Shown here piece after piece: positions 1 to 35,370 of a stretch of DNA of 35,370 bases; positions within the stretch are counted from its first letter, which is position 1; each line of letters starts with the position of its first letter. A program made the translations under genes and the position numbers. The notes below the pieces were generated by a model. The model searched no databases and was not told where the DNA came from. It saw nothing but the letters and a program-made list of their open reading frames with translations. The DNA is taken from the IMG/VR virus record IMGVR_UViG_2778261448_000004, positions 1 to 35,370 of that record; one strand, 5' to 3'. Source of the stretch: a virus. Its lineage: Duplodnaviria > Heunggongvirae > Uroviricota > Caudoviricetes.

Positions 1-1242
1 ATCCACTGTCGCCACAAGGAAATTAACGCCATCCGGCACACTGCGGGAAGGAACTGGCTCTGCCCGCTGCTCAAGCAGTTCACTTTTTCGTTGCTCCATG
101 CTGGCGCGGGGAAGATAAGGTAATCCCCAGTCGGTATTGATAACCGTCTTGAGTGTTTCTTCACTTCCGGTTGTCTCGTATTCCTGTTCTGCAGTAAGCA
201 GTTTGTAAACGAGTTGCGAGAGTGTCTGGTAAGCAGCTGCCGGACCCTCCATCCAGAATGACGCAATACGTGAGCGTCGGGGATCACCATAACGACTGCC
301 ATCCGCATTGATGGATTCACCATCCCGCAACCAGACCCCACGTCCGTTCAGCTCACGTTTTTGTTCAGGCATAATCCGTCCTGAACAGGAAGGGCACTGA
401 ATATAAGCCGCCTCACTTGCCAGCACGGGATCGGCAATATCACGGAAACCAGCAACCACATCGCCGCAGGGCTGAAAATACTCACCACAGTGTGGACAGG
501 GCCAGTACCAGCGACGGCGATCACCACGGTTATAGAGCGACAGGATCCCCGTGGTTGGTGGAGCCTCATGCGGTGAAGTCCGTCGCCATTTCACATCCTT
601 CACATCCCTGCCGGGGGAACTCTCCACCAGCGTCATACCGCTGGACATAAATGTGGTGGTACGTTTTGAGGCAAGAGAGAAAGCATCCCCCTCGCCATCA
701 ATATCTTCCGGAAAACGGTCATAATCCGTCAGCGCGACGCATTTATAATCTGATGAGGACATGATATTGACTGACGGCCAGCCGATTTTCAGGTAGTTAC
801 CAGCAAGGAATGTTCTGTCATAAACGTTGTTGTCATTTTTGTTCGGACTCAGGCGACTGACCACTTCCGGGCTGACGCGAAACGTTCTGGCGAGTCGTTT
901 TTTGGAGTGTTCGCGGGCTTTTTCCTCCGTCATCTGAATGATCAGCATATCAGCAGGATCGCAAATCACGTTGTAAATCACCCAGCCGTCAATCAGGCCG
1001 ATAGTCTTGCCGGTTCGTGCCGGGCCAACAAATATCACTGCGTCGTATTCACGCGAGGCCAGGCAGTTCATCGGCTCAATAACATACGGTGCCACCAGCG
1101 GATCCCACGGGACTGAGTTCCCTGCCCCCATGGGCACCCGCATATACTGAGCAACGGCATCAGCAACCCGCATTCGTCTCGGTGCGCGAAGGATATAACC
1201 TGAATCGGTTCGTGCTGCCTTTGCGGTTTCCTGATTCAGCAT
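1..1242 (-). CDS. phage terminase large subunit (lambda gpA-like), N-terminal 414 codons; gene continues past window start
   Basis: Minus-strand frame open from ATG 1242..1240 to position 1 (absent from ORF track because no in-window stop). Translation MLNQETAKAARTDSGYILRAP... has Walker A VGPARTGKT and zinc-ribbon CPHCGEYF as in gpA-family terminases. GGAGGAG RBS; start overlaps stop of upstream small-subunit gene. Confidence 0.85.
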   Translation of the reverse strand, partial: MLNQETAKAARTDSGYILRAPRRMRVADAVAQYMRVPMGAGNSVPWDPLVAPYVIEPMNCLASREYDAVIFVGPARTGKTIGLIDGWVIYNVICDPADMLIIQMTEEKAREHSKKRLARTFRVSPEVVSRLSPNKNDNNVYDRTFLAGNYLKIGWPSVNIMSSSDYKCVALTDYDRFPEDIDGEGDAFSLASKRTTTFMSSGMTLVESSPGRDVKDVKWRRTSPHEAPPTTGILSLYNRGDRRRWYWPCPHCGEYFQPCGDVVAGFRDIADPVLASEAAYIQCPSCSGRIMPEQKRELNGRGVWLRDGESINADGSRYGDPRRSRIASFWMEGPAAAYQTLSQLVYKLLTAEQEYETTGSEETLKTVINTDWGLPYLPRASMEQRKSELLEQRAEPVPSRSVPDGVNFLVATVD

Positions 1243-1736
1243 TACTCCTCCTGCTGTAATTCCTCCTCATCATCCGCACCTGCTTCAGTCACCCGCAGGG
1301 CTATCTGATCGCGCAGATCATCAATAATGGACTGAACACGGCTCACAGCGGCAGGCTGCAGACCGCAGTCACGTTCAAGAATATCCGGTAATGTCTCCAG
1401 CACCTGCACGACCGCTTTTGCCCAGATGGCAAACTCCCGTCTGACATCACTGGCCGGAATGAGTTGTGCCGTTTCCTGTTCGAACTTAAGACGCTCACGT
1501 TCAGACTGATACCAGGCTTTGCGCTCATGCGCGTCCATTTCGCCTTCTGCAACCGGCGGTGGTAATGCCAGAAATGCCGACACAATATCAACCACCCGAT
1601 AAAGCTTGAGGTTGCTTTCATGCCCCCCTGCAACGGGTAGATTTTGCAGCCTTGCCGCAGCAGTCTGGCGATGTACACCTGACAGTGCCGCCAGTTGACT
1701 GATATTCAGCGTCAGATTTTTTAACTCTCGATCCAT
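1242..1736 (-). CDS. phage terminase small subunit (Nu1-like DNA-packaging protein)
   Basis: 164-aa ORF immediately upstream of and overlapping the large subunit; N-terminal HTH-like segment (LNISQLAALSGVHRQTAAARLQ); acidic C-terminus; ~170 bp downstream of the putative cos site. Confidence 0.7.
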   Translation of the reverse strand: MDRELKNLTLNISQLAALSGVHRQTAAARLQNLPVAGGHESNLKLYRVVDIVSAFLALPPPVAEGEMDAHERKAWYQSERERLKFEQETAQLIPASDVRREFAIWAKAVVQVLETLPDILERDCGLQPAAVSRVQSIIDDLRDQIALRVTEAGADDEEELQQEE

Positions 1737-1905
1737 ACCCGCTCCAGAATGTTTTAAACATGCATCTTGCGAACAACTTTAGGCAAACGGTGTTAGTGAT
1801 GAACAAAAAACAATCAAAATCGACACCACAAAAATAAAAACACTGTAATATCAATCTATTACAGTAGTGGTGATGACGAATGAAATTTCAAAAACTAGCC
1901 TTTTT

Positions 1906-1923
1906 CCGCGACGCTCCCGCCCC
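1906..1923 (-). other. candidate cos site (cosN-like) of the lambdoid phage
   Basis: Minus-strand sequence GGGGCGGGAGCGTCGCGG resembles lambda cosN GGGCGGCGACCTCGCGG; downstream minus-strand sequence shares TTCGTCAT and GTTTTTATTT blocks with the lambda cosB region; lies ~170-190 bp upstream of the small terminase start, as in lambda. Confidence 0.45.
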
Positions 1924-2054
1924 GTGGCAGGCCACCCCACCGGGAGGACCCGTCAGCCTGACAGCTCTGACGAACGTCTGATACAACGCCTTGCATGAAT
2001 GGCATCGGGATAATCCAGAAAGGCATAGCATCGTGCCCACAAGAATCTGTGTAA

Positions 2055-2270
2055 GTGTCCTGTTTCTTCCACCCCCGCACAGGACTGGCGAGCATGAGAG
2101 ACAAACCCGCGAACCATAAACGCGGTAAAAACCCGGTGTGCATCGTTTTTGATTATTCCCGCACACTCGCGCAGAAGGAGTTCCCCGTCGGGCTACGGTC
2201 TCTGTTAATACGGGAATACGGCGACGATACAGCGCATGATGTGTCAGGCTTGAATACCTTTATCCGTTAA
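2055..2270 (+). CDS. hypothetical small protein (71 aa) antisense to late genes
   Basis: ORF in track; followed ~50 bp downstream by a plus-strand hairpin plus short T-run (2319-2344). No recognisable motif. Confidence 0.25.
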   Translation: MSCFFHPRTGLASMRDKPANHKRGKNPVCIVFDYSRTLAQKEFPVGLRSLLIREYGDDTAHDVSGLNTFIR

Positions 2271-2318
2271 AAGGGATATCAGTTAAGCTATCCCGTGTAG
2301 GGTATAAGCCATTATCAA

Positions 2319-2344
2319 AGCCACTCTGTAGGGAGTGGCTTTTG
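2319..2344 (+). terminator. candidate intrinsic terminator
   Basis: Perfect 8-bp stem AGCCACTC / GAGTGGCT with 6-nt loop followed by TTTG; short U-tract so weak. Confidence 0.35.
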
Positions 2345-2551
2345 TAATGGCAATAAAAAGCCCCGCGAATGCGAGGCTAAATCCTGGTATTTGTAATGAC
2401 TGGCTCTTATCTCAACGCAGCCCCTTACCGCGCGCAAGATGCTCAATATCAAGCATCAGCAATGAGATGTTTAATCTGGATTCACTCCAGAAGTGATCAC
2501 CATCCTGTCTACAGAGCCAGATGTGAAGGATGATGAGTAAAATTATCGCTA

Positions 2552-3019
2552 TCATCGAAGGCATTGCGTCCTGATGTATTCCTGAAGCGTTCTCAGTGCT
2601 GTTTGGTCGCGGATAATTCCGTCCCGGATACCGAGAACGTTTCGTCCAGCAACTGGAGAGAGTTCGACGGTGGCATCATTGCCCATGCCGGAGGCGCTGG
2701 AGGTTTCGGCTGAGGATGGCACAGGGCATTTTCCTTTGACGAACACCCGACCACCATTATCAAGCTTGCGCCGAAGAGCATCATTTTCAGCTTTCGCATC
2801 AGCTAACTCCTTCGTGTATTTAGCATCGAGTGCATCAGCAGAACGCTGGCGCTGCTGCATGTCAGTAATGGTGGCGGTCGCCTGCTTCAGCTCACTGACT
2901 TTTTTATCTCGCTGTTCTTTGTAGGCGATGGCGTTATCACGGTAATGATTGACCGCCCACGACAGGCAGACGATGATGCAGATAACCAGAGCGGAGATAA
3001 TCGCGGTTACTCTGCTCAT
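2552..3019 (-). CDS. Rz: i-spanin Rz
   Basis: Translation [31 protein letters not shown]... is near-identical at the N-terminus to lambda Rz; ATG at 3019 overlaps the endolysin stop (ATGA). The track ORF begins 4 codons upstream at a GTG. Confidence 0.9.
2593..2799 (-). CDS. Rz1: o-spanin Rz1 (lipoprotein), embedded in the +1 frame of Rz
   Basis: 68-aa ORF fully inside Rz; [21 protein letters not shown] has a lipobox (VVGC) and a proline-rich stretch [11 protein letters not shown] like lambda Rz1. Confidence 0.8.
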
Positions 3020-3513
3020 TGTTGCCCCCACAAACAGACTTCACGCTCAATCTCACGACGAGTCATCAGGCCTTTCCATTGCTTACCGCCAGCGTATATC
3101 CAGCGACGTAGCTGGTCACATGCGCCTTTGATATCGCCCTGGTTTATTTTGCGAAGAAGCGTCGATGTTCTGAAATTACCAGCACCCACGTTGTAGACGA
3201 ACGAGTAAAGAGCGCCGCGCGTTGTTTCCGGTATATCGACTTTGATGTACGGGTTAATTTGTCTGGCAACCGTGGCAAGGTCTTTATTCAGGAGGGCTTT
3301 GCATTCTGCTTCGGTATACGTTTTACCGAGCATGATGTCTTTTCCGGTGTGTCCGTGACATACAGTCCATACGCCAACGATATCTTTGTATGGTATGTAG
3401 CTGACACCTTCCAGGCCATCGTCACCACTTGGGCCAGTGATTAACACTGATGCTATAGCAATTGCTCCGCCACCAATAGCAGCAGCAACTGCTTTTCGTA
3501 ATGATGGAGGCAT
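3016..3513 (-). CDS. R: SAR endolysin (phage lysozyme R, P21-type)
   Basis: 165 aa; N-terminal Gly/Ala-rich signal-arrest-release segment [20 protein letters not shown] followed by a lysozyme core ([19 protein letters not shown]); matches P21 R by recollection. Confidence 0.9.
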
Positions 3514-3728
3514 TATTCACCTCTCGCAGCCTTGCGCTTATCTTCTTTAATCTTGAAATAAAGGTTTGTCAGGTACGTCAGCAGGCCAAATACCAGACTA
3601 CCCAGCACACCTATTGCCGCCCACTGTGAGGGCGTGACTTTATCGAGCAACTGTAAAAACCAGTACCCGGCACTACCTGCTGAGGTGCCATAGGCGACAC
3701 CCGTTGTTAACTTATCCATGGATTTCAT
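3513..3728 (-). CDS. S: pinholin S (class II holin, P21 S-type) with dual-start motif
   Basis: [28 protein letters not shown]...: two TM segments; Met1/Met4 dual start typical of S21 holin/antiholin; GAGGTGG RBS before ATG at 3728. Track ORF (92 aa) extends upstream; shorter start preferred. Confidence 0.85.
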
Positions 3729-3795
3729 AACCCCACCTCGCAGATGCGGGTGCTGTGTAATGGAAATAAAAAGGCCACCTGACGTGGCCACCAGA

Positions 3796-4848
3796 TTATT
3801 TCCCCACCAGCTCGTTTATCTCTTTCACTGTCTGGTTAAACCGCTCTGACTCAAGCTCAACACCTAAGGCCCGACGCCCCAGCGCCATTGCTGCTTTTAT
3901 TGTGGAACCGGATCCCATAAAAAAATCAGCAACCAGATCACTAGGTCGACTACTGGCATTGATTATTTGCCTGAGCATATCCGCCGGTTTCTCACACGGA
4001 TGTTTACCCGGGTAGAACTGAACGGGTTTATGCATCCAGACATCGGTATAAGGCACGGAGACTGATACGGAGAAATAGCGCCGGAGAGATTTAAACTCAT
4101 CCAGCAATTCAGAATATTTGCGATTCAGTGAATCATAAGATGCCACCAGCTGGTGGTGTGGTTGTTCCAGTTGTTGTTCCTGAAACTTCTCTGCCGCTAT
4201 ACGGGAAAACAGTGCCTGTAACTTCCGATAGTCAGCCTCATTCGGCAACTGCCACTGACTGGCACCAAACCAGTGGGAAACCATATTTTTCTTACCTGTG
4301 GCTTCGGCAATTTGTTTTGCCGTTATACCCAGTTCGGCACGAGCATCCCTGAAATACGATATCAGCGGTGCCATTATGTGCTGTTTGAGTTCCCTTTCTT
4401 TTGCCGCATAGCAGTCACTTTTGCCGCGATATGGCCCCTGGTAATGTTCAGCAAACAGAACGCGCTCTGTGGCAGGAAAATATGCGCGCAGACTTTCTTT
4501 ATTACACCCATTCCAACGTCCGGACGGCTTCGCCCAGATGATATGGTTAAGCACGTTGAAACGTTCACGCATCATGATCTCAATATCAGATGCCAGGCGA
4601 TGCCCACAGAACAGGTAAAGGCTTCCGGCAGGCTTTAACACCCGCCAGAACTGGGCCAGACAGTGGTCCAGCCACTTAAGGTAATCTTCGTCCCCTTTCC
4701 ACTGATTGTCCCAGCCGTTGGGTTTCACCTTGAAGTACGGCGGATCGGTAACAATCAGGTCAATGGAATCATCAGGCAGGGACTGAATAAAATGCAGGCA
4801 ATCAGCGTTGATTAAATCAACACTGTTTATTTTTACAGTATTTTTCAT
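3796..4848 (-). CDS. DNA methyltransferase, N6-adenine/N4-cytosine family (beta class), orphan
   Basis: 350 aa; N-terminal catalytic motif IV DPPY (LIVTDPPYF); C-terminal AdoMet motif I FFMGSGST. No adjacent restriction endonuclease gene. Confidence 0.85.
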
Positions 4849-4998
4849 GGATCAGTAAGCGTAACTCTGGTAGGCTCACTCTGCTTTTGCGCTAAAGCAG
4901 TGGGCCGTGGTTCGCTTGTGACCAGTAAGCATGAGCGAATGGCTGGCAGGTGCTACCAACACCCACCAGCCGCCCATTTTCACAGCAGGAAACCGCCA

Positions 4999-5226
4999 TT
5001 ACTGGCAGCGTCTGAATTTATTCCCGTACCCGCCGTTATCCTTCGCCAGACCCGCCAGAACTAACTGAGTCAGTATTAACTGGCACCGGGCTTCGCTTAC
5101 TCCGGTAGTTCTCGTCATCATGCGTGGCGTTACCCACTTGTCAGCAGGTAAGAAATGAAGGACTGCGGCGGCGGTTTCTGTCATATCTTGCTGTTTTAGC
5201 ATGTCTTTTTCCCTTCTGGTTAACAT
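4999..5226 (-). CDS. hypothetical protein (75 aa)
   Basis: ATG start at 5226, same orientation as the late genes; weak RBS; no recognisable motif. Confidence 0.35.
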   Translation of the reverse strand: MLTRREKDMLKQQDMTETAAAVLHFLPADKWVTPRMMTRTTGVSEARCQLILTQLVLAGLAKDNGGYGNKFRRCQ

Positions 5227-5324
5227 GACATACCAATAACTCTTGTCTAAAAAGCCAGCAAGATAAAAAGTCAGTATTCACGACCACCAGCGTGTTTACT
5301 GTACTGCACCAGGTTTACAGGTAC

Positions 5325-5345
5325 AAAAAAACCGCTCAGCGGCGG
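5325..5345 (-). terminator. candidate terminator (possible tR' of the late operon)
   Basis: Minus strand: CCGC-CGCTGA-GCGG hairpin followed by TTTTTTT. Only a 4-bp GC stem, so weak; position upstream of the late genes is consistent with a Q-antiterminated terminator. Confidence 0.3.
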
Positions 5346-5462
5346 GTTTAAGTTGTGTGGCGAAGTAACCACTCTTAACACGATACAATAGTTTTTGCGT
5401 ACGCGTTAGTGGTTATGTAAACTTTCTCCATATAAAAACAGCAAAGAAGCGGATATTTTGAA

Positions 5463-6491
5463 ATGGCTACACTGGACGCATTCAGTAGAGTAATAACTCA
5501 TCATACTATTACGATCGATACACAATACCGTACACAGAAAATTGATGATAGCATCAGATCGAACTGTGTTTGCCCGGTACCAACAATGCGTGAACTTGCT
5601 TCTAAAATAGTACGTTGTAAAGCAATGATGCACAGTTATGAAAAAGGAGACTTAGTTTTAACTTTGCAAGATGTAATCTTCTTATCAAACAGAGCCGATA
5701 AAAAACCCAGCCATCTTGGTCTTTTAATTAATGCTGTAGATAAAAATGGAAGCACTACTGTGTTAAAAAACATTAATACAGATGTTCGTACCGAAATATC
5801 ACCAAAACATGAGGAAGGTGAAGGTTACGAAGTTTCTTCTCATATGATTATTTCTCTAGACGGAAATATGCGAACCTATGACATGAGTTTTATGCCAATA
5901 CCAGGAGTTTCCACAGCAAAAATAAATGGTTTCCTGAATAAAGTTCTCTTTAACGTAGCCAAAGATAATGAAGATATCTTTTCATGTAACACTTTAACAA
6001 ATGAAGTATCAAGTTTAACAAAGAAAAAAATAAAAGTATTATACAAGCCAGTCTTTGATATATCTGGAAAGTTAGATGAAGATTTGTTCAATAAAATAAA
6101 TAAAGAAGGACTTTCTGATGTCGTTTTGGTAAAGAATGAATACAGAACTATTAATGCGCCAGATGTTAACGCGGCTATTATTCCTAAAGAAAGTACTTTA
6201 CGCTTAGTACCAAACCATGGCCCCAACAATGTCCTTGGATGGATAAAATCTGTCTCAAACTTCTTTAAAGAAGATAAAAATGGAGGTTATGACTTAATAA
6301 AAATAAAATTCAAAGAGCCAGAGACAGGATTCACAAGACAAGTTGACCTTCAAACTTCAAATGTAAGGCTCGATGGGCTGGAAAAAACATTTATCAAAAA
6401 GAGTGTAATAAATGGTTTTTCTTCGCGCTTAAAGGATTCTTATGATAGTATTAACATGGAGTTTGTGAATAAGATTATCGAGGTCATGTGA
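5463..6491 (+). CDS. hypothetical protein (342 aa), Lys/Asn-rich, soluble; first gene of low-GC antisense cassette
   Basis: ATG start; AT-rich codon usage unlike flanking phage genes; no recognisable catalytic motif; stop 7 bp before the next gene's start. Confidence 0.75.
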   Translation: MATLDAFSRVITHHTITIDTQYRTQKIDDSIRSNCVCPVPTMRELASKIVRCKAMMHSYEKGDLVLTLQDVIFLSNRADKKPSHLGLLINAVDKNGSTTVLKNINTDVRTEISPKHEEGEGYEVSSHMIISLDGNMRTYDMSFMPIPGVSTAKINGFLNKVLFNVAKDNEDIFSCNTLTNEVSSLTKKKIKVLYKPVFDISGKLDEDLFNKINKEGLSDVVLVKNEYRTINAPDVNAAIIPKESTLRLVPNHGPNNVLGWIKSVSNFFKEDKNGGYDLIKIKFKEPETGFTRQVDLQTSNVRLDGLEKTFIKKSVINGFSSRLKDSYDSINMEFVNKIIEVM

Positions 6492-6498
6492 GGCTAAT

Positions 6499-7074
6499 AT
6501 GATTAGTATATTTTCACATTTATTTAGACCGTTTGGTTACCTTTTCATTAAGGGAATTAGTGGTAAGTGCGCATACGATTTTTATGCACCTGCCGGGCTT
6601 GCTGTGATTTCTTTTTTTTACTTTTATTTATTTAAAATACCCACATCAGACCTACTAAAAGATGGCGGCTTTATTAAGTCTATATCTGGATTTGTATCAA
6701 ATCTGCCAGGTTTTTATATAGCAGCTCTTGCAGCAATAGCCACTTTCAACAGAGAACAAATTGACTACCCTCTGATAGGAACTAATGGCACGCCTTTTAT
6801 TAAAATTACACGAACAAAAGAAAATGGTAGAATTGTTGACACTCAAGAGAAACTTACCAGAAGATTATTTCTGTGCATGTTATTTTCATTTTTAACTGCC
6901 CTCAGCATATGCATAGTGATTTTCAACGCTTTTATCACACCACTAATAAACATACTGAATAATGATATAGCAAACTGGTGCTATATCATTATCTTTTTAT
7001 TCCTTACATGGCAAATGCTTGTTTCAACATTTTTTGGACTATACTATCTTGGTGATAGGATTCACATTAATTAA
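6499..7074 (+). CDS. hypothetical integral membrane protein (191 aa, ~4 predicted TM helices)
   Basis: GAGG RBS 5-8 nt upstream; hydrophobic segments LAVISFFYFYLF, GFYIAALAAIATF, LFLCMLFSFLTALSICIVIFNAFI, WCYIIIFLFLTWQMLVSTFFGLYYL; convergent with and slightly overlapping Q. Confidence 0.75.
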   Translation: MISIFSHLFRPFGYLFIKGISGKCAYDFYAPAGLAVISFFYFYLFKIPTSDLLKDGGFIKSISGFVSNLPGFYIAALAAIATFNREQIDYPLIGTNGTPFIKITRTKENGRIVDTQEKLTRRLFLCMLFSFLTALSICIVIFNAFITPLINILNNDIANWCYIIIFLFLTWQMLVSTFFGLYYLGDRIHIN

Positions 7075-7444
7075 CTACCATAATGGGGTTTATAGTTATT
7101 ATTACACCGCTGATAAACCCCATGGCAGTCTGCAATTCCTTCCTAATTGTGCCATCTGAACATCTTCTCTTCTTGGCAATAGTGCGTAATGAGATACCAA
7201 TAACAAAGTGAGCTATGATCAGCTCATATTCCTCTGGTTTATACTTTCGCAACCGAGCCACACAACCGTCTATCATGATGCCTTCATCATCATCACACTG
7301 GAGACGTGACTTTTTACCGTGTGGTAAAAGTCCCTTGAAACCAGCCGCTATCGGCTGCCAGTCCACACCACTATTTTCTGCTGCAGCCCATGCTCCCCAG
7401 CGGTCCAATACTTCATACATATCACGCATCAACTTTCTCCACAA
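7067..7444 (-). CDS. late-gene antiterminator Q (small Phage_antitermQ type)
   Basis: 125 aa; DRWGAWAA...GVDWQPIAAGFKGLL and C-terminal HTH-like region ISLRTIAKKRRCSDGTIRKEL resemble small Q antiterminators of E. coli lambdoid prophages; sits at the end of the early operon. Confidence 0.7.
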   Translation of the reverse strand: MWRKLMRDMYEVLDRWGAWAAAENSGVDWQPIAAGFKGLLPHGKKSRLQCDDDEGIMIDGCVARLRKYKPEEYELIIAHFVIGISLRTIAKKRRCSDGTIRKELQTAMGFISGVIITINPIMVVN

Positions 7445-7446
7445 AA

Positions 7447-8442
7447 TCAGGCCAGCACGCCAATTGCCAGCGCACGATCGATAAAACGAAATATCAGCTC
7501 CAGCTGGGAGCCATACTTCTCTTCAAATGCCACGGTATCCGCATGCAGCTCGTCGTGATGCTTTCTGCACAAAGGCAACACAAAGAGGTCATGCGCTTTT
7601 GTTCCCATTCCACCCTGACCGTGACCTATCAGGTGGTGGGGATCATCAGCGGGCTTTCCACAACATGCACACGGCTGTGTCTTAACCCAGCGCGTGTACT
7701 TTTCATTAACCCAGCGGCGACGTTTTGGGCGTAACATAAAAGACTCCGGCGACTCCGGATCCACTTTCAGCGCCAGCACCTTTTTCGCTTTATCCTGGAT
7801 GATACTGGTGGCAGGAACCGAAGGCACAAGGTCACTTTCCCGGGTGACAGACGGCACAACAGGCTTCGGTAATCTCAGTGCCTTACGGGCTGCACTTTCC
7901 GGTAAGGCATCCGCCAGGTCATTACGAACCAGCCACCAGCACAGTTCCGGCATTGTCACAACGTGACTGTCATCAAAACCGAGATCCCGACGCACGACAG
8001 ACAACACCCAGCGGGCACAGTTATCCGTTGCCATTGATTCCAGCCGTTCCGTGAATTGATCGCGCAGCTGGTTATCGCAGTGCCAGCACAGACGGATTGC
8101 GCCCGGAGCATGTCGCATTGTGGTCATGTTCTCGCTGTGCCAGTCGGAATGAGGCCACTGACAGCCTTTTTCACGAAGTAACCAGCTTTCAAGACATTCC
8201 ACGCCACCAGCACGACGGATCACTGCCTCATTACGGAACACGGCCCGAACGGCAGGATCATCCGCCAGTGGTTGTGATGCCGCCGGAACGGCACCACTGG
8301 CAAAAGATGAATAACGTTCCGGCTCAGGCTCCAGCAGGACACGCCCCTGCATAAACAGGGGCATCAGCTCTGAACCAGGCCTGAACAATACGATCCCCAT
8401 ACGCGGGGCAATTTCAGGGGTCAGTAGTGCTCTCACGATCAC
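7447..8442 (-). CDS. DUF968-family phage protein with C-terminal HNH-like Cys/His motif
   Basis: 331 aa; C-terminal CACCGKPADDPHHLIGHGQGG...LCRKHHDELH; typical nin-region gene of lambdoid prophages. Confidence 0.7.
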   Translation of the reverse strand: MIVRALLTPEIAPRMGIVLFRPGSELMPLFMQGRVLLEPEPERYSSFASGAVPAASQPLADDPAVRAVFRNEAVIRRAGGVECLESWLLREKGCQWPHSDWHSENMTTMRHAPGAIRLCWHCDNQLRDQFTERLESMATDNCARWVLSVVRRDLGFDDSHVVTMPELCWWLVRNDLADALPESAARKALRLPKPVVPSVTRESDLVPSVPATSIIQDKAKKVLALKVDPESPESFMLRPKRRRWVNEKYTRWVKTQPCACCGKPADDPHHLIGHGQGGMGTKAHDLFVLPLCRKHHDELHADTVAFEEKYGSQLELIFRFIDRALAIGVLA

Positions 8443-8443
8443 C

Positions 8444-9241
8444 TCAATGAACGGTATCGAGCAGCTTTAACAGCTCAGGGAATCGGGATTCGAAGAAATG
8501 CGGCTGCGTCTCGCGCGGATTTGCAGGACTGGTGATGTTCTTGCCGAACATGCAGCCTTTCGCCGTCAGCGACCAGAATTTTTTGATGTTGTTAATCGCG
8601 GTACGGCTGTATCGTTCGCGTTGTTCAACGATCCCCAGCTTCACCATCTGGTGATATGCCTGATTAGCCGTCAGGCGGATACCATACTGTTTCAGCAGTG
8701 CACTCAGTGACAGCGTGGGACGGCTTGAGCCATCAGTCGCGTCAGCAGGAGCATCAATGGCATAGCGCGGTGCCAGATTCGGTAAGCCAACAGCCTCCTG
8801 GAGTTTCTGACAGGCACCAAGCACTGAAGAGTTAGACAGGTTTAATTCCCGGCGCATAAAGTCCAGCAGAATCACGCCAGCCTGCATCTTGTCAGCAGCC
8901 TGTCCGGATAATTTTTCCGGTGCGCTGGTTACCATGTCGAAAGTACGGATCACCTTCAGATGGAATGACGGGCTGATCCACATTGCATAGGCATACACCA
9001 GTTCTTTGCAGACATACGTCCCCTGGTTATTTCCGCCACGAATAACGTTAACTGGCTCTATATTGACCGAGTTGCAAATCTGCAACTCGCTTATTAAACG
9101 TTCAGTTTGCTCATTGCGGAGCCAGAATGCAGGCTTATGCTTATCCAGAGAACCGGCAGCCCTGTGCAGATCGTTCAGGCTGTAACGCCCATAAGCATCA
9201 CGACGAACTTCAATACCATCAATGACCATCAGATTATTCAT
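8444..9241 (-). CDS. KilA-N domain protein (antirepressor-like)
   Basis: 265 aa; N-terminal IDGIEVRRDAYGRYSLNDLHRAAG...GTYVCKELVYAYAMWISPSFHLKV matches the KilA-N DNA-binding domain pattern. Confidence 0.75.
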   Translation of the reverse strand: MNNLMVIDGIEVRRDAYGRYSLNDLHRAAGSLDKHKPAFWLRNEQTERLISELQICNSVNIEPVNVIRGGNNQGTYVCKELVYAYAMWISPSFHLKVIRTFDMVTSAPEKLSGQAADKMQAGVILLDFMRRELNLSNSSVLGACQKLQEAVGLPNLAPRYAIDAPADATDGSSRPTLSLSALLKQYGIRLTANQAYHQMVKLGIVEQRERYSRTAINNIKKFWSLTAKGCMFGKNITSPANPRETQPHFFESRFPELLKLLDTVH

Positions 9242-9260
9242 ACTTCGTTTCTCCTCTTAA

Positions 9261-9650
9261 TCAGGCGGCTGCACCCGCCGGTTTCTCATACTTACTGATA
9301 GTGATCTCGACCTTCCCTTTCGGGATAACCGGTCCCCACTCCACCAGCATTCTTTTCACCTGTCTGTCGTCTTCCCACACACCCGCGTGGGTCAGGGCGT
9401 CAAACAGAGCCTTGTTATAGTTGTCCAGATCGCGGATCCGGTTATCCGGAGGAAACAACACGATCTCCACTGAAGCAGGTGCCGACGTTGGTTTCGGCAG
9501 ACGACGTAACTGCTCAACTATTGCTGCGCACGCCGCGCTCTGAAATTTTCGCCCCGCCTCGCTTATCAGGCTCTTACCAGCAAATGCCCCTTTGTTGGGG
9601 TGTCGCCAGTACGTGTTCACGCTGGGCGGAAAAGGCAGGATCAGCTTCAT
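9261..9650 (-). CDS. rusA: Holliday-junction resolvase RusA
   Basis: 129 aa; LPFPPSVNTYWRH...DLDNYNKALFDALTHAGVWEDDRQV matches the RusA signature. Confidence 0.9.
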   Translation of the reverse strand: MKLILPFPPSVNTYWRHPNKGAFAGKSLISEAGRKFQSAACAAIVEQLRRLPKPTSAPASVEIVLFPPDNRIRDLDNYNKALFDALTHAGVWEDDRQVKRMLVEWGPVIPKGKVEITISKYEKPAGAAA

Positions 9651-9973
9651 ACTTTCAGGCCCCTCTCATGTAACCAGTGGGCTGCACGCAGCCTGGCGTT
9701 TTCCTCACCGGCAAGCAGTGAGCGGATAATCCCGACCGCCTCGCTGTCGTCGTCCTTCACCACGGTATGAAGCGTGATCCCCCGGGCCACACCACGCTTT
9801 ATCGTGATGACGCCTTTTTTCTCCAGTGCGCGAAGATGCTCCACCGCTGCATTCACTGAACGGTATCCCAGCATGGTTGCCACCTCCTGATTGGTTGGCG
9901 GGAAGCCACGTTCTTTCTGATAAGAAATCAGCATATCCAGCACCTGCTGCTGGCATTGAGTTAACGTCGTCAT
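9647..9973 (-). CDS. LexA-type winged-helix DNA-binding protein lacking the S24 peptidase domain
   Basis: 108 aa; TQCQQQVLDMLISYQKERGFPPTNQEVATMLGYRSVNAAVEHLRALEKKGVITIKRGVARGI closely parallels the LexA N-terminal DNA-binding domain; no Ser/Lys peptidase region. Confidence 0.7.
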   Translation of the reverse strand: MTTLTQCQQQVLDMLISYQKERGFPPTNQEVATMLGYRSVNAAVEHLRALEKKGVITIKRGVARGITLHTVVKDDDSEAVGIIRSLLAGEENARLRAAHWLHERGLKV

Positions 9974-10623
9974 GCCGCCATCTCCCTGACCAGTTTTTCC
10001 GCCTGCTGGCGAACCTGCACCAGAAAGGCTTCACCACATGCCTCAAGTACATCGCGCCCGATGTAGCTGATTGCCGGTCCCTTCCAGGTCTTGTCGAAAA
10101 CAGCAATAGCACCAGCGAAGAAAGCGCCTGTCGGCACCTGCTTCTCATCCTTCGGGATAAACCAGGCAGGCAGTTCAAAACCAATACGCCCGCGAATAAA
10201 AGCAATATGGTCCGCATCTTCCGGCCACCACACTTCGCTGGTGGCAGCTTTGATCAGGAAAACATAGCGCCCGCCCTTATCACGCATGGCACTGGCATGT
10301 TTCATGATGTAACGCATGCCGGTGATGTATTGCTCCTCATGCTGACTGGCGCGGCTGTATGGGGGATTGCCAAAGGCAGCACCTTTAAGCTCCGCAAGAC
10401 GTTCTGACCAGTCATGCGCCAGCGCGTTGTCTTCCGCCGTGTAATACGCGGCACATTTGGCGTTATCACCGTCAGTGAACAGATCCAGAACAAACGGACC
10501 AAACAAGGTGTTAATTCCCCAGAAAATGTTGTCCGGCGTGCGCCACTGATCGCCCACTTCCTTCAGTTCATGGGCTGGTTTGTTCCGCAGTTCTACCAGC
10601 GCCTGGCAATATTTATTACTCAT
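9970..10623 (-). CDS. phage Dam-family DNA N6-adenine methyltransferase, orphan
   Basis: Motif FGNPPY; protein starts MSNKYCQALVEL at ATG 10623. The track ORF begins 15 codons upstream at a non-ATG start. Confidence 0.8.
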   Translation of the reverse strand: MSNKYCQALVELRNKPAHELKEVGDQWRTPDNIFWGINTLFGPFVLDLFTDGDNAKCAAYYTAEDNALAHDWSERLAELKGAAFGNPPYSRASQHEEQYITGMRYIMKHASAMRDKGGRYVFLIKAATSEVWWPEDADHIAFIRGRIGFELPAWFIPKDEKQVPTGAFFAGAIAVFDKTWKGPAISYIGRDVLEACGEAFLVQVRQQAEKLVREMAA

Positions 10624-10717
10624 TAAGCCCCCACGTAAAAAGCATCCGCAATGTCTCCGGAAGTACACCCCGGATGGGCTTCAATGAATTTCTGAACTTC
10701 ATTCAAAAGACTCATGA

Positions 10718-11524
10718 TCACCCCCTGAATCCTTCCGGGATCTGGCTGTAGTCCACGTTGTCGTAACTGGCTTTGAAGTACGGGTCCTCGCGTCTGACTG
10801 CAGATACCGCAGGAACTTCCCAGGATTCTTCGAAATGACGATCCGGGCCAAAGAACGTGACAGCCTGTTTCACAAATTGTGTGCCGCTGTTACCCATCGC
10901 AGATACCCAGCCCGCGTAGCGTTTCACACCTTCCAGCATGGTTTCGGGGTTTACCCCCTCATTCAAACGGGCTTTCCAGGCTTTGAAGGCTGCAGATTTT
11001 GAATTGCCACCAGCACGTTTGGGATAGGCCAGCCATGCCTGCTCAAACTCCGGAGAGTATTCCGGTCGGTTTGAACGAACTCGCACAGACTCATCAGCAG
11101 ATGCACCAACAGCTATTGGTTCATTGACTGGTTCAAAAGAGTGACTGGTTCTGGGTGAATCTCCTGCACTACCCCCTGGTGCAACTCCTGCACTACCTGG
11201 TGAATTTGCTGCACCAGATAGTGAATTATTTGCACTACCCCCTAGTGAATCTCCTGCACCATCCAGATGAAGGAGATAGATATTACTTGAGTTACCTTTT
11301 TCACCTTTCCGGGTGACTTTTTTTACCAGCCCGGACTCACAAAGGGCCGCAATATGATTCATCACAGAACGTTTGCTAATCTCGCACTGGTCAGCAATAT
11401 GCTGGTAGCTGGGCCAGCACTCACCCTGATCGCTGGCATTATCAGCCAGCTTGATCAGAACCAGTTTTCGCAATGGATTACCCACTCGAATTTTCATCGC
11501 TTTAACCATCAGCTCCATACTCAT
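10718..11524 (-). CDS. phage replication initiation protein (O-like; N-terminal HTH, low-complexity linker encoded by iterons)
   Basis: 268 aa; N-terminal winged-helix (LIKLADNASDQGECWPSYQHIADQCEISKRSVMNHIAAL); central Gly/Ser/Ala-rich linker encoded by tandem ~22-bp repeats; basic C-terminal domain. Confidence 0.7.
   Translation of the reverse strand: MSMELMVKAMKIRVGNPLRKLVLIKLADNASDQGECWPSYQHIADQCEISKRSVMNHIAALCESGLVKKVTRKGEKGNSSNIYLLHLDGAGDSLGGSANNSLSGAANSPGSAGVAPGGSAGDSPRTSHSFEPVNEPIAVGASADESVRVRSNRPEYSPEFEQAWLAYPKRAGGNSKSAAFKAWKARLNEGVNPETMLEGVKRYAGWVSAMGNSGTQFVKQAVTFFGPDRHFEESWEVPAVSAVRREDPYFKASYDNVDYSQIPEGFRG
11153..11263. repeat. five tandem imperfect ~21-24-bp direct repeats (candidate ori iterons) inside the replication gene
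   Basis: Units GGTGAATCTCCTGCACTACCCCCT / GGTGCAACTCCTGCACTACCT / GGTGAATTTGCTGCACCAGATA / GTGAATTATTTGCACTACCCCCT / AGTGAATCTCCTGCACCATC, followed at 11264-11330 by an AT-rich tract. Confidence 0.55.
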
Positions 11525-11757
11525 GCTGCACCTCCGAGATGCTTCATGTTTTTTCCGGAGCGAAAGGCTATAAGCGGCATACTGACGCGGTAATTACGGC
11601 CCAGCGGTTCACAAACCACCTTCTGACATTCACGGTCAACCAGGCTGACACGTAGAACATGCCCTGCAGGCGTGGTGTACCACTGCCCAACTGTAGGAAT
11701 TGATGTTTTTTTACGCTGAAGCAAACGGCAAATATTGAGGATCAACGGATTAAGCAT
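11521..11757 (-). CDS. hypothetical early protein (78 aa)
   Basis: Translationally coupled in a compact operon (overlaps both neighbours); no motif recognised. Confidence 0.5.
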   Translation of the reverse strand: MLNPLILNICRLLQRKKTSIPTVGQWYTTPAGHVLRVSLVDRECQKVVCEPLGRNYRVSMPLIAFRSGKNMKHLGGAA

Positions 11758-12586
11758 GACGATGCCCTCCGCTGATATTCAGGAGACGGTGAATATGAAA
11801 ATTAGCCTTATCCGCCAAACGGATACGTTCAGCCTGCAAGTTAAGAAGGGTTTCTACCAGAACCTGATGCGCCTGCGGATCCGAAAGAGTTACCTTGCGC
11901 AGAGCACGTAGTGCAGTTGTTACATAACTGAGTTTATGTAAGTCTTCATCATTCAGACGAGTGAGGGCTGGGACAGTAGCCATGATGGCAGCCTCCGATA
12001 ACAGTGAATTACCTTCACCACCGGAAACGCCAATTTCGCTGGTGGTGAACTGAACGGGGTTGGCGTAACCGGCGTTATCGGAAACCGGCGCACCTTTCGG
12101 TGCCCCCGTCCAGCCCACCATAATTTGGGTGTGCGCAGACGCAGACGATAAAAAAGACGCTGGCGCGTCATATATCGCCGATAACATTTCCAGGACGCCA
12201 ATCCCGGCACCCGCTTTATAAGGTGCCTGAACAGTGTAACGTCCCGGAATGGCAGAATCAATGTGCTGGTGGTCCTTCACACTCAACAAAATCACGCCTG
12301 AATTTCCACAAAGGACTAAAGCACTCATGCGGGTAGTCTTTGCGAAGATAGATAACGCGCTGTGTTTCTGGCTCCCAACGAATAACATGGACATAAAGCC
12401 CTCTTCCGTCACGAAACCAGCGGTTAAGTTCCTGCACAACTCGCCCCCCACAGTCAGGTAAAGTTCTCTGTGGTTACTTACAGCCAGGTGATTTGGTAAT
12501 CTGCATTCATGCCGTAACAACAGGTGTGCAGCGACACTGACCACCAGCTGTTGCGACAAACGGTTATTTGCCGTTAAACTGTTCAT
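11750..12586 (-). CDS. hypothetical early protein (278 aa)
   Basis: Overlaps both neighbours by a few nt; no Walker motif; position between immunity region and replication gene. Confidence 0.6.
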   Translation of the reverse strand: MNSLTANNRLSQQLVVSVAAHLLLRHECRLPNHLAVSNHRELYLTVGGELCRNLTAGFVTEEGFMSMLFVGSQKHSALSIFAKTTRMSALVLCGNSGVILLSVKDHQHIDSAIPGRYTVQAPYKAGAGIGVLEMLSAIYDAPASFLSSASAHTQIMVGWTGAPKGAPVSDNAGYANPVQFTTSEIGVSGGEGNSLLSEAAIMATVPALTRLNDEDLHKLSYVTTALRALRKVTLSDPQAHQVLVETLLNLQAERIRLADKANFHIHRLLNISGGHRHA

Positions 12587-13146
12587 GCGTTAGTTTCTCC
12601 ACAGACACAAAACGCCACGACGCCCGGAGCTGCACACTCGCGGGCGTCACTCTTTTCTGGAGCGCAAAAGATTTTGTAGACCAGTGCTGCATGCTCCTGG
12701 AGCTTCGAAATTGACAGATACAACTCATCATTAATTGCTGTCTGCTCGTGTGGCTCCACGACCCCATCTTCGATTGCCGAACGAATCTGCTTTGAGTAAT
12801 TCCCGATCTGTTCGATGACTTCCAGCAGGCGCTGGTTTATATCGGCGTTCTCTACTTCCTCAATTTCAGGAAGCGATACAAACACCCCACCAGCAGACTG
12901 TGCGACAGCATCCGCAATGTAGTGAGTGCCAGCCGCGCGCTGTAAAATCATTGCCCATCCCAGCGGGAAAATCTGATCGCCATCTGCACGAAGGCGGTTG
13001 AATAAAGCGTTCTCTGTTACATCCAGCCACTCAGCAGCTTCAGCGTAACCCCCCGGCAACGCCGCGATAGTTTTTCTGACAGCTTTCACGTACCACTCAG
13101 GCTGTTTTTCTACTTTCCAGTGATGCTTACCCACGGTTAGCCTCAT
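12583..13146 (-). CDS. hypothetical early protein (187 aa) in the position lambda uses for cII
   Basis: First gene downstream of the cro-like gene; acidic central region; function not recognised. Confidence 0.6.
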   Translation of the reverse strand: MRLTVGKHHWKVEKQPEWYVKAVRKTIAALPGGYAEAAEWLDVTENALFNRLRADGDQIFPLGWAMILQRAAGTHYIADAVAQSAGGVFVSLPEIEEVENADINQRLLEVIEQIGNYSKQIRSAIEDGVVEPHEQTAINDELYLSISKLQEHAALVYKIFCAPEKSDARECAAPGVVAFCVCGETNA

Positions 13147-13177
13147 CGTTCTGTGGTTAAAAATTGAAGGTGTTCTG

Positions 13178-13378
13178 TTAATCTTTCGGATAGATATCCG
13201 GTCTTAAGTCAGATTTCGTAATTGCACCTGACGTGCATTGCTCAAGTTTTTTAGCCAGCACAAAACTGGCTTTTTTATAACCATTGAAAACCAGCCGTAA
13301 GTAGCCTGGTGTTGAGCCAACTTTTCCGGCCAACTCGCCCTGCTGTTCTTTGGTTAAAGAGTCCCAATACGCTTTCAT
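13178..13378 (-). CDS. Cro-like HTH repressor (66 aa)
   Basis: MKAYWDSLTKEQQGELAGKVGSTPGYLRLVFNGYKKASF... with GGAGG RBS 9 nt upstream of ATG 13378; divergent from the CI-like gene. The 167-aa track ORF is an upstream extension across the operator region. Confidence 0.7.
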   Translation of the reverse strand: MKAYWDSLTKEQQGELAGKVGSTPGYLRLVFNGYKKASFVLAKKLEQCTSGAITKSDLRPDIYPKD

Positions 13379-13468
13379 ACAATATGTACCTCCGGTATAC
13401 ATATTACATGATTGAGATGAACCTTCAAGATACTTGTACCTTATCGGTACAAAGGTTTTAATTTCTTT
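13379..13468. promoter_or_regulatory. immunity-region operator/promoter interval (divergent cI-like and cro-like promoters)
   Basis: 90-bp divergent intergenic region containing the palindrome TTGTACC-N5-GGTACAA (13436-13452) and a further GTACC half-site at 13386-13391. Confidence 0.5.
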
Positions 13469-14143
13469 ATGAAAACAGTCCATGACATCCGGCGGTCTAA
13501 CGCCAGAAAACTGAGAGATGGTGTTGGCGGGAATTCTTCCTTTGCCACCATGATTGATCGCGAGCCAACCCAGACCAGCAGGTTTATGGGAGATGGTGCT
13601 ACTAAAAATATCGGTGACAGCATGGCGCGGCACATCGAAAAATGTTTCGACCTGCCTGTCGGATGGCTTGATCAAGAACACCAGACCACGAACATCACAA
13701 AAAAACCTGATGTTTCAATCACTAACAAACAAATAACGTTAGTCCCTGTCATATCATGGGTACAGGCCGGAGCATGGAAAGAAGTTGGCTATTCTGAGGT
13801 TGATTTGAGCACAGCAGAAACTTACCCCTGCCCTGTACCCTGTGGCGAAATGACTTATATCTTGCGGGTGATTGGTGATTCAATGATTGATGAGTACCGC
13901 CCGGGAGACATGATTTTTGTTGATCCTGAAGTCCCTGCCTGCCACGGTGACGACGTTATTGCATTGATGCACGATACAGGCGAAACCACCTTCAAGCGGT
14001 TGATAGAAGATGGAACACAGCGTTACCTCAAAGCATTAAACCCAAACTGGCCTGAACCTTACATTAAGATCAACGGTAATTGCTCTATAATTGGTACAGT
14101 GATTTTCTCAGGAAAACCAAGAAGATACATAATAAAGGCCTAA
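13469..14143 (+). CDS. CI-like phage repressor with C-terminal S24 (LexA-like) peptidase domain
   Basis: 224 aa; C-terminal VIGDSMIDEYRPGDMIFVDP ... TFKRLIEDG carries the Ser and Lys of the S24 self-cleavage dyad; N-terminal HTH-like region; divergent from cro-like gene. Confidence 0.8.
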   Translation: MKTVHDIRRSNARKLRDGVGGNSSFATMIDREPTQTSRFMGDGATKNIGDSMARHIEKCFDLPVGWLDQEHQTTNITKKPDVSITNKQITLVPVISWVQAGAWKEVGYSEVDLSTAETYPCPVPCGEMTYILRVIGDSMIDEYRPGDMIFVDPEVPACHGDDVIALMHDTGETTFKRLIEDGTQRYLKALNPNWPEPYIKINGNCSIIGTVIFSGKPRRYIIKA

Positions 14144-14154
14144 TAAATATTTAT

Positions 14155-14179
14155 AACCTGCTTCGGCAGGTTTTTTTAT
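14155..14179 (+). terminator. intrinsic terminator after the repressor gene
   Basis: AACCTGC-TTCG-GCAGGTT hairpin followed by TTTTTTT, 12 nt after the cI-like stop codon. Confidence 0.7.
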
Positions 14180-14181
14180 AC

Positions 14182-14209
14182 TTGACAATGTACCCATGAG
14201 ATACATAAT
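14182..14209 (+). promoter_or_regulatory. near-consensus sigma70 promoter with palindrome over the -10
   Basis: TTGACA (14182-14187), 16-nt spacer, CATAAT (14204-14209); the -10 lies inside the inverted repeat GATACAT-A-ATGTATC (candidate operator). Confidence 0.55.
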
Positions 14210-14215
14210 GTATCT

Positions 14216-14809
14216 AAAAGAAACACAACACAGGCAAGATTAAACAAAATTTGGTTGTAACACGGCGTATGGCACATGCGTCGTTAGCGGTCTGGGGACG
14301 TTAAAGGGGACAATCCACTCCTTGCTCGGGCAAACAAACCAGGTAGCCGGAATGTGCAAGTCAATGATGATGCTGATAAGACGCCTAACCAGCGTGGCGA
14401 TTCGGTTTGACGCCTGGGAAGAGACCAGGGTGCAACGATGAGGGCATTTATGGAGCCGTGACAAAGTGTGGTGCCGTAACTGGCTAAGTGCTCTCAGCGT
14501 TGTGGTAATCCGCGAAATGGCGCGGCGGTAAGTATGGCGGGGTTACTCTTTCCCCGTTGAGAACACCGGATTGTCAGGTTGACCATACGCCTGAGTGACA
14601 ACCCCACCACAACAGCCACTGCTTTGGCGGTACCAGTTTGTCCCCTTGCTTCCGGCTGGTACCGCTCTTTTTACAAAACAGAGAAGAGCATCACCGGACG
14701 ACGGGCTCATAACCCAATCCATCCGGGCGGCTGCCACCGCAGGTGTTCTTCTCTGTTTTGTGGAGAAACCAACCGACCTTGCAGGGTCGATATGATGAGG
14801 AGCAGCAAA
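14216..14809 (+). promoter_or_regulatory. ~590-nt structured leader / candidate cis-regulatory RNA with attenuator-like hairpin
   Basis: No convincing ORF with RBS; 10-bp perfect stem GCGGTACCAG/CTGGTACCGC (14627-14665) followed by TCTTTTT; 13-bp perfect inverted repeat CAAAACAGAGAAG (14674-14686) / CTTCTCTGTTTTG (14748-14760); several shorter GC stems. Confidence 0.4.
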
Positions 14810-15172
14810 ATGGCTAGCGAACGCAGTACTGATGTGCAGGCATTTATCGGGGAGCTGGACGGCGGCGTATTTGAAACCAAAATCGGCGCAGTTCTCAGTG
14901 AAGTCGCTTCCGGTGTGATGAACACGAAAACCAAAGGGAAGGTCTCACTCAACCTGGAAATCGAACCATTTGATGAGAACCGTGTGAAAATCAAACACAA
15001 ACTCTCATATGTTCGCCCGACTAACCGCGGGAAAATTTCCGAAGAAGACACCACCGAAACGCCGATGTATGTCAATCGCGGTGGTCGCCTGACTATTCTA
15101 CAGGAAGACCAGGGACAATTACTGACTCTTGCCGGTGAACCTGACGGAAAACTCCGCGCAGCAGGTCATTAA
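14810..15172 (+). CDS. yfdP: hypothetical phage protein, YfdP-like (120 aa)
   Basis: ATG 14810 with GAGGAG RBS; 120 aa; first of a block whose lengths and order (120/274/178 aa) match yfdP-yfdQ-yfdR of E. coli prophage CPS-53 by recollection. Track ORF is a 5' extension. Confidence 0.55.
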   Translation: MASERSTDVQAFIGELDGGVFETKIGAVLSEVASGVMNTKTKGKVSLNLEIEPFDENRVKIKHKLSYVRPTNRGKISEEDTTETPMYVNRGGRLTILQEDQGQLLTLAGEPDGKLRAAGH

Positions 15173-15237
15173 TATCGTTTTTAATAAACTGATTATTTCT
15201 CTCATCACTGAATATTTTTATATAGTGAGGACTTATT

Positions 15238-16062
15238 ATGTCTCAGAACTTAGACGCAACCGCAATTAATCAAATCCATGCCCTTATTTCTGCTCTGGGT
15301 GTTAATGAAATTATCAGTAAGATTGGTGCCGATGCTGTGGCATTGCCTGAGAATTTCCGCATTCATGATCTGGAAAAATTTAATTTAAATCGTTTCCGTT
15401 TCCGTGGTGCGCTTTCCACTGCCAGCATCGATGACTTTACTCGTTATTCTAAAGATCTTGCAGATGAAGGCACCCGCTGCTTTATCGATGCCGATAATAT
15501 GCGTGCCGTCAGTGTGCTTAACCTAGGTACTATTGATGAGCCAGGTCACGCAGATAACACTGCCACTCTCAAACTGAAAAAGACAGCACCGTTCTCTGCT
15601 CTGTTGTCTGTTAACGGCGAGCGTAACTCCCAGAAGTCACTGGCAGAATGGATCGAAGACTGGGCCGACTACCTTGTGGGCTTTGATGCTAATGGTGATG
15701 CCATTCAGGCAACAAAAGCGGCTGCGGCAGTCCGTAAAATCACGATTGAAGCAAACCAGACCGCTGATTTTGAAGACAATGACTTCAGCGGCAAACGCTC
15801 CCTGATGGAGTCTGTCGAAGCGAAGACCAAAGATATTATGCCTGTGGCATTTGAATTTAAATGCGTTCCGTTTGAAGGCCTGAAAGAACGTCCGTTTAAA
15901 TTACGCCTCAGCATTATCACTGGCGATCGTCCTGTACTGGTTCTGCGCATTATTCAGCTGGAAGCAGTGCAGGAAGAAATGGCTAACGAATTTCGTGATC
16001 TGCTTGTTGAGAAATTCAAGGACAGCAAAGTAGAAACCTTTATTGGTACTTTCACCGCCTGA
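15238..16062 (+). CDS. yfdQ: hypothetical phage protein, YfdQ-like (274 aa)
   Basis: 274-aa ORF with ATG start, high coding quality; length and context match YfdQ (recollection; no search run). Confidence 0.55.
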
Positions 16063-16189
16063 TTTCATTACTGCAAATGCCCCTGCGGGGGCATTTATGG
16101 AAACGTAATTGACTCAATAATCGCCGGATGGTGAGGGCTTCCTTTTACCAGAATTCAGCGCGGTGCAGCGCATATACGTGGAGAACAAA

Positions 16190-16726
16190 ATGTCATTTAT
16201 TAAAACTTTTTCCGGGAAGCATTTTTATTATGACAGGATAAATAAAGACGACATCGTTATTAACGATATCGCGGTTTCTCTTTCAAATATCTGTCGCTTT
16301 GCAGGACATCTTTCACATTTCTACAGCGTCGCCCAACATGCGGTGCTTTGCAGCCAACTGGTACCGCAGGAATTTGCTTTTGAAGCGTTAATGCATGATG
16401 CAACAGAAGCGTATTGCCAGGACATCCCGGCGCCACTGAAACGCCTTCTTCCTGACTATAAACGGATGGAAGAAAAAATAGACGCCGTAATCCGTGAGAA
16501 ATACGGGTTACCCCCGGTTATGAGTACCCCCGTGAAATATGCCGATCTCATCATGCTGGCAACCGAACGCCGCGATCTCGGGCTTGATGATGGCTCTTTC
16601 TGGCCTGTGCTGGAAGGTATCCCGGCAACAGAGATGTTCAACGTGATTCCACTGGCTCCAGGCCATGCCTACGGGATGTTTATGGAACGCTTTAACGAAT
16701 TATCGGAGTTACGCAAATGCGCATGA
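16190..16726 (+). CDS. yfdR: HD-domain phosphohydrolase (5'-deoxynucleotidase-like), YfdR-like
   Basis: 178 aa from ATG 16190 (GGAGAA RBS); metal-binding H...HD motif (VAQHAVLCSQ ... ALMHDATEAY). Confidence 0.65.
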   Translation: MSFIKTFSGKHFYYDRINKDDIVINDIAVSLSNICRFAGHLSHFYSVAQHAVLCSQLVPQEFAFEALMHDATEAYCQDIPAPLKRLLPDYKRMEEKIDAVIREKYGLPPVMSTPVKYADLIMLATERRDLGLDDGSFWPVLEGIPATEMFNVIPLAPGHAYGMFMERFNELSELRKCA

Positions 16727-17049
16727 ATGTTTTCGAAATGGAAGGGGTTCTTCGCGGGAAATGTGTACCGCGAGATCTGAAAGTGAATGAAACAAATGCT
16801 GAGTATCTGGTACGTAAATTCGATGCGCTTGAAGCTAAATGTGCGGCTCTGGAAAACAAAGTAATACCAGTGTCAGCTGAACTGCCGCCAGCAAATGAAA
16901 GTGTTCTGTTATTTGATGCTAATGGAGAAGGCTGGCTGATTGGCTGGCGTTCTCTCTGGTACACATGGGGCAAAAAGAAACCGGAGAATGGCAGTGGACA
17001 TTTCAGGTCGGGGACCTTGAAAACGTCAATATCACTCACTGGGCAGTAA
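16717..17049 (+). CDS. hypothetical phage protein (110 aa)
   Basis: ATG with GGAG RBS; overlaps the HD gene stop by 10 nt (translational coupling). Confidence 0.55.
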   Translation: MRMNVFEMEGVLRGKCVPRDLKVNETNAEYLVRKFDALEAKCAALENKVIPVSAELPPANESVLLFDANGEGWLIGWRSLWYTWGKKKPENGSGHFRSGTLKTSISLTGQ

Positions 17050-17074
17050 TGCCGAAAGCACCAGAGACTAAGAA

Positions 17075-17290
17075 ATGAGCGTGATAAAAACTCATACAGG
17101 AATTGTTATCACCCGAGACAGTGAAAAGCGGATGAAATTACATTCCACTGAAACGTCCTGGGTTGCCGGACGTTGTGAATCCTACGACAAAAAGACTGGT
17201 TACCGTTGGGGTGCGCCAAACATGCGTCGCCGTCTGCTCCTGGACAGCATCAGGCCAATAAAACAGGTAGCAACCAGAGAACAAAATTAA
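17075..17290 (+). CDS. hypothetical phage protein (71 aa)
   Basis: ORF in operon context upstream of xis; weak RBS. Confidence 0.4.
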   Translation: MSVIKTHTGIVITRDSEKRMKLHSTETSWVAGRCESYDKKTGYRWGAPNMRRRLLLDSIRPIKQVATREQN

Positions 17291-17349
17291 TTATCAGGAC
17301 TGGAATTTGATATTACTGCCCGTGTGCAGCGGGCTAAGTGGAGAAACAT

Positions 17350-17556
17350 ATGCTGAACCTCGATTGCGTTCCTATCTCAACTTATTGCAAAGAAACTGGC
17401 GAAACTCCTGAAGCAATAAACAAACGTGTACAGCGCGGTGTTTGGCGTGAAGGTGTTCAGGTTTTAAAGGTTGAAGGCGTTAAGGAGAGGTGGATTGATC
17501 TTAGTGAGGTTGCAAAATGGGCCAGACAAAACTGCTCAAACTACCGCGCGGCGTAA
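17350..17556 (+). CDS. excisionase-like protein (Xis)
   Basis: Small basic protein directly upstream of and overlapping the integrase gene; ATG 17350 preceded by GGAG; track ORF starts at an upstream GTG (17338). Confidence 0.6.
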   Translation: MLNLDCVPISTYCKETGETPEAINKRVQRGVWREGVQVLKVEGVKERWIDLSEVAKWARQNCSNYRAA

Positions 17557-18713
17557 CAATCAGAAAACACCGTCAGGGAGAAACGATCAATATAACTTTC
17601 ACCTACAAAGGAGTTAAATGTCGTGAGCCACTTTCCAATCTGGAAGTAACACCAAAGAACATTAAATACGCCGAGCGCACACTCGGCGAAATTCATAATA
17701 AGATCGAAAGGGGAACATTCATTTATGCGGAATATTTTCCCCGTTCTGCTCGTTTGAAAATTTTTGGTAATGCTGCTGCAGGCAAAACGGTAAAAATGTA
17801 CCTGGACGAATACCTTGAAATCTGCGAAACGAGAAAACTTTCACCATCTACGATTGGTGGTTATAAAAAATGCCGTAGTGCGTTAGCCTCACTCCACATT
17901 TGCCCTGCAAGTGAATTAACACCAGCAATCCTGAAAGCGTGGATTCAAAGCCAGAAAACGACCTTAAAAACAATTCGCAACCAGTTATCTTTCCTGCGGT
18001 CAGCACTTGATGAAGCCGTAACCGATGGGGTACTTCAAATTAACCCCGTATCGTTGGTAACTGCTTCGCGCTACCAAAGTGATAAGTCAGAAGTAGAAAG
18101 CAGCTACGTGGTTGATCCGCTATCACCAACAGAAGTTGATGCATTACTAGCAGCAGCCGGAAACAAACAATGGGAGAATCTGTTCCGGTTCGCTATACAT
18201 ACAGGCCTGCGTAGTTCTGAATTATGTGCCCTTCGATGGCGTGATATCGACTTTGTTGGAAAAACTGCCCATGTCCAGAGCGCAAGTGTTGTCGGTGTTA
18301 TCAAAGGGACAAAGACAAAAGCAGGTACTCGTAAAGTTGAACTGACAGAAGAGGCAATGTTGGCGCTGATAAATCAGAAGCCATTTACATTCATGAAGGA
18401 TGCTACTGTCTTTGAAGACCCAAAGACCAATAAGCCTTGGGCAAGTGCTGATGCAATCAGGAAAAAAGCATGGGTGCCAACATTACGGAAAGCAGGTATT
18501 CGATACAGAAATCCATATCAAACTAGGCATACATTCGCCACCAGCCATATCAGCCGAGGAGCAAATCTGTTTTGGCTTGCAGCTCAAATGGGGCATAAAG
18601 GGCCGGAAATGCTTTTCAGGCATTATGGTTCGTATCTCGTAGACTATGATGGCAAGACAGCTTGTAAGGACCAAGTATCAAAAAATCCGGAGAACATGAA
18701 AATTGAGAAGTAA
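17517..18713 (+). CDS. tyrosine integrase of the lambdoid prophage
   Basis: 398 aa; N-terminal arm-binding-type region (LPRGVTIRKHRQGETINITFTYKGVKCRE); C-terminal catalytic region with R...HxxR...Y context (RHTFATSHISRGANLFWLAAQMGHKGPEMLFRHYGSY). Confidence 0.85.
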   Translation: MGQTKLLKLPRGVTIRKHRQGETINITFTYKGVKCREPLSNLEVTPKNIKYAERTLGEIHNKIERGTFIYAEYFPRSARLKIFGNAAAGKTVKMYLDEYLEICETRKLSPSTIGGYKKCRSALASLHICPASELTPAILKAWIQSQKTTLKTIRNQLSFLRSALDEAVTDGVLQINPVSLVTASRYQSDKSEVESSYVVDPLSPTEVDALLAAAGNKQWENLFRFAIHTGLRSSELCALRWRDIDFVGKTAHVQSASVVGVIKGTKTKAGTRKVELTEEAMLALINQKPFTFMKDATVFEDPKTNKPWASADAIRKKAWVPTLRKAGIRYRNPYQTRHTFATSHISRGANLFWLAAQMGHKGPEMLFRHYGSYLVDYDGKTACKDQVSKNPENMKIEK

Positions 18714-18903
18714 AACGCCCGATAGCACTAGCCCCCCTTCGCAAAACAGTAAAGCTTACAAGAATGTTAGCAGGATGATGAGGATAGTGTACAATGGTTT
18801 TAGTGTGCATTAAATGCAAAGATTTGACGTTTTTTGTCAAATTTGTGCTATAAAATCACTTTTAGTGGTTTTTAAGCTATGGGAAGTTAAAAGGGTATAA
18901 ATT

Positions 18904-20169
18904 ATGTTGATTGAGTTTACAGTACAAAACTATAAATCTATTTCAGAGAAACAAACACTGAGTTTAGTTGCATCAAAACTTAACGATTTGCCTAATAATC
19001 TGTTCAGTATTGATGAACCTAAATCTCTTGAATTGCTTAAAAGTGCTGTGATTTATGGCCCTAATGCTGCCGGAAAATCAAACATTATTAACGCTATTAC
19101 AACTATGGCTGAACTTATTGTCCGGTCTGCTACAGGTTATAAAAGTGGTGATAAACTTGATATCACGCCTTTTAGACTAGACTCAAAGAAGATTAATCAA
19201 CCATCTGAATTTGAAATTAACTTTATTTCCGAAGGCATCAGATACCAGTATGGTTTTTCTGCAACAGAAGATTTTATTCACGACGAATGGTTATTTGCAT
19301 TCCCCAAAGGCAGACCACAAAAATGGTTTTTACGTCTATGGGATGAAGAAAAACAAACCCATGAATGGGAGTTGGGGCCATCGTTGACAGGAGAAAAACA
19401 AACATGGTTGAAATCAACTAGGCCTAATGCGCTCTTTCTTTCTACAGCGGTACAATTAAACAGTGTACAACTAAAACCTGTATACGATTGGTTTTATTAC
19501 AAAGTTAAATTTACTGAATTAACAGGTTGGGATAGTGATTACAGTGCAAAGCAATGCTTAAATGATAAGAAAGATGAGATTCTCAATTTTTTAAAAGCTG
19601 CCGATGTAGGTATTGATGACATTCATGTAACAAAAGAAAAATTCAATCCCAATGCTCTTCCTGATGATATGCCTGCAGCCATCAAGGAACTAGTGATTAA
19701 GAATATGCAAGGCAAGGAAGAATATGTCATTAAAACACTTCATAATAATGAGGATGGAGAGCCAATTCCATTCGATTTAAAAGATGAATCGCATGGAACT
19801 AGAAAAATCTTTAGTTTCGCGGGTCCCTTATCACATTCACTCGAGACAGGAAACATCCTGTTTATTGATGAATTAAATGATAACTTACACCCCAAATTAG
19901 TTGAGTTTATTGTAGGTTTATTTCACGATAAAAATATCAATAAGAATGGTGCCCAGTTAATCTTTACAACTCATGAGACGTCTATTTTAAATCAAGATGT
20001 TTTCAGACGAGATCAGATTTGGTTTGTAGAAAAAGACAATTCAAAGCAAACAAATCTTTTCCCACTTACGGATTTTAGTCCAAGAAAAGGAAGGGAGAAT
20101 TTAGAAGCTTCTTATCTTGACGGTAGATATGGGGCTTTACCACTCATTGGGAAATGGGAGAGATATTAA
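18904..20169 (+). CDS. ABC-type AAA ATPase (AbiLi/AriA-like)
   Basis: 421 aa; Walker A GPNAAGKSN; Walker B ILFIDELNDNLHP; D-loop/H-loop region IFTTHE; low-GC; start close to an AT-rich upstream region. Confidence 0.8.
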   Translation: MLIEFTVQNYKSISEKQTLSLVASKLNDLPNNLFSIDEPKSLELLKSAVIYGPNAAGKSNIINAITTMAELIVRSATGYKSGDKLDITPFRLDSKKINQPSEFEINFISEGIRYQYGFSATEDFIHDEWLFAFPKGRPQKWFLRLWDEEKQTHEWELGPSLTGEKQTWLKSTRPNALFLSTAVQLNSVQLKPVYDWFYYKVKFTELTGWDSDYSAKQCLNDKKDEILNFLKAADVGIDDIHVTKEKFNPNALPDDMPAAIKELVIKNMQGKEEYVIKTLHNNEDGEPIPFDLKDESHGTRKIFSFAGPLSHSLETGNILFIDELNDNLHPKLVEFIVGLFHDKNINKNGAQLIFTTHETSILNQDVFRRDQIWFVEKDNSKQTNLFPLTDFSPRKGRENLEASYLDGRYGALPLIGKWERY

Positions 20170-20855
20170 TGGGAAGCGAAGATCTGTTCAAAAAAAGAAA
20201 GGCTCGGCGTAATAATGAATTCAAACGAGTTAGTAAAGCACGAGCTCAAATGAAGAAAATTCTTATCGTCTGTGAGGGAGAGAAGACTGAGCCCGCATAT
20301 TTTACAGATTTTATAAAACATTGCCGTATAAGCACGGCAAGCATAGTTGAGATTTCTGGAGAGTGCGGCTCAAGCCCTATGAATGTGGTATCTTGGGCAA
20401 AAGAAAAATATAATACGGAAAAAAAAAGGAGCGACCCTTATGATAAGGTTTATTGTGTCTTTGATAGAGACGCTCACCCTAACTATGATGAAGCTCTTAG
20501 CAGGATTAATTCCTTAAATCCAAAAGGGATTTTTGTTGCTATAACTTCCATACCATGTTTCGAGTACTGGCTGATACTACATTTTGGATACACCCGAAAA
20601 TCATTTTCACCTCAGAAAGGCAAAAGTGAAGGCGCACAAATGCTAGCTGAGTTAAAAAAATACATGCCAGATTATGAGAAAAAGGCATCAGGTGTATTTA
20701 ATAAATTGCAAGATCGGCTCGATACGGCATTAATCAATGCTAAAAGAGTCGAAGATGCCGCCAAAAAAGACGGTTCGATAAATCCTTCAACTAAAGTTGG
20801 CGCTTTGATTACAGATCTAATTAACATTCGTGATGACTTTGAAAATGAGAAGTAA
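20169..20855 (+). CDS. RloB-like / TOPRIM (OLD-family) protein, partner of the ATPase
   Basis: N-terminal motif ILIVCEGEKTEPAYF and downstream VFDRD acidic motif typical of RloB/TOPRIM proteins; ATG 20169 overlaps the ATPase stop (TAATG) with GGGAGAG RBS; alternative in-frame ATG at 20154. Confidence 0.75.
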   Translation: MGSEDLFKKRKARRNNEFKRVSKARAQMKKILIVCEGEKTEPAYFTDFIKHCRISTASIVEISGECGSSPMNVVSWAKEKYNTEKKRSDPYDKVYCVFDRDAHPNYDEALSRINSLNPKGIFVAITSIPCFEYWLILHFGYTRKSFSPQKGKSEGAQMLAELKKYMPDYEKKASGVFNKLQDRLDTALINAKRVEDAAKKDGSINPSTKVGALITDLINIRDDFENEK

Positions 20856-20980
20856 AAATAACATGTCATGATGTAGCGACGGCAGCATGTTTAAGTTCAA
20901 ATGGCAAAGTGTACGCGAAGTATACGCGGATCAAAAACAATAGAAAAAACGTATATTTTACAAAAGATTATATAAATTTT

Positions 20981-21011
20981 GACGCGGGTTCAACTCCCGC
21001 CAGCTCCACCA
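20981..21011 (+). other. ssrA: att core: 31-nt duplicate of the ssrA (tmRNA) 3' end
   Basis: GACGCGGGTTCAACTCCCGCCAGCTCCACCA equals the 3' terminus of E. coli tmRNA including CCA; the sequence upstream is not tmRNA, so this is an integration-site repeat rather than an intact gene. Confidence 0.8.
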
Positions 21012-21057
21012 AAATTCTCCATCGGTGATTACCAGAGTCATCCGATGAAGTCCTAAG

Positions 21058-21091
21058 AGCCCGCACGGCGCAAGCCCTGCGGGCTTTTTTG
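21058..21091 (+). terminator. intrinsic terminator (native ssrA terminator)
   Basis: AGCCCGCA ... TGCGGGCT stem followed by TTTTTT. Confidence 0.6.
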
Positions 21092-21144
21092 TGCCCTCAA
21101 TTTGTCCCGCGAAGTCCGAAGAAAACTAATTAAATCCGATCCTT

Positions 21145-21198
21145 TTAGGCACCTTGTTAGGCACCTCATAAAGCTTTATTGTTTTTTGAGGTGCCTAA
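21145..21198. promoter_or_regulatory. three copies of a 9-bp motif upstream of the P4-type integrase gene
   Basis: TTAGGCACC at 21145-21153 and 21157-21165 (direct), GGTGCCTAA at 21190-21198 (inverted), 19 bp before the int start. Confidence 0.45.
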
Positions 21199-21216
21199 AA
21201 CTATGGAAACCCGGCA

Positions 21217-22458
21217 ATGGCAAGACAAACCAAACCTCTATCCGTTAAAGAAATAGAATCAGCCAAACCCAAGGAGGCGGACTACGTTCTCTATGATGGC
21301 GATGGCCTTGAGCTACTCATTAAATCCAGCGGGAGTAAAATCTGGCAGTTTCGCTACATTCGCCCTGTCACCAAGAAACGAGCAAAGAAGAGCATAGGCT
21401 CCTACCCGTCAGTTACCCTTGCCGATGCCAGAAACTACCGTGCAGAGTCCCGCTCACTACTGGCTAAACAGATCGATCCGCAGGAACATCAGCAAGAACA
21501 ATTGCGCAGTTCGCTGGAAGCCAAAACCAACACTTTCCAACTCGTAGCTGAACGTTGGTGGAATGTGAAGAAAGCCAGTGTGACAGAGGACTATGCGGAA
21601 GATATCTGGCGCTCTCTTGAAAGAGACGTCTTTCCTGCGATTGGCGACGTTAGCGTTACAGATATTAAAGCTCATACACTGGTTCAGGCCGTACAACCGG
21701 TTCAGGCCAGAGGAGCACTGGAAACTGTTCGTCGCCTGTGCCAACGTATTAATGAGGTCATGATCTATGCCCAGAACACAGGGCTGATTGATGCTGTTCC
21801 CAGCGTTAATATCGGTAAAGCCTTCGAGAAGCCTCAGAAAAAGAACATGCCCAGCATTCGACCGGATCAGCTACCTCAGTTAATGCAGACGATGCGAACA
21901 GCCAGCATTAGCCTTTCCACACGCTGCCTGTTCATGTGGCAACTTCTTACTATTACCCGCCCTGCCGAAGCGGCTGAAGCTCTCTGGGAAGAGGTAGACA
22001 TAGAAGCGCGAGAGTGGAAGATTCCTGCAGCACGCATGAAAATGAACCGCGACCATACTGTTCCATTGTCAGATGAAGCAATTGCGATACTAGAGATGAT
22101 GAAGCCGTTAAGTGGAAATCGAGAATTTATCTTTCCCAGCCGCATCAAGCCAAACCAGCCGATGAACAGTCAGACCGTAAACGCATCGCTAAAACGCGCA
22201 GGTTTTGGTGGGGTGCTCGTTTCACACGGCCTGCGATCTATCGCCAGTACAGCCCTTAATGAGCAGGGATTTCCACCTGATGTTATTGAGGCTGCACTTG
22301 CTCATGTGGATAAGAATGAGGTTCGTCGTGCGTATAACCGTAGTGATTATCTTGAGCAGCGACGGCCTATGATGCAGTGGTGGGCTGATTTTGTGATGGC
22401 TGCAGATCACGGTAGTATGATTGAAGGAGGGATAAAGGCAATGCGGTTAGTTGGATGA
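21217..22458 (+). CDS. intA: P4-family tyrosine integrase (CP4-57 IntA-like) adjacent to ssrA
   Basis: 413 aa starting MARQTKPLSVKEIESAKPKEADYVLYDGDGLELLIKSSGSKIWQFRY, the typical P4-type integrase N-terminus; about 205 bp downstream of the tmRNA 3' end, as for ssrA-intA in E. coli K-12 (recollection). Confidence 0.8.
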   Translation: MARQTKPLSVKEIESAKPKEADYVLYDGDGLELLIKSSGSKIWQFRYIRPVTKKRAKKSIGSYPSVTLADARNYRAESRSLLAKQIDPQEHQQEQLRSSLEAKTNTFQLVAERWWNVKKASVTEDYAEDIWRSLERDVFPAIGDVSVTDIKAHTLVQAVQPVQARGALETVRRLCQRINEVMIYAQNTGLIDAVPSVNIGKAFEKPQKKNMPSIRPDQLPQLMQTMRTASISLSTRCLFMWQLLTITRPAEAAEALWEEVDIEAREWKIPAARMKMNRDHTVPLSDEAIAILEMMKPLSGNREFIFPSRIKPNQPMNSQTVNASLKRAGFGGVLVSHGLRSIASTALNEQGFPPDVIEAALAHVDKNEVRRAYNRSDYLEQRRPMMQWWADFVMAADHGSMIEGGIKAMRLVG

Positions 22459-22538
22459 CATGTCGTAGCTAAAACCCGTTCTGTTTTTGGGTAGATTAAC
22501 CTGAAGGTCTGCAATTTTAAATGACGCTGAAAGAAGTT

Positions 22539-22565
22539 AAACCCTGCTCTTAAGCAGGGTTTTTA
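22539..22565. terminator. bidirectional intrinsic terminator between convergent int and giant gene
   Basis: AAACCCTGC-TCTTAA-GCAGGGTTT perfect 9-bp stem flanked by A-run and T-run. Confidence 0.65.
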
Positions 22566-22596
22566 TGATTTATTCTAATTTTGGTTTTGAATCTTT

Positions 22597-25500
22597 CTAT
22601 TTTAAATCAGCCTTTGCGGCTCGAATATCTGCGTTTTTTGCTGAGTATTCCCATTCGTCAGCGATTCTAAATAGCATTGCAGAAGTACGGACGCAGTGGG
22701 GCATTGAATTTGCCCATTCTCGGTACTGCTCAGCTAATATCCTTTCTTGGTTTCCACCTTCGTAACGCATACGAGCAAATACCCCCCTTTTATTGTACCT
22801 ACCAATTTGTATACCTTGCTCTAACTCATCAGAAGATAATATTTCAATGATGTGCCGAATTGCTTCATGTGGCCAGGAATTATCTACTGAGCTATTAGGG
22901 GCATGTGCCAGAATTTTTCCTATTACATGATCAGTGATTTCTTGGCGATGATGCAATTTTGCTAAATGGCGTACATTCTCACACCAATCTTCAAGTTTAT
23001 CTTGATCAATTTCATTGTCTATCTGCCCTGGTAGTATTCGTAATTTTTCAAGTAATCTGTATATAGAAGTAGCTCTTTTAACTTCCAACTCCGATGGTTC
23101 TGTTTGTTCATCTTCGTCACTACGATATACAATACATATTGCTTCTATAAAAACCTCTGGCTTTTTCATCATTAGACGATGCAGGATAAGTGGCTCATCG
23201 CTATCCGGAAAACAAGGCAAGTAGGTCATTTCTTTAAATGCCAAATCTGTTTCAGAAACATCGTTACGTTGTTTGAGTTCATCAAAAACTTTTTTTACAT
23301 AGTACGATAGCATTGTATCAAATTGGATATCCTGGCTATTTATTTCTTTAACGACTATATCTAGAAGATATAAAAGTGTTGTAGATGGAATCTCAGAAAG
23401 GCGTTGATTTGCTGATATAATAGCAGCAAGACCCCGGCCCCTTTCTATATATTTATCCATAAGAACAAATAAATCCGAAGTTTTACCCATCATTGCAATG
23501 GGTTGTTTTTGCAACCAATATTTTTCGTTGATGTTATCTTCAAACCCTTCAATAATGCTCCATATCTCTTGTGAGTCTCTTAACGATGCTAAGATTTTCC
23601 CAGCCCTATCAGGGGTAATTTTAAACTGTTTAAAATACACTTTTATTTTATTAAGCCATTCAGCACCAAAGCATTCAACACCATATTGCATTAACAACCC
23701 ACAAACTTCATCAATATTTTTTTTGTTGTTAATAAGCATTACAAACAAATCATTTAATTTTTCTTCATCCAACGAGAGTGCTGATATATGCCTTGCTGCA
23801 ATAAAAACATTATTAACTTGTTGAAAAAGGTCTTTCACCCCAGACAAACCTAAAGTAAAGTATATTTCCCTAAGTTTTTCACTTCGCATTTCTTCGACAG
23901 AAGAAAAAATTCCGCCAGCATTTTCAATTGACTCTTCAATATCAGAATCCCAATCATTGAAAATCCATAAACTGGCTCTAACCATGTCAATTGGTTTATA
24001 ATTATCAAGTATTTTCGCTATTTTTTCCATAGACTCAAATTTAAATGCCCAGTTCGCATCTGAATATTTTTTATGGCGAGAATACTCATGACGCAAAGCC
24101 TCCCATACGATGAACTGATCCTCTTCAGTTTGTTGAGAAAGGCAAAGTTCAAGATGAGAAAGTGTTTCATCTATTGCATTCTCAGGGAATGAGCTTAAAT
24201 GAGAGATTAGGATTTCCCATCTTGTTGGGAGTATACCTGCAAGTTTAATTGCTTCTTGGATAATAAAGATTTGCCCCTCCCAAACAACGCCCCACGTTAG
24301 TTTTTCTACATCTTTATCCGACTCTCTGAACTTCATTTTTTGGTTTTGATCAGAGGTATCATGGGAGCGAGGAAGGAGATTTTGTAACAAACTCCACCCA
24401 ATACTAGGAACAATAGTGATAATTTTTTTTATAATTGCATTTCTAACTTTTACTGGTGCCCATGTATTAGGAGACCATGCCAGAAAAATGGTTCTTAAAC
24501 TATTAAGAGGGCGATCTGAGTAAGTTCCTCCGGGATCTATTACAGCGAGTTTTGCAAGACAGATTGCAGCGCGTAATAGATATGTTTGTTCCCAAGCCAA
24601 GGCTTCCAATGCCCATTTTAATCCATGATAATGACTTCGAGGAGTTAACAGCCCTTTATCTTCATTGAATATTGGAGCAATCATTTCCCCATTGCCCTTA
24701 AGCAATTGCTCAAGGGCATCAAGGAAAGGGCCAGGGGCAGCTTCTGCCAGCAGCGGAAGTTGATCTCGCAAACTAACAAATAGTCGATGGTCGTTAGCAA
24801 GTCCCGGAATACTCTGAACTATTTTGTTAACAAAATCTTGGGGTGTCATACCAGTAACCCGGAATTCGGCCTGTTCATGTAATATTGCCATATGTAGCAA
24901 AACTGTTGTCATTCCATTACGTAACCACGAGCTATAAGACGTTTTAATACCATTGTCAGGTACAAACAGATCTTCGGCCTTTGGTGGTTCAGGAATATAG
25001 GAAAAAACCTCTCTTACGGCCTTCTCAAAACGCTCCAGGTGTTCTTCACCCAGCAAATAGCCTAAATGTACAAAAGCATCTACCGACGAACGCAATGACC
25101 AAATATCATCTACTCGGTCAATTGGAGAATCGCGGCGCTTTGTTAATAGCCTTAATGGATTTTCAACTTGAGAATAGTCTGTATAGCCAGCTAGTTGCTT
25201 GAGAATTAACTTATCTTTCTCTGAACATGTACTCCATGCACCAGCTAATAAAGCAGGGAGCAACTCAGGGCTGTCTTTCCATTCAGGTGATTCAGCCGTG
25301 CTACTTGATATCTGGCGAGCCAAAACAGACAAACTTCGGCCACACTGCCGCGCTATTTGATAACTATTATCTGAATCAAACCCCATAGATTCAAGAGCCT
25401 TACCTAAAGATATACTATCTGGGCGGATCAGAAGTTCGTGATCAGTTCGTGTTTCATCGGCTCCGGCACTTACTACTGTGATAGATGCTTGCTGTAATAA

Positions 25501-26343
25501 ACCGGCTAAAGCTCTTGCTCGATCACGTGGTAAGAAGATCATTCCTCTTTTTCCAGAAAGCTGTCTTGCAGCATCATCCGTATCAATAATTAGTGCTCGA
25601 CTTTGAAAGGAATGTCGAAGTTCCGCTTCAGTGGTTCTGATAGCTGCAATCGCAAAAGCAATAACCTCATCCGGAGAATCTGCAGCTAAAGATATTTTTC
25701 GACCATTTTCTCGTAACTCATTCAGAAAACGCTCTTTTTGCTTTTCTCTCCCCGCCAGCAAGACTGCTTCAGTTAAAGGGGGATTAAATTTAGTGGAAAA
25801 TTCATCCCAAAACTCCTTAATGCTTCTAACACCAACCTGTGGCATTAGCTCAAGATGGTAGCGAGCGTAGTAAGCAGCTACAGCAGGGCAAACACCGAGC
25901 CAATCTTCAAGCATAGAACCATCAATTAATTTGATGTCTTTCCACTTACCACTATTGCGTTTCTCTTGTAGCCAGTCTTCAAGCTTTACCTTAGGATTAT
26001 CCCATGTTCTTAATGAAGCGAAAACAAAAGTAGTCTTTAGACGTATCTCTGGAGCAACTTCGCGTGTTCTTTTTTCGTAATCAAAGTTAGCTTTATCAAG
26101 CAATTTTTCATTAACACCAAATTCCCAGAATGAGTCGCCATCAGGAACATAGGGGGCCACCCCCTCGGCTTTAAGTACACCGTCATAACCTCTAACCTGT
26201 CCCTTATCACCATTAGGAAATCTAATTTCAGTAATACTGTTAGCCGTTGCACGTATAAGATCAGCGATTAGTGCTGGAAAAATAACTTTTGCAGGAATAG
26301 AATCTGCCCATTGCTGAAGGTTAAGTGCTTTTATCCATTTCAT
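22597..26343 (-). CDS. giant hypothetical protein (1248 aa), no canonical P-loop; low-GC island cargo
   Basis: Single uninterrupted ORF with ATG and GGAG RBS; N-terminal segment with a PDGD motif (GVAPYVPDGDSFWEFGVNEK); rest predicted helical; R-x5-H (RHLAKLH) near C-terminus. Function not recognisable. Confidence 0.8.
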   Translation of the reverse strand: MKWIKALNLQQWADSIPAKVIFPALIADLIRATANSITEIRFPNGDKGQVRGYDGVLKAEGVAPYVPDGDSFWEFGVNEKLLDKANFDYEKRTREVAPEIRLKTTFVFASLRTWDNPKVKLEDWLQEKRNSGKWKDIKLIDGSMLEDWLGVCPAVAAYYARYHLELMPQVGVRSIKEFWDEFSTKFNPPLTEAVLLAGREKQKERFLNELRENGRKISLAADSPDEVIAFAIAAIRTTEAELRHSFQSRALIIDTDDAARQLSGKRGMIFLPRDRARALAGLLQQASITVVSAGADETRTDHELLIRPDSISLGKALESMGFDSDNSYQIARQCGRSLSVLARQISSSTAESPEWKDSPELLPALLAGAWSTCSEKDKLILKQLAGYTDYSQVENPLRLLTKRRDSPIDRVDDIWSLRSSVDAFVHLGYLLGEEHLERFEKAVREVFSYIPEPPKAEDLFVPDNGIKTSYSSWLRNGMTTVLLHMAILHEQAEFRVTGMTPQDFVNKIVQSIPGLANDHRLFVSLRDQLPLLAEAAPGPFLDALEQLLKGNGEMIAPIFNEDKGLLTPRSHYHGLKWALEALAWEQTYLLRAAICLAKLAVIDPGGTYSDRPLNSLRTIFLAWSPNTWAPVKVRNAIIKKIITIVPSIGWSLLQNLLPRSHDTSDQNQKMKFRESDKDVEKLTWGVVWEGQIFIIQEAIKLAGILPTRWEILISHLSSFPENAIDETLSHLELCLSQQTEEDQFIVWEALRHEYSRHKKYSDANWAFKFESMEKIAKILDNYKPIDMVRASLWIFNDWDSDIEESIENAGGIFSSVEEMRSEKLREIYFTLGLSGVKDLFQQVNNVFIAARHISALSLDEEKLNDLFVMLINNKKNIDEVCGLLMQYGVECFGAEWLNKIKVYFKQFKITPDRAGKILASLRDSQEIWSIIEGFEDNINEKYWLQKQPIAMMGKTSDLFVLMDKYIERGRGLAAIISANQRLSEIPSTTLLYLLDIVVKEINSQDIQFDTMLSYYVKKVFDELKQRNDVSETDLAFKEMTYLPCFPDSDEPLILHRLMMKKPEVFIEAICIVYRSDEDEQTEPSELEVKRATSIYRLLEKLRILPGQIDNEIDQDKLEDWCENVRHLAKLHHRQEITDHVIGKILAHAPNSSVDNSWPHEAIRHIIEILSSDELEQGIQIGRYNKRGVFARMRYEGGNQERILAEQYREWANSMPHCVRTSAMLFRIADEWEYSAKNADIRAAKADLK

Positions 26344-26810
26344 ATTGGTACTCCACCCAATAAAATTTTAAACAACCAAATCTAAAAAAAACTAATATTA
26401 AAAATTCATTTTTAATGTACACAAAATGCTAACAAAATTGCTAAAGAGTAAAAAATCAGGACTTATTTATTGATCTTAAACATTAGCCAAATTTTTAAAC
26501 TCGCACTAAACCACCTCAAGAATAAAAAATCATCAAGTTAGTGGAACTTTTTGCACCTAGAATGCTCGTTAACCTCACAGTCATATAAAGCATGAGCCTG
26601 TCCTTTGTTCATACTAGACCTTAGTTTCATACATACTGATAGCTCTACGTAAAAGTAGGTATGATCGACATCACAGTTCTGAGTCAGAACATCTTAACCA
26701 ATTGAAGTGGATGGTTTTAATTGTAAATGTTCAGCGGACATCTCTTCCCTCATTGGTTAGACTAAGAGCAACTTTTTCTATGGTCGCAATATCTTTTATA
26801 GGGTTTAAAA

Positions 26811-29800
26811 GTGGCAATCTTTGACATTGAAAAGGACGAATTACTTCGGCTCTCCGATATCCAGCTGGAAGAGCTGATCGCTCGGCTAGCAGAAGCTGAA
26901 GTGGCAATGCACGGCCATAGCCCAGCATGTGTAAATTGGTCTGGTTCAATTACAGCCCCTGACGGAGGAATTGACATCCATGTTCAGGTTCCAATTGATC
27001 AACTGAAAGCAGGCTTTCTTGTAAGACCTGATACGGTCTTTCAGGCAAAGAAACATAAGATGCCTAAGTCTGCAATTGAGAGGGAAATTGGCACCGGCAA
27101 AGCACTTTCTCCCATCATTTCTGAACAAGCCAGAAAGCAAGGCAGTTACATCATTGTCAGCCTGGGTGATGATTGCTCGCCGTCAGGAAAGAAGGATCGT
27201 CTCAAAGCGATGAGGGATGCAGTAAAAGATGATCCTAACGAAAGTTATCTTCATCTTGATTTCTACGACCGCTCCAAACTCATCCAATGGTTGCGCCAAC
27301 ATCCATCAGTCATGCTGTGGGTAAAAGCAAAGCTTGGGCAAGGGTATTCCGGTTGGCAACCCTACGGAGCCTGGAGCAATCCACCACAAGGTGTTATAGA
27401 CACTTTAATCTCAGCCCCAGGCGTAACCATTACTTTACCATCGGGAAAGGGGCAAAAACTCAAAATTGATGAAGCAATTAACCCAATGCGAGCACTGATC
27501 CGTTCGACAAACAAGGCTGTTCGTATTACAGGATTGTCTGGTGTTGGGAAGACTCGAATCGTTCAGGCGCTCTTTGATGAAACTGTTGGAACAGATGCGC
27601 TTGACCGAACAGTAGCTATTTATGTTGATACTGGCTATGAGCCAGTACCGTCGGCTACAGCAATGCTTGATAACCTGCTCGCTGAAGGCCGGCGAGCAAT
27701 TATGATCCTTGATAATTGCCCATCAGAACTCCATGCTTCGCTTGCCAGCAAAGTATCAGCCGCAGGGAAAGAAGTAAGTCTCATCACGATCGAGTACGAC
27801 ATTAGGGATGACAAACCACAGACAACTGAGGTCATCCACATTGAGACAGATGGTCCAGACGTGGCAGAGCAACTTCTTATCCGTCGCTTCCCTTCTATTG
27901 GTCAGAATAATGCCCGTCGGATTGCAGAGTTCGCAGATGGGAATGCAAGAGTGGCTTTGGCTATAGCGGAAAGAGTGGAAGAAGGTGAGAGTTTAGCCCT
28001 ACTTTCAGATGCGCAGTTGTTTAATCGCTTGTTTGAACAACGTAATCATCCCGACGGCCATTTACGGGAGCAAGCTGAAATATTGTCACTGGTGTATTCG
28101 TTCTCGATATCTAGTCCAGATGCAGCTACCGATGAACTGGAAATATTGGGTGTGCTCTCTGGGTATCCCAAAATCCAGTTATTCAAAGCTGTTACGAAGT
28201 TGATGGAACGTCACATTGTTCAGAAAAGATCCCACTGGAGAGCCATCCTTCCCCATGCCATTGCTAACAAGTTGGCAGCATCTGCACTTAATAGTATTCC
28301 GATTGATCAACTTAGAACGACCTTTGAAGCTCCGGATCGGCAACGATTATTGATGTCGTTCGCGCACAGGTTGGGACTATTGCATAGCCATGCTGTGGCT
28401 AAAGAGATTGTTGAAGCTTGGTTACAGCCCGAAGGGCTGCTTGGAAAAATAATAGACCTAGATGATGTATCGACACGCATTCTAAATTATATCGCTCCAG
28501 TTGCCCCAGGAGCTTTGCTTGAGAGGATTGAAGAAACGCTTGTTACGTCTAATTTTGAGCATTTTAAATCACGCTACAACCCACAACGAACAGCAATTAT
28601 CAAATTGTTGCAGTTACTTGCATATGAATCGAAATACTTTGAACGATGCATTAAGCTCTTAATCCGTATCGCAGACCAGGAAAGCGCGAGCAATAATTAT
28701 GATTCGGCTCGAAATAAGATAAAGAGGTTTTTCCAACCTTATCTATCCGGTACCCATGCCTCTTTAGAACAACGTGTTGCGATCATGAATGAATGCATTG
28801 ATTCAAGTATGGCCGAACGTAGAAGGATGGGGATCGAAATGCTTGAAACTGCTCTCGGCGGACCTCCGTGGACAGGATTCGGAATTAATGAGTTTGGTGC
28901 TAGGCCAAGAGATTATGGATTTCGACCCAGTTACGATGAACTTGTTGCGTGGCTATTCGCCTTCATCGATATTTTGGTGAGATTAGGAACCTCAGGAGTG
29001 CCCGAGCTTGAAGATGATGCCAGGCGGATCTTGGCTGATAAATTTCGCTGGATTTGGCGTCATGGAGGAATAAGGTCAAAATTAATTGATGCGGCTCGTA
29101 AGTTACATGCCCATCGCCCTTGGGGTGAAGGCTGGAAAGCTGTCCGCTCAACAATCTACTTTTTCCATACAAAAAGAAAAGATAACGAAGACGTAGAACC
29201 ATTGCCGGAAATACTTGTGACATTGGAACGAGAATTAGAACCTAAAGACTTGGTTTCGGCAATCATGGTTTATGTACTCAGTAATAGGCGCGATTTTTGG
29301 GCTCTAGATGCTGATTATGAGCACCAAGGAACTAATAAATTCAGTGAAATCAGGAAAATACTTTGTGCCAAAGCTTTCAAGTTGGGGCACGAATTTGCAG
29401 TATCTTCCCATGGACTTGATGAGTTGTGCCCTAATCTTTTTTTGCGGGATGGAATGCCGTATCGCGTCGAATTTGGTAAAGGCTTAGCTAACGGGGCTCC
29501 TGACCTACGAATTTATTGGCAACAACTAGTCATTCAATTGGATCTACAACACAAATCTCAACGTGATGTTTCGGTCATTCGAGGTTTCATTGAAGAGACT
29601 CATTCTATCGATTCAGCATTAGCGCAGGAACTGCTCGATCAGTGTGCACAACATTCCGAACTTCGATTCGAATTAGTCAACCTTCATCCTTGGCAGGAGT
29701 TTACTGAAATCGATCTGGATCGTTGCATGTCGCTTCTGGATGACTCTGACATACAGCCCCATATGTATGGGGCAATTCTGTGGGGTGAGCAATTCTCTAA

Positions 29801-30662
29801 TTTGCCAGAAAGCAGGGTCCTCGAGCTAGCTCAAAGGCTGCTGAGTAAACCGAATGGTGATGAAGTAGTATTGGAAGCACTGAGTATGAAACTAGCTGAT
29901 AAAGGAGATGCTACGGATACACTAGGTCTTGCGCTACGAACAATCGGAATATCCGCTGCAATCCAGAGGTTCCAAAGAGATCACAACGATCTCGGCGGAT
30001 ATCTGGATTATGCAATGGAACGTGTTATCGATGCCACATTGCGCTTCGATGGCAACGAGGCTGAAAAGCTAGAATGGCTGAATACAATCTTCGCTGTTGT
30101 TGATGAGCATTTTGGCTACATTTATTCTTTCGAAGACGCTATCGGTATCACCGCTGCATGGATGCCAAAAGAATTTCTCAGTCGCATTTTTGATGGTACG
30201 GAGGATCAACAACAGAGGCGGCTGCATTTCATCAATCATGATGATTCACATCAGTCTCCTATTGCGAAAATCGATGTAGATATTTTGATTGAATGGTGCA
30301 GGACCACTAAAGACCCTCAGGTTTGGGCTTCAGTCGCTTCAGGTATTAATCTATGGTCAAAAGACGGGGAGCAAAGTCCTATTTGCTTGCAGGATGATGC
30401 TCTGAGATTTCTAGAAGCCTCACCCGAGCCACGAGCCGTCCTTGAGATCTTTGCCGAACACGTAGCACCTTCATCATGGTTCGGTAGTCGTGCGAACGTG
30501 ATGCAACCTAGGGTTGAAGCGATAGGCCAGTTGGTCACCCACGAGCGTGCAGACATTTCTAAGTCGGCTAGAGCTGTTTATGAAAAACTGACTGACTGGG
30601 TTGAAAAGGAAAAAGAACGTGAGCGATTGGAAGATGAGGCATTGGAACAACGGTTTGAATAA
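26811..30662 (+). CDS. giant STAND-like NTPase (1283 aa) with N-terminal Mrr-like nuclease motif (Avs-like candidate)
   Basis: N-terminal APDGGIDIHVQ ... FQAKKH resembles the Mrr-type PD-(D/E)xK catalytic motif; Walker A ITGLSGVGKTRIV; Walker B AIMILDNC; ~900-aa helical C-terminal region. Track start is a GTG, so the true start is uncertain. Confidence 0.8.
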   Translation: MAIFDIEKDELLRLSDIQLEELIARLAEAEVAMHGHSPACVNWSGSITAPDGGIDIHVQVPIDQLKAGFLVRPDTVFQAKKHKMPKSAIEREIGTGKALSPIISEQARKQGSYIIVSLGDDCSPSGKKDRLKAMRDAVKDDPNESYLHLDFYDRSKLIQWLRQHPSVMLWVKAKLGQGYSGWQPYGAWSNPPQGVIDTLISAPGVTITLPSGKGQKLKIDEAINPMRALIRSTNKAVRITGLSGVGKTRIVQALFDETVGTDALDRTVAIYVDTGYEPVPSATAMLDNLLAEGRRAIMILDNCPSELHASLASKVSAAGKEVSLITIEYDIRDDKPQTTEVIHIETDGPDVAEQLLIRRFPSIGQNNARRIAEFADGNARVALAIAERVEEGESLALLSDAQLFNRLFEQRNHPDGHLREQAEILSLVYSFSISSPDAATDELEILGVLSGYPKIQLFKAVTKLMERHIVQKRSHWRAILPHAIANKLAASALNSIPIDQLRTTFEAPDRQRLLMSFAHRLGLLHSHAVAKEIVEAWLQPEGLLGKIIDLDDVSTRILNYIAPVAPGALLERIEETLVTSNFEHFKSRYNPQRTAIIKLLQLLAYESKYFERCIKLLIRIADQESASNNYDSARNKIKRFFQPYLSGTHASLEQRVAIMNECIDSSMAERRRMGIEMLETALGGPPWTGFGINEFGARPRDYGFRPSYDELVAWLFAFIDILVRLGTSGVPELEDDARRILADKFRWIWRHGGIRSKLIDAARKLHAHRPWGEGWKAVRSTIYFFHTKRKDNEDVEPLPEILVTLERELEPKDLVSAIMVYVLSNRRDFWALDADYEHQGTNKFSEIRKILCAKAFKLGHEFAVSSHGLDELCPNLFLRDGMPYRVEFGKGLANGAPDLRIYWQQLVIQLDLQHKSQRDVSVIRGFIEETHSIDSALAQELLDQCAQHSELRFELVNLHPWQEFTEIDLDRCMSLLDDSDIQPHMYGAILWGEQFSNLPESRVLELAQRLLSKPNGDEVVLEALSMKLADKGDATDTLGLALRTIGISAAIQRFQRDHNDLGGYLDYAMERVIDATLRFDGNEAEKLEWLNTIFAVVDEHFGYIYSFEDAIGITAAWMPKEFLSRIFDGTEDQQQRRLHFINHDDSHQSPIAKIDVDILIEWCRTTKDPQVWASVASGINLWSKDGEQSPICLQDDALRFLEASPEPRAVLEIFAEHVAPSSWFGSRANVMQPRVEAIGQLVTHERADISKSARAVYEKLTDWVEKEKERERLEDEALEQRFE

Positions 30663-30707
30663 AGGCTAGTTGCCGTCTTCACAGGAATTCTGTTTAAAGG
30701 AGAAATC

Positions 30708-31454
30708 ATGGAATCTGCACGTAATAAATATACCAGTGAGATTATTGAGGCAGAAGATCTTTGGTTACTTGATGTTGTAGATACGAACGGTTACGTATGC
30801 TGGGGATGTGGGATTGAGATGTATCCTTCCGCTTGGCAAAAAGGAAGTAAGAAAAGACCGTCGTTTAATAAAATGCCTGGAAAAGAGCATATTAACTGTG
30901 ATGCAGATGCTGAAAGCACAGTGGTTAAGCAGGGACAGAAAAAAAGCGTCCGCAACATGCTAGACAGCGCACCGGGTTTGATGCCCGCAGGGTTAAAATT
31001 GATTGAACAACGACCCGTTGTTGATCCTGGCACTACTGGTAGCGACAACAACACCAATCCAATACGTTCTACATCGTCAGCATCCAGCGGGGGAAATGCT
31101 CCAGCGCGGCAATCCCGCCGCCCGGTTAATGCTATTCGCCAGATTTGTAGGGCATTTATTCGCTTCCCGTATGACCGTGGTATGTCATTAAATATCCCAG
31201 GTATTGATGCCGATACTTACATGACCGTGTTTAAAAAACTAAAAGACCCGGTTCAACCCTACCCTGAGCGCCGAGTTTTTTATTCGCAGTTGTTATGGCA
31301 GAAATTTGAGCAAGACGAAAACCGAATTGTCATTCCGCTCTCGGGAGAATGGGCAAAAGACGAATCTGGTAAGTTTAAGCCCTCGCGTAGCTATAAACTA
31401 CACATTGAGTGGGGAGACTGGTCAAAAGCCAAAAAAGACTATGCTTTTGAATGA
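30708..31454 (+). CDS. hypothetical protein (248 aa) co-transcribed downstream of the STAND gene
   Basis: ATG 30708 with AGGAG RBS 46 bp after the STAND stop; Cys cluster YVCWGCG ... HINCD (possible zinc ribbon); Ser/Gly/Thr-rich linker. Confidence 0.7.
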   Translation: MESARNKYTSEIIEAEDLWLLDVVDTNGYVCWGCGIEMYPSAWQKGSKKRPSFNKMPGKEHINCDADAESTVVKQGQKKSVRNMLDSAPGLMPAGLKLIEQRPVVDPGTTGSDNNTNPIRSTSSASSGGNAPARQSRRPVNAIRQICRAFIRFPYDRGMSLNIPGIDADTYMTVFKKLKDPVQPYPERRVFYSQLLWQKFEQDENRIVIPLSGEWAKDESGKFKPSRSYKLHIEWGDWSKAKKDYAFE

Positions 31455-31621
31455 GCTTGAAACTGTGCAGGAAGAAGCAAAAGAAGCAGTAAATAAAAAA
31501 GCTAAAGAGAGAGCTCAAGTCTTCTTTATCGGTGAACAAAGCACTGAGAATCCGGAAATCTTCTACGTGAGTGATTACCGGTTAATCTGTGCGATTATGG
31601 GATATATAATTTACCCCTGAC

Positions 31622-31658
31622 GTAAATGGGCCTTCTTGCAAAATGCAGGCCCATTTAC
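31622..31658. terminator. 11-bp perfect inverted repeat (candidate bidirectional terminator or binding site)
   Basis: GTAAATGGGCC - 15-nt loop - GGCCCATTTAC between the convergent 248-aa and 293-aa genes; flanking sequence AT-rich but without a clean T-run. Confidence 0.4.
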
Positions 31659-31887
31659 ATAATTATTTTCGACTACCACTAAGGCTACTTCAAACCTATA
31701 AATTTCATTCAATTTCTCGTGTAGACACAATTACAACAGTCATCATAACAATAGTCATATTAACAATGATTGGTTTTCCAATAGATTTATGTGGGGTATT
31801 TTCATAGCGATGTAATTTCAAACCCATCAAGACTGATCGTATAGTAGCCCTCCTGATAGACATAAAAATATCAAAACCATAATAATA

Positions 31888-32769
31888 TTAATTGTTAGTA
31901 TTGTTCTTTAGGACTTTATCAATCTCTACTTTTAGATCACCTGTAGACCATTTATTAAGTCTGCGGCGGATAGTTTCCTCTCTATCGCCTGTATCATTTA
32001 TCCATTTATCTGGATTGACCTTTTTATCATTATTACAAATATAGGGCATTAAATATTCAAGAAGTTGACGTTTATTTTTCCAGTCGCTATGTGAAGGAAT
32101 ATCTTCAAGTAAGATAACAACTGTATCTTTAATATATTCAAGTTCTGCAAGTTTATTTTTCCCTCCAGCGCTTGAGCGCGCTCTTCTGCATACTTTATCA
32201 AAACCACTTCTTAATCGATAAAAACTCGGTAAGTCTCGGTTATCATCTCGCGAAATACAGACATTCATATAAGAATAAGCATCAAGAAGAAACTTACAAC
32301 TTTCTTTTTTATTGCCCAATGAATATTGGAACTGCGCCCAGTAAAAATCTTCTAAAGCCATAGATAGATATATATATTCATAATGTGCATCATATAGTCT
32401 TGCTAATCCTGTCAGTTTATACCCGTCCATTTTTCCTCGAATTTCAATCCGATATTCTGCATATGTTTCCTTATAAATAAAAGGTTTCTCAACCATTATT
32501 CCATCAACATTTATAAACTCTTGTGAGTAGCGTATATTGTCGCTATTAGTCATATCTACAAAATATTGACATTGTATTTTTGAATACTCAATAATTTTAA
32601 ATTCTTCAATTTTATCATAGGCTCTTTGCCTGTAAGTGCGCAGAACATCCTGGTTGCTCTCCTTTTTTTCGACTTCAAGTTTCCATTCCAGCTCAAGAAG
32701 TTTGTCCTCACAAGCGGTACAAACTTGCAGATAGAAATCATCAAAAAAATTCGCACTCACATCCTTCAT
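31888..32769 (-). CDS. hypothetical protein (293 aa), AT-rich orphan gene
   Basis: Very low-GC ORF with Lys/Asn/Tyr-rich composition; divergent from alpA; no recognisable motif. Confidence 0.7.
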   Translation of the reverse strand: MKDVSANFFDDFYLQVCTACEDKLLELEWKLEVEKKESNQDVLRTYRQRAYDKIEEFKIIEYSKIQCQYFVDMTNSDNIRYSQEFINVDGIMVEKPFIYKETYAEYRIEIRGKMDGYKLTGLARLYDAHYEYIYLSMALEDFYWAQFQYSLGNKKESCKFLLDAYSYMNVCISRDDNRDLPSFYRLRSGFDKVCRRARSSAGGKNKLAELEYIKDTVVILLEDIPSHSDWKNKRQLLEYLMPYICNNDKKVNPDKWINDTGDREETIRRRLNKWSTGDLKVEIDKVLKNNTNN

Positions 32770-32882
32770 GAAAAGTAAATCCCTAAAGTGATTTTATTTT
32801 AATGTTACTTCCAGTGTATGACAGCCCCAGCGTGGTTGGCAATATGGACCCACCTGAACAAACTCATACTAAGGAAGCCTAG

Positions 32883-33122
32883 ATGTTACAGAACCCTCCC
32901 TCCTTACATACATCCAGTTACGCAAATATTCCTGATTCACCGAGGATCTTGAGGCTAAAAGATGTCATGAAAAAAATGGGAATTTCACGCTCAACCATAT
33001 ACGACTGGCTTAATCCAAAATCGCCACGCTACGATGGAACATTTCCAAAACAAAAACGCTTGGGAAGGCAATCCGTTGGCTGGCTGGAGTCAGAACTGAA
33101 TGAATGGGTAATGCGACGTTAG
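32883..33122 (+). CDS. alpA: AlpA-family phage transcriptional regulator
   Basis: 79 aa; RILRLKDVMKKMGISRSTIYDWLNPKSPRYDGTFPKQKRLGRQSVGWLESELNEWV matches the AlpA HTH signature (TIYDWLNPKSPRYD). Confidence 0.8.
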   Translation: MLQNPPSLHTSSYANIPDSPRILRLKDVMKKMGISRSTIYDWLNPKSPRYDGTFPKQKRLGRQSVGWLESELNEWVMRR

Positions 33123-33287
33123 ATATCATTTCACCGTATCAGTGAACCGGGGCAATGCCCCCGGTTTGCTCCACAAAATCACATTCCTCCCCGGAATTCG
33201 AATGCAAAAAAAAACAGACCTGTATTACCGCAATGAATACATTGCAGCGAAGTTGCTGTATCGAATTTTTTTCATTCCGGAGGCTAC

Positions 33288-34821
<1,534 letters not shown>

Positions 34822-34829
34822 CCACTACA

Positions 34830-35270
34830 GTGTGAATTACCACCCTTAATTGTCGTTCCATTGCTGATACCACCTGTATAAACGTCCTGATTGCCACTGT
34901 CGATTATCGTACCGGTGGAAATGCCCCCGTCATGAATTGTCTGTCTTCCTCCGTTAATGGTTGTATTATTAGCCTGCCCCACAAAATTGTTATGACTTCC
35001 TACATCTTGATATCCACCCGATTCAATAAGACTTCCATTAGATACCCCGCCATGAACATTCTGCTGGCCATGGTTGATAATATGAGTGTTATTTGTTGTA
35101 CCTCGTTCATCTACTCTTTGGCTGCCATCTACAGTCTCATCGTTTACCACACCAATAACATCAGGAGTGAAGGCCGTCATCCCAGGCGGGGCATATATCA
35201 AGGCAGATATCAATAAGGAAAGTACTGAGCGGCGACAATAATGGGGACTGGTCCTGTTCATAAATTTCAT
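34830..35270 (-). pseudogene. autotransporter adhesin gene, 5' fragment (signal peptide plus first passenger repeats), truncated by the IS
   Basis: MKFMNRTSPHYCRRSVLSLLISALIYAPPG signal-peptide-like N-terminus followed by Gly/Asn/Thr-rich beta-helix-type repeats; frame runs into the IS right end at 34829. Confidence 0.6.
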
Positions 35271-35370
35271 CCTCTGAAAAGTGAATACTGAGTTGATCTT
35301 ACCCAGCAATAGTGGACACGCGGCTAAGTGAGTAAACTCTCAGTCAGAGGTGACTCACATGACAAAAACA

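Follow-up and report, generated by a model that had tools for sequence, protein, structure and literature searches.

The 594 nt between the early leftward promoter (pL) of this phage and its gene yfdP are, on comparison with related sequences, a mosaic of separately conserved structured non-coding RNA modules rather than one anonymous stretch. The window, that is, the whole 35,370-nt stretch analysed, carries these modules in the 5' to 3' order A, H, B, T, D, E, followed by the early-left operon, which opens with yfdP (yfdP, yfdQ, yfdR ... xis, int). Comparison of ORFs among relatives finds no conserved reading frame in the interval, and the modules are common to lambdoid, P1-like and epsilon15-like phages. 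Aligned sequences indicate that two of the modules, B and T, are homologous to the precursor of DicF in the Qin prophage (the 190-nt "long DicF"). We favour, with a probability of roughly 55%, a partly inferred model in which the leader would be a self-contained non-coding RNA cassette behind a repressor-controlled pL, would be processed, and would attenuate the operon through T. A nut site or a coding frame as explanation of the leader is rejected.

The upstream border of the leader is formed by the repressor gene. Its ORF (13469-14143; cI-like, YmfK/LexA-family) matches Peptidase_S24, and the gene has an intrinsic terminator on the + strand (14155-14179), consisting of hairpin AACCTGCTTCGGCAGGTT at 14155-14172 and T7. 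The pL-type sigma70 promoter lies at 14182-14209 on the + strand (TTGACA 14182-14187, 16 nt, CATAAT 14204-14209), agrees with the consensus at 11 of 12 positions and would start transcription at about 14216. A near-consensus promoter with its -10 element inside an inverted repeat had been seen in an earlier sequence-only reading, which gave the arms as 7 bp; they are in fact 8 nt long (AGATACAT at 14199-14206 and ATGTATCT at 14208-14215). Judged by its sequence, this palindrome is better explained as the place where two 17-bp operators in tandem meet. These, OL1 (14189-14205) and OL2 (14209-14225), together span 14189-14225 with no strand assigned, follow the pattern TGTAYC-N5-GRWACA, and overlap the promoter spacer, the -10 element and the start site. 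The rest of the 35 kb has the motif at two positions only, 13385 and 13435, which lie in the OR region separating cro from the repressor gene. This makes 8 strand-hits versus 0.8 expected, in a test that is partly circular, the pattern having been derived from these sites. The promoter bears operators of the resident repressor. The same promoter is found 41-42 nt 5' of module A in about 20 IMG/VR loci, and in a second immunity type a -10 element lies 35 nt 5' of module A.

The full leader folds with -225.6 kcal/mol versus -197.8 +/- 7.3 for shuffled sequences (z -3.8), and compensatory changes were seen on the + strand in each conserved module. G-U pairs are common in the module B alignment (e.g. 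UG:32/UA:24, GU:41/GC:23), which identifies the + strand as the one that folds. The sequence-only reading had proposed a structured non-coding RNA at the pL position, to be abandoned if homologues lacked compensatory changes. The proposal holds, given the z-score, the covariation and the lack of codon periodicity described below, and the promoter, the hairpin with U-run and the inverted repeat of that reading were all recovered at or near their places. What the reading of the region as a leader did not see is its modular make-up, shared with P1-like and epsilon15-like phages, and the replacement of its centre by a tRNA. The Rfam scan that it had suggested returned nothing: Rfam 15 gave zero matches in the leader (window at gathering threshold; region 14100-14900 at E <=10), and four related loci searched at gathering threshold gave zero matches to the cassette.

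Module A, the 5' RNA domain (14250-14432, + strand), is defined by covarying hairpins and by homologues in P1/P7, in phiV10/TL-2011b and in phages of Klebsiella, Salmonella and Enterobacter; a pattern search finds a single copy in the window. On the + strand it comprises a hairpin with loop UGGCACA (14262-14284), an invariant segment CAGGTAGCCGGAATGTGCAAG (14340-14360), a hairpin with loop YUMACCA (14381-14395) and a hairpin with loop GGAAGAGA (14413-14429). The two 3' hairpins display both-side changes in 18-38 sequences. In the 5' half, two conserved pairings exclude each other, one in a local hairpin and one over a long range (GCACAU/AUGUGC), so this part of A has no unambiguous fold. Module A is followed by hairpin H (14437-14498, + strand; GAUGAGGGCAU...AGUGCUCUCAGC), the stems of which differ in relatives yet stay complementary (AAAGGCG/CGCCGUUU and GAGCGCAC/GUGCGCUC). 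As a fold alone H is unremarkable (z -0.28), its support being comparative, from related sequences.

Module B (14499-14613, + strand) is recognized by homology and covariation as a pseudoknotted four-way junction, or "cloverleaf". All its elements are on the + strand: a 7-bp closing stem P1 (14499-14505 with 14607-14613), P2 (within 14510-14525), P3 (14526-14529 with 14566-14569), which encloses a hairpin at 14538-14556, P4 (14571-14601), and a pseudoknot formed by GUAUGG (14532-14537) and CCAUAC (14583-14588). In two alignments, one of which was fitted to the structure model, 94.9-96.6% of cells are paired, versus 32-62% when the partner strand is slid. Both-side changes affect 10 of 28 pairs, a number reached by 0 of 500 shuffles, and the junction and loop nucleotides are invariant while the stems vary. 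Here again the support is comparative, from related sequences, thermodynamics alone being weak (z -1.48). A covariance model of B, R1, scores 172 bits in Qin, 158.6 in the window and 100.3 in P1 and finds nothing in HK022; in the window it detects one copy of B and none on the pR side. Of 5,426 complete E. coli genomes, most contain matches to B.

A short linker AGCCACUGCUUU (14614-14625, + strand), placed by two alignments against Qin, leads to module T (14626-14672, + strand), a DicF-type intrinsic terminator with a 13-bp stem, a 15-nt loop and UCUUUUU. A GC-rich 10-bp stem with a U-run had earlier been put forward as attenuator candidate. Its perfect 10 bp (GCGGTACCAG at 14627-14636 and CTGGTACCGC at 14656-14665) indeed extend to 13 bp before TCTTTTT, the stem arms covary across hosts, and the fold is strong (-21.2 kcal/mol, z -4.9). 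With its GC-rich stem, U-run and covarying arms, T has the sequence hallmarks expected of an intrinsic (Rho-independent) terminator. A hairpin with T-run is found <=170 nt 3' of B in all 154 copies (94 distinct), and the terminator lies 20-110 nt 3' of B even where its sequence is unrelated, as in P1.

Module D (14673-14769, + strand), a long branched hairpin with arms at 14673-14695 and 14742-14761 and a conserved GGAGAAAC, comes right after T. The long inverted repeat noticed there by the sequence-only reading, as 13 bp perfect, is real: it covers 25 nt at 84% (14673-14697 with 14737-14761) and has a perfect 15-nt core. D folds with -45.5 kcal/mol (z -7.3) and is kept as far as Erwinia and Izhakiella with double changes A-U to C-G and A-U to G-C, its apical insert being variable. 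Hairpin E (14774-14789, + strand; CGACCU-UGCA-GGGUCG) stands just 5' of the ribosome-binding site; its stem sequence varies, and the hairpin with a GCAG/GCGG loop is kept before different first genes (yfdP, rdgC, xis). The first gene with a ribosome-binding site does begin at 14810, as had been noted: it is yfdP, annotated in RefSeq and preceded by GAGGAG (14797-15172 in total, + strand).

We then compare B and T with the DicF locus of Qin. The window B shares about 92% identity with the 107 nt that immediately precede DicF, and T can be aligned to the 3' half of DicF with its terminator. The upstream body and the terminator (UUUGGCGG...CCGCC-U5) are found in the same order, and both loci belong to repressor-controlled early operons. 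Qin yields DicF in two sizes, 190 nt (dependent on RNase III) and 53 nt (dependent on RNase E), next to transcripts of 1,146 nt ending at the DicF terminator and of 1,608 nt produced by read-through, and DicF binds Hfq (PMC10448788; PMC5069750). In Qin, B and T accumulate as a stable RNA (PMC10448788). A hairpin is located directly 5' of B in both loci, and RNase III cuts there in Qin. By this analogy H probably corresponds to the Qin stem whose cleavage by RNase III creates the 5' end of the 190-nt DicF, a site deduced from the reported size of 190 nt (PMC10448788). Among the options offered by the sequence-only reading, an independent sRNA comes close: T is homologous to the terminator of DicF, and the conserved body of long DicF is found in the ~115 nt 5' of T. 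A lambda-type nut site and homology to HK022 put find no support.

There are differences from DicF as well. At the position of the linker, Qin has 19 extra nt, UUAUCAAUUUUCUGGUGACG, which are the DicF 5' end and seed; in the alignment the window lacks exactly these. The seed UUUCUGGUGAC is 5' single-stranded, made by the RNase E cut and used on xylR and pykA (PMC5069750). The T loop differs as well, and the window cassette is promoter-proximal and preceded by A, whereas Qin has no A. With the RF00039 DicF model the window stays below the 48-bit threshold and gives no row at E <=10 over 14100-14900, versus 76.7 bits for the Qin control. In a duplex test that is crude and ignores intramolecular structure, the window T pairs with ftsZ at -28.6 kcal/mol versus a shuffled mean of -34.1, weaker than 91% of shuffles, while the DicF-ftsZ control reaches -38.5 versus -32.2, with 8% of shuffles as good. 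Since both the 5' seed and ftsZ complementarity are missing, the window RNA is not a DicF-type antisense regulator, and this candidate was excluded.

The cloverleaf occupies a slot that can be filled in other ways. In epsilon15-like phages A, H and T are kept around the slot and B gives way to a genuine tRNA-Arg; in these phages the cassette also stands alone among head genes. Among 126 copies of A, B comes next in 37 and tRNA-Arg(UCU) in 26 (at +166), tRNA(CAU) precedes 27, and 53 abut a tRNA. In phiV10 the tRNA-Arg is followed by a T-type terminator, GGCGG...CCGCC+CUUUUUACA. A different cloverleaf, B2, is also found in the slot in related phages, with the same closing stem, linker, T and D as B; the closing stem is the same in all three cloverleaf cargos, B, B2 and B3.

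These features can be assembled into the following model. Upon derepression, RNA polymerase would transcribe A, H and B and, as in Qin, a large share of it would stop at T (~14667-14672), giving a primary RNA of ~455 nt. RNase III would cut H, and possibly D, by the same analogy, and these cuts would release a stable, Hfq-bindable RNA of ~180 nt composed of cloverleaf and terminator, whose biogenesis would resemble that of a tRNA and its 3' trailer. Read-through of T would produce the mRNA from yfdP through xis and int, so that the early-left operon would have in T an attenuator of its own. D and E may influence the 5' end of the first gene and how it is translated, a role played in the lambda N leader by the RNase III hairpin. 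A and the cloverleaf are the conserved parts and presumably the functional ones. The start site, the efficiency of T and the RNase sites assigned to the phage transcript are transferred from Qin or predicted.

Beyond this processing model, a wider proposal can be made, which we consider possible and put forward tentatively. A, B and B2 may constitute an undescribed class of phage RNA, a mobile "tRNA-slot" cassette made of a 5' domain, a processing hairpin, a tRNA or pseudoknotted cloverleaf mimic, and a terminator, situated at early-operon heads in temperate enterobacterial phages. The cloverleaf would have an active role in its own right, either in RNA polymerase read-through in N-less phages or as tRNA mimic against host tRNA-directed defences, and DicF would be a secondary invention in the 3' trailer.

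No N-like gene was found in the window phage or in a Stx2a relative. Since the operon must be read through T and there is no N-like protein, active antitermination by A or B would fit equally well. HK022 put acts in cis on RNA polymerase (beta' zinc-binding domain), suppressing termination. It consists of two stem-loops of ~70 nt and has a copy each at pL and at pR, putL lying just downstream of PL (PMC9378689). Nascent A, promoter-proximal like putL, or B might likewise bind RNA polymerase so that T and later terminators no longer stop it, and xis and int could then be expressed from pL in a lambdoid phage without N. As in HK022, this would be a structured RNA near pL of such a phage, and it would account for read-through of T, a strong terminator within the operon. 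A begins 25-35 nt past the transcription start in two immunity types, and P1 has B just after Pban, before a terminator and ~2.6 kb upstream of ban. We nevertheless regard a put-like element as unlikely. Put is not a four-way junction, and neither sequence nor model similarity connects it with the leader: blastn of the leader against HK022 (NC_002166 24000-34000) and three other loci gave known homologies only, in an output without subject ids. Homology to HK022 put finds no support in this search or with R1, and there is a single copy here, with no second one in the pR operon. Moreover, B can be swapped for an unrelated cloverleaf or a tRNA while T stays, the cassette of epsilon15-like phages can stand isolated among head genes, and in Qin much transcription does stop at T (PMC10448788).

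Compatible with the processing model, and differing from it in placing the function in trans, is the idea that the main product is a tRNA-like RNA, serving as decoy for tRNA-directed defences or nucleases or binding RNase P, Hfq or ProQ, with T merely ending an RNA gene. B has the slot and the topology of a real tRNA, its 7-bp closing stem is often followed by N-CC, the stem is shared by the alternative cargos, and the matches are widespread in E. coli. In addition, the substrates of RNase P include the C4 RNA of P1 and P7. We hold this to be improbable, however, as main explanation. ARAGORN reports 0 tRNA or tmRNA genes in the window, the Rfam tRNA model RF00005 gives no tRNA row at E <=10, and B has no canonical T loop or D loop. 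As far as sequence can tell, the likeness of B to tRNA appears confined to four-way topology and to the genomic slot of tRNA-Arg.

Another alternative treats B or B2 as an aptamer for a small molecule or protein, the fold of which would set termination at T and gate the early-left operon. The order of a conserved candidate aptamer and a terminator is that of a terminating riboswitch and is seen in B-T; B combines a compact, pseudoknotted shape with variable stems and with junction and loop positions that do not vary, and an intrinsic terminator always follows within the distance given above, even the unrelated one of P1. Yet inspection of window-, Qin- and P1-type terminators reveals no conserved antiterminator pairing between B and T, and the GGCGGUA similarity between the two is missing in P1. 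A tRNA may fill the same slot, the downstream genes have no common metabolic theme, and in Qin the segment is a stable RNA (PMC10448788). A riboswitch-like attenuator is quite unlikely.

A lambda-type nutL (boxA and boxB) read by an N-like protein, suggested by the position and by the boxA-like CGCUCUUUUUACAA at 14663-14676, is highly improbable: the motif coincides with the 3' arm of T and its U-run, no N-like ORF accompanies it, nothing like the 15-nt boxB hairpin was noticed in passing, and the boxA-like CGCTCTTTTTACAA is not kept in homologues, which have GCCCTTTTT or GCCTTTTTT (Qin, Citrobacter and phiV10 GCCCUUUUU, Erwinia GCCUUUUUU). Small proteins encoded in the leader are hardly credible either, although ORFs of 39-74 aa exist on both strands, are annotated as such in phage Ayreon and several other records, and an AGGAG-ATG mini-ORF lies inside the T loop of some relatives; the window T has neither ribosome-binding site nor ATG. 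Candidate ORFs change in length and frame among relatives (11, 36, 22 and ~45 aa), and the only open frame across D differs from Erwinia by 1 synonymous and 4 non-synonymous substitutions. Codon periodicity is absent in A, B and T+D (p 0.38-0.65), while yfdP, taken as coding control, has a strong one (p = 2e-7). Gaps are not multiples of 3, and the RefSeq annotation leaves the region empty. On the grounds of ORF comparison, periodicity and indel phase, coding was excluded; a conserved frame was looked for and not found, in accord with the earlier remark that the leader has no credible ORF.

DicF is among the oldest known bacterial sRNAs, and attached to it is a strongly conserved RNA without assigned role, which matches most complete E. 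coli genomes and also P1. In the window the conserved unit occurs and the DicF seed does not, which suggests that the ancestral functional parts are the cloverleaf and its 5' partner rather than the antisense seed. The swap with a genuine tRNA offers a concrete model, in which DicF arose from the 3' trailer of a tRNA-like gene. The cassette also provides a testable handle on how N-less lambdoid phages control and read through the early-left operon. At least three RNA families absent from Rfam are defined here (A, B/B2 and D), in a region where many phage records carry spurious "hypothetical protein" annotations. In the literature, nothing was found that links DicF to tRNA-like RNA, antitermination or structured RNA; a prior description of the "dicF-like region" is possible.

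This "dicF-like region" of P1 and P7 heads the ban operon: the same cloverleaf B comes right behind Pban/Oban, a promoter under repressor control, and an intrinsic terminator follows it. P1 also contains module A, after tRNA-Ile and before ban. In contrast to the window, P1 lacks H and D, has tRNA genes in the 2.4 kb that separate A from B, and uses a terminator of unrelated sequence.

In the lambda N leader, nutL and an RNase III hairpin precede the ribosome-binding site of N. This leader resembles the window in being a long untranslated pL leader with a large hairpin, here D, directly 5' of the ribosome-binding site of the first gene; it differs in that N is absent here and the boxA-like motif is not conserved, and cleavage of D by RNase III would be an analogy with lambda. 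Pas sRNAs (bioRxiv 10.64898/2026.05.13.724894), considered as possible relatives, are unrelated and lie in the late region. ROOL and GOLLD are large structured RNAs of phages and prophages, often near tRNA genes and sometimes with embedded tRNAs (PMC12286853). They are similar to the cassette as large structured phage RNAs of unassigned role, and the frequent contact of A with tRNAs fits this likeness. However, the window RNA is smaller and modular, its hosts are Enterobacterales, and the Rfam models of ROOL and GOLLD have no match in the window or in four related loci.

The sRNAs made from tRNA 3' external transcribed spacers, e.g. 3'ETS-leuZ, have a cloverleaf, an RNase E site and a short terminator-ended RNA. 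B is not a tRNA by any detector, and processing of the window RNA would follow this scheme by analogy. The 53-nt DicF is made by the same layout of cloverleaf, RNase E site and terminator, and in phiV10 the slot is occupied by a real tRNA-Arg with the same kind of terminator.

The leader lies behind a repressor-controlled promoter. The cI-like repressor gene (13469-14143, Peptidase_S24 match) ends with a hairpin followed by seven T residues (14155-14179), and right after this terminator lies pL (TTGACA-16-CATAAT, 11/12 match, 14182-14209), the near-consensus promoter noticed in the sequence-only reading. The palindrome in which that reading placed the -10 also exists, although its arms are 8 nt (14199-14206 / 14208-14215) and not 7 nt long. 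The best interpretation is two tandem 17-bp operators of the form TGTAYC-N5-GRWACA (14189-14205 and 14209-14225), whose neighbouring halves make up the palindrome. Elsewhere in the 35-kb window this motif occurs only at two OR sites, 13385 and 13435, a test that is partly circular because the pattern was built from these very sites. In two immunity types, the pL -10 is located 35-42 nt upstream of A, the 5' domain of the leader, which makes A the domain of the early-left transcript closest to the promoter. RefSeq names of the immunity genes at 13178-14143 (ymfL, ymfT, ymfK) are those of the K-12 e14 prophage; the prophage thus joins an e14-like immunity region to a CPS-53-like yfdP-yfdQ-yfdR early-left operon. 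The order of genes is yfdP, yfdQ (DUF2303), yfdR (dNMP phosphatase), several genes of unknown function, xis and int.

The first gene, yfdP, does start at 14810, and RefSeq annotation is empty over 14144-14809. ORFs of 39-74 aa are found on both strands of the leader region and are annotated in some phage records, but comparative evidence rules out coding. Alignment with homologues from phiV10, P1 and Erwinia reveals no codon periodicity (p 0.38-0.65; p = 2e-7 for the adjacent yfdP CDS as control), and its gap lengths are not multiples of three. The sole frame open across 14595-14795 shows one synonymous to four non-synonymous differences versus Erwinia. Corresponding ORFs of relatives have other lengths and even other frames. 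The original impression of a structured leader devoid of credible ORFs proved real as a whole. The fold of the entire leader beats shuffled sequences by 3.8 sd. In BLAST, a 666-nt query splits into separately distributed pieces, which makes the leader a mosaic of conserved RNA modules. The suggested Rfam scan was run, and no Rfam 15 family matches any leader module in the window or in four related loci.

Module B (14499-14613) is a four-way cloverleaf, in which a closing stem GUUGUGG/CCACAAC (14499-14505 / 14607-14613) encloses three hairpins and GUAUGG (14532-14537) forms a pseudoknot with CCAUAC in the P4 loop (14583-14588). Among 64 distinct IMG/VR sequences, 96.0-96.6% of cells are paired, versus 32-62% with the partner strand slid. 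A diverse set of 23, with Citrobacter, Trabulsiella, Erwinia, Izhakiella and P1 among them, gives 94.9% paired cells, and 10 of 28 pairs changed on both sides, a value reached by 0/500 shuffles; because this alignment had been fitted to the model, it is biased in favour of structure. Frequent alternations of G-U with G-C and of U-G with U-A indicate that the + strand is the one that folds. Compensatory changes, named beforehand as the evidence to look for, are present in B as well as in the exchanged stems of A, T and D, all in related sequences that represent a limited set of independent lineages.

Module A (14250-14432) includes two hairpins, whose loops YUMACCA and GGAAGAGA are conserved while stems are exchanged wholesale in 18-38 sequences, and it also holds an invariant 21-mer. 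In the 5' half of A, whose fold is ambiguous, GGCGUAUGG (14264-14272, in the putative first hairpin) is a perfect 9-nt complement of CCAUACGCC (14583-14591) in the B P4 loop, the one forming the internal pseudoknot. This could permit contact or competition between A and B; the motif is conserved in A also where B is absent. A hairpin, H (14437-14498), separates the two modules.

Behind B and a linker (14614-14625), the terminator T (14626-14672) contains the GC-rich 10-bp stem followed by a U-run noticed earlier (14627-14636 / 14656-14665), which even extends to 13 bp (-21.2 kcal/mol, z -4.9). Its arms covary across hosts (GGUACC/GGUACC, GUGAUC/GAUCAC, GGCGUC/GACGCC). In loci of Trabulsiella, Erwinia and Izhakiella (L259, L261, L263) and in L168, the T hairpin is far longer, and its loop carries AGGAG-N8-ATG/GTG UUC URC CG..., a mini-ORF beginning within the hairpin. 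Conservation covers its start region but not its length and frame (11, 36, 22 and ~45 aa). The mini-ORF is absent from the window copy; in relatives it may be a translation-coupled control element.

The long inverted repeat just after T is likewise present as D (14673-14769; arms 14673-14697 / 14737-14761, -45.5 kcal/mol, z -7.3). Its conservation reaches Erwinia and Izhakiella; A-U pairs are replaced by C-G or by G-C, and the apical insert is variable. The last module, E (14774-14789), keeps a GCAG or GCGG loop on a stem of changing sequence. A hairpin after yfdQ, GCCCCUGCGGGGGC (~16080-16100, +), resembles E. In locus L086 (12829-12896), this hairpin stands directly behind D, as if recombination between E-type hairpins had removed yfdP and yfdQ; such small hairpins with GCAG/GCGG loops may be recombination joints at module boundaries.

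In the loci retrieved, A occurs 126 times. B comes next in 37 copies; in 26, from epsilon15-like phages, a genuine tRNA-Arg(UCU) stands at the same distance; in 27, from P1-like phages, A lies directly behind a tRNA(CAU). Most remaining copies are followed by a different module, B2, which shares the closing stem of B (GUUGUGGUG/CACCACAAC), has three inner hairpins and comes with the same linker, T and D. The order in phiV10 is A, H, GUU, tRNA-Arg, a small hairpin and a T-type terminator, GGCGGUGAUGG...CUAUCACCGCC+CUUUUUACA. Since the slot holds B, B2 or tRNA, the conserved unit is A-H-X-T, X being either a tRNA or an RNA of cloverleaf shape. Across the window and loci L009, L024, L084 and L123, the GUUGUGG/CCACAAC stem surrounds inner sequences of at least three unrelated kinds (B, B2 and B3). 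It also overlaps the first bases of the phiV10 tRNA-Arg acceptor stem, which suggests cassette exchange at this stem. A terminator after B is obligatory: hairpin and T-run follow all 154 copies (94 distinct), including P1-type B, whose terminator sequence is unrelated. In one-genome-per-species data, true B homologues are confined to Enterobacterales.

Part of the leader is matched in 4,738 of 5,426 complete E. coli genomes, mostly within query positions 350-472 only. In K-12 this piece lies in the ydfC-dicB interval of the Qin prophage and ends 26 nt before the gene of the sRNA DicF. Window 14499-14613 is ~92% identical to Qin; beyond a 19-nt gap, the DicF 3' half (UUUGGCGGUA.CAGUUU ... CCGC.CUUUUUA) aligns with the GC hairpin of the window. 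What the gap removes is precisely the DicF 5' end and seed. In Qin, a 190-nt DicF is RNase III-dependent and a 53-nt DicF is RNase E-dependent; some transcripts stop at the DicF terminator and others read through (PMC10448788). The conserved block is thus the body of "long DicF". The proposal of an independent sRNA is nearly right, in that there is homology to the DicF precursor, but a DicF-type regulator was rejected: the 5' seed is deleted, the Rfam DicF model has no match in the leader region, and a crude duplex test revealed no complementarity of T to ftsZ.

By extension from Qin, part of the transcripts would stop at T, giving a ~455-nt RNA, and RNase III cleavage in H would yield a ~180-nt cloverleaf-plus-terminator RNA. 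Read-through would supply the operon; T, confirmed as a terminator candidate, would then act as the built-in attenuator supposed earlier. D and E might influence the 5' end of the first gene and how it is translated, on the model of the RNase III hairpin in the lambda N leader. This processing model is compatible with a trans-acting tRNA mimic as putative function. A riboswitch-like attenuator would agree with a compact, pseudoknotted B that has a terminator behind it, but inspection turned up no conserved alternative pairing and a tRNA can occupy the same slot. A put-like processive antiterminator is attractive for a phage that must pass T without N (no N-like protein was found in the window or in an Stx2a relative of the same layout), yet the leader has no similarity to HK022 put, the window lacks a second, pR-side copy, and the cargo is interchangeable. 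A nut-like site was rejected, its boxA-like motif being unconserved.

The window contains other RNAs. Rfam places C4 antisense RNA at 12038-12125 (-, 82.8 bits) and isrK at 12150-12226 (-, 63.7 bits), both within a 278-aa ORF (11750-12586, -) named "immunity region" in phage records and transcriptional regulator by PHROGs. The pair, found also in locus L009, looks like a P1 immI / Gifsy isrK-type RNA switch of the pR operon, so part of the ORF annotation could be spurious. The Hfq-binding sRNA isrC is full-length at 33640-33762 (+, 150.4 bits, E = 7e-37).

In P1 and P7, the block that forms the body of "long DicF" stands directly behind the C1-controlled Pban promoter and is annotated "dicF-like region". 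In the A-ban interval of P1 (~4700-4800 of its locus), the 12-mer AUUUUCUGGUGA immediately follows A; it matches exactly the RNase E site and 5' end of DicF. Behind it comes an upstream ORF of 14 codons, with a stop codon that overlaps the start of ban (UAAUG). From the A-H-X-T layout we infer that the 53-nt DicF may be the 3' trailer and terminator of a tRNA-like gene, released by RNase E. This would parallel 3'ETS-derived sRNAs; no paper tying DicF to a tRNA-like gene was found in the searchable literature. As far as Rfam and that literature show, the pseudoknotted four-way junction of the conserved body, modules A, B2 and D, the cassette organization with its exchange for a real tRNA, and the existence of seedless copies at pL are new; DicF, its 190-nt precursor and processing, and the "dicF-like region" of P1 are already known.

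Follow-up and report, generated by a model that had tools for sequence, protein, structure and literature searches.

An AbiL/RloAB-type gene pair as probable exchangeable cargo of an ssrA-integrated lambdoid prophage of Escherichia coli

Two adjacent genes, found in a stretch of viral DNA of 35,370 nucleotides (the window), can be assigned with high confidence to the AbiL/RloAB type, in which an ABC ATPase is combined with a protein of the RloB family. Taken as a whole, the locus is read, with good though somewhat lower confidence, as a two-gene anti-phage module of this type, carried as exchangeable cargo between the integrase gene and the attachment site (attP) of a lambdoid E. coli prophage integrated at ssrA. 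The pair is a new member of a known system type: it adds annotation, and leaves the current understanding of such systems unchanged.

Organization of the gene pair

The first gene (abiLi/rloA-like, 18904..20169, plus strand) encodes a 421-residue ABC ATPase of the Rad50/SMC-like, AAA_21 type, the presumed sensor and regulator; the second (abiLii/rloB, 20169..20855, plus strand) encodes a 228-residue RloB-family protein featuring TOPRIM-like motifs, the presumed nuclease effector. The two overlap by one base on the same strand, within a TAATG stop/start element at 20167-20171, and are translationally coupled through it. A mechanical list of open reading frames places the start of the second frame at 20154; the ATG at 20169 was taken as the true start, because all 49 aligned homologues begin with MG[ST] and RefSeq annotates a protein of 228 residues. 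At 36.0%, the GC content of the pair is below that of the window (45.3%) and that of the prophage backbone at 7500-17500 (49.8%).

In the ATPase, all motifs for ATP binding and hydrolysis are intact: Walker A (GPNAAGKS, residues 52-59), signature (SHGTRK, 296-301), Walker B (ILFIDE, 318-323) and H-loop (TTH, 355-357). The RloB protein carries CEGEKTE at residues 35-41 and DRD at 99-101, and C35, E36, G37, K39, T40, E41, D99 and D101 are invariant in the 49 aligned sequences. The initial annotation, made by eye, had described a low-GC two-gene operon with a TAATG overlap, a Walker A motif in the first product and CEGEKTE in the second, and all of these features were recovered at the positions given above.

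A candidate sigma-70 promoter of the pair (18767..18795, plus strand) consists of TTAGCA and TACAAT separated by a 17-nt spacer, with 9 out of 12 consensus matches; it is to be taken as a consensus match only, and promoter-like sites are fewer in this region than in shuffled controls. The same sequence is kept upstream of the homologous pair of Silvania confinis, where the intergenic DNA around it is not. Past the candidate promoter and ahead of the start codon lies an inverted repeat, TTGAC-N7-GTCAA (18824..18840, plus strand), which may be an operator; a similar element, TTGACA-N6-TGTCA, is found at the Silvania locus. TGcTATAAA, at 18846-18854, is a candidate for an alternative, extended -10 element. 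No terminator was found between the rloB stop codon and the att core, where no stable structure is predicted (z = 0.0), and the nearest terminator-like site after the pair is the native intrinsic terminator of ssrA, a hairpin followed by a T-run (21072..21086, plus strand).

Assignment to the AbiL/RloAB family

Profile searches gave strong matches for both proteins. The ATPase is matched by the PADLOC AbiLi model (PDLC02335) over residues 1-418, with an E-value of 4.2e-101 and 336 bits, and by Pfam AAA_21 at 1.3e-38. The second protein is matched by the PADLOC AbiLii model (PDLC02337) at 4.9e-29 and by Pfam RloB (PF13707) at 1e-39, with 137 bits against a cut-off of 31.5, the alignment covering the profile end to end (1-195 of 195). 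The best ATPase and RloB profile matches of the pair thus span E-values from 1e-38 to 1e-101, and are not due to chance. RefSeq names the two products AAA family ATPase and RloB family protein, and UniRef calls one ATPase homologue (P0228) RloA. The likeness to AbiLi/AbiLii, suggested in the initial annotation for an ABC ATPase paired with an RloB/TOPRIM-like protein, is therefore confirmed, and the choice between AbiL and PARIS, which had been left undecided there, falls to AbiL/RloAB.

The prototype AbiL system, from the Lactococcus lactis plasmid pND861, is likewise made of adjacent, co-oriented genes for an AAA_21/Rad50-like ATPase and an RloB-family protein, in this order, and is carried, like the E. 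coli pair, by a mobile element; it resides on a plasmid, however, while the E. coli pair occupies the int-att slot of a prophage in a Gram-negative host, and the homology between the two is drawn through the PADLOC profiles only. RloA and RloB are known as "restriction-linked ORFs" of the type I restriction-modification (R-M) loci of Campylobacter jejuni (Miller et al. 2005, as cited in PMC13064643 and by Deep et al.). The Pfam RloB domain is named after this family, whose pairing of an RloB-family protein with an AAA_21-type ATPase is shared by the E. coli pair.

PARIS has the same architecture, a small TOPRIM-like protein being encoded separately after an ABC ATPase, and is often borne by phages or satellites. 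In that system, a hexamer of AriA sequesters AriB, a TOPRIM nuclease with a DUF4435 domain that cleaves tRNA-Lys and is freed when Ocr-like anti-restriction proteins bind. The ATPase described here does match two PADLOC AriA models, PDLC02980 (2e-37) and PDLC02979 (1.9e-9). The former match is generic, because it covers the same residues (48-363) and profile positions (2-304 of 304) as Pfam AAA_21, at almost the same E-value. The AbiLi model fits better than AriA by 64 orders of magnitude in E-value, and with the specific AriA model, PDLC02979, matching far more weakly than AbiLi, a distinct AriA signal in the ATPase is doubtful. As to the effector, AriB does not appear among the PADLOC matches of the second protein, and Pfam reports RloB as the only domain, DUF4435 (PF14491) being absent even at E<=10. 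The 50-60 best structural matches of each predicted model include no AriA or AriB chain, and AbiLii has been reported to superpose poorly on AriB (PMC13064643). Membership in PARIS was consequently rejected, and we regard it as highly improbable. The two systems probably have in common a toxin-antitoxin-like logic of sequestration; the predicted structures of AbiL and RloAB are, however, reported to be distinct from PARIS (PMC13064643; Deep et al.), so that the PARIS mechanism may not transfer.

Other ATPase-nuclease systems were set aside on the basis of their architecture. The AlphaFold2 model of the ATPase (pLDDT 88) matches the heads of Rad50, SMC and PtuA, at E-values from 4e-11 to 1e-7, Rad50 and PtuA being the nearest in fold (9e91, 8sux and 8eea; 5e-10 to 1e-8). 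Septu (PtuA/PtuB) and the PtuAB proteins of retron Ec83 share this ATPase fold, but their partner is an HNH nuclease. The partner found here contains only the RloB, TOPRIM-like, domain and no PtuB HNH, and PtuA profiles match the ATPase weakly, NCBIfam PtuA scoring 25 bits against a cut-off of 500. Class 1 OLD enzymes, such as P2 Old, and the class 2 enzyme GajA of Gabija also combine an ABC ATPase with a TOPRIM-type nuclease, but within a single polypeptide, whereas the E. coli pair is composed of two separate ORFs; nor is there an adjacent helicase gene corresponding to the UvrD-like GajB partner of Gabija. An alignment of the ATPase profile with P2 Old covers the part of Old that holds the signature, Walker B and H-loop motifs, at a probability of 64%. 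P2 Old is prophage cargo as well, and in a Klebsiella P2-like phage an RloB pair is found at the old/tin position.

For the RloB protein, support for a TOPRIM-like core comes from the predicted structure. In the AlphaFold2 model, E36 closes the strand 29-36 and D99 and D101 lie at the end of the strand 93-99, in agreement with the arrangement expected of a TOPRIM core, in which a glutamate ends the first strand and a DxD motif the third one of a beta-alpha-beta-alpha-beta-alpha-beta fold. At the sequence level no TOPRIM match to Old was obtained: an hhalign comparison of the RloB profile with P2 Old gave no TOPRIM alignment (probability 0.3%), which is no argument against a TOPRIM fold, because a template made of a single sequence is a weak test. 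Searches of the PDB with the RloB protein or the 49-sequence profile returned only designed helical proteins at E>0.01, Foldseek found no PDB match to the model at E<=1e-3, and no solved structure of any RloB-family protein was found by these sequence and structure searches.

Genomic context and related loci

The pair is located between the gene for the prophage tyrosine integrase (17517..18713, plus strand; Pfam Arm-DNA-bind_2 5e-23, Phage_integrase 5e-16) and the attR core, which marks the right boundary of the prophage (20981..21012, plus strand). The latter repeats, over 32 bp and without mismatch, the 3' end of the tmRNA gene ssrA, and corresponds to its last 31 nt and one further base. 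No tmRNA was detected in the window by ARAGORN or Rfam, as expected, because only the 32-bp 3' core lies inside the window and the full ssrA outside; in the near-identical genome NZ_CP149559 the complete gene is found at the far end of a lambdoid prophage of about 45 kb.

This int-att slot is a variable, exchangeable cargo position. In prophages that share this integrase, other genes fill the space from int to an identical ssrA core, as in loci L002-L005, while in Silvania confinis (L011) the same layout, ssrA core included, surrounds a homologous pair; the initial view of the genes as cargo of a lambdoid prophage, placed in its int-att slot, thus stands. The variable module extends into the integrase gene itself, whose last 20 codons or so, from about 18650, already belong to it: aligned int 3' ends diverge after about 18645-18655, and megablast matches to 412 E. 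coli genomes stop at int nucleotide 1112-1152. On the other side, the matches H11-H15 end at query positions 2298-2303, corresponding to 21011-21016 of the window. Also encoded in the window are PD-Lambda-4 and a candidate PDC-M53 system, a second island with PD-Lambda-4 adjoining the locus.

The same allele is present in 15 out of 5426 complete E. coli genomes and is at least 99.8% identical across these 15 diverse genomes. On a wider scale, 10,751 clusters built at 50% identity match the RloB profile at E<=1e-3; lengths run from 144 to 318 residues in the 150 best-ranked family representatives, so none of them is fused to an ATPase. In all of the 80 homologous genome loci the ATPase gene lies directly upstream of the RloB gene, and the pairwise identities of the two proteins are correlated (r = 0.79; Mantel test, 0 of 999 permutations reaching the observed value), showing that they co-diverge.

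Homologous pairs are found in rather different settings. One lies at the old/tin hotspot of a Klebsiella P2-like phage; others are carried by small mobilizable plasmids of 3.7-3.9 kb, where they account for much of the coding capacity. In the latter a stabilising role is plausible, and the E. coli pair might be likewise regarded as a toxin-antitoxin-like addiction module, RloB being the toxin and the ATPase the antitoxin, serving to stabilise the prophage or its int-att cargo, with no significant anti-phage role. NetFlax indeed places AAA and TOPRIM_OLD/RloB pairs within a network of type II toxin-antitoxin systems, in which TOPRIM_OLD toxins are neutralised by related AAA partners (PMC10440598). 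We consider this reading improbable: the lactococcal prototype confers phage resistance (PMC13064643; PMC10440598), homologous pairs occupy R-M operons and a phage defence hotspot such as P2 old/tin, and an ATPase of 421 residues with fully conserved catalytic motifs would be costly as a mere antitoxin. Toxin-antitoxin behaviour and defence are, besides, compatible, as in PARIS (Deep et al.).

A further group of homologues, about 46% (RloB) and 55% (ATPase) identical to the E. coli proteins, is located between hsdS and hsdR (L012, L014, L030, L036 and L039). Together with L006-L009, these loci set in type I R-M regions make up about 10% of the 80. Since a single set of HsdM, HsdS and HsdR queries detected almost no R-M neighbours, these families being too diverse, it was replaced by clusters built from the loci themselves and iterated HMMs. 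By this census, which may miss divergent R-M genes and count unrelated methyltransferases, HsdR is found within 7 kb in 7 of the 80 loci and some R-M-like neighbour in 17, against a chance that we estimate at less than 1% for a random gene; the remaining 63 have none.

These figures bear on whether the pair, as an RloAB-type guard, might monitor the type I R-M system of the host, acting in trans from the prophage and firing when DNA mimics such as Ocr, ArdA or Arn-like proteins disable it. A synergy of RloAB with type I R-M has been suggested by Deep et al., with PARIS as a precedent, and the naming of the homologue P0228 as RloA is in line with this view. The E. coli pair, however, is free-standing, flanked by int and the ssrA att core rather than by hsd genes, as are about 80% of its closest genomic homologues, and no trigger has been established for any AbiL or RloAB system. 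A guard function of this kind appears unlikely on balance; it would refine, rather than exclude, the reading of the pair as an AbiL/RloAB defence module.

Possible function and mechanism

An anti-phage function of the pair is probable, superinfection defence being suggested by family membership and context. No experimental test of the E. coli pair, or of a close homologue, was found in the literature searched, most subscription journals lying outside its coverage. AbiL has been grouped with PARIS, OLD, Gabija and MADS among the systems that combine an ABC ATPase with a TOPRIM protein (PMC11464382; PMC12409363), and analogy with these suggests a possible course of events. In the lysogen, a promoter belonging to the pair and situated in the 190 bp that follow int would drive its expression, and the ATPase would assemble with RloB and hold it inactive; the C-terminal tail of the ATPase and the N-terminal tail of RloB, both conserved but modelled at low confidence, are candidate docking peptides. 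A product or a replication intermediate of a superinfecting phage might then change the state of the ATPase, whereupon RloB, released or activated, would cleave nucleic acid. The outcome would be an abortive infection, to the benefit of the resident prophage and of the lysogens as a population.

If PARIS AriB and P2 Old, both of which are tRNases (PMC11464382; preprint 10.64898/2026.07.10.737580), are a guide, RloB would most probably cleave tRNA or some other RNA; as a whole, a sequester-and-release mechanism directed at RNA is proposed only tentatively. With the same architecture, RloB could instead nick or degrade the DNA of the phage or of the host, as has been described for Gabija GajA and, in vitro, for OLD nucleases. 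The nucleases among the structural matches are OLD enzymes characterised on DNA (6p74 and 6nk8) and GajA (8u7i), and RloB-containing loci often lie beside R-M systems, which target DNA. Outside Gabija, however, both ABC ATPase and TOPRIM systems for which target data are available in vivo, PARIS and P2 Old, cleave tRNA, and for the AbiL system of Lactococcus an action that follows phage transcription has been reported (PMC13064643). DNA cleavage seems accordingly rather doubtful as the activity of the effector.

A more specific proposal joins RNA cleavage to the restriction-linked setting of some homologues: the free-standing prophage copy would be a trans-acting "anti-anti-restriction" sentinel, which senses DNA-mimic inhibitors of type I R-M and responds by RloB-mediated cleavage of tRNA, in the manner of PARIS though by means of an unrelated TOPRIM effector. 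We hold it to be unlikely. If true, it would explain the repeated placing of one subfamily between hsdS and hsdR, and would turn the E. coli allele into a workable model in which to study the unsolved mechanism of AbiL/RloAB, including the possible docking interface between the C-terminal tail of the ATPase and the N-terminal tail of RloB.

The pair most likely shields its lysogen from other phages, as an ordinary case of AbiL/RloAB defence. AbiL/RloAB is a large family, for which an intact prophage allele, found in 15 unrelated E. coli strains, offers a convenient genetic system; the locus also illustrates how the short segment from int to att of ssrA-integrating lambdoid phages serves as an exchangeable slot for defence genes.

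Organization and family of the gene pair

The pair consists of an ATPase gene (18904-20169, plus strand, 421 aa) followed on the same strand by a RloB gene, which opens with the ATG at 20169 and encodes 228 aa; the two co-oriented ORFs sit exactly within the interval 18904-20855 assigned to them by the initial annotation. A mechanical ORF listing puts the RloB gene start at 20154; the ATG at 20169 was preferred because all 49 aligned homologues open with MG[ST]xxLF and RefSeq annotates a 687-nt gene. With this start, the ATPase stop codon (TAA, 20167-20169) has one base in common with the RloB start codon (20169-20171), producing the TAATG overlap (20167-20171) first recognized by eye. Shine-Dalgarno-like purine-rich stretches are found 5' of both the ATPase start (AAGGG, 18891-18895) and the RloB start (GGGAGAG, 20157-20163). 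The low GC content of the operon was also borne out, being 36.0%, whereas the window as a whole has 45.3% and the prophage backbone 49.8%. Both motifs originally reported were located, the Walker A of the ATPase (GPNAAGKS, residues 52-59) and the CEGEKTE of the second protein (35-41); the former protein also features a signature (SHGTRK, 296-301), a Walker B (ILFIDE, 318-323) and an H-loop (TTH, 355-357), and the latter a DRD motif (99-101).

The proposed pairing of an ABC-type ATPase with a RloB/TOPRIM-like protein is upheld by profile searches. The ATPase matches Pfam AAA_21 (1.3e-38) and AAA_15 (9e-9), as well as PADLOC AbiLi (4.2e-101), while the second protein matches Pfam RloB across the entire profile (1e-39; 137 bits, cut-off 31.5) and also hits PADLOC AbiLii (4.9e-29). 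The initial annotation had left open whether the pair resembles AbiL or PARIS, and had proposed an HMM comparison of RloB with DUF4435, the domain of the PARIS effector AriB. In favor of PARIS, the next PADLOC match of the ATPase after AbiLi is an "AriA" profile (PDLC02980, 2e-37); its protein and profile coordinates are the same as those of Pfam AAA_21, hence it is a generic ATPase match and no evidence for PARIS. In the second protein, DUF4435, Toprim and Toprim_Old gave no match at E<=10. Given the AbiLi and AbiLii/RloB matches and the absence of DUF4435 at this threshold, the AbiL side of the original alternative stands and PARIS is excluded: the pair very probably belongs to the AbiL/RloAB family.

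Among other ATPase-nuclease systems, OLD and Gabija were excluded, the pair being neither fused nor accompanied by a helicase, and so was Septu, for lack of an HNH domain; NCBIfam models for PtuA and the retron Eco8 effector matched the ATPase at sub-threshold level only. Both AbiL profiles match adjacent, co-oriented genes, as in the operational definition of that system, and standard defence finders would label the pair AbiL. At the protein level it also corresponds to RloAB, although its location in the window is not "restriction-linked". RefSeq already names the products "AAA family ATPase" and "RloB family protein", and PHROGs assigns them to two phage protein families, phrog_5836 and phrog_16255, whose function is unknown. 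Overall, the first observation is confirmed, its interpretation supported and the family settled.

Occurrence, conservation and predicted structure

A profile built from the RloB alignment confirmed 571 genomic loci, the best 80 of which were fetched. In all of these 80, RloB is immediately preceded by an AbiLi-like ATPase gene, and pairwise identities of the two proteins are correlated (r = 0.79; none of 999 permutations in a Mantel test reached the observed value), which together indicate that the pair is an obligate, co-evolving unit. In an exhaustive search the RloB profile retrieved 10,751 clusters at 50% identity (threshold E<=1e-3); of these, the 150 best all measure 144-318 aa, and therefore none of those 150 is fused to an ATPase.

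Apart from the pairing itself, the neighbourhoods of the fetched loci are heterogeneous. Type I HsdR is found within 7 kb in 7 of the 80 loci, and any R-M-like gene in 17; for a gene picked at random, we put the rate of such neighbours at well below 1%, an estimate rather than a computed figure. The pair adjoins hsdR in several loci, and it lies inside a type I operon in L006-L009, L012, L030 and L039, with the order hsdS-pair-hsdR in the first four. RloA and RloB are named for their layout within a type I R-M operon. A conserved 179-aa ORF (cluster 5) lies beside the pair in the R-M-embedded loci L012, L014, L030 and L039, directly upstream of the ATPase in L030 (5995-6534); a 235-aa one (cluster 3) recurs in the same four loci, downstream of hsdR in L012, and in L022.

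The pair is also found on other mobile elements. In the P2-like Klebsiella phage ST13-OXA48phi12.1 (L092, 3734-5720), whose RloB is 44% identical to that of the window, it is located between replication genes and the portal gene, which in P2 is the old/tin defence hotspot. On mobilizable E. coli and Salmonella plasmids of only 3.7-3.9 kb (H98-H109), a pair with about 34% identity must occupy much of the coding capacity.

All nucleotide-binding motifs of the ATPase are invariant among 49 homologues (55-86% identical). In RloB (49 homologues, 43-80% identical), invariant residues include C35, E36, G37, K39, T40, E41, D99, D101, H103 and S127, and further P129, F131, E132, W134 and H138. The AF2 model of RloB (pLDDT 85.8) features a beta-alpha-beta-alpha-beta-alpha-beta core followed by a helical C-terminal half; E36 sits at the end of strand 1 and D99-x-D101 at the end of strand 3, as in the TOPRIM arrangement. 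In structure comparison, however, higher scores go to generic Rossmann-like folds such as that of lumazine synthase. Foldseek found no PDB match of the model at E<=1e-3, neither the protein nor its profile retrieved a real relative among PDB sequences, and hhalign against P2 Old, as one sequence only, gave no TOPRIM alignment. The ATPase model (pLDDT 88.2) matches the heads of Rad50, SMC, SbcC and PtuA (E 4e-11 to 1e-7), and the ATPase profile aligns, with 64% probability, to the part of P2 Old that spans signature, Walker B and H-loop.

Two tails, conserved yet modelled with low confidence, rank among the most conserved segments of either protein. In the ATPase C-terminal tail (residues about 390-421, pLDDT 55-73), S392, P393, K395, R397, E398, E401, Y404, L405, G407, R408, Y409, G410 and P413 are invariant; in the RloB N-terminal tail (1-28, pLDDT 54-66), M1, G2 and R20 are invariant, with L6 and F7 conserved to at least 90%. 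Speculatively, the two tails may be docking peptides joining the subunits, possibly relics of a linker in an OLD-like fused ancestor.

The cargo slot and its surroundings

The window is E. coli DNA, near-identical to genome NZ_CP149559, and the integrase belongs to a lambdoid prophage, featuring in that genome Q antiterminator, RusA, lysis, terminase, portal and lambda-like tail genes. As initially described, the pair lies between the tyrosine integrase gene (17517-18713) upstream and a 32-bp sequence that repeats the ssrA 3' end exactly (20981-21012) downstream; beyond this come the terminator of the native ssrA (21072-21086) and then a P4-type integrase (21217-22458) belonging to a second island. 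ARAGORN and Rfam find no tmRNA in the window, because the complete ssrA is at the other prophage end, about 45 kb off in NZ_CP149559. A candidate promoter (TTAGCA-17-TACAAT, 18767-18795) and an inverted repeat, a candidate operator (TTGAC-N7-GTCAA, 18824-18840), both conserved upstream of the Silvania confinis pair, may serve expression in the lysogen.

Of 5426 complete E. coli genomes, 412 have the integrase but only 15 the pair; a sixteenth has a 67.5% allele. Integrase matches end at nucleotide 1112-1152 of 1197, the int 3' ends diverging from about 18650. Relatives with the same integrase hold other genes before the same ssrA core, in keeping with the cargo slot originally postulated: a 577-aa AAA family ATPase with a DNA adenine methylase in E. 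coli 2014C-3655 and NWU_3 (L002 and L004, 6226-8938), a 259-aa hypothetical protein in L003 (6215-6994) and two hypothetical genes on the opposite strand in CFT073 (L005, 6187-7375). These features delimit a cargo module of about 18650-20970 in a variable position. In Silvania confinis a homologous pair (86% and 77% aa identity) features the same int, pair, ssrA-core order. The locus shows an int-att cargo slot with particular clarity, and this hotspot deserves a systematic survey.

Other defence-like genes were detected nearby. A second low-GC (0.32-0.35) two-gene insert in the same prophage (5463-6491 and 6499-7074, plus strand; 342 and 191 aa) matches the PADLOC candidate system PDC-M53 (A 1.3e-31, B 1.7e-54), with no Pfam domain in either protein. 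A complete PADLOC PD-Lambda-4 (A, 26811-30662, plus strand, 1283 aa, 2530 bits; B, 30708-31454, plus strand, 248 aa, 544 bits), again with no Pfam domains, is located in the island that follows the P4-type integrase; the ssrA locus therefore combines two mobile elements, both with defence genes. Between island integrase and PD-Lambda-4, at a position typical of a defence island, low-GC (0.33-0.43) DNA contains an ORF (22597-26343, minus strand) for a large uncharacterised protein of 1248 aa that matches neither Pfam nor PADLOC; NZ_CP149559 holds different genes there. Rfam identified ordinary small RNAs, C4 antisense RNA and isrK in the prophage (12038-12226, minus strand) and isrC in the island (33640-33762, plus strand).

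Possible mode of action

The analysis establishes tight translational coupling of the genes, intact catalytic motifs in both proteins, obligate pairing with co-evolution, and recurrent residence in defence hotspots. By analogy with related systems, the ATPase would detect infection and hold the nuclease in check; infection would free or switch on the latter, and nucleic-acid cleavage would then abort infection. In PARIS, AriA sequesters AriB and frees it upon Ocr binding, AriB then cleaving tRNA-Lys (PMC11464382, PMC10802264); cleavage of tRNA anticodon stem-loops was recently reported for P2 Old (preprint 10.64898/2026.07.10.737580), TOPRIM_OLD toxins are neutralised by AAA partners in NetFlax assays (PMC10440598), and lactococcal AbiL acts after phage transcription (PMC13064643). 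As cautions, Gabija GajA is a DNA nuclease; and the mechanism of AbiL/RloAB is stated to be unsolved, and the system structurally distinct from PARIS, in the 2024 PARIS papers and a 2026 lactococcal review (PMC13064643).

Balancing these precedents against the cautions raised by GajA and by the distinctness from PARIS, we regard the family assignment as very probable and an anti-phage function as likely, and put forward sequestration and release with an RNA target as a tentative proposal. The R-M linkage of close homologues keeps an "anti-anti-restriction" trigger plausible, at a low probability. No published test of an E. coli copy was found in the literature searched, whose incomplete coverage leaves absence unproven. 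The pair is a tractable E. coli model for the unsolved and very widespread AbiL/RloAB system.

What the first reader, a model, noticed from the sequence alone, without database searches (positions are those of the whole stretch)
22597..26343. 1248-aa orphan giant gene divergently paired with a STAND-like gene in a P4-type island
A single 3.7-kb low-GC ORF sits between the P4-family integrase and the STAND-like gene, oriented divergently from the latter across a 467-bp very AT-rich control region (26344-26810). I cannot assign it to any family from the sequence: it has no canonical Walker A, only a short N-terminal PDGD...EFGVNEK segment faintly reminiscent of PD-(D/E)xK nucleases, a possibly degenerate NTPase-like stretch (VLLAGREKQKERF ... 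RALIIDTDD), and an R-x5-H motif near the C-terminus. Integrase-proximal slots of P4-like islands are established hotspots for antiphage cargo, so size, composition and position make this the strongest candidate for an undescribed defence component in the window.
Basis: partly seen in the sequence, partly recalled or inferred. Interest (0 to 1): 0.85.

Follow-up and report, generated by a model that had tools for sequence, protein, structure and literature searches.

The report
P-loop-less relative of Avs8 immune sensor
The 1248-residue "orphan" gene is a real, intact member of a very large unannotated protein family that is a distant relative of its neighbour, the antiphage sensor Avs8; it keeps the nuclease-plus-sensor layout but has lost the nucleotide-binding loop, so it is probably a stand-alone, nucleotide-independent phage sensor rather than a partner of that neighbour.

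Summary
The ORF (22597-26343, minus strand, 1248 aa, GC 39%) is real, and its layout is as described. It is not an orphan: an N-terminal profile finds 3,508 cluster representatives, nearly all full-length ones ~1250 aa, with dN/dS 0.10-0.18. It matches phrog_18693 (unknown function) but nothing in Pfam, NCBIfam or PADLOC.

- a PD-(D/E)xK nuclease-like domain with invariant D54/E74/K84;
- an AAA+/STAND-like domain with invariant R199 in place of a Walker A;
- a ~900-aa helical solenoid.

Profile-profile comparison shows remote, collinear homology to Avs8A (E 9e-12; controls clean).

The "STAND-like" neighbour is the characterised Avs8A/B (PD-lambda-4), which works alone. The two genes travel together only in one enterobacterial ssrA island. 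In 28 other loci the giant gene is solitary, in variable, defence-rich, integrase-bearing contexts. In E. coli it is often broken by IS3 or deletions while Avs8A stays intact.

Best reading is a stand-alone, Avs-like sensor-nuclease without a P-loop. This is a new variant of a known kind, unless the published P-loop-less "KpAvs8" is the same family, which I could not check. Defence itself is untested.

The parts
22597..26343 (-). Complete 1248-aa ORF (identical to WP_097486991.1; RefSeq 'hypothetical protein'), member of a large unannotated family (phrog_18693)
25894..26343 (-). Residues 1-150: PD-(D/E)xK (Mrr/restriction-endonuclease-like) domain with an alpha-beta-beta-beta-alpha-beta core. 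D54, E74 and K84 are conserved in 215-217 of 217 members.
25309..25821 (-). Residues 175-345: AAA+/STAND-like alpha/beta core plus helical lid, with no P-loop. The Walker A position holds A197-G-R199-E-x-Q202, with R199 in 215 of 217 members. A Walker-B-like D/E254 is kept in 193 of 217. R273, R336 and R343 are conserved.
23968..24828 (-). Residues 506-792: the most conserved part of the helical region, homologous to Avs8A residues 541-819
   Evidence: hhalign probability 97.4%, E 9.1e-12, 264 columns. Earlier run E 3.7e-7. Best score of 11 reversed or shuffled controls 28.8, against 71.6 for that real alignment. Conservation profile.
23194..24246 (-). Residues ~700-1050: the most variable stretch of the alpha-solenoid. 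Putative ligand-recognition surface (inference).
   Evidence: Entropy 2.2-3.0 bits, against 1.55-1.8 in the flanking regions. All-helical in the AF2 model. Only generic HEAT/ARM matches.
22600..22896 (-). Residues 1150-1248: conserved C-terminal tail (P1158, R1186, G1196, G1197, E1200, D1239). Function unknown.
   Evidence: Residues 1187-1200 have low pLDDT, and residues 1201-1248 were not modelled.
26351..26357 (-). Shine-Dalgarno-like GGTGGAG, 7 nt upstream of the ATG
   Evidence: Read directly from the sequence
26344..26810 (.). 467-bp AT-rich (GC 0.319) divergent intergenic region shared with Avs8A. Presumed to hold both promoters. No promoter signal above chance.
   Evidence: Promoter scan found 15 sites against 13.0 expected.
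22539..22562 (.). 10-bp-stem hairpin between the convergent stop codons of the integrase and the giant gene. On the + strand it is followed by a T-rich tail (TTATGATTTA) and probably ends the integrase transcript. On the - strand, downstream of the giant gene, the tail (AACTTCTTTC) is not T-rich.
   Evidence: Overall terminator-like sites were not above chance (4 found, 3.4 expected).
21217..22458 (+). Context: P4/CP4-57-type tyrosine integrase of the island
   Evidence: NF007246, 931 bits over 413 of 413 positions; Pfam
20981..21011 (+). Context: att core, equal to the last 31 nt of ssrA. This is the left boundary of the island shared with E. coli O104:H4.
   Evidence: Window 20981-35293 equals L001 12385-26697 at 99.97%. 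ssrA annotation. Sequence.
26811..31454 (+). Neighbour, not part of the system: Avs8A (26811-30662) and Avs8B (30708-31454), also called PD-lambda-4. A characterised major-capsid-protein sensor.
   Evidence: PADLOC PDLC03991 at 2530 bits and PDLC03992 at 544 bits. Literature.

Best explanation
The gene encodes a stand-alone, single-protein immune receptor of the Avs (antiviral STAND / NLR-like) type. It descends from the same stock as Avs8A but has lost the P-loop.

Shown:
- It has the Avs domain order: an N-terminal Mrr/PD-(D/E)xK nuclease-like domain, an AAA+/STAND-like domain, and a ~900-residue helical-repeat domain.
- It is remotely but significantly homologous to Avs8A.
- Its nuclease-site residues D54, E74 and K84 are invariant across the family.
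- No family member has a Walker A. An invariant arginine (R199) sits at that position.
- It is under purifying selection.
- It moves horizontally as a single gene into variable loci that are rich in integrases and defence genes.

Inferred mechanism:
- The variable part of the solenoid binds a phage protein.
- Binding drives oligomerisation through the pseudo-NTPase domain, without canonical NTP binding.
- Oligomerisation brings the nuclease domains together.
- The nuclease cuts DNA and aborts the infection.

It acts independently of the adjacent Avs8A/B.
For: Architecture:
- The AF2 models have pLDDT 82 (residues 1-1200) and 86 (residues 1-345).
- The C-terminal region matches only generic solenoids.

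Homology to Avs8A:
- hhalign aligns 506-792 with 541-819 at probability 97.4%, E 9.1e-12.
- The nuclease-plus-linker module aligns 20-189 with 17-192 at E 0.0014. All hits are collinear.
- Controls reach at most 28.8, against 71.6 for the real alignment they were run against.

Selection:
- 51 positions are at least 97% conserved in 217 members that go down to 23% identity. They include D54, E74, K84 and R199.
- dN/dS is 0.10-0.18 in 15 pairs.

Autonomy:
- No neighbour family recurs in 28 diverse loci.

Context:
- Among 106 flanking proteins there are 5 integrases and strong PADLOC hits to GajA/B, SngB/C, a CBASS cyclase with a 2TM effector, AbiEii, BrxHI/BrxC, JetD, and PDC-S06/S08/S39.
- Individual loci add AbiEi/Eii, an OLD-like ATPase and GmrSD, and RT-SLATT with a Shedu fragment.
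- 25 plasmid records carry a homologue, 11 of them conjugative.
- On viral contigs the gene lies near the ends of predicted prophage contigs.
- Near-identical copies occur in different genera.

Precedent:
- Avs8A senses the capsid protein directly and works alone.
- An Avs8 homologue that naturally lacks nucleotide-binding residues, KpAvs8, has been cloned and modelled on the major capsid protein.
Against: - There is no experimental phenotype for any family member that I could find.
- The family is absent from PADLOC v2, and the accession is absent from the DefensePredictor supplements that are held.
- The second nuclease motif is E-x-G rather than the Q/E-x-K of Avs8A. Catalysis would depend on the relocated K84 and is unproven.
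- Without a P-loop, the usual STAND activation switch cannot operate as known.
- The NTPase-like region itself does not align with Avs8A by sequence.
- In E. coli only about a quarter of carriers keep an intact gene, and there are at least 8 distinct kinds of disruption. This fits a costly or dispensable gene, but is also compatible with no current function in this host.
- Defence enrichment was estimated from only the 2 nearest genes on each side, with no formal genome-wide background.
- The ECOR07 transposon screen for survival of lambda gpE recovered Avs8A only, so the giant gene is not needed for that response.
Confidence: 0.55

Rival explanations
1. Paired-receptor model. The P-loop-less giant protein and the canonical Avs8A, encoded head to head, work together as sensor and executor NLR pairs do in plants. 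The giant protein would broaden or modulate Avs8 sensing, or guard it.
For: - The two genes are remote paralogues in divergent orientation across a shared AT-rich spacer.
- The block is kept together in E. coli, Shigella and Intestinirhabdus.
- Consecutive locus tags show the same in Klebsiella aerogenes: MEB24_001101/001102 and ACF3JK_001575/001574.
- One member lacks the P-loop, as sensor NLRs of plant pairs often tolerate (general knowledge).
Against: - 28 of 28 loci outside this enterobacterial island lack Avs8A/B.
- 4 of 4 diverse Avs8 loci on plasmids lack a giant-family gene.
- Avs8A alone gives full lambda defence in MG1655, and transposon hits fell only in Avs8A.
- Many E. coli genomes keep an intact Avs8A beside an IS3-split giant gene.
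Confidence: 0.1
2. The family is functional elsewhere, but this E. coli copy is a silent or decaying passenger of the ssrA island with no present role in this host.
For: - In an evenly spaced sample of 60 of the 204 carrier genomes, about 75% have IS3 insertions, frameshifts or deletions of several different kinds.
- The copies in Shigella and Intestinirhabdus are also broken.
- The gene and its promoter region have low GC (0.39 and 0.32), the kind of DNA that H-NS typically silences. A preprint abstract states this for immunity loci in general.
Against: - The window copy is intact, with a good ribosome-binding site.
- Many lineages keep intact copies at 99.9-100% nucleotide identity (H31-H43, H52, H53), including O104:H4.
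- Repeated independent loss is itself typical of costly defence genes.
Confidence: 0.15
3. The family has a non-immune role in mobile-element biology, for example a DNA-binding regulator or 'addiction module' (as some database labels say), or an element-maintenance or exclusion factor.
For: - Some records name fragments or homologues 'XRE family transcriptional regulator', 'HigA family antitoxin' or 'addiction module'.
- A distant branch really does carry an N-terminal HTH_3 domain.
- The family occurs on conjugative plasmids and next to integrases.
Against: - This protein and its whole ~1250-aa clade have no HTH and no Pfam hit at all.
- A 1250-aa nuclease/AAA+-like/solenoid architecture homologous to Avs8A is not that of a regulator or antitoxin.
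- No conserved toxin partner exists.
Confidence: 0.1
4. It is a sensor with a catalytically dead nuclease-like domain. The N-terminal domain only binds DNA or mediates assembly, and the output is something other than DNA cleavage, such as sequestering a phage protein.
For: - The canonical Lys of the (D/E)xK motif is Gly (G76 in 208 of 217 members).
- No P-loop switch exists to license an effector.
Against: D54, E74 and K84 are invariant in 215-217 of 217 members down to 23% identity. K84 aligns with a conserved Lys of Avs8A. Relocated lysines are known in the PD-(D/E)xK superfamily (general knowledge).
Confidence: 0.1

Closest known systems
Avs8A / PD-lambda-4A (EcAvs8, WP_000963924.1), the adjacent gene
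   Same: - Same domain order and almost the same length (1283 against 1248 aa).
- Significant collinear profile homology in the helical region (E 9e-12) and in the nuclease-plus-linker module (E 1.4e-3).
- A single polypeptide that combines effector and sensor.
- Carried on mobile islands.
   Different: - No hit to the PADLOC PD-Lambda-4_A models.
- The Walker A, GLSGVGKT in Avs8A, is replaced by A-G-R-E-x-Q.
- The nuclease motif is E-x-G plus K84 instead of Q-x-K.
- There is no Avs8B-like downstream gene.
- The NTPase regions do not align.
- The trigger is unknown.
KpAvs8 (Lee, Luengo-Woods, Zhang et al., Nature 2026; PMC13581612)
   Same: [quoted passage not shown] That is the feature that sets the giant protein apart. 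Fragments of the giant family occur in K. pneumoniae.
   Different: Its accession and sequence are not in the material held, so I could not test identity with this family. If KpAvs8 belongs to this family, the finding is largely already known.
Avs3/Avs4 (AVAST type; Avs4 structure 8dgf)
   Different: No detectable sequence similarity. Avs3 and Avs4 have functional ATP-binding sites.
DSR2 (defence-associated sirtuin 2)
   Same: It may work in a similar way: a single large protein with an N-terminal enzymatic effector and a HEAT-like repeat sensor, activated by a phage structural protein without a P-loop NTPase switch (my own knowledge; not tested here).
   Different: The effector is a SIR2 NADase rather than a nuclease. 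There were no PADLOC Dsr hits, so it is not a member.
phrog_18693
   Same: Full-length match at 1849 bits, covering 1-1248 of the protein and 1-1255 of 1258 profile positions.
   Different: The PHROG has no assigned function, so it gives a family label only.

Membership tests
Avs8 / PD-lambda-4 | Recognised by the family's own sequence models (PADLOC PD-Lambda-4_A) | tested here: not met
   0 PADLOC families for the giant protein at E<=0.01. The neighbour scores 2530 bits.
Avs8 / PD-lambda-4 | Detectable homology to Avs8A over the sensor or scaffold region | tested here: met
   hhalign probability 97.4%, E 9.1e-12, 264 columns, collinear. Shuffled and reversed controls reach at most 28.8, against 71.6 for the real alignment they were run against.
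Avs8 / PD-lambda-4 | Recognition of HK97-fold major capsid protein, and phage defence | not testable with these tools
   Needs co-expression toxicity or plaque assays, or multimer modelling.
STAND / AAA+ NTPases | ASCE alpha/beta core fold followed by a helical lid | tested here: met
STAND / AAA+ NTPases | Walker A P-loop, GxxxxGK[ST] | tested here: not met
   None of 217 family members has one at the P-loop position. R199 occupies it in 215 of 217.
STAND / AAA+ NTPases | Walker B acidic residue after a hydrophobic strand | tested here: inconclusive
   hhhh[D/E]254 is present in 193 of 217 members and is followed by acidic residues. Its role without a P-loop is unknown.
PD-(D/E)xK nuclease superfamily (Mrr-like) | Restriction-endonuclease-like alpha-beta-beta-beta-alpha-beta fold | tested here: met
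PD-(D/E)xK nuclease superfamily (Mrr-like) | Catalytic D ... (D/E)-x-K triad | tested here: inconclusive
   D54 and E74 are invariant, but the x-K position is G76. The invariant K84 lies ten residues later on the next helix and aligns with conserved K86 of Avs8A. I could not inspect model coordinates.
XRE/HigA-type regulator or antitoxin (label used in some records) | Helix-turn-helix DNA-binding domain (PF01381) | tested here: not met
   No Pfam hit in the window protein. HTH_3 is present only in a distant branch that carries a ~96-aa N-terminal extension.
Cargo of a P4/CP4-57-type integrative island | P4-type integrase next to a tRNA/tmRNA att site, with the cargo gene in the integrase-proximal slot | tested here: met
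   NF007246 integrase. A 31-nt ssrA 3'-end att core lies at 20981-21011. The same island follows ssrA in O104:H4.
DSR2-like effector-plus-HEAT sensors | SIR2 effector, or sequence membership | tested here: not met
   No PADLOC or Pfam hit. The resemblance is functional analogy only.

The most novel reading that the evidence does not exclude
This is a very widespread class of NLR-like immune receptors, with thousands of sequence clusters from Proteobacteria to Actinobacteria, Bacteroidota and Cyanobacteria. In this class the nucleotide switch has been replaced by an invariant arginine. Ligand-driven assembly and nuclease activation would then proceed without NTP. The class would recognise a phage component different from the capsid protein seen by its cousin Avs8. 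A further possibility is cooperation with Avs8 in the enterobacterial island, in the manner of plant paired NLRs.
Probability: 0.25. Interest if true: 0.75.

Novelty: new variant of a known kind. Interest (0 to 1): 0.55.

Why it matters
STAND/NLR receptors are thought to depend on nucleotide binding or exchange for activation. This family would be a natural test of how far that switch is dispensable. It is large, strongly conserved and horizontally mobile. It keeps the nuclease and sensor of an Avs protein but has an arginine in place of the P-loop. It would also add a common single-gene system to defence annotation: it is found in about 4% of complete E. coli genomes and in many other phyla, where current tools call it 'hypothetical' or mislabel it 'XRE regulator'. 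Finally, the finding shows that two adjacent large genes in a well-studied island, the one holding Avs8/PD-lambda-4, are distant paralogues with different fates in E. coli populations.

Tried and rejected
Searches that found nothing for the giant protein:
- Pfam, NCBIfam and PADLOC gave no hit.
- PDB sequence searches, single-sequence and profile, gave nothing meaningful.
- No tRNA or tmRNA gene was found in the window.
- The promoter scan was no better than chance.

Structure searches with limited yield:
- The afdb50 library was unavailable.

Hypotheses tested and rejected:
- Conserved partner gene: ORF clustering across 31 loci found none.
- Obligate pairing with Avs8A/B: rejected.
- Walker A anywhere at the NTPase position in 217 members: none. 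The four regex hits lie at a different, non-homologous spot.
- 'Transcriptional regulator/antitoxin' reading: rejected for this clade, since the HTH occurs only in a distant branch.
- Phage structural or housekeeping protein: no support. The phage collection gave a single weak hit.

Literature checks:
- No paper holds WP_000871158.
- The accession is absent from the DefensePredictor supplements that are held.
- The KpAvs8 accession could not be retrieved.
- Family peptides were not found in the truncated STAND table. This is inconclusive.
- The H-NS preprint could not be opened.

Tool refusals:
The reciprocal context test therefore used plasmid records and locus tags instead.
Full report
**1. 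Observation**

- The window contains one uninterrupted ORF on the minus strand, 22597-26343, from ATG to stop, encoding 1248 aa.
- A GGTGGAG Shine-Dalgarno lies 7 nt upstream of the ATG. The N-terminus MKWI..LNLQQWA is conserved in homologues, so the start is right.
- GC is 0.392, against 0.453 for the whole window.
- On one side the gene converges on a full-length P4/CP4-57-type integrase (21217-22458; NF007246, 931 bits), with a hairpin between the two stop codons (22539-22562).
- On the other side it diverges from a 1283-aa gene across a 467-bp spacer of GC 0.319.

**2. The neighbours are known**

- The 'STAND-like' gene and the 248-aa gene after it match PADLOC PD-Lambda-4_A (2530 bits, 1-1283 of 1283) and PD-Lambda-4_B.
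- In E. coli O104:H4 the same island follows ssrA directly. The two proteins there are WP_000963924.1 and WP_000443183.1, which are the ECOR07 Avs8A and Avs8B accessions used experimentally.
- PD-lambda-4 has been renamed Avs8. Avs8A carries an Mrr nuclease and a P-loop NTPase.
- Avs8A binds lambda gpE with a KD of ~127 nM. It protects MG1655 on its own, and Avs8B is dispensable.
- A transposon selection in ECOR07 hit only Avs8A.
- Window 20981-35293 is 99.97% identical to that island. The match begins with the last 31 nt of ssrA, which is the att core.

**3. Not an orphan**

- The word-indexed search found at least 426 homologues. The best 120 are almost all 1247-1259 aa and 45-60% identical. 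They come from Burkholderia, Cupriavidus, Ralstonia, Polynucleobacter, Stenotrophomonas, Methylococcaceae and others, and none is annotated.
- A profile of residues 1-345 found 3,508 cluster representatives at 50% identity with E <= 1e-3, and 1,780 with E <= 1e-30.
- The protein matches phrog_18693 (unknown function) end to end at 1849 bits.
- Plasmid records add full-length relatives at 24-35% identity in Rhizobium, Shewanella, Adhaeribacter and Arthrobacter.
- In 217 full-length members, down to 23% identity, 51 positions stay at least 97% conserved.
- dN/dS is 0.10-0.18 in 15 pairs. Copies that are 97% identical occur in different genera with dS 0.08, which indicates recent transfer.

**4. 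What the protein is**

*Structure.* AlphaFold2 with family alignments gave confident models: pLDDT 82 for residues 1-1200, and pLDDT 86 with pTM 0.83 for residues 1-345. They show three parts.

- **Residues ~310-1248** are all helical and resemble only generic HEAT/ARM solenoids.

*Motifs.*
- D54 and E74 are invariant in all 217 members, and K84 is present in 215 of 217.
- The residue where a (D/E)xK lysine would sit is Gly (G76).
- The P-loop position reads A197-G-R199-E-x-Q202, with R199 in 215 of 217 members. No member has a Walker A there.
- A Walker-B-like D/E254 is present in 193 of 217 members, and R273, R336 and R343 are retained.

**5. Remote homology to the neighbour**

- A profile of the 217 family members against an Avs8A profile gave a collinear hit, 529-701 against 558-725, at E 3.7e-7 and score 71.6.
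- Eleven reversed or shuffled templates scored at most 28.8.
- I then added four diverse Avs8 relatives from plasmids of Enterobacter, Phaeobacter, Vibrio and Bacillus.
  - The match grew to 506-792 against 541-819, at probability 97.4%, E 9.1e-12, over 264 columns.
  - The entire nuclease-plus-linker module also aligned, 20-189 against 17-192, at E 0.0014.
  - That alignment places D54 on the Avs8A Asp of GGIDI, E74-x-G76 on Q78-x-K80, and K84 on the conserved K86.
- Only the NTPase region fails to align. Avs8A has GLSGVGKT there.
- The giant protein is thus a distant relative of the Avs8 lineage that lacks the P-loop.

**6. Is it coupled to Avs8?**

- Among 31 species-level loci, Avs8A/B lies next to the giant gene only in Shigella and Intestinirhabdus, which carry the same island as E. 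coli (L001).
- Consecutive locus tags show the block in Klebsiella aerogenes too.
- In the other 28 loci no gene family recurs beside the giant gene, apart from integrases.
- Four diverse Avs8 loci have no giant-family neighbour.
- In E. coli, 204 of 5,426 complete genomes carry the gene or remnants of it, all at 99% identity or more.
  - In an evenly spaced sample of 60, only about a quarter have an intact ORF.
  - The others carry one or two IS3 insertions, frameshifts, or deletions with several different end points.
- Avs8A occurs in 152 genomes and is intact in about 31 of 40 sampled rows, including genomes where the giant gene is split.
- Together with the experimental sufficiency of Avs8A, this rejects an obligate pair. 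A facultative interaction in the enterobacterial island is not excluded.

**7. Context**

- I scanned the two nearest genes on each side of the 28 diverse loci, 106 proteins in all.
- They include 5 integrases and strong PADLOC hits to GajA, GajB, SngB, SngC, a CBASS cyclase with a 2TM effector, AbiEii, BrxHI (with BrxC/D by Pfam), JetD, PDC-S06, PDC-S08 and PDC-S39 (two proteins). That is at least 13 proteins.
- Defence genes are roughly 1% of a typical genome (my own knowledge), so this is a clear excess. It is not a formal test.
- Individual loci:
  - A Polynucleobacter locus has AbiEi/Eii, an OLD-like ATPase and GmrSD nearby.
  - A Rhizobium plasmid locus has RT-SLATT and a Shedu fragment.
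  - A Stenotrophomonas locus has orphan immunity genes.
- Of the 25 plasmid records with a homologue, 11 are conjugative.
- On IMG/VR contigs the gene lies within 1-7 kb of a contig end.
- A distant branch has an added N-terminal XRE-type HTH (PF01381). This explains the labels 'XRE regulator', 'HigA antitoxin' and 'addiction module' found on some records, including fragments from this HTH-less clade.

**8. Mechanism**

*Shown:* the architecture, the homology to Avs8A, the conservation of the nuclease-site residues, the absence of a P-loop, the gene's autonomy, its mobility, and its defence-rich surroundings.

*Inferred:*
- The variable part of the solenoid (residues ~700-1050, entropy 2.2-3.0 bits against 1.55-1.8 in the flanking regions) binds a phage protein.
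- Binding causes assembly through the pseudo-NTPase domain.
- The clustered nuclease domains then cut DNA.

*Precedents:*
- Avs3, Avs4 and Avs8 assemble on direct recognition of a phage protein.
- KpAvs8 lacks nucleotide-binding residues.
- DSR2 uses no ATPase (my own knowledge).

*Weak points:* the E-x-G motif, the unknown role of R199, and the lack of any phenotype.

**9. Novelty**

- The family is absent from PADLOC v2, Pfam and NCBIfam, and I found no paper that names it.
- In kind, it is an Avs/STAND-type receptor. What distinguishes it is a family-wide loss of the P-loop, combined with very wide distribution.
- The published KpAvs8 may or may not belong to this family, and I could not obtain its sequence.
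- I therefore rate it a new variant of a known kind, with moderate interest (0.55).
- I put about 0.55 on the stand-alone sensor-nuclease reading. My confidence in the structural and homology assignment alone is higher, about 0.85.

Noticed in passing
window 5463-7074 (+): A low-GC (0.335) two-gene pocket inside the prophage early region matches the PADLOC candidate system PDC-M53 A/B (1e-31 and 2e-54). It has no Pfam hit and is probably a prophage-borne defence moron.
   Followed up: partly
window 17517-20855 and 20981-21011: A second tyrosine integrase (17517-18713) is followed by AbiLi/AbiLii (18904-20855), immediately upstream of the ssrA 3'-end att copy. Two elements therefore occupy the ssrA site in tandem. 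No complete ssrA and no second att copy lie in the window.
   Followed up: partly
window 3796-16062: A prophage early/replication region. It holds a type II-like orphan DNA methyltransferase (3796-4848), DUF968/HNH (7447-8442), KilA-N (8444-9241), a replication protein (10718-11524), Ash (11750-12586), a CII-like protein (12583-13146) and DUF2303 (15238-16062). Four 20-nt iteron-like direct repeats lie at 11155-11264, with two weaker copies at 12004 and 12423.
   Followed up: partly
window 31888-32769 (-): A 293-aa ORF of GC 0.334, downstream of Avs8B. It has no hit in Pfam, PADLOC, NCBIfam or PHROGs. It is conserved in the O104:H4 and Shigella copies of the island, where it is annotated hypothetical.
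   Followed up: partly
window 33288-33587 (+): A 99-aa ORF with a GTPase P-loop domain (MMR_HSR1). It corresponds to the 'GTPase family protein, incomplete' pseudogene next to an IS3 in the O104:H4 annotation, so this end of the island is decayed.
   Followed up: no
L020 (Pokkaliibacter) and L014 (Stutzerimonas), 10001-13765: Giant-family genes 97% identical at the protein level, with dS 0.08, in different genera. This indicates very recent horizontal transfer of the single gene.
   Followed up: partly
public records of the family; L033 5713-9783; L034 152-4264: Fragments of this HTH-less protein are labelled 'XRE family transcriptional regulator' or 'addiction module'. This is probably by transfer from a distant branch that carries a real N-terminal HTH_3 fusion (1356-1370 aa).
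   Followed up: yes
E. coli versus Klebsiella aerogenes copies of the island: Between these hosts the giant protein is only 83% identical, while the adjacent Avs8A is 94% identical. The giant gene either evolves faster or has been exchanged by recombination within the block.
   Followed up: no
E. coli genome hits H112, H138, H147: Avs8A itself is occasionally interrupted by IS100/IS21 or IS3-family elements, but far less often than the giant gene.
   Followed up: no

What the first reader, a model, noticed from the sequence alone, without database searches (positions are those of the whole stretch)
26811..31454. STAND/Avs-like giant NTPase with Mrr-like nuclease head plus a co-transcribed 248-aa Cys-motif partner
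The 1283-aa protein has, in order, an Mrr-type nuclease signature (PDGGIDI ... FQAKKH), a canonical P-loop (GLSGVGKT) with Walker B (IMILDNC), and ~900 aa of helical repeats. This is the effector-NTPase-sensor layout of antiviral STAND (Avs-type) proteins, which sense phage terminase or portal proteins. The unusual part is the tightly linked downstream 248-aa gene (46-bp gap, AGGAG RBS) with a CWGCG...HINCD cysteine cluster, because Avs systems are mostly described as single genes. A possible further 59-codon frame (ATG 31441) overlaps its stop.
Basis: partly seen in the sequence, partly recalled or inferred. Interest (0 to 1): 0.75.

Follow-up and report, generated by a model that had tools for sequence, protein, structure and literature searches.

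The report
Known Avs8 defence system, broken partner
This is the already described E. coli anti-phage system PD-λ-4/Avs8, a capsid-sensing STAND nuclease, and its small "partner" gene is a frameshift-broken copy of a 303-aa protein that also sits beside many other defence systems.

Summary
The 1283-aa ORF (26811-30662) matches PADLOC's PD-Lambda-4_A model end to end. It differs by one residue from Avs8A (WP_000963924.1), which preprints show binds HK97-fold major capsid protein and then degrades dsDNA. So the trigger is the capsid protein, not terminase or portal.

The 248-aa ORF is PD-λ-4B/Avs8B, and here it is broken. One extra A in a homopolymer run (A6 at 31431-31436; intact alleles have A5) shifts the frame.

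Relatives in other genera are about 303 aa. The broken allele is present in roughly 95% of sampled complete E. coli genomes that carry the locus. It is also the allele (WP_000443183.1, 248 aa) that was tested and reported dispensable.

B is not specific to Avs8A. Only 8 of 42 species-level B loci have Avs8A upstream. The others sit beside Lamassu, Qat, CBASS, Avs1b, type I/II R-M, Gabija or CapP. Three distant Avs8A homologues have no B nearby.

Intact B is modelled as a CCHC zinc ribbon, a disordered linker and an OB-like domain. The fold support for the OB-like domain is only moderate.

The system itself is already known. The status of B is a modest new lead.

The parts
26811..30662 (+). avs8A (PD-λ-4A): 1283-aa STAND NTPase with an N-terminal nuclease. 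Intact.
   Evidence: PADLOC PDLC03991, 2529.9 bits, positions 1-1283 of 1283. One residue (V820A) differs from WP_000963924.1, the characterised ECOR07/55989 Avs8A.
26811..27335 (+). N-terminal PD-(D/E)xK (Mrr-like) nuclease effector domain, aa ~1-175. Catalytic candidates are D51/D55 (nt 26958-26978, PDGGIDI) and Q78-x-K80 (nt 27039-27056, FQAKKH).
   Evidence: D51, D55, Q78 and K80 are invariant and E28 nearly invariant in 53 homologues. The model has α-β-β-β-α-β order, with D55 at the start of β2 and QxK in β3. Nuclease active-site mutants lose defence, and the DNase is activated by capsid protein (literature).
27408..28730 (+). STAND NTPase module (NBD plus helical/winged-helix domains), aa ~200-640. 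Walker A is GLSGVGKT (nt 27531-27554) and Walker B is IMILDNC (nt 27699-27719).
   Evidence: Invariant G241-L-S-G-x-G-K247 and D301-N302. The top nine Foldseek PDB hits are all STAND proteins (6mfv, NOD2, EfAvs5, Apaf-1, NLRC4, ZAR1), E 4e-7 to 8e-5. Vassallo's HHsearch gives NB-ARC at 97.5%. Pfam gives only sub-threshold AAA_16 and NPHP3_N.
28731..30659 (+). C-terminal sensor region (aa ~641-1283), reported to be TPR-like and to bind the HK97-fold major capsid protein.
   Evidence: Not modelled here. Covered by the PD-Lambda-4_A HMMs. Function comes from the literature.
30698..30702 (+). AGGAG ribosome-binding site of B inside the 45-nt A-B spacer.
   Evidence: Read directly from the sequence. 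No promoter-like or terminator-like site lies between A and B.
30708..31454 (+). avs8B (PD-λ-4B), 5' part: 248-codon truncated reading frame. It holds the CCHC zinc ribbon (aa 1-66), the disordered linker and the first two thirds of the C-terminal domain.
   Evidence: PADLOC PDLC03992, E 2e-164, protein 1-245 against profile 1-245 of 303. One residue (D167N) differs from WP_000443183.1.
31431..31436 (+). A6 homopolymer run: the site of the +1-nt insertion that breaks B.
   Evidence: DNA alignment: the window and E. coli 55989 read GCC AAAAAA GAC. RMDEC465 has A5 and the intact RIT714 allele has AAAAGG. Deleting one A restores a 303-codon ORF.
31438..31620 (+). RefSeq annotates a 51-aa remnant, WP_001358523.1.
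   Evidence: Matches PD-Lambda-4_B profile positions 245-303, E 1.5e-27. It carries family-invariant F272, G275, Q277, F285, D289, R291 and C294. It is annotated as a separate hypothetical protein.
31622..31658 (+). Strong hairpin, a likely terminator shared with the convergent 293-aa gene. It starts 2 nt after the stop of the full-length B frame.
   Evidence: RNA fold ΔG -20.9 kcal/mol, z = -5.0, with 0 of 200 shuffles folding as well.

Best explanation
The locus is the known anti-phage system PD-λ-4 = Avs8. How Avs8A works (reported in preprints for a protein that differs by one residue; not tested here): newly made monomers of an HK97-fold major capsid protein bind the C-terminal TPR-like sensor. 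The STAND NTPase then switches on in an ATP- and Mg-dependent way, probably by oligomerising (a tetramer is predicted). This activates the N-terminal PD-(D/E)xK nuclease, which degrades double-stranded DNA and aborts the infection. The downstream gene avs8B is probably co-transcribed (45-nt spacer, RBS, no terminator until after its ancestral stop). In this window it is a pseudogene-like allele: one extra A in an A-run shifts the frame at codon 244. The result is a 248-aa product that lacks the long helix and the last three strands of its conserved C-terminal domain. The '59-codon ORF' is the leftover C-terminus. My inference: the truncated B is non-functional or at most partly functional, and the locus defends through Avs8A alone. 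Intact B (~303 aa) is a zinc-ribbon plus OB-like, probably nucleic-acid-binding protein. It is a promiscuous resident of defence islands and not a dedicated Avs8A subunit.
For: Identity of the system: full-length PADLOC hits to PD-Lambda-4_A and _B. A and B each differ by 1 aa from WP_000963924.1 and WP_000443183.1, the accessions given for ECOR07 Avs8A and Avs8B. Mechanism of A, from the literature: Kd of 127 nM for λ gpE, a capsid-activated Mg/ATP-dependent dsDNase, loss of defence in a nuclease mutant, and no response to assembled virions. An independent screen also found Avs8 to sense the major capsid protein. Architecture tested here: invariant catalytic and P-loop residues, a confident model and STAND top hits. 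Frameshift in B: profile positions 1-245 lie in one frame and 245-303 in the +1 frame. A6 against A5 or A4GG at nucleotide level. Removing one A restores 303 aa, with the last 59 aa identical to the intact E. coli allele P0123. Almost all B homologues are 298-316 aa. The lost segment holds 7 invariant residues and part of the best-modelled domain. A hairpin follows the full-length stop. Not a sequencing error: 56 of 60 evenly sampled complete E. coli genomes are 201/201 identical across the site, and 58 of 60 show no indel. The exact 248-aa protein is seen on at least 1000 contigs, against 24 and 1 contigs for the two intact E. coli alleles listed. Promiscuity of B: Avs8A is upstream in only 8 of 42 B loci. 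Other neighbours are Lamassu + QatABCD, Avs1b and HsdR, CBASS-II and type I R-M, and Gabija, QatCD, CapP and a type II REase. No other gene family is present in more than 10 of 41 loci. Avs8A homologues in Providencia, Shewanella and an Acetobacteraceae genome have no B nearby. B is reported dispensable for λ defence.
Confidence: 0.85

Rival explanations
1. B is a genuine, dedicated accessory subunit or modulator of Avs8A, for example one that tunes specificity, limits autoimmunity or widens phage range. Its dispensability would then be an artefact of testing a broken allele against one phage.
For: B is tightly linked on the same strand, 32-92 nt downstream, in all 8 Avs8A-linked loci. It has an RBS and no intervening terminator. 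The only deletion test used WP_000443183.1, which is the 248-aa truncated allele, and reported only λ.
Against: 34 of 42 B loci lack Avs8A and carry unrelated defence systems instead. Three of four distant Avs8A homologues lack B. B is 3'-truncated by independent events in 4 of the 8 Avs8A-linked loci, which argues against strong selection for the pair. Avs8A alone gives full λ defence and shows capsid-activated DNase activity in vitro.
Confidence: 0.15
2. The A6 run is a recoding or phase-variation site. A +1 ribosomal slip of tRNA-Lys from AAA to AAG, or polymerase slippage, would yield some full-length 303-aa B alongside the 248-aa form.
For: A +1 slip on GCC-AAA-AAA-G would give ...AKKTMLLNEL..., exactly the intact protein sequence. 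The downstream frame is fully open and identical to the intact E. coli allele. The A6 allele is the dominant form in E. coli.
Against: Intact alleles in other genera read AAAAGG or AAAAAG in frame, so recoding is not ancestral. The 0-frame A-site codon after the run is an ordinary GAC, and there is no stop or rare codon to stall on. Six A's is short for efficient transcriptional slippage (my general knowledge). The remnant's lack of decay is uninformative, because the whole locus is at least 99% identical among E. coli. Other alleles carry further frameshifts (P0036; RMDEC465), which looks like decay.
Confidence: 0.06
3. B is not a defence gene at all. It would be a backbone or boundary gene of integrative islands, for instance a DNA-binding maintenance or regulatory factor marking the edge of a cargo hotspot, so its adjacency to Avs8A would be positional only.
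For: B sits at the distal end of very different cargo systems. In Avs8 loci it lies between the cargo and the AlpA / DUF3987 / YfjJ-type island genes. Its 3' end is a repeated rearrangement breakpoint (L015, L022, L024). Its fold suggests nucleic-acid binding.
Against: No backbone family co-occurs with B in more than 10 of 41 loci. B is found in taxa from Enterobacterales to Burkholderiales and Oligoflexus, with different genes on both sides. Vassallo's table maps 4B to a Gao-2020 defence-associated seed cluster of its own.
Confidence: 0.2
4. The split of B is a sequencing or assembly error in this window.
For: Homopolymer-length errors are common in some sequencing technologies.
Against: The identical A6 sequence appears in about 140 independently sequenced complete genomes, including E. 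coli 55989 and several O104:H4 assemblies. The exact 248-aa product is seen on at least 1000 contigs.
Confidence: 0.01

Closest known systems
PD-λ-4 (Vassallo et al. 2022, PMC9519451) = Avs8 (bioRxiv 10.1101/2025.07.02.662641; 10.64898/2026.01.04.697583)
   Same: It is the same system. The PADLOC HMM matches are full length. A is 1282/1283 identical and B 247/248 identical to the published ECOR07/55989 proteins. The two-gene layout is the same.
   Different: Nothing substantive differs in A. The papers do not mention that the B they used (WP_000443183.1) is a frameshift-truncated form of a 303-aa protein: 'frameshift' and 'truncat' occur zero times in the 2025 preprint.
Avs1-Avs4 (AVAST; Gao et al. 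2020/2022) and other nuclease-headed Avs proteins
   Same: The three-part plan is shared: effector, STAND NTPase and repeat sensor, with activation by direct binding of a conserved phage protein. The model's top structural matches include EfAvs5 and the NLR and Apaf-1 NTPase modules.
   Different: The trigger is the major capsid protein, not terminase or portal. The sensor is a different structural cluster. There is no significant sequence-profile match to these families. ATP hydrolysis appears to be required.
Avs7 and Avs10 (other MCP-sensing STANDs)
   Same: They share the trigger class, the HK97-fold major capsid protein, and are reported to bind its A-domain interface.
   Different: The sensor architectures are reported as different. 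Avs7 recruits EF-Tu, and nothing comparable is known for Avs8.
CoiA N-terminal zinc ribbon (Pfam PF06054) and zinc_ribbon_11 (PF11682), for B's N-domain
   Same: B residues 1-66 hit the CoiA N-terminus at 93.6% HHsearch probability in Vassallo's Table S4. The ligands C31, C34, H61 and C64 are conserved.
   Different: B lacks CoiA's nuclease core. My hmmscan found no Pfam hit for B.
Promiscuous defence-associated accessory genes such as CapH/CapP or BrxR/CapW (an analogy from my own knowledge, not a test)
   Same: Like them, B is a small gene found beside many unrelated defence systems.
   Different: There is no sequence or fold relationship. B usually lies downstream of the neighbouring system, not upstream of it. 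No regulatory role has been shown.

Membership tests
PD-λ-4 / Avs8, A subunit | Full-length match to the family HMM and near-identity to the characterised protein | tested here: met
   PDLC03991, 2529.9 bits, positions 1-1283 of 1283. One substitution against WP_000963924.1.
PD-λ-4 / Avs8, A subunit | Activated by the HK97-fold major capsid protein; defends against λ | not testable with these tools
   Literature only.
STAND NTPase | Walker A GxxxxGK[ST] and Walker B hhhhD | tested here: met
   GLSGVGKT at 241-248 and IMILDN at 297-302, invariant in 53 homologues.
STAND NTPase | NBD-helical-winged-helix fold closest to the NB-ARC/NACHT class and not to generic AAA+ | tested here: met
   Model at pLDDT 85.9. 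The top nine Foldseek PDB hits are all STAND proteins, E 4e-7 to 8e-5, ranking ahead of RFC clamp loaders. TM-scores are low (0.18-0.26), which I attribute to differing domain orientations.
STAND NTPase | Significant match to a curated STAND sequence profile (NB-ARC, NACHT, AAA_16) | tested here: inconclusive
   AAA_16 scores only 18.8-19.9 bits against a cut-off of 32.6. It appears in 37 of 53 homologues, always below threshold. NPHP3_N appears in 5 of 53. The PDB profile search gives Roq1 at E 0.11. Vassallo's HHsearch gives NB-ARC at 97.5%.
STAND NTPase | C-terminal repeat (TPR-like) sensor | tested here: inconclusive
   The region is helical from aa ~349 to 640 in the model. Residues 641-1283 were not modelled. 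TPR-like according to the literature.
Mrr-like PD-(D/E)xK nuclease | Conserved D...(D/E/Q)xK catalytic motif on an α-β-β-β-α-β core | tested here: met
   D51, D55, Q78 and K80 are invariant and E28 nearly invariant. The secondary-structure order is H16-33, E41-43, E56-59, E74-80, helices, E112-117.
Mrr-like PD-(D/E)xK nuclease | Significant match to the Mrr_cat (PF04471/PF13156) profile | tested here: not met
   No Mrr_cat hit at E <= 0.1 for the window protein, or at E <= 0.01 for any of 53 homologues. I therefore call it a PD-(D/E)xK-type nuclease. The 'Mrr-family' label is the preprint's.
Mrr-like PD-(D/E)xK nuclease | DNase activity that depends on the motif | not testable with these tools
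   Reported: capsid-activated dsDNase, and loss of defence in an active-site mutant.
PD-λ-4 / Avs8, B subunit | One reading frame covering the ~303-position family profile | tested here: not met
   Profile positions 1-245 lie in the B frame and 245-303 in the +1 frame. The cause is the A6 insertion. It is a member by descent, but a truncated allele.
OB-fold nucleic-acid-binding domain (B C-terminal domain) | β-barrel with an inter-strand helix, matching known OB folds | tested here: inconclusive
Dedicated two-gene Avs8 operon (A requires B) | Consistent co-occurrence of A and B, and a requirement for B | tested here: not met
   8 of 42 B loci have A upstream. Three of four distant A homologues lack B. 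B is reported dispensable, although the tested allele was truncated.

The most novel reading that the evidence does not exclude
The intact ~303-aa Avs8B family (CCHC zinc ribbon, disordered linker, OB-like domain) may be an independent defence-island module with a function of its own. It could be a nucleic-acid-binding sensor, regulator or helper that works with many systems (Avs8, Avs1b, Lamassu, Qat, CBASS, R-M, Gabija). That function would have been missed because the only allele tested experimentally is the E. coli frameshift pseudogene.
Probability: 0.3. Interest if true: 0.55.

Novelty: already known. Interest (0 to 1): 0.3.

Why it matters
The main finding needs no follow-up as a discovery. 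PD-λ-4/Avs8 is in PADLOC, and its trigger and effector chemistry have been described. What deserves passing on is narrower. (1) Annotators and defence-system catalogues treat the 248-aa ORF and a 51-aa 'hypothetical protein' as separate genes, but together they are one broken 303-aa gene. (2) The published conclusion that Avs8B is dispensable was reached with that broken allele, so the role of intact B remains open. It can be tested directly by deleting one A or by cloning an intact operon. (3) B occurs beside many unrelated defence systems, which makes it a candidate general accessory or boundary element of defence islands and calls the two-gene definition of PD-λ-4 into question.

Tried and rejected
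- **Pfam on A and on 53 homologues:** only sub-threshold P-loop families matched, and no NB-ARC, NACHT or Mrr_cat.
- **phmmer and profile hmmsearch of A against PDB sequences:** nothing significant; best were septin at E 0.03 and Roq1 at E 0.11, P-loop region only.
- **Nuclease domain by fold search:** it could not be searched separately, because models cannot be cropped and the STAND module dominates the hits.
- **afdb50 fold library:** unavailable.
- **The look-up of encoding contigs for the intact E. coli allele P0123:** I used RIT714 (L002/L007) and RMDEC465 (L004) instead. RMDEC465 turned out to have A5 but a second 1-nt deletion, so it is not a clean intact reference.
- **Vassallo's supplement:** it did not reveal the length or strain of their PD-λ-4B, because all HHsearch hits lie within residues 1-69. 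Which allele the original screen recovered therefore remains unknown.
- **Pfam on ten longer (408-523 aa) B homologues:** no domains; the extensions are low-complexity tails.
- **Consensus terminator scan:** it found nothing in 26300-32000. The hairpin after B was found by eye and confirmed by folding.
- **ARAGORN:** no tRNA or tmRNA in the window, so the island's attachment site lies outside it.
- **Sequencing error as the cause of the frameshift:** considered and rejected.

Full report
**1. Observation**

A is at 26811..30662 (+), starts with GTG and encodes 1283 aa. B is at 30708..31454 (+) and encodes 248 aa. The quoted motifs are all present in the translations. The spacer between A and B is 45 nt and has AGGAG at 30698-30702. 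A further open frame runs from ATG 31441 to 31620, in the +1 frame relative to B. RefSeq annotates A with the same GTG start and the same length.

**2. What it is**

PADLOC identifies both proteins at once. A matches PD-Lambda-4_A over all 1283 positions (2529.9 bits). B matches PD-Lambda-4_B at E 2e-164.

PD-λ-4 was found in Vassallo et al. 2022 (PMC9519451) as an 'ATPase, hypothetical' two-gene system. It has since been renamed Avs8.

E. coli 55989 encodes WP_000963924.1 and WP_000443183.1 at the homologous locus. These are the accessions the 2025 preprint gives for ECOR07 Avs8A and Avs8B. The window's A differs from the first by V820A only, and its B differs from the second by D167N only. 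The system is therefore already known and, for A, experimentally characterised.

**3. How A works (literature, not tested here)**

- Avs8A alone gives full λ defence.
- It binds λ gpE with a Kd of about 127 nM, and the Bas21 capsid protein with a Kd of about 14 nM.
- It degrades linear dsDNA only when a capsid protein, Mg2+ and ATP are present, and not with AMP-PNP.
- It loses defence when the nuclease active site is mutated.
- It ignores assembled virions.
- An independent genetic screen also assigns Avs8 to the major capsid protein.

**4. My own tests of the architecture**

Sequence profiles are weak:
- Pfam gives only sub-threshold AAA_16 (in 37 of 53 homologues) and NPHP3_N (in 5 of 53). 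No Mrr_cat appears.
- Searches against PDB sequences give nothing significant.

Structure and conservation support the layout:
- In 53 homologues of 39-75% identity, D51, D55, Q78, K80, G241-K247 and D301-N302 are invariant.
- A confident AlphaFold model of residues 1-640 (pLDDT 85.9) shows an α-β-β-β-α-β N-domain, with D55 at the start of β2 and QxK in β3. This is the PD-(D/E)xK arrangement.
- The top nine Foldseek PDB hits are all STAND proteins: an archaeal STAND-TPR, NOD2, EfAvs5, Apaf-1, NLRC4 and ZAR1, at E 4e-7 to 8e-5. They rank ahead of clamp-loader AAA+ proteins.
- Vassallo's HHsearch table lists NB-ARC at 97.5% probability.

I accept 'STAND NTPase with a PD-(D/E)xK nuclease head'. 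The narrower 'Mrr-family' label was not confirmed by my profile test.

**5. The partner gene is broken**

- The B model in PADLOC has 303 positions, and the window's B covers only positions 1-245.
- At nucleotide level, the window and E. coli 55989 read GCC-AAAAAA-GAC. An A5 allele (RMDEC465) and the intact allele of Enterobacteriaceae RIT714 (AAAAGG) keep the frame.
- Removing one A from 31431-31436 yields a 303-codon ORF. Its last 59 residues are identical to those of the intact E. coli allele P0123.
- Nearly all homologues in other genera, down to about 37-44% identity in Pseudomonas and Burkholderiales, are 298-316 aa. So are the representatives among the 468 clusters found by a profile search of 1.84 billion proteins.
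- The lost segment holds seven invariant residues. In the model of intact B it forms the long helix 240-262 and the last three strands of the best-predicted domain.
- A strong hairpin (-20.9 kcal/mol, z = -5.0) begins 2 nt after the full-length stop at 31620.
- RefSeq annotates the leftover as a separate 51-aa hypothetical protein, WP_001358523.1.

**6. The lesion is real and dominant in E. coli**

- 148 of 5426 complete E. coli genomes carry the site.
- Of 60 evenly sampled genomes, 56 are 201/201 identical across it and 58 show no indel.
- The exact 248-aa protein is seen on at least 1000 contigs. The two intact 303-aa E. coli alleles listed are seen on 24 and 1 contigs.
- The one A5 genome I examined has another 1-nt deletion upstream.
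- A 303-aa cluster (P0036) carries a second, compensating frameshift that scrambles about 60 residues.

The preprint that reported 'Avs8B was dispensable' used WP_000443183.1, which is the 248-aa form. It does not mention a frameshift or truncation. That result therefore does not speak for intact B.

**7. B is not an Avs8A-specific partner**

I scanned one genome per species and found 42 B loci. Only 8 have an Avs8A homologue upstream. In the others B lies beside:
- Lamassu/ABC-3C upstream with QatABCD downstream, Avs1b, or a type I HsdR;
- a type II CBASS operon plus a DEDDh exonuclease (about 7 Pseudomonas loci), or a complete type I R-M system;
- Gabija GajA, a QatC-D fusion, CapP, or a type II REase.

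No family other than B is present in more than 10 of 41 loci. In the other direction, complete Avs8A homologues in Providencia, Shewanella and an Acetobacteraceae genome (51-71% identity) have no B nearby. Vassallo's own table assigns 4A and 4B to different Gao-2020 defence-associated seed clusters.

In 4 of the 8 Avs8A-linked loci, B is 3'-truncated by independent events. One is the A6 frameshift. The others are abrupt homology breakpoints after residues 193, 247 and 252. This compares with about 2-3 of 33 loci elsewhere (Fisher p about 0.01-0.02). The sample is small and the result exploratory.

**8. What intact B looks like**

- The AlphaFold model (pLDDT 71.7) has an N-domain at 1-66, a disordered linker at 67-141, and a C-domain at 142-303 with pLDDT 85-91.
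- C31, C34, H61 and C64 are conserved.
- Vassallo's HHsearch links residues 1-66 to the CoiA N-terminus and zinc_ribbon_11 at about 93% probability.
- Foldseek gives the same class (AIM2 HIN, LysRS, PolD, CST, Rim1, LEF-3) without significance; its best E is 3e-3.

'Zinc ribbon plus OB-like, probably nucleic-acid-binding' is a moderate-confidence inference. The function is unknown.

**9. Context**

The window holds:
- the early region of a lambdoid prophage, with its integrase at 17517-18713;
- an AbiL pair at 18904-20855;
- a second integrase at 21217-22458;
- an unannotated 1248-aa gene;
- Avs8A/B;
- an unannotated 293-aa gene;
- AlpA, a truncated GTPase gene and an IS3-family element.

This is a typical integrase-proximal defence island.

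**10. Verdict**

However, the system is already known, the trigger is the capsid protein, and the 'unusual partner' plus the 'extra 59-codon frame' together make one frameshifted gene.

The residual value lies in three points about B. The allele that was tested experimentally is broken. B is promiscuous among defence systems. Its fold hints at nucleic-acid binding.

Noticed in passing
window 22597-26343 (-): A 1248-aa ORF (RefSeq WP_000871158.1, 'hypothetical protein') lies between the island integrase and avs8A. It has no Pfam, PADLOC or PDB-sequence match. It is conserved at this position in E. coli D1 and 55989. By position, it is an uncharacterised candidate defence gene.
   Followed up: partly
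window 31888-32769 (-): A 293-aa ORF (WP_000655916.1) runs convergent with avs8B in a low-GC stretch (GC 0.35). It has no Pfam or PADLOC hit. The gene at this position differs between loci: 389-429 aa in RIT714.
   Followed up: partly
window 18904-20855 (+): An AbiL-type two-gene defence system sits directly after a prophage integrase (17517-18713) and before the second integrase. AbiLi scores E 4e-101 and AbiLii E 3e-29.
   Followed up: partly
protein P0036 (Logan assemblies; 303 aa, 12-member cluster): This B allele is identical to the window's up to about residue 186. It then reads about 60 residues in the +1 frame (the window's 104-aa ORF 31306-31620 frame) and rejoins the normal C-terminus. 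That amounts to a second, compensating frameshift upstream of the A6 run.
   Followed up: no
L001 (E. coli D1) 4909-10013; L049 (Providencia); L050 (Shewanella): Avs8A itself is often disrupted. An IS911 insertion splits it in strain D1. The Providencia homologue is split into 995 + 311 aa. In the Shewanella homologue the nuclease domain is a separate 206-aa ORF ahead of a 1071-aa ORF.
   Followed up: partly
L015, L022, L024 (B 3' ends): In three other Avs8A-linked loci, homology to B stops abruptly after residues 247, 193 and 252, and unrelated sequence follows. The 3' end of B may therefore be a recurrent rearrangement junction at the edge of the cargo region.
   Followed up: partly
L051 (Cereibacter sphaeroides) 3216-3641 (-): A weak tblastn match (E 0.002 in a tiny database; 23% identity over 143 aa) to B's C-terminal domain lies in the uncalled gap between an integrase and the Avs8A homologue. 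It could be a remote relative of B or just noise.
   Followed up: no
window 5001-7100: A sharply AT-rich segment (GC 0.33-0.40, against about 0.5 in the flanks) inside the prophage carries two ORFs, 5463-6491 (342 aa) and 6499-7074 (191 aa). Neither has a Pfam hit. This looks like a moron or cargo insertion.
   Followed up: no
window 33288-35309: A YfjP/YeeP-like GTPase gene is cut short by an IS3-family element (orfA 33608-33955, orfB 34075-34821). A fragment of a YpjA/EhaD-type autotransporter follows on the minus strand. RefSeq annotates the same arrangement in D1 and 55989.
   Followed up: partly
proteins P0321, P0361, P0379, P0382 (distant B homologues, 457-523 aa): Some distant B relatives carry long low-complexity C-terminal tails that end in a basic amphipathic helix, for example ...KRKRWVRQSVTLAKKLFSSIKRLIQLFQGR. 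They have no Pfam domain. The helix might target the protein to a membrane or act as an interaction motif.
   Followed up: no

Follow-up and report, generated by a model that had tools for sequence, protein, structure and literature searches.

The 35,370-nucleotide stretch of DNA analyzed here (the window) carries, back to back with alpA and at the edge of a group of defense genes, an AT-rich gene for a protein of 293 aa. The locus raises the question of whether this gene belongs with the defense genes, with alpA or with neither, and what its product might do for the CP4-57-type island in which it lies. The features on which the following results bear are, in window coordinates:

26811-30662, plus strand: Avs8A (PD-lambda-4_A), 1283 aa, PADLOC score 2530 bits.

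30708-31454 and, out of frame, on to 31620, plus strand: Avs8B (PD-lambda-4_B), PADLOC score 544 bits.

31622-31658, plus strand: inverted repeat with arms of 12+12 nt around a 13-nt loop, likely the 3' hairpin or terminator of the Avs8 operon.

31659-31887, no strand: AT-rich spacer of 229 bp (G+C 0.33) from the Avs8 hairpin to the stop codon of the YfjH-like gene, the backbone/cargo boundary.

31705-31863, minus strand: small open reading frame of 52 aa, not conserved.

31888-32769, minus strand: the YfjH-like gene, an ATG-to-stop open reading frame of 293 aa.

32770-32882, no strand: divergent spacer of 113 bp between the YfjH-like gene and alpA, with a promoter-like site for the former at 32824-32796 (minus strand).

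32883-33122, plus strand: alpA, encoding a 79-aa protein of the AlpA family (HTH regulator or excisionase type; Pfam PF05930 Phage_AlpA, 2.8e-21).

The initial annotation placed a 293-aa open reading frame divergent from alpA, and this was confirmed, the gene lying on the minus strand across a 113-bp spacer from its neighbor. Its description as very low in G+C relative to the giant-gene pair and the island neighbors also stood. Thus, the G+C content of the gene was 0.334, with a third-position value (GC3) of 0.265, compared with 0.455 for Avs8A, 0.451 for Avs8B, 0.438 for alpA and 0.453 for the full window, and the region of the gene was the most AT-rich part of the island's right end. A sigma-70-like promoter (CTGTCA-17-TAAAAT) was indicated by a promoter scan ahead of the gene, at 32824-32796 on the minus strand, and an AGGGA Shine-Dalgarno sequence precedes the start codon. 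The gene is thus a transcription unit of its own, in agreement with the earlier view of an independent gene.

Codon comparison with four orthologous loci, for which pairwise dS ranged up to 1.15, gave dN/dS values of 0.24–0.38, and end-to-end alignment of 14 family members with identities of 53–87% (53–59% across genera) left 70 invariant columns. Because of these dN/dS values and the conservation of the family, the open reading frame is, on comparative grounds, a real protein-coding gene under purifying selection, and the possibility that it might not be conserved, which the initial annotation had left standing, was not borne out. Of 149 complete E. coli genomes, nearly all had the reading frame intact, and an identical protein recurs in thousands of assemblies; some copies were broken by IS elements or frameshifts.

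Pairing of this gene with alpA was evident in every context in which a homologue was found. Thus, the homologue was adjacent to alpA and divergent from it in all of approximately 10 distinct contexts, which came from several enterobacterial genera, metagenomes and K-12 and included two Photorhabdus loci. In Photorhabdus viridis, P. tasmaniensis, Intestinirhabdus alba and Chimaeribacter coloradensis, a homologue with approximately 56–70% identity was divergent from alpA, which was followed by the GTPase gene, and the same arrangement of homologue and alpA was noted in six metagenome loci. At one metagenome locus, where the homologue was 33% and AlpA 58% identical to the window proteins, the spacing was again 113 nt, and the backbone consisted of YfjI, YfjJ and DUF932 instead of the GTPase. 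In K-12, yfjH adjoins alpA in the same divergent orientation within CP4-57, and K-12-type yfjH and alpA occurred together in 364 of 364 carriers among 5426 complete E. coli genomes. The alpA allele of the window was present in 161 complete E. coli genomes, 149 of which also carried the YfjH-like gene. Two sampled records with an alpA approximately 94% identical to that of the window showed no match upstream of mid-alpA; in the one examined (strain 1504D004, locus L008), an ssrA island carries a 240-aa YfjH-like variant divergent from the related alpA, and this variant was found in 7 genomes only.

No YfjH-like gene was seen in the tested slot of three sampled GTPase-type islands that lacked an adjacent alpA, the divergent or upstream open reading frames tested in two of the three being unrelated to the family. 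Many alpA genes (those of PICIs, P4-like elements and locus L021) were without a YfjH-like neighbor, and a protein of this kind is therefore no general requirement for AlpA function. The separate acquisition first suggested for the gene on account of its composition does not fit these results, since homologues were syntenic with alpA wherever they were found, and it is this pairing that would make the gene a member of the island's control module.

As seen in ECOR29, the island occupies ssrA (tmRNA), the same site as that of CP4-57. From int, it runs through a 1248-aa unknown gene, Avs8A, Avs8B, the YfjH-like gene and alpA to a YeeP/YfjP-type GTPase gene that is cut by an IS element in the window, and an intact version of the island continues past the GTPase with YfjI, YfjJ, DUF932, RadC, DUF987 and the CbeA/CbtA toxin-antitoxin pair. 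The int gene lies on the YfjH-like gene's side of alpA; in K-12 the two genes adjoin directly, and in the window the cargo lies between them. The YfjH-like gene does lie beside defense cargo, and the “giant gene” of the initial annotation, at 26811-30662, was identified together with its partner as PD-lambda-4, now named Avs8, a STAND NTPase defense that senses phage major capsid proteins. The Avs8B of the window matched only positions 1–245 of a 303-position profile, whereas that of FEX669 is intact at 303 aa. The difference corresponds to one extra A in an A-run of the window at approximately 31425–31431, due to which the Avs8B reading frame runs on out of frame to 31620.

The YfjH-like gene is convergent with Avs8B, and the two are separated by a 3' intergenic region of 267 bp. 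The inverted repeat in this region, although real, had been taken for a flanking repeat of the YfjH-like gene itself. It starts 2 nt past the stop codon of the frameshifted Avs8B frame and 229 nt from the stop codon of the YfjH-like gene, recurs unchanged in FEX669 with its intact Avs8B, and is absent downstream of homologues in other genera. The repeat is therefore a feature of the Avs8 operon. The AT-rich spacer that follows was taken as the backbone/cargo boundary because homology to other islands ends there. The 52-aa open reading frame within this spacer was considered as an antitoxin or partner and rejected because it is not conserved, being disrupted in L009 and L028 and having no counterpart at other loci. 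A search of the whole window against Rfam gave no match between 31600 and 32900.

Past the 3' end of the gene, the flank varied between loci, consisting of Avs8 in the window, a Lamassu-like ABC-3C operon in Photorhabdus, an MBL-fold gene and Hachiman in Chimaeribacter, and int in K-12. Nucleotide identity between the window and other loci was 85–97% for alpA and the GTPase gene, 60–79% for the YfjH-like gene and at random level past its stop codon. Reassortment of alleles and cargo was apparent from comparisons of individual loci. Thus, the cargo of L031 was 93% identical to that of L005 over 2.66 kb while the alleles were 57% identical, and L031 and L003 had alleles that were 83% identical and cargo that was unrelated. 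In E. coli, Shigella and related metagenome contigs, the allele of the window and Avs8A/B were inherited as a block of approximately 6.2 kb with at least 99% identity, at least 80% of which was covered in 131 genomes; across lineages, co-occurrence of the gene with Avs8A was not conserved, the homologues adjoining Lamassu-like or MBL plus Hachiman cargo. From synteny on the alpA side, the variable opposite flank, the end of homology at the stop codon and the reassortment of alleles with cargo, it follows that the gene is the last element of a conserved alpA-side module and outside any cargo system. The variable defense cargo is inserted beyond its 3' end.

The alleles are also old. Between loci, dS was 0.8–1.15 for the YfjH-like gene compared with 0.16–0.45 for the adjacent alpA and GTPase genes (i.e., three to five times higher), while dN/dS for the former was approximately 0.3. 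It follows that the alleles predate the backbone and were shuffled by recombination, which is the pattern known from specificity or immunity determinants and conflict genes.

The description of the gene as an orphan was revised by remote homology searches. A word-indexed search of 5.8 billion proteins returned 19 clusters, and 1.84 billion representatives scanned exhaustively with HMMER yielded 20 proteins, all unannotated. A profile of the C-terminal domain retrieved 66 clusters from the 5.8 billion proteins, all “hypothetical”, all from Enterobacterales and including both this group and that of YfjH (b2623) from the K-12 cryptic prophage CP4-57. The organism-named sources of the gene's own clusters were likewise Enterobacterales only, and no functional name or Pfam domain was attached to any of these clusters. 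Profile-profile comparison by hhalign of the family with that of YfjH gave a probability of 96% (E 4e-9) over 209 columns, and BLASTP aligned the C-terminal 143 aa of the two proteins only, with 26% identity (E 2e-6). A third relative is the 240-aa alpA-divergent protein of L008, for which comparison with the joint profile gave 98.6% (E 6.5e-16; hhalign).

Common to this superfamily is a basic C-terminal domain of approximately 160 aa with the motifs FYW[GA], SSxGG[KR]xK, PxxGWKxK and xWS, which are kept down to 15–20% identity. Invariant columns in the gene's own family hold L, W, G and A together with one K and one S, whereas in the wider superfamily only one W and one G are invariant, and a conserved D/E/H catalytic set was absent from both alignments. 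PHROG 19089, the YfjH family's own profile, matched 12 of 22 superfamily members but not the 293-aa protein (no match at E<=0.1), which is therefore placed on a separate remote branch and not in the YfjH family in the strict sense. On the strength of these alignments, the protein is a remote member of an uncharacterized YfjH-like superfamily.

Resemblance to YfjH extends to position. The yfjH gene occupies the same slot in the same orientation, divergent from alpA and on the int side; both genes are AT-rich and restricted to islands of Enterobacterales, and the C-terminal motifs GGKxK, GWKxK and WS are common to their products. Differences were noted in the low level of identity (approximately 18–26%), in the N-terminal 90–130 residues, which could not be aligned, in the spacer to alpA (113 bp compared with 43 bp in K-12) and downstream of alpA, where the window has the YeeP/YfjP-type GTPase gene and K-12 has yfjI. 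Published matches to yfjH or b2623 came from screens only, namely one for blockers of retron-Sen2 and a run-off array with sigma-S. In the former, overexpression of K-12 YfjH blocked the retron-Sen2 toxin RcaT, which is the sole functional datum for the superfamily and is no specific pointer to island regulation.

The 293-aa protein has two parts, an acidic and mostly helical N-terminal half (pI 4.8) and the basic C-terminal domain of approximately 160 aa (pI 8.8), with the superfamily motifs present as FYWA (141–145), SSAGGKNK (199–206), DWKNK (229–233) and KWS (273–275). The charge profile showed a strongly basic patch around the GG-K motif, and no membrane segment was found in the charge and sequence profile. 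That no motif had been recognized initially agrees with searches of Pfam, NCBIfam and PADLOC, in which nothing rose above noise (0 PADLOC families at E<=1). Comparison of 8 and then 47 superfamily members with Pfam at E<=1–5 revealed no DNA-binding or other domain; DUF2585 was weakly matched by 14 members, below the cut-off, and T4_y05I_N by one member (E 0.005). Neither an HTH match among the 47 members nor an S24 peptidase match in the protein or its superfamily was obtained with Pfam, and seven superfamily members compared with 5027 PADLOC models gave no match.

Profile searches of the PDB with the full-length family and with the whole superfamily gave nothing significant. The top PDB match of the C-terminal profile was F-plasmid TraY, a ribbon-helix-helix lead (E 0.03) aligned on GW[CK]K[TS]; it was rejected when the hhalign probability of 23% against the single sequence fell to 1.6% against a six-member TraY family alignment. 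AlphaFold2 run on single sequences gave a pLDDT of 41 for the full protein and 45 for the C-terminal domain, too low for either model to be used. No homologues were found among 50,697 phage records, 72,556 plasmids and IMG/VR.

Conservation on the alpA side includes the spacer between the two genes. The distance between start codons was usually 113–119 bp across loci, and the spacers of the window and Chimaeribacter L005 were approximately 90–95% identical while the proteins were 56% identical. Beside the start codon of the YfjH-like gene are two direct copies of AAAGTRA (32772-32778 and 32785-32791) and an inverted copy, GTTACTT, at approximately 32803–32809; the ribosome-binding site of alpA is AAGGAAG. 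Copies of the AAAGTRA type also turn up in the spacers of L034, L008 and K-12, which are dissimilar in other respects. There are 15 occurrences of AAAGTRA in the 35-kb window, two of which fall within 20 nt of each other in the spacer. The repeats resemble an operator common to both genes that may serve AlpA, the YfjH-like protein or both, and they could equally be AlpA sites.

The proposal that best accommodates these findings, which we hold with somewhat less than even confidence, is that the gene product is a partner of AlpA, diversified and without enzymatic activity, within the regulatory module of islands of the CP4-57 type. Its product would be a soluble, mostly helical and apparently non-enzymatic protein, anchored by the conserved basic C-terminal domain either at the divergent promoter region or on AlpA itself. 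So anchored, the protein would set the level of alpA expression and through it excision or activation of the island, and each allele would owe an input specificity of its own to the acidic N-terminal half, which diverges fast. As a pointer to DNA binding, the basic character of the C-terminal half is only suggestive. The protein would thus be analogous to the repressor in a switch built from a divergent repressor/activator pair, as in Stl/Str of SaPIs and AlpR/AlpA of P. aeruginosa.

The resemblance to AlpR is one of layout alone. AlpR is a LexA-like, autocleaving repressor with HTH and S24-peptidase domains, which is encoded divergently from alpA and controls its expression. The 293-aa protein is excluded as a repressor of the LexA/AlpR type since neither domain was matched in Pfam. 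The likeness to Stl/Rpr, which are master repressors in the phage-inducible chromosomal islands of Gram-positive bacteria (Stl in SaPIs), is broader. Both genes are the leftward member of a divergent pair beside an excision or activation gene and near int, both products are similar in size and highly divergent between islands with otherwise conserved backbones, and both would, by analogy, act as a specificity determinant. There is, however, no sequence similarity to Stl, no HTH or other DNA-binding domain was detected in the 293-aa protein, and the conserved part is C-terminal, as opposed to the N-terminal HTH of Stl. The host islands also differ, being CP4-57-type elements and not demonstrated phage satellites, unlike SaPIs.

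For AlpA-type satellites of Gram-negative bacteria, the global repressor has been described as “unclear” and AlpA as an auto-activating inducer (PMC6092414). In a more specific form of the proposed control role, which we consider distinctly improbable as it stands, YfjH-like proteins would be the missing control partner of AlpA, restraining alpA through an undescribed DNA- or AlpA-binding C-terminal domain until released by an allele-specific signal (e.g., a phage protein that the variable N-terminal half would detect), and would thus be a functional Gram-negative counterpart of Stl.

While a control role is the best-supported guess, the next in line and a serious rival, albeit one that we consider rather unlikely, is that the gene acts alone as an accessory effector and has a fixed slot next to alpA. 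Under this explanation, the protein would provide single-gene defense (Abi or superinfection exclusion) or act against defense systems or toxins, an arms race with phages or other defense systems would drive the diversification of its alleles, and the pairing with alpA would reflect only co-regulation or a favored insertion point. A G+C content of 0.33 is typical of horizontally acquired defense genes, the gene lies at the edge of a region of defense cargo (Avs8, Lamassu-like or Hachiman), and old divergent alleles (dS of approximately 1) that reassort against a conserved backbone, together with a taxonomic range that is narrow and confined to islands, are also in keeping with an effector, as is the block of RcaT by YfjH in the overexpression screen. 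However, the members tested matched none of the 5027 PADLOC models, and homologues were missing from the phage, plasmid and IMG/VR records. Moreover, the slot was always filled by homologous alleles, whereas defense hotspots usually hold unrelated genes, and orientation and the spacer to alpA were kept where the rest of the island differed. Nor were catalytic residues conserved or a conserved antitoxin open reading frame present. A single-gene Abi or toxin, as first put forward, is thus left unsupported by the pairing with alpA, the reassortment independent of cargo, the lack of a PADLOC match and the lack of a conserved small partner open reading frame; a defense or toxin role is possible, and nothing specific points there.

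Function of the protein as a third component or regulator of Avs8 is very improbable and already largely refuted. PD-lambda-4/Avs8 (Vassallo et al. 2022) is the physical neighbor of the gene and is co-inherited with its allele in E. coli, and the block of at least 99% identity, with its convergent genes and common 3' region, is what such a function would lead one to expect. However, the protein matched neither PADLOC model of the system (PD-Lambda-4_A and _B), synteny with Avs8 was not seen outside this allele, and homologues with 54–59% identity were found beside Lamassu-like or Hachiman cargo without Avs8A. In addition, the same cargo occurred with different alleles, homology stopped at the stop codon of the gene, and Avs8A/B suffice to protect MG1655 from lambda and BASEL phages, the gene thus being dispensable for this defense.

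Least credible of all is a non-functional origin, i.e., an AT-rich spacer that nucleates H-NS and silences alpA and holds only a decaying open reading frame, which would fit the binding and silencing by H-NS of an alpA promoter in Shewanella, that of a CP4-57-like island (PMC5148205), the AT-richness of the region and the broken copies but not the dN/dS values, the 70 invariant columns, the retained motifs or the intact reading frame in nearly all of 149 genomes. Silencing of the region by H-NS is plausible in itself, and binding of H-NS there is compatible with a coding function.

Annotation alone would make this one more conserved hypothetical gene of an ordinary kind. In E. coli, defense systems and virulence genes are carried most commonly by, among others, CP4-57-type islands at ssrA and tRNA sites, and the gene, which is always back to back with alpA across a conserved control region and whose alleles are old and reassort, is a concrete candidate for the factor that keeps the AlpA switch off in such islands. 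Whichever explanation holds, the annotation of the locus is corrected, in that the neighbors are Avs8/PD-lambda-4, the inverted repeat is theirs and the open reading frame belongs with alpA. If the gene were a defense or anti-defense effector in a fixed slot, one more small family would be added to a long list, whereas if the control role were true, the K-12 y-gene yfjH would gain a testable function.

Three-way reassortment was evident among locus L031 (5685-8985), the Chimaeribacter locus L005 (10876-13770) and the Photorhabdus viridis locus L003. The cargo shared by L031 and L005 (MBL plus Hachiman) was 93% identical and the YfjH-like alleles of these loci only 57% identical, while unrelated cargo was found in two islands with YfjH-like alleles that were 83% identical. 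The alpA/GTPase backbone was 85-97% identical throughout the islands compared.

On the 3' side of the YfjH-like gene, a common conserved flank, approximately 100 nt past the stop codon of the homologue, was noted in four loci (L003, L004, L031 and L033), with the order …ACAGTATCAGAGGGGCTG…TATATTCAGGG…GTAATGCAAA…, and the cargo of these loci diverged only beyond it. The window retains only a 13-nt remnant of this flank, TATCAGGAGGGCT (~31846-31858). For the flank, a terminator and a recombination boundary are both possible readings. A small reading frame lies in the same region of the window, and the opposite side of the YfjH-like gene carries short repeats:

31705-31863, minus strand: 52-aa hydrophobic ORF, just 3' of the YfjH-like gene and on the same strand
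32772-32809: AAAGTRA heptamers directly 5' of the YfjH-like start codon, two in direct and one in inverted orientation

The 52-aa ORF is probably not a gene, since it is disrupted by stops or frameshifts in two loci of 95-98% identity (L009 and L028). The AAAGTRA heptamers were found again in the very divergent yfjH-like/alpA spacers of L034, L008 (strain 1504D004) and L007 (K-12), and are a candidate shared operator.

Downstream of alpA, the window contains a truncated backbone gene and one of three Rfam matches, all above gathering score:

33288-33600: YeeP/YfjP-type GTPase, truncated
33640-33762, plus strand: isrC, 150 bits
12038-12125, minus strand: C4 antisense RNA, 83 bits
12150-12226, minus strand: isrK, 64 bits

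The GTPase, intact (294 aa) in comparison strain FEX669 and likewise in the loci from Photorhabdus and Chimaeribacter, ends in the window after approximately 99 codons, cut by an IS3-family element (33608 onward), and the isrC match sits just inside this IS-disrupted region. The C4 antisense RNA adjoins isrK, and both lie in another mobile element, nearer the start of the window. The window contains no tRNA or tmRNA gene.

Two further reading frames flank the defence gene Avs8A (26811-30662, plus strand):

22597-26343, minus strand: 1248-aa ORF, with the integrase (21217-22458) on one side and Avs8A on the other
30708-31620, plus strand: Avs8B (PD-lambda-4_B), split by one surplus A in the A-run at 31425-31431

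The 1248-aa ORF is divergent from Avs8A, has no match in Pfam or PADLOC and is broken up by IS elements in many other strains; it is possibly a large, uncharacterised gene of defence islands. The A-run is A7 in the window as opposed to A6 in FEX669, whose Avs8B gene is unbroken (303 aa); the split form comprises 248 aa and an out-of-frame tail. This form is also annotated in ECOR29, which carries the island at ssrA, and in 10 further sampled assemblies of the at least 99%-identical block common to most E. coli carriers. Possible explanations for it are a pseudogene, a phase switch at the homopolymer and a truncation that is tolerated. In L003 (13120-19614), a Lamassu-like ABC-3C operon of LmuA-, LmuC- and LmuB-like genes, instead of an Avs8A, directly precedes an Avs8B homologue that is intact at 305 aa (PADLOC, 595 bits). 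This placement suggests that 'Avs8B' is a module able to travel with other systems.
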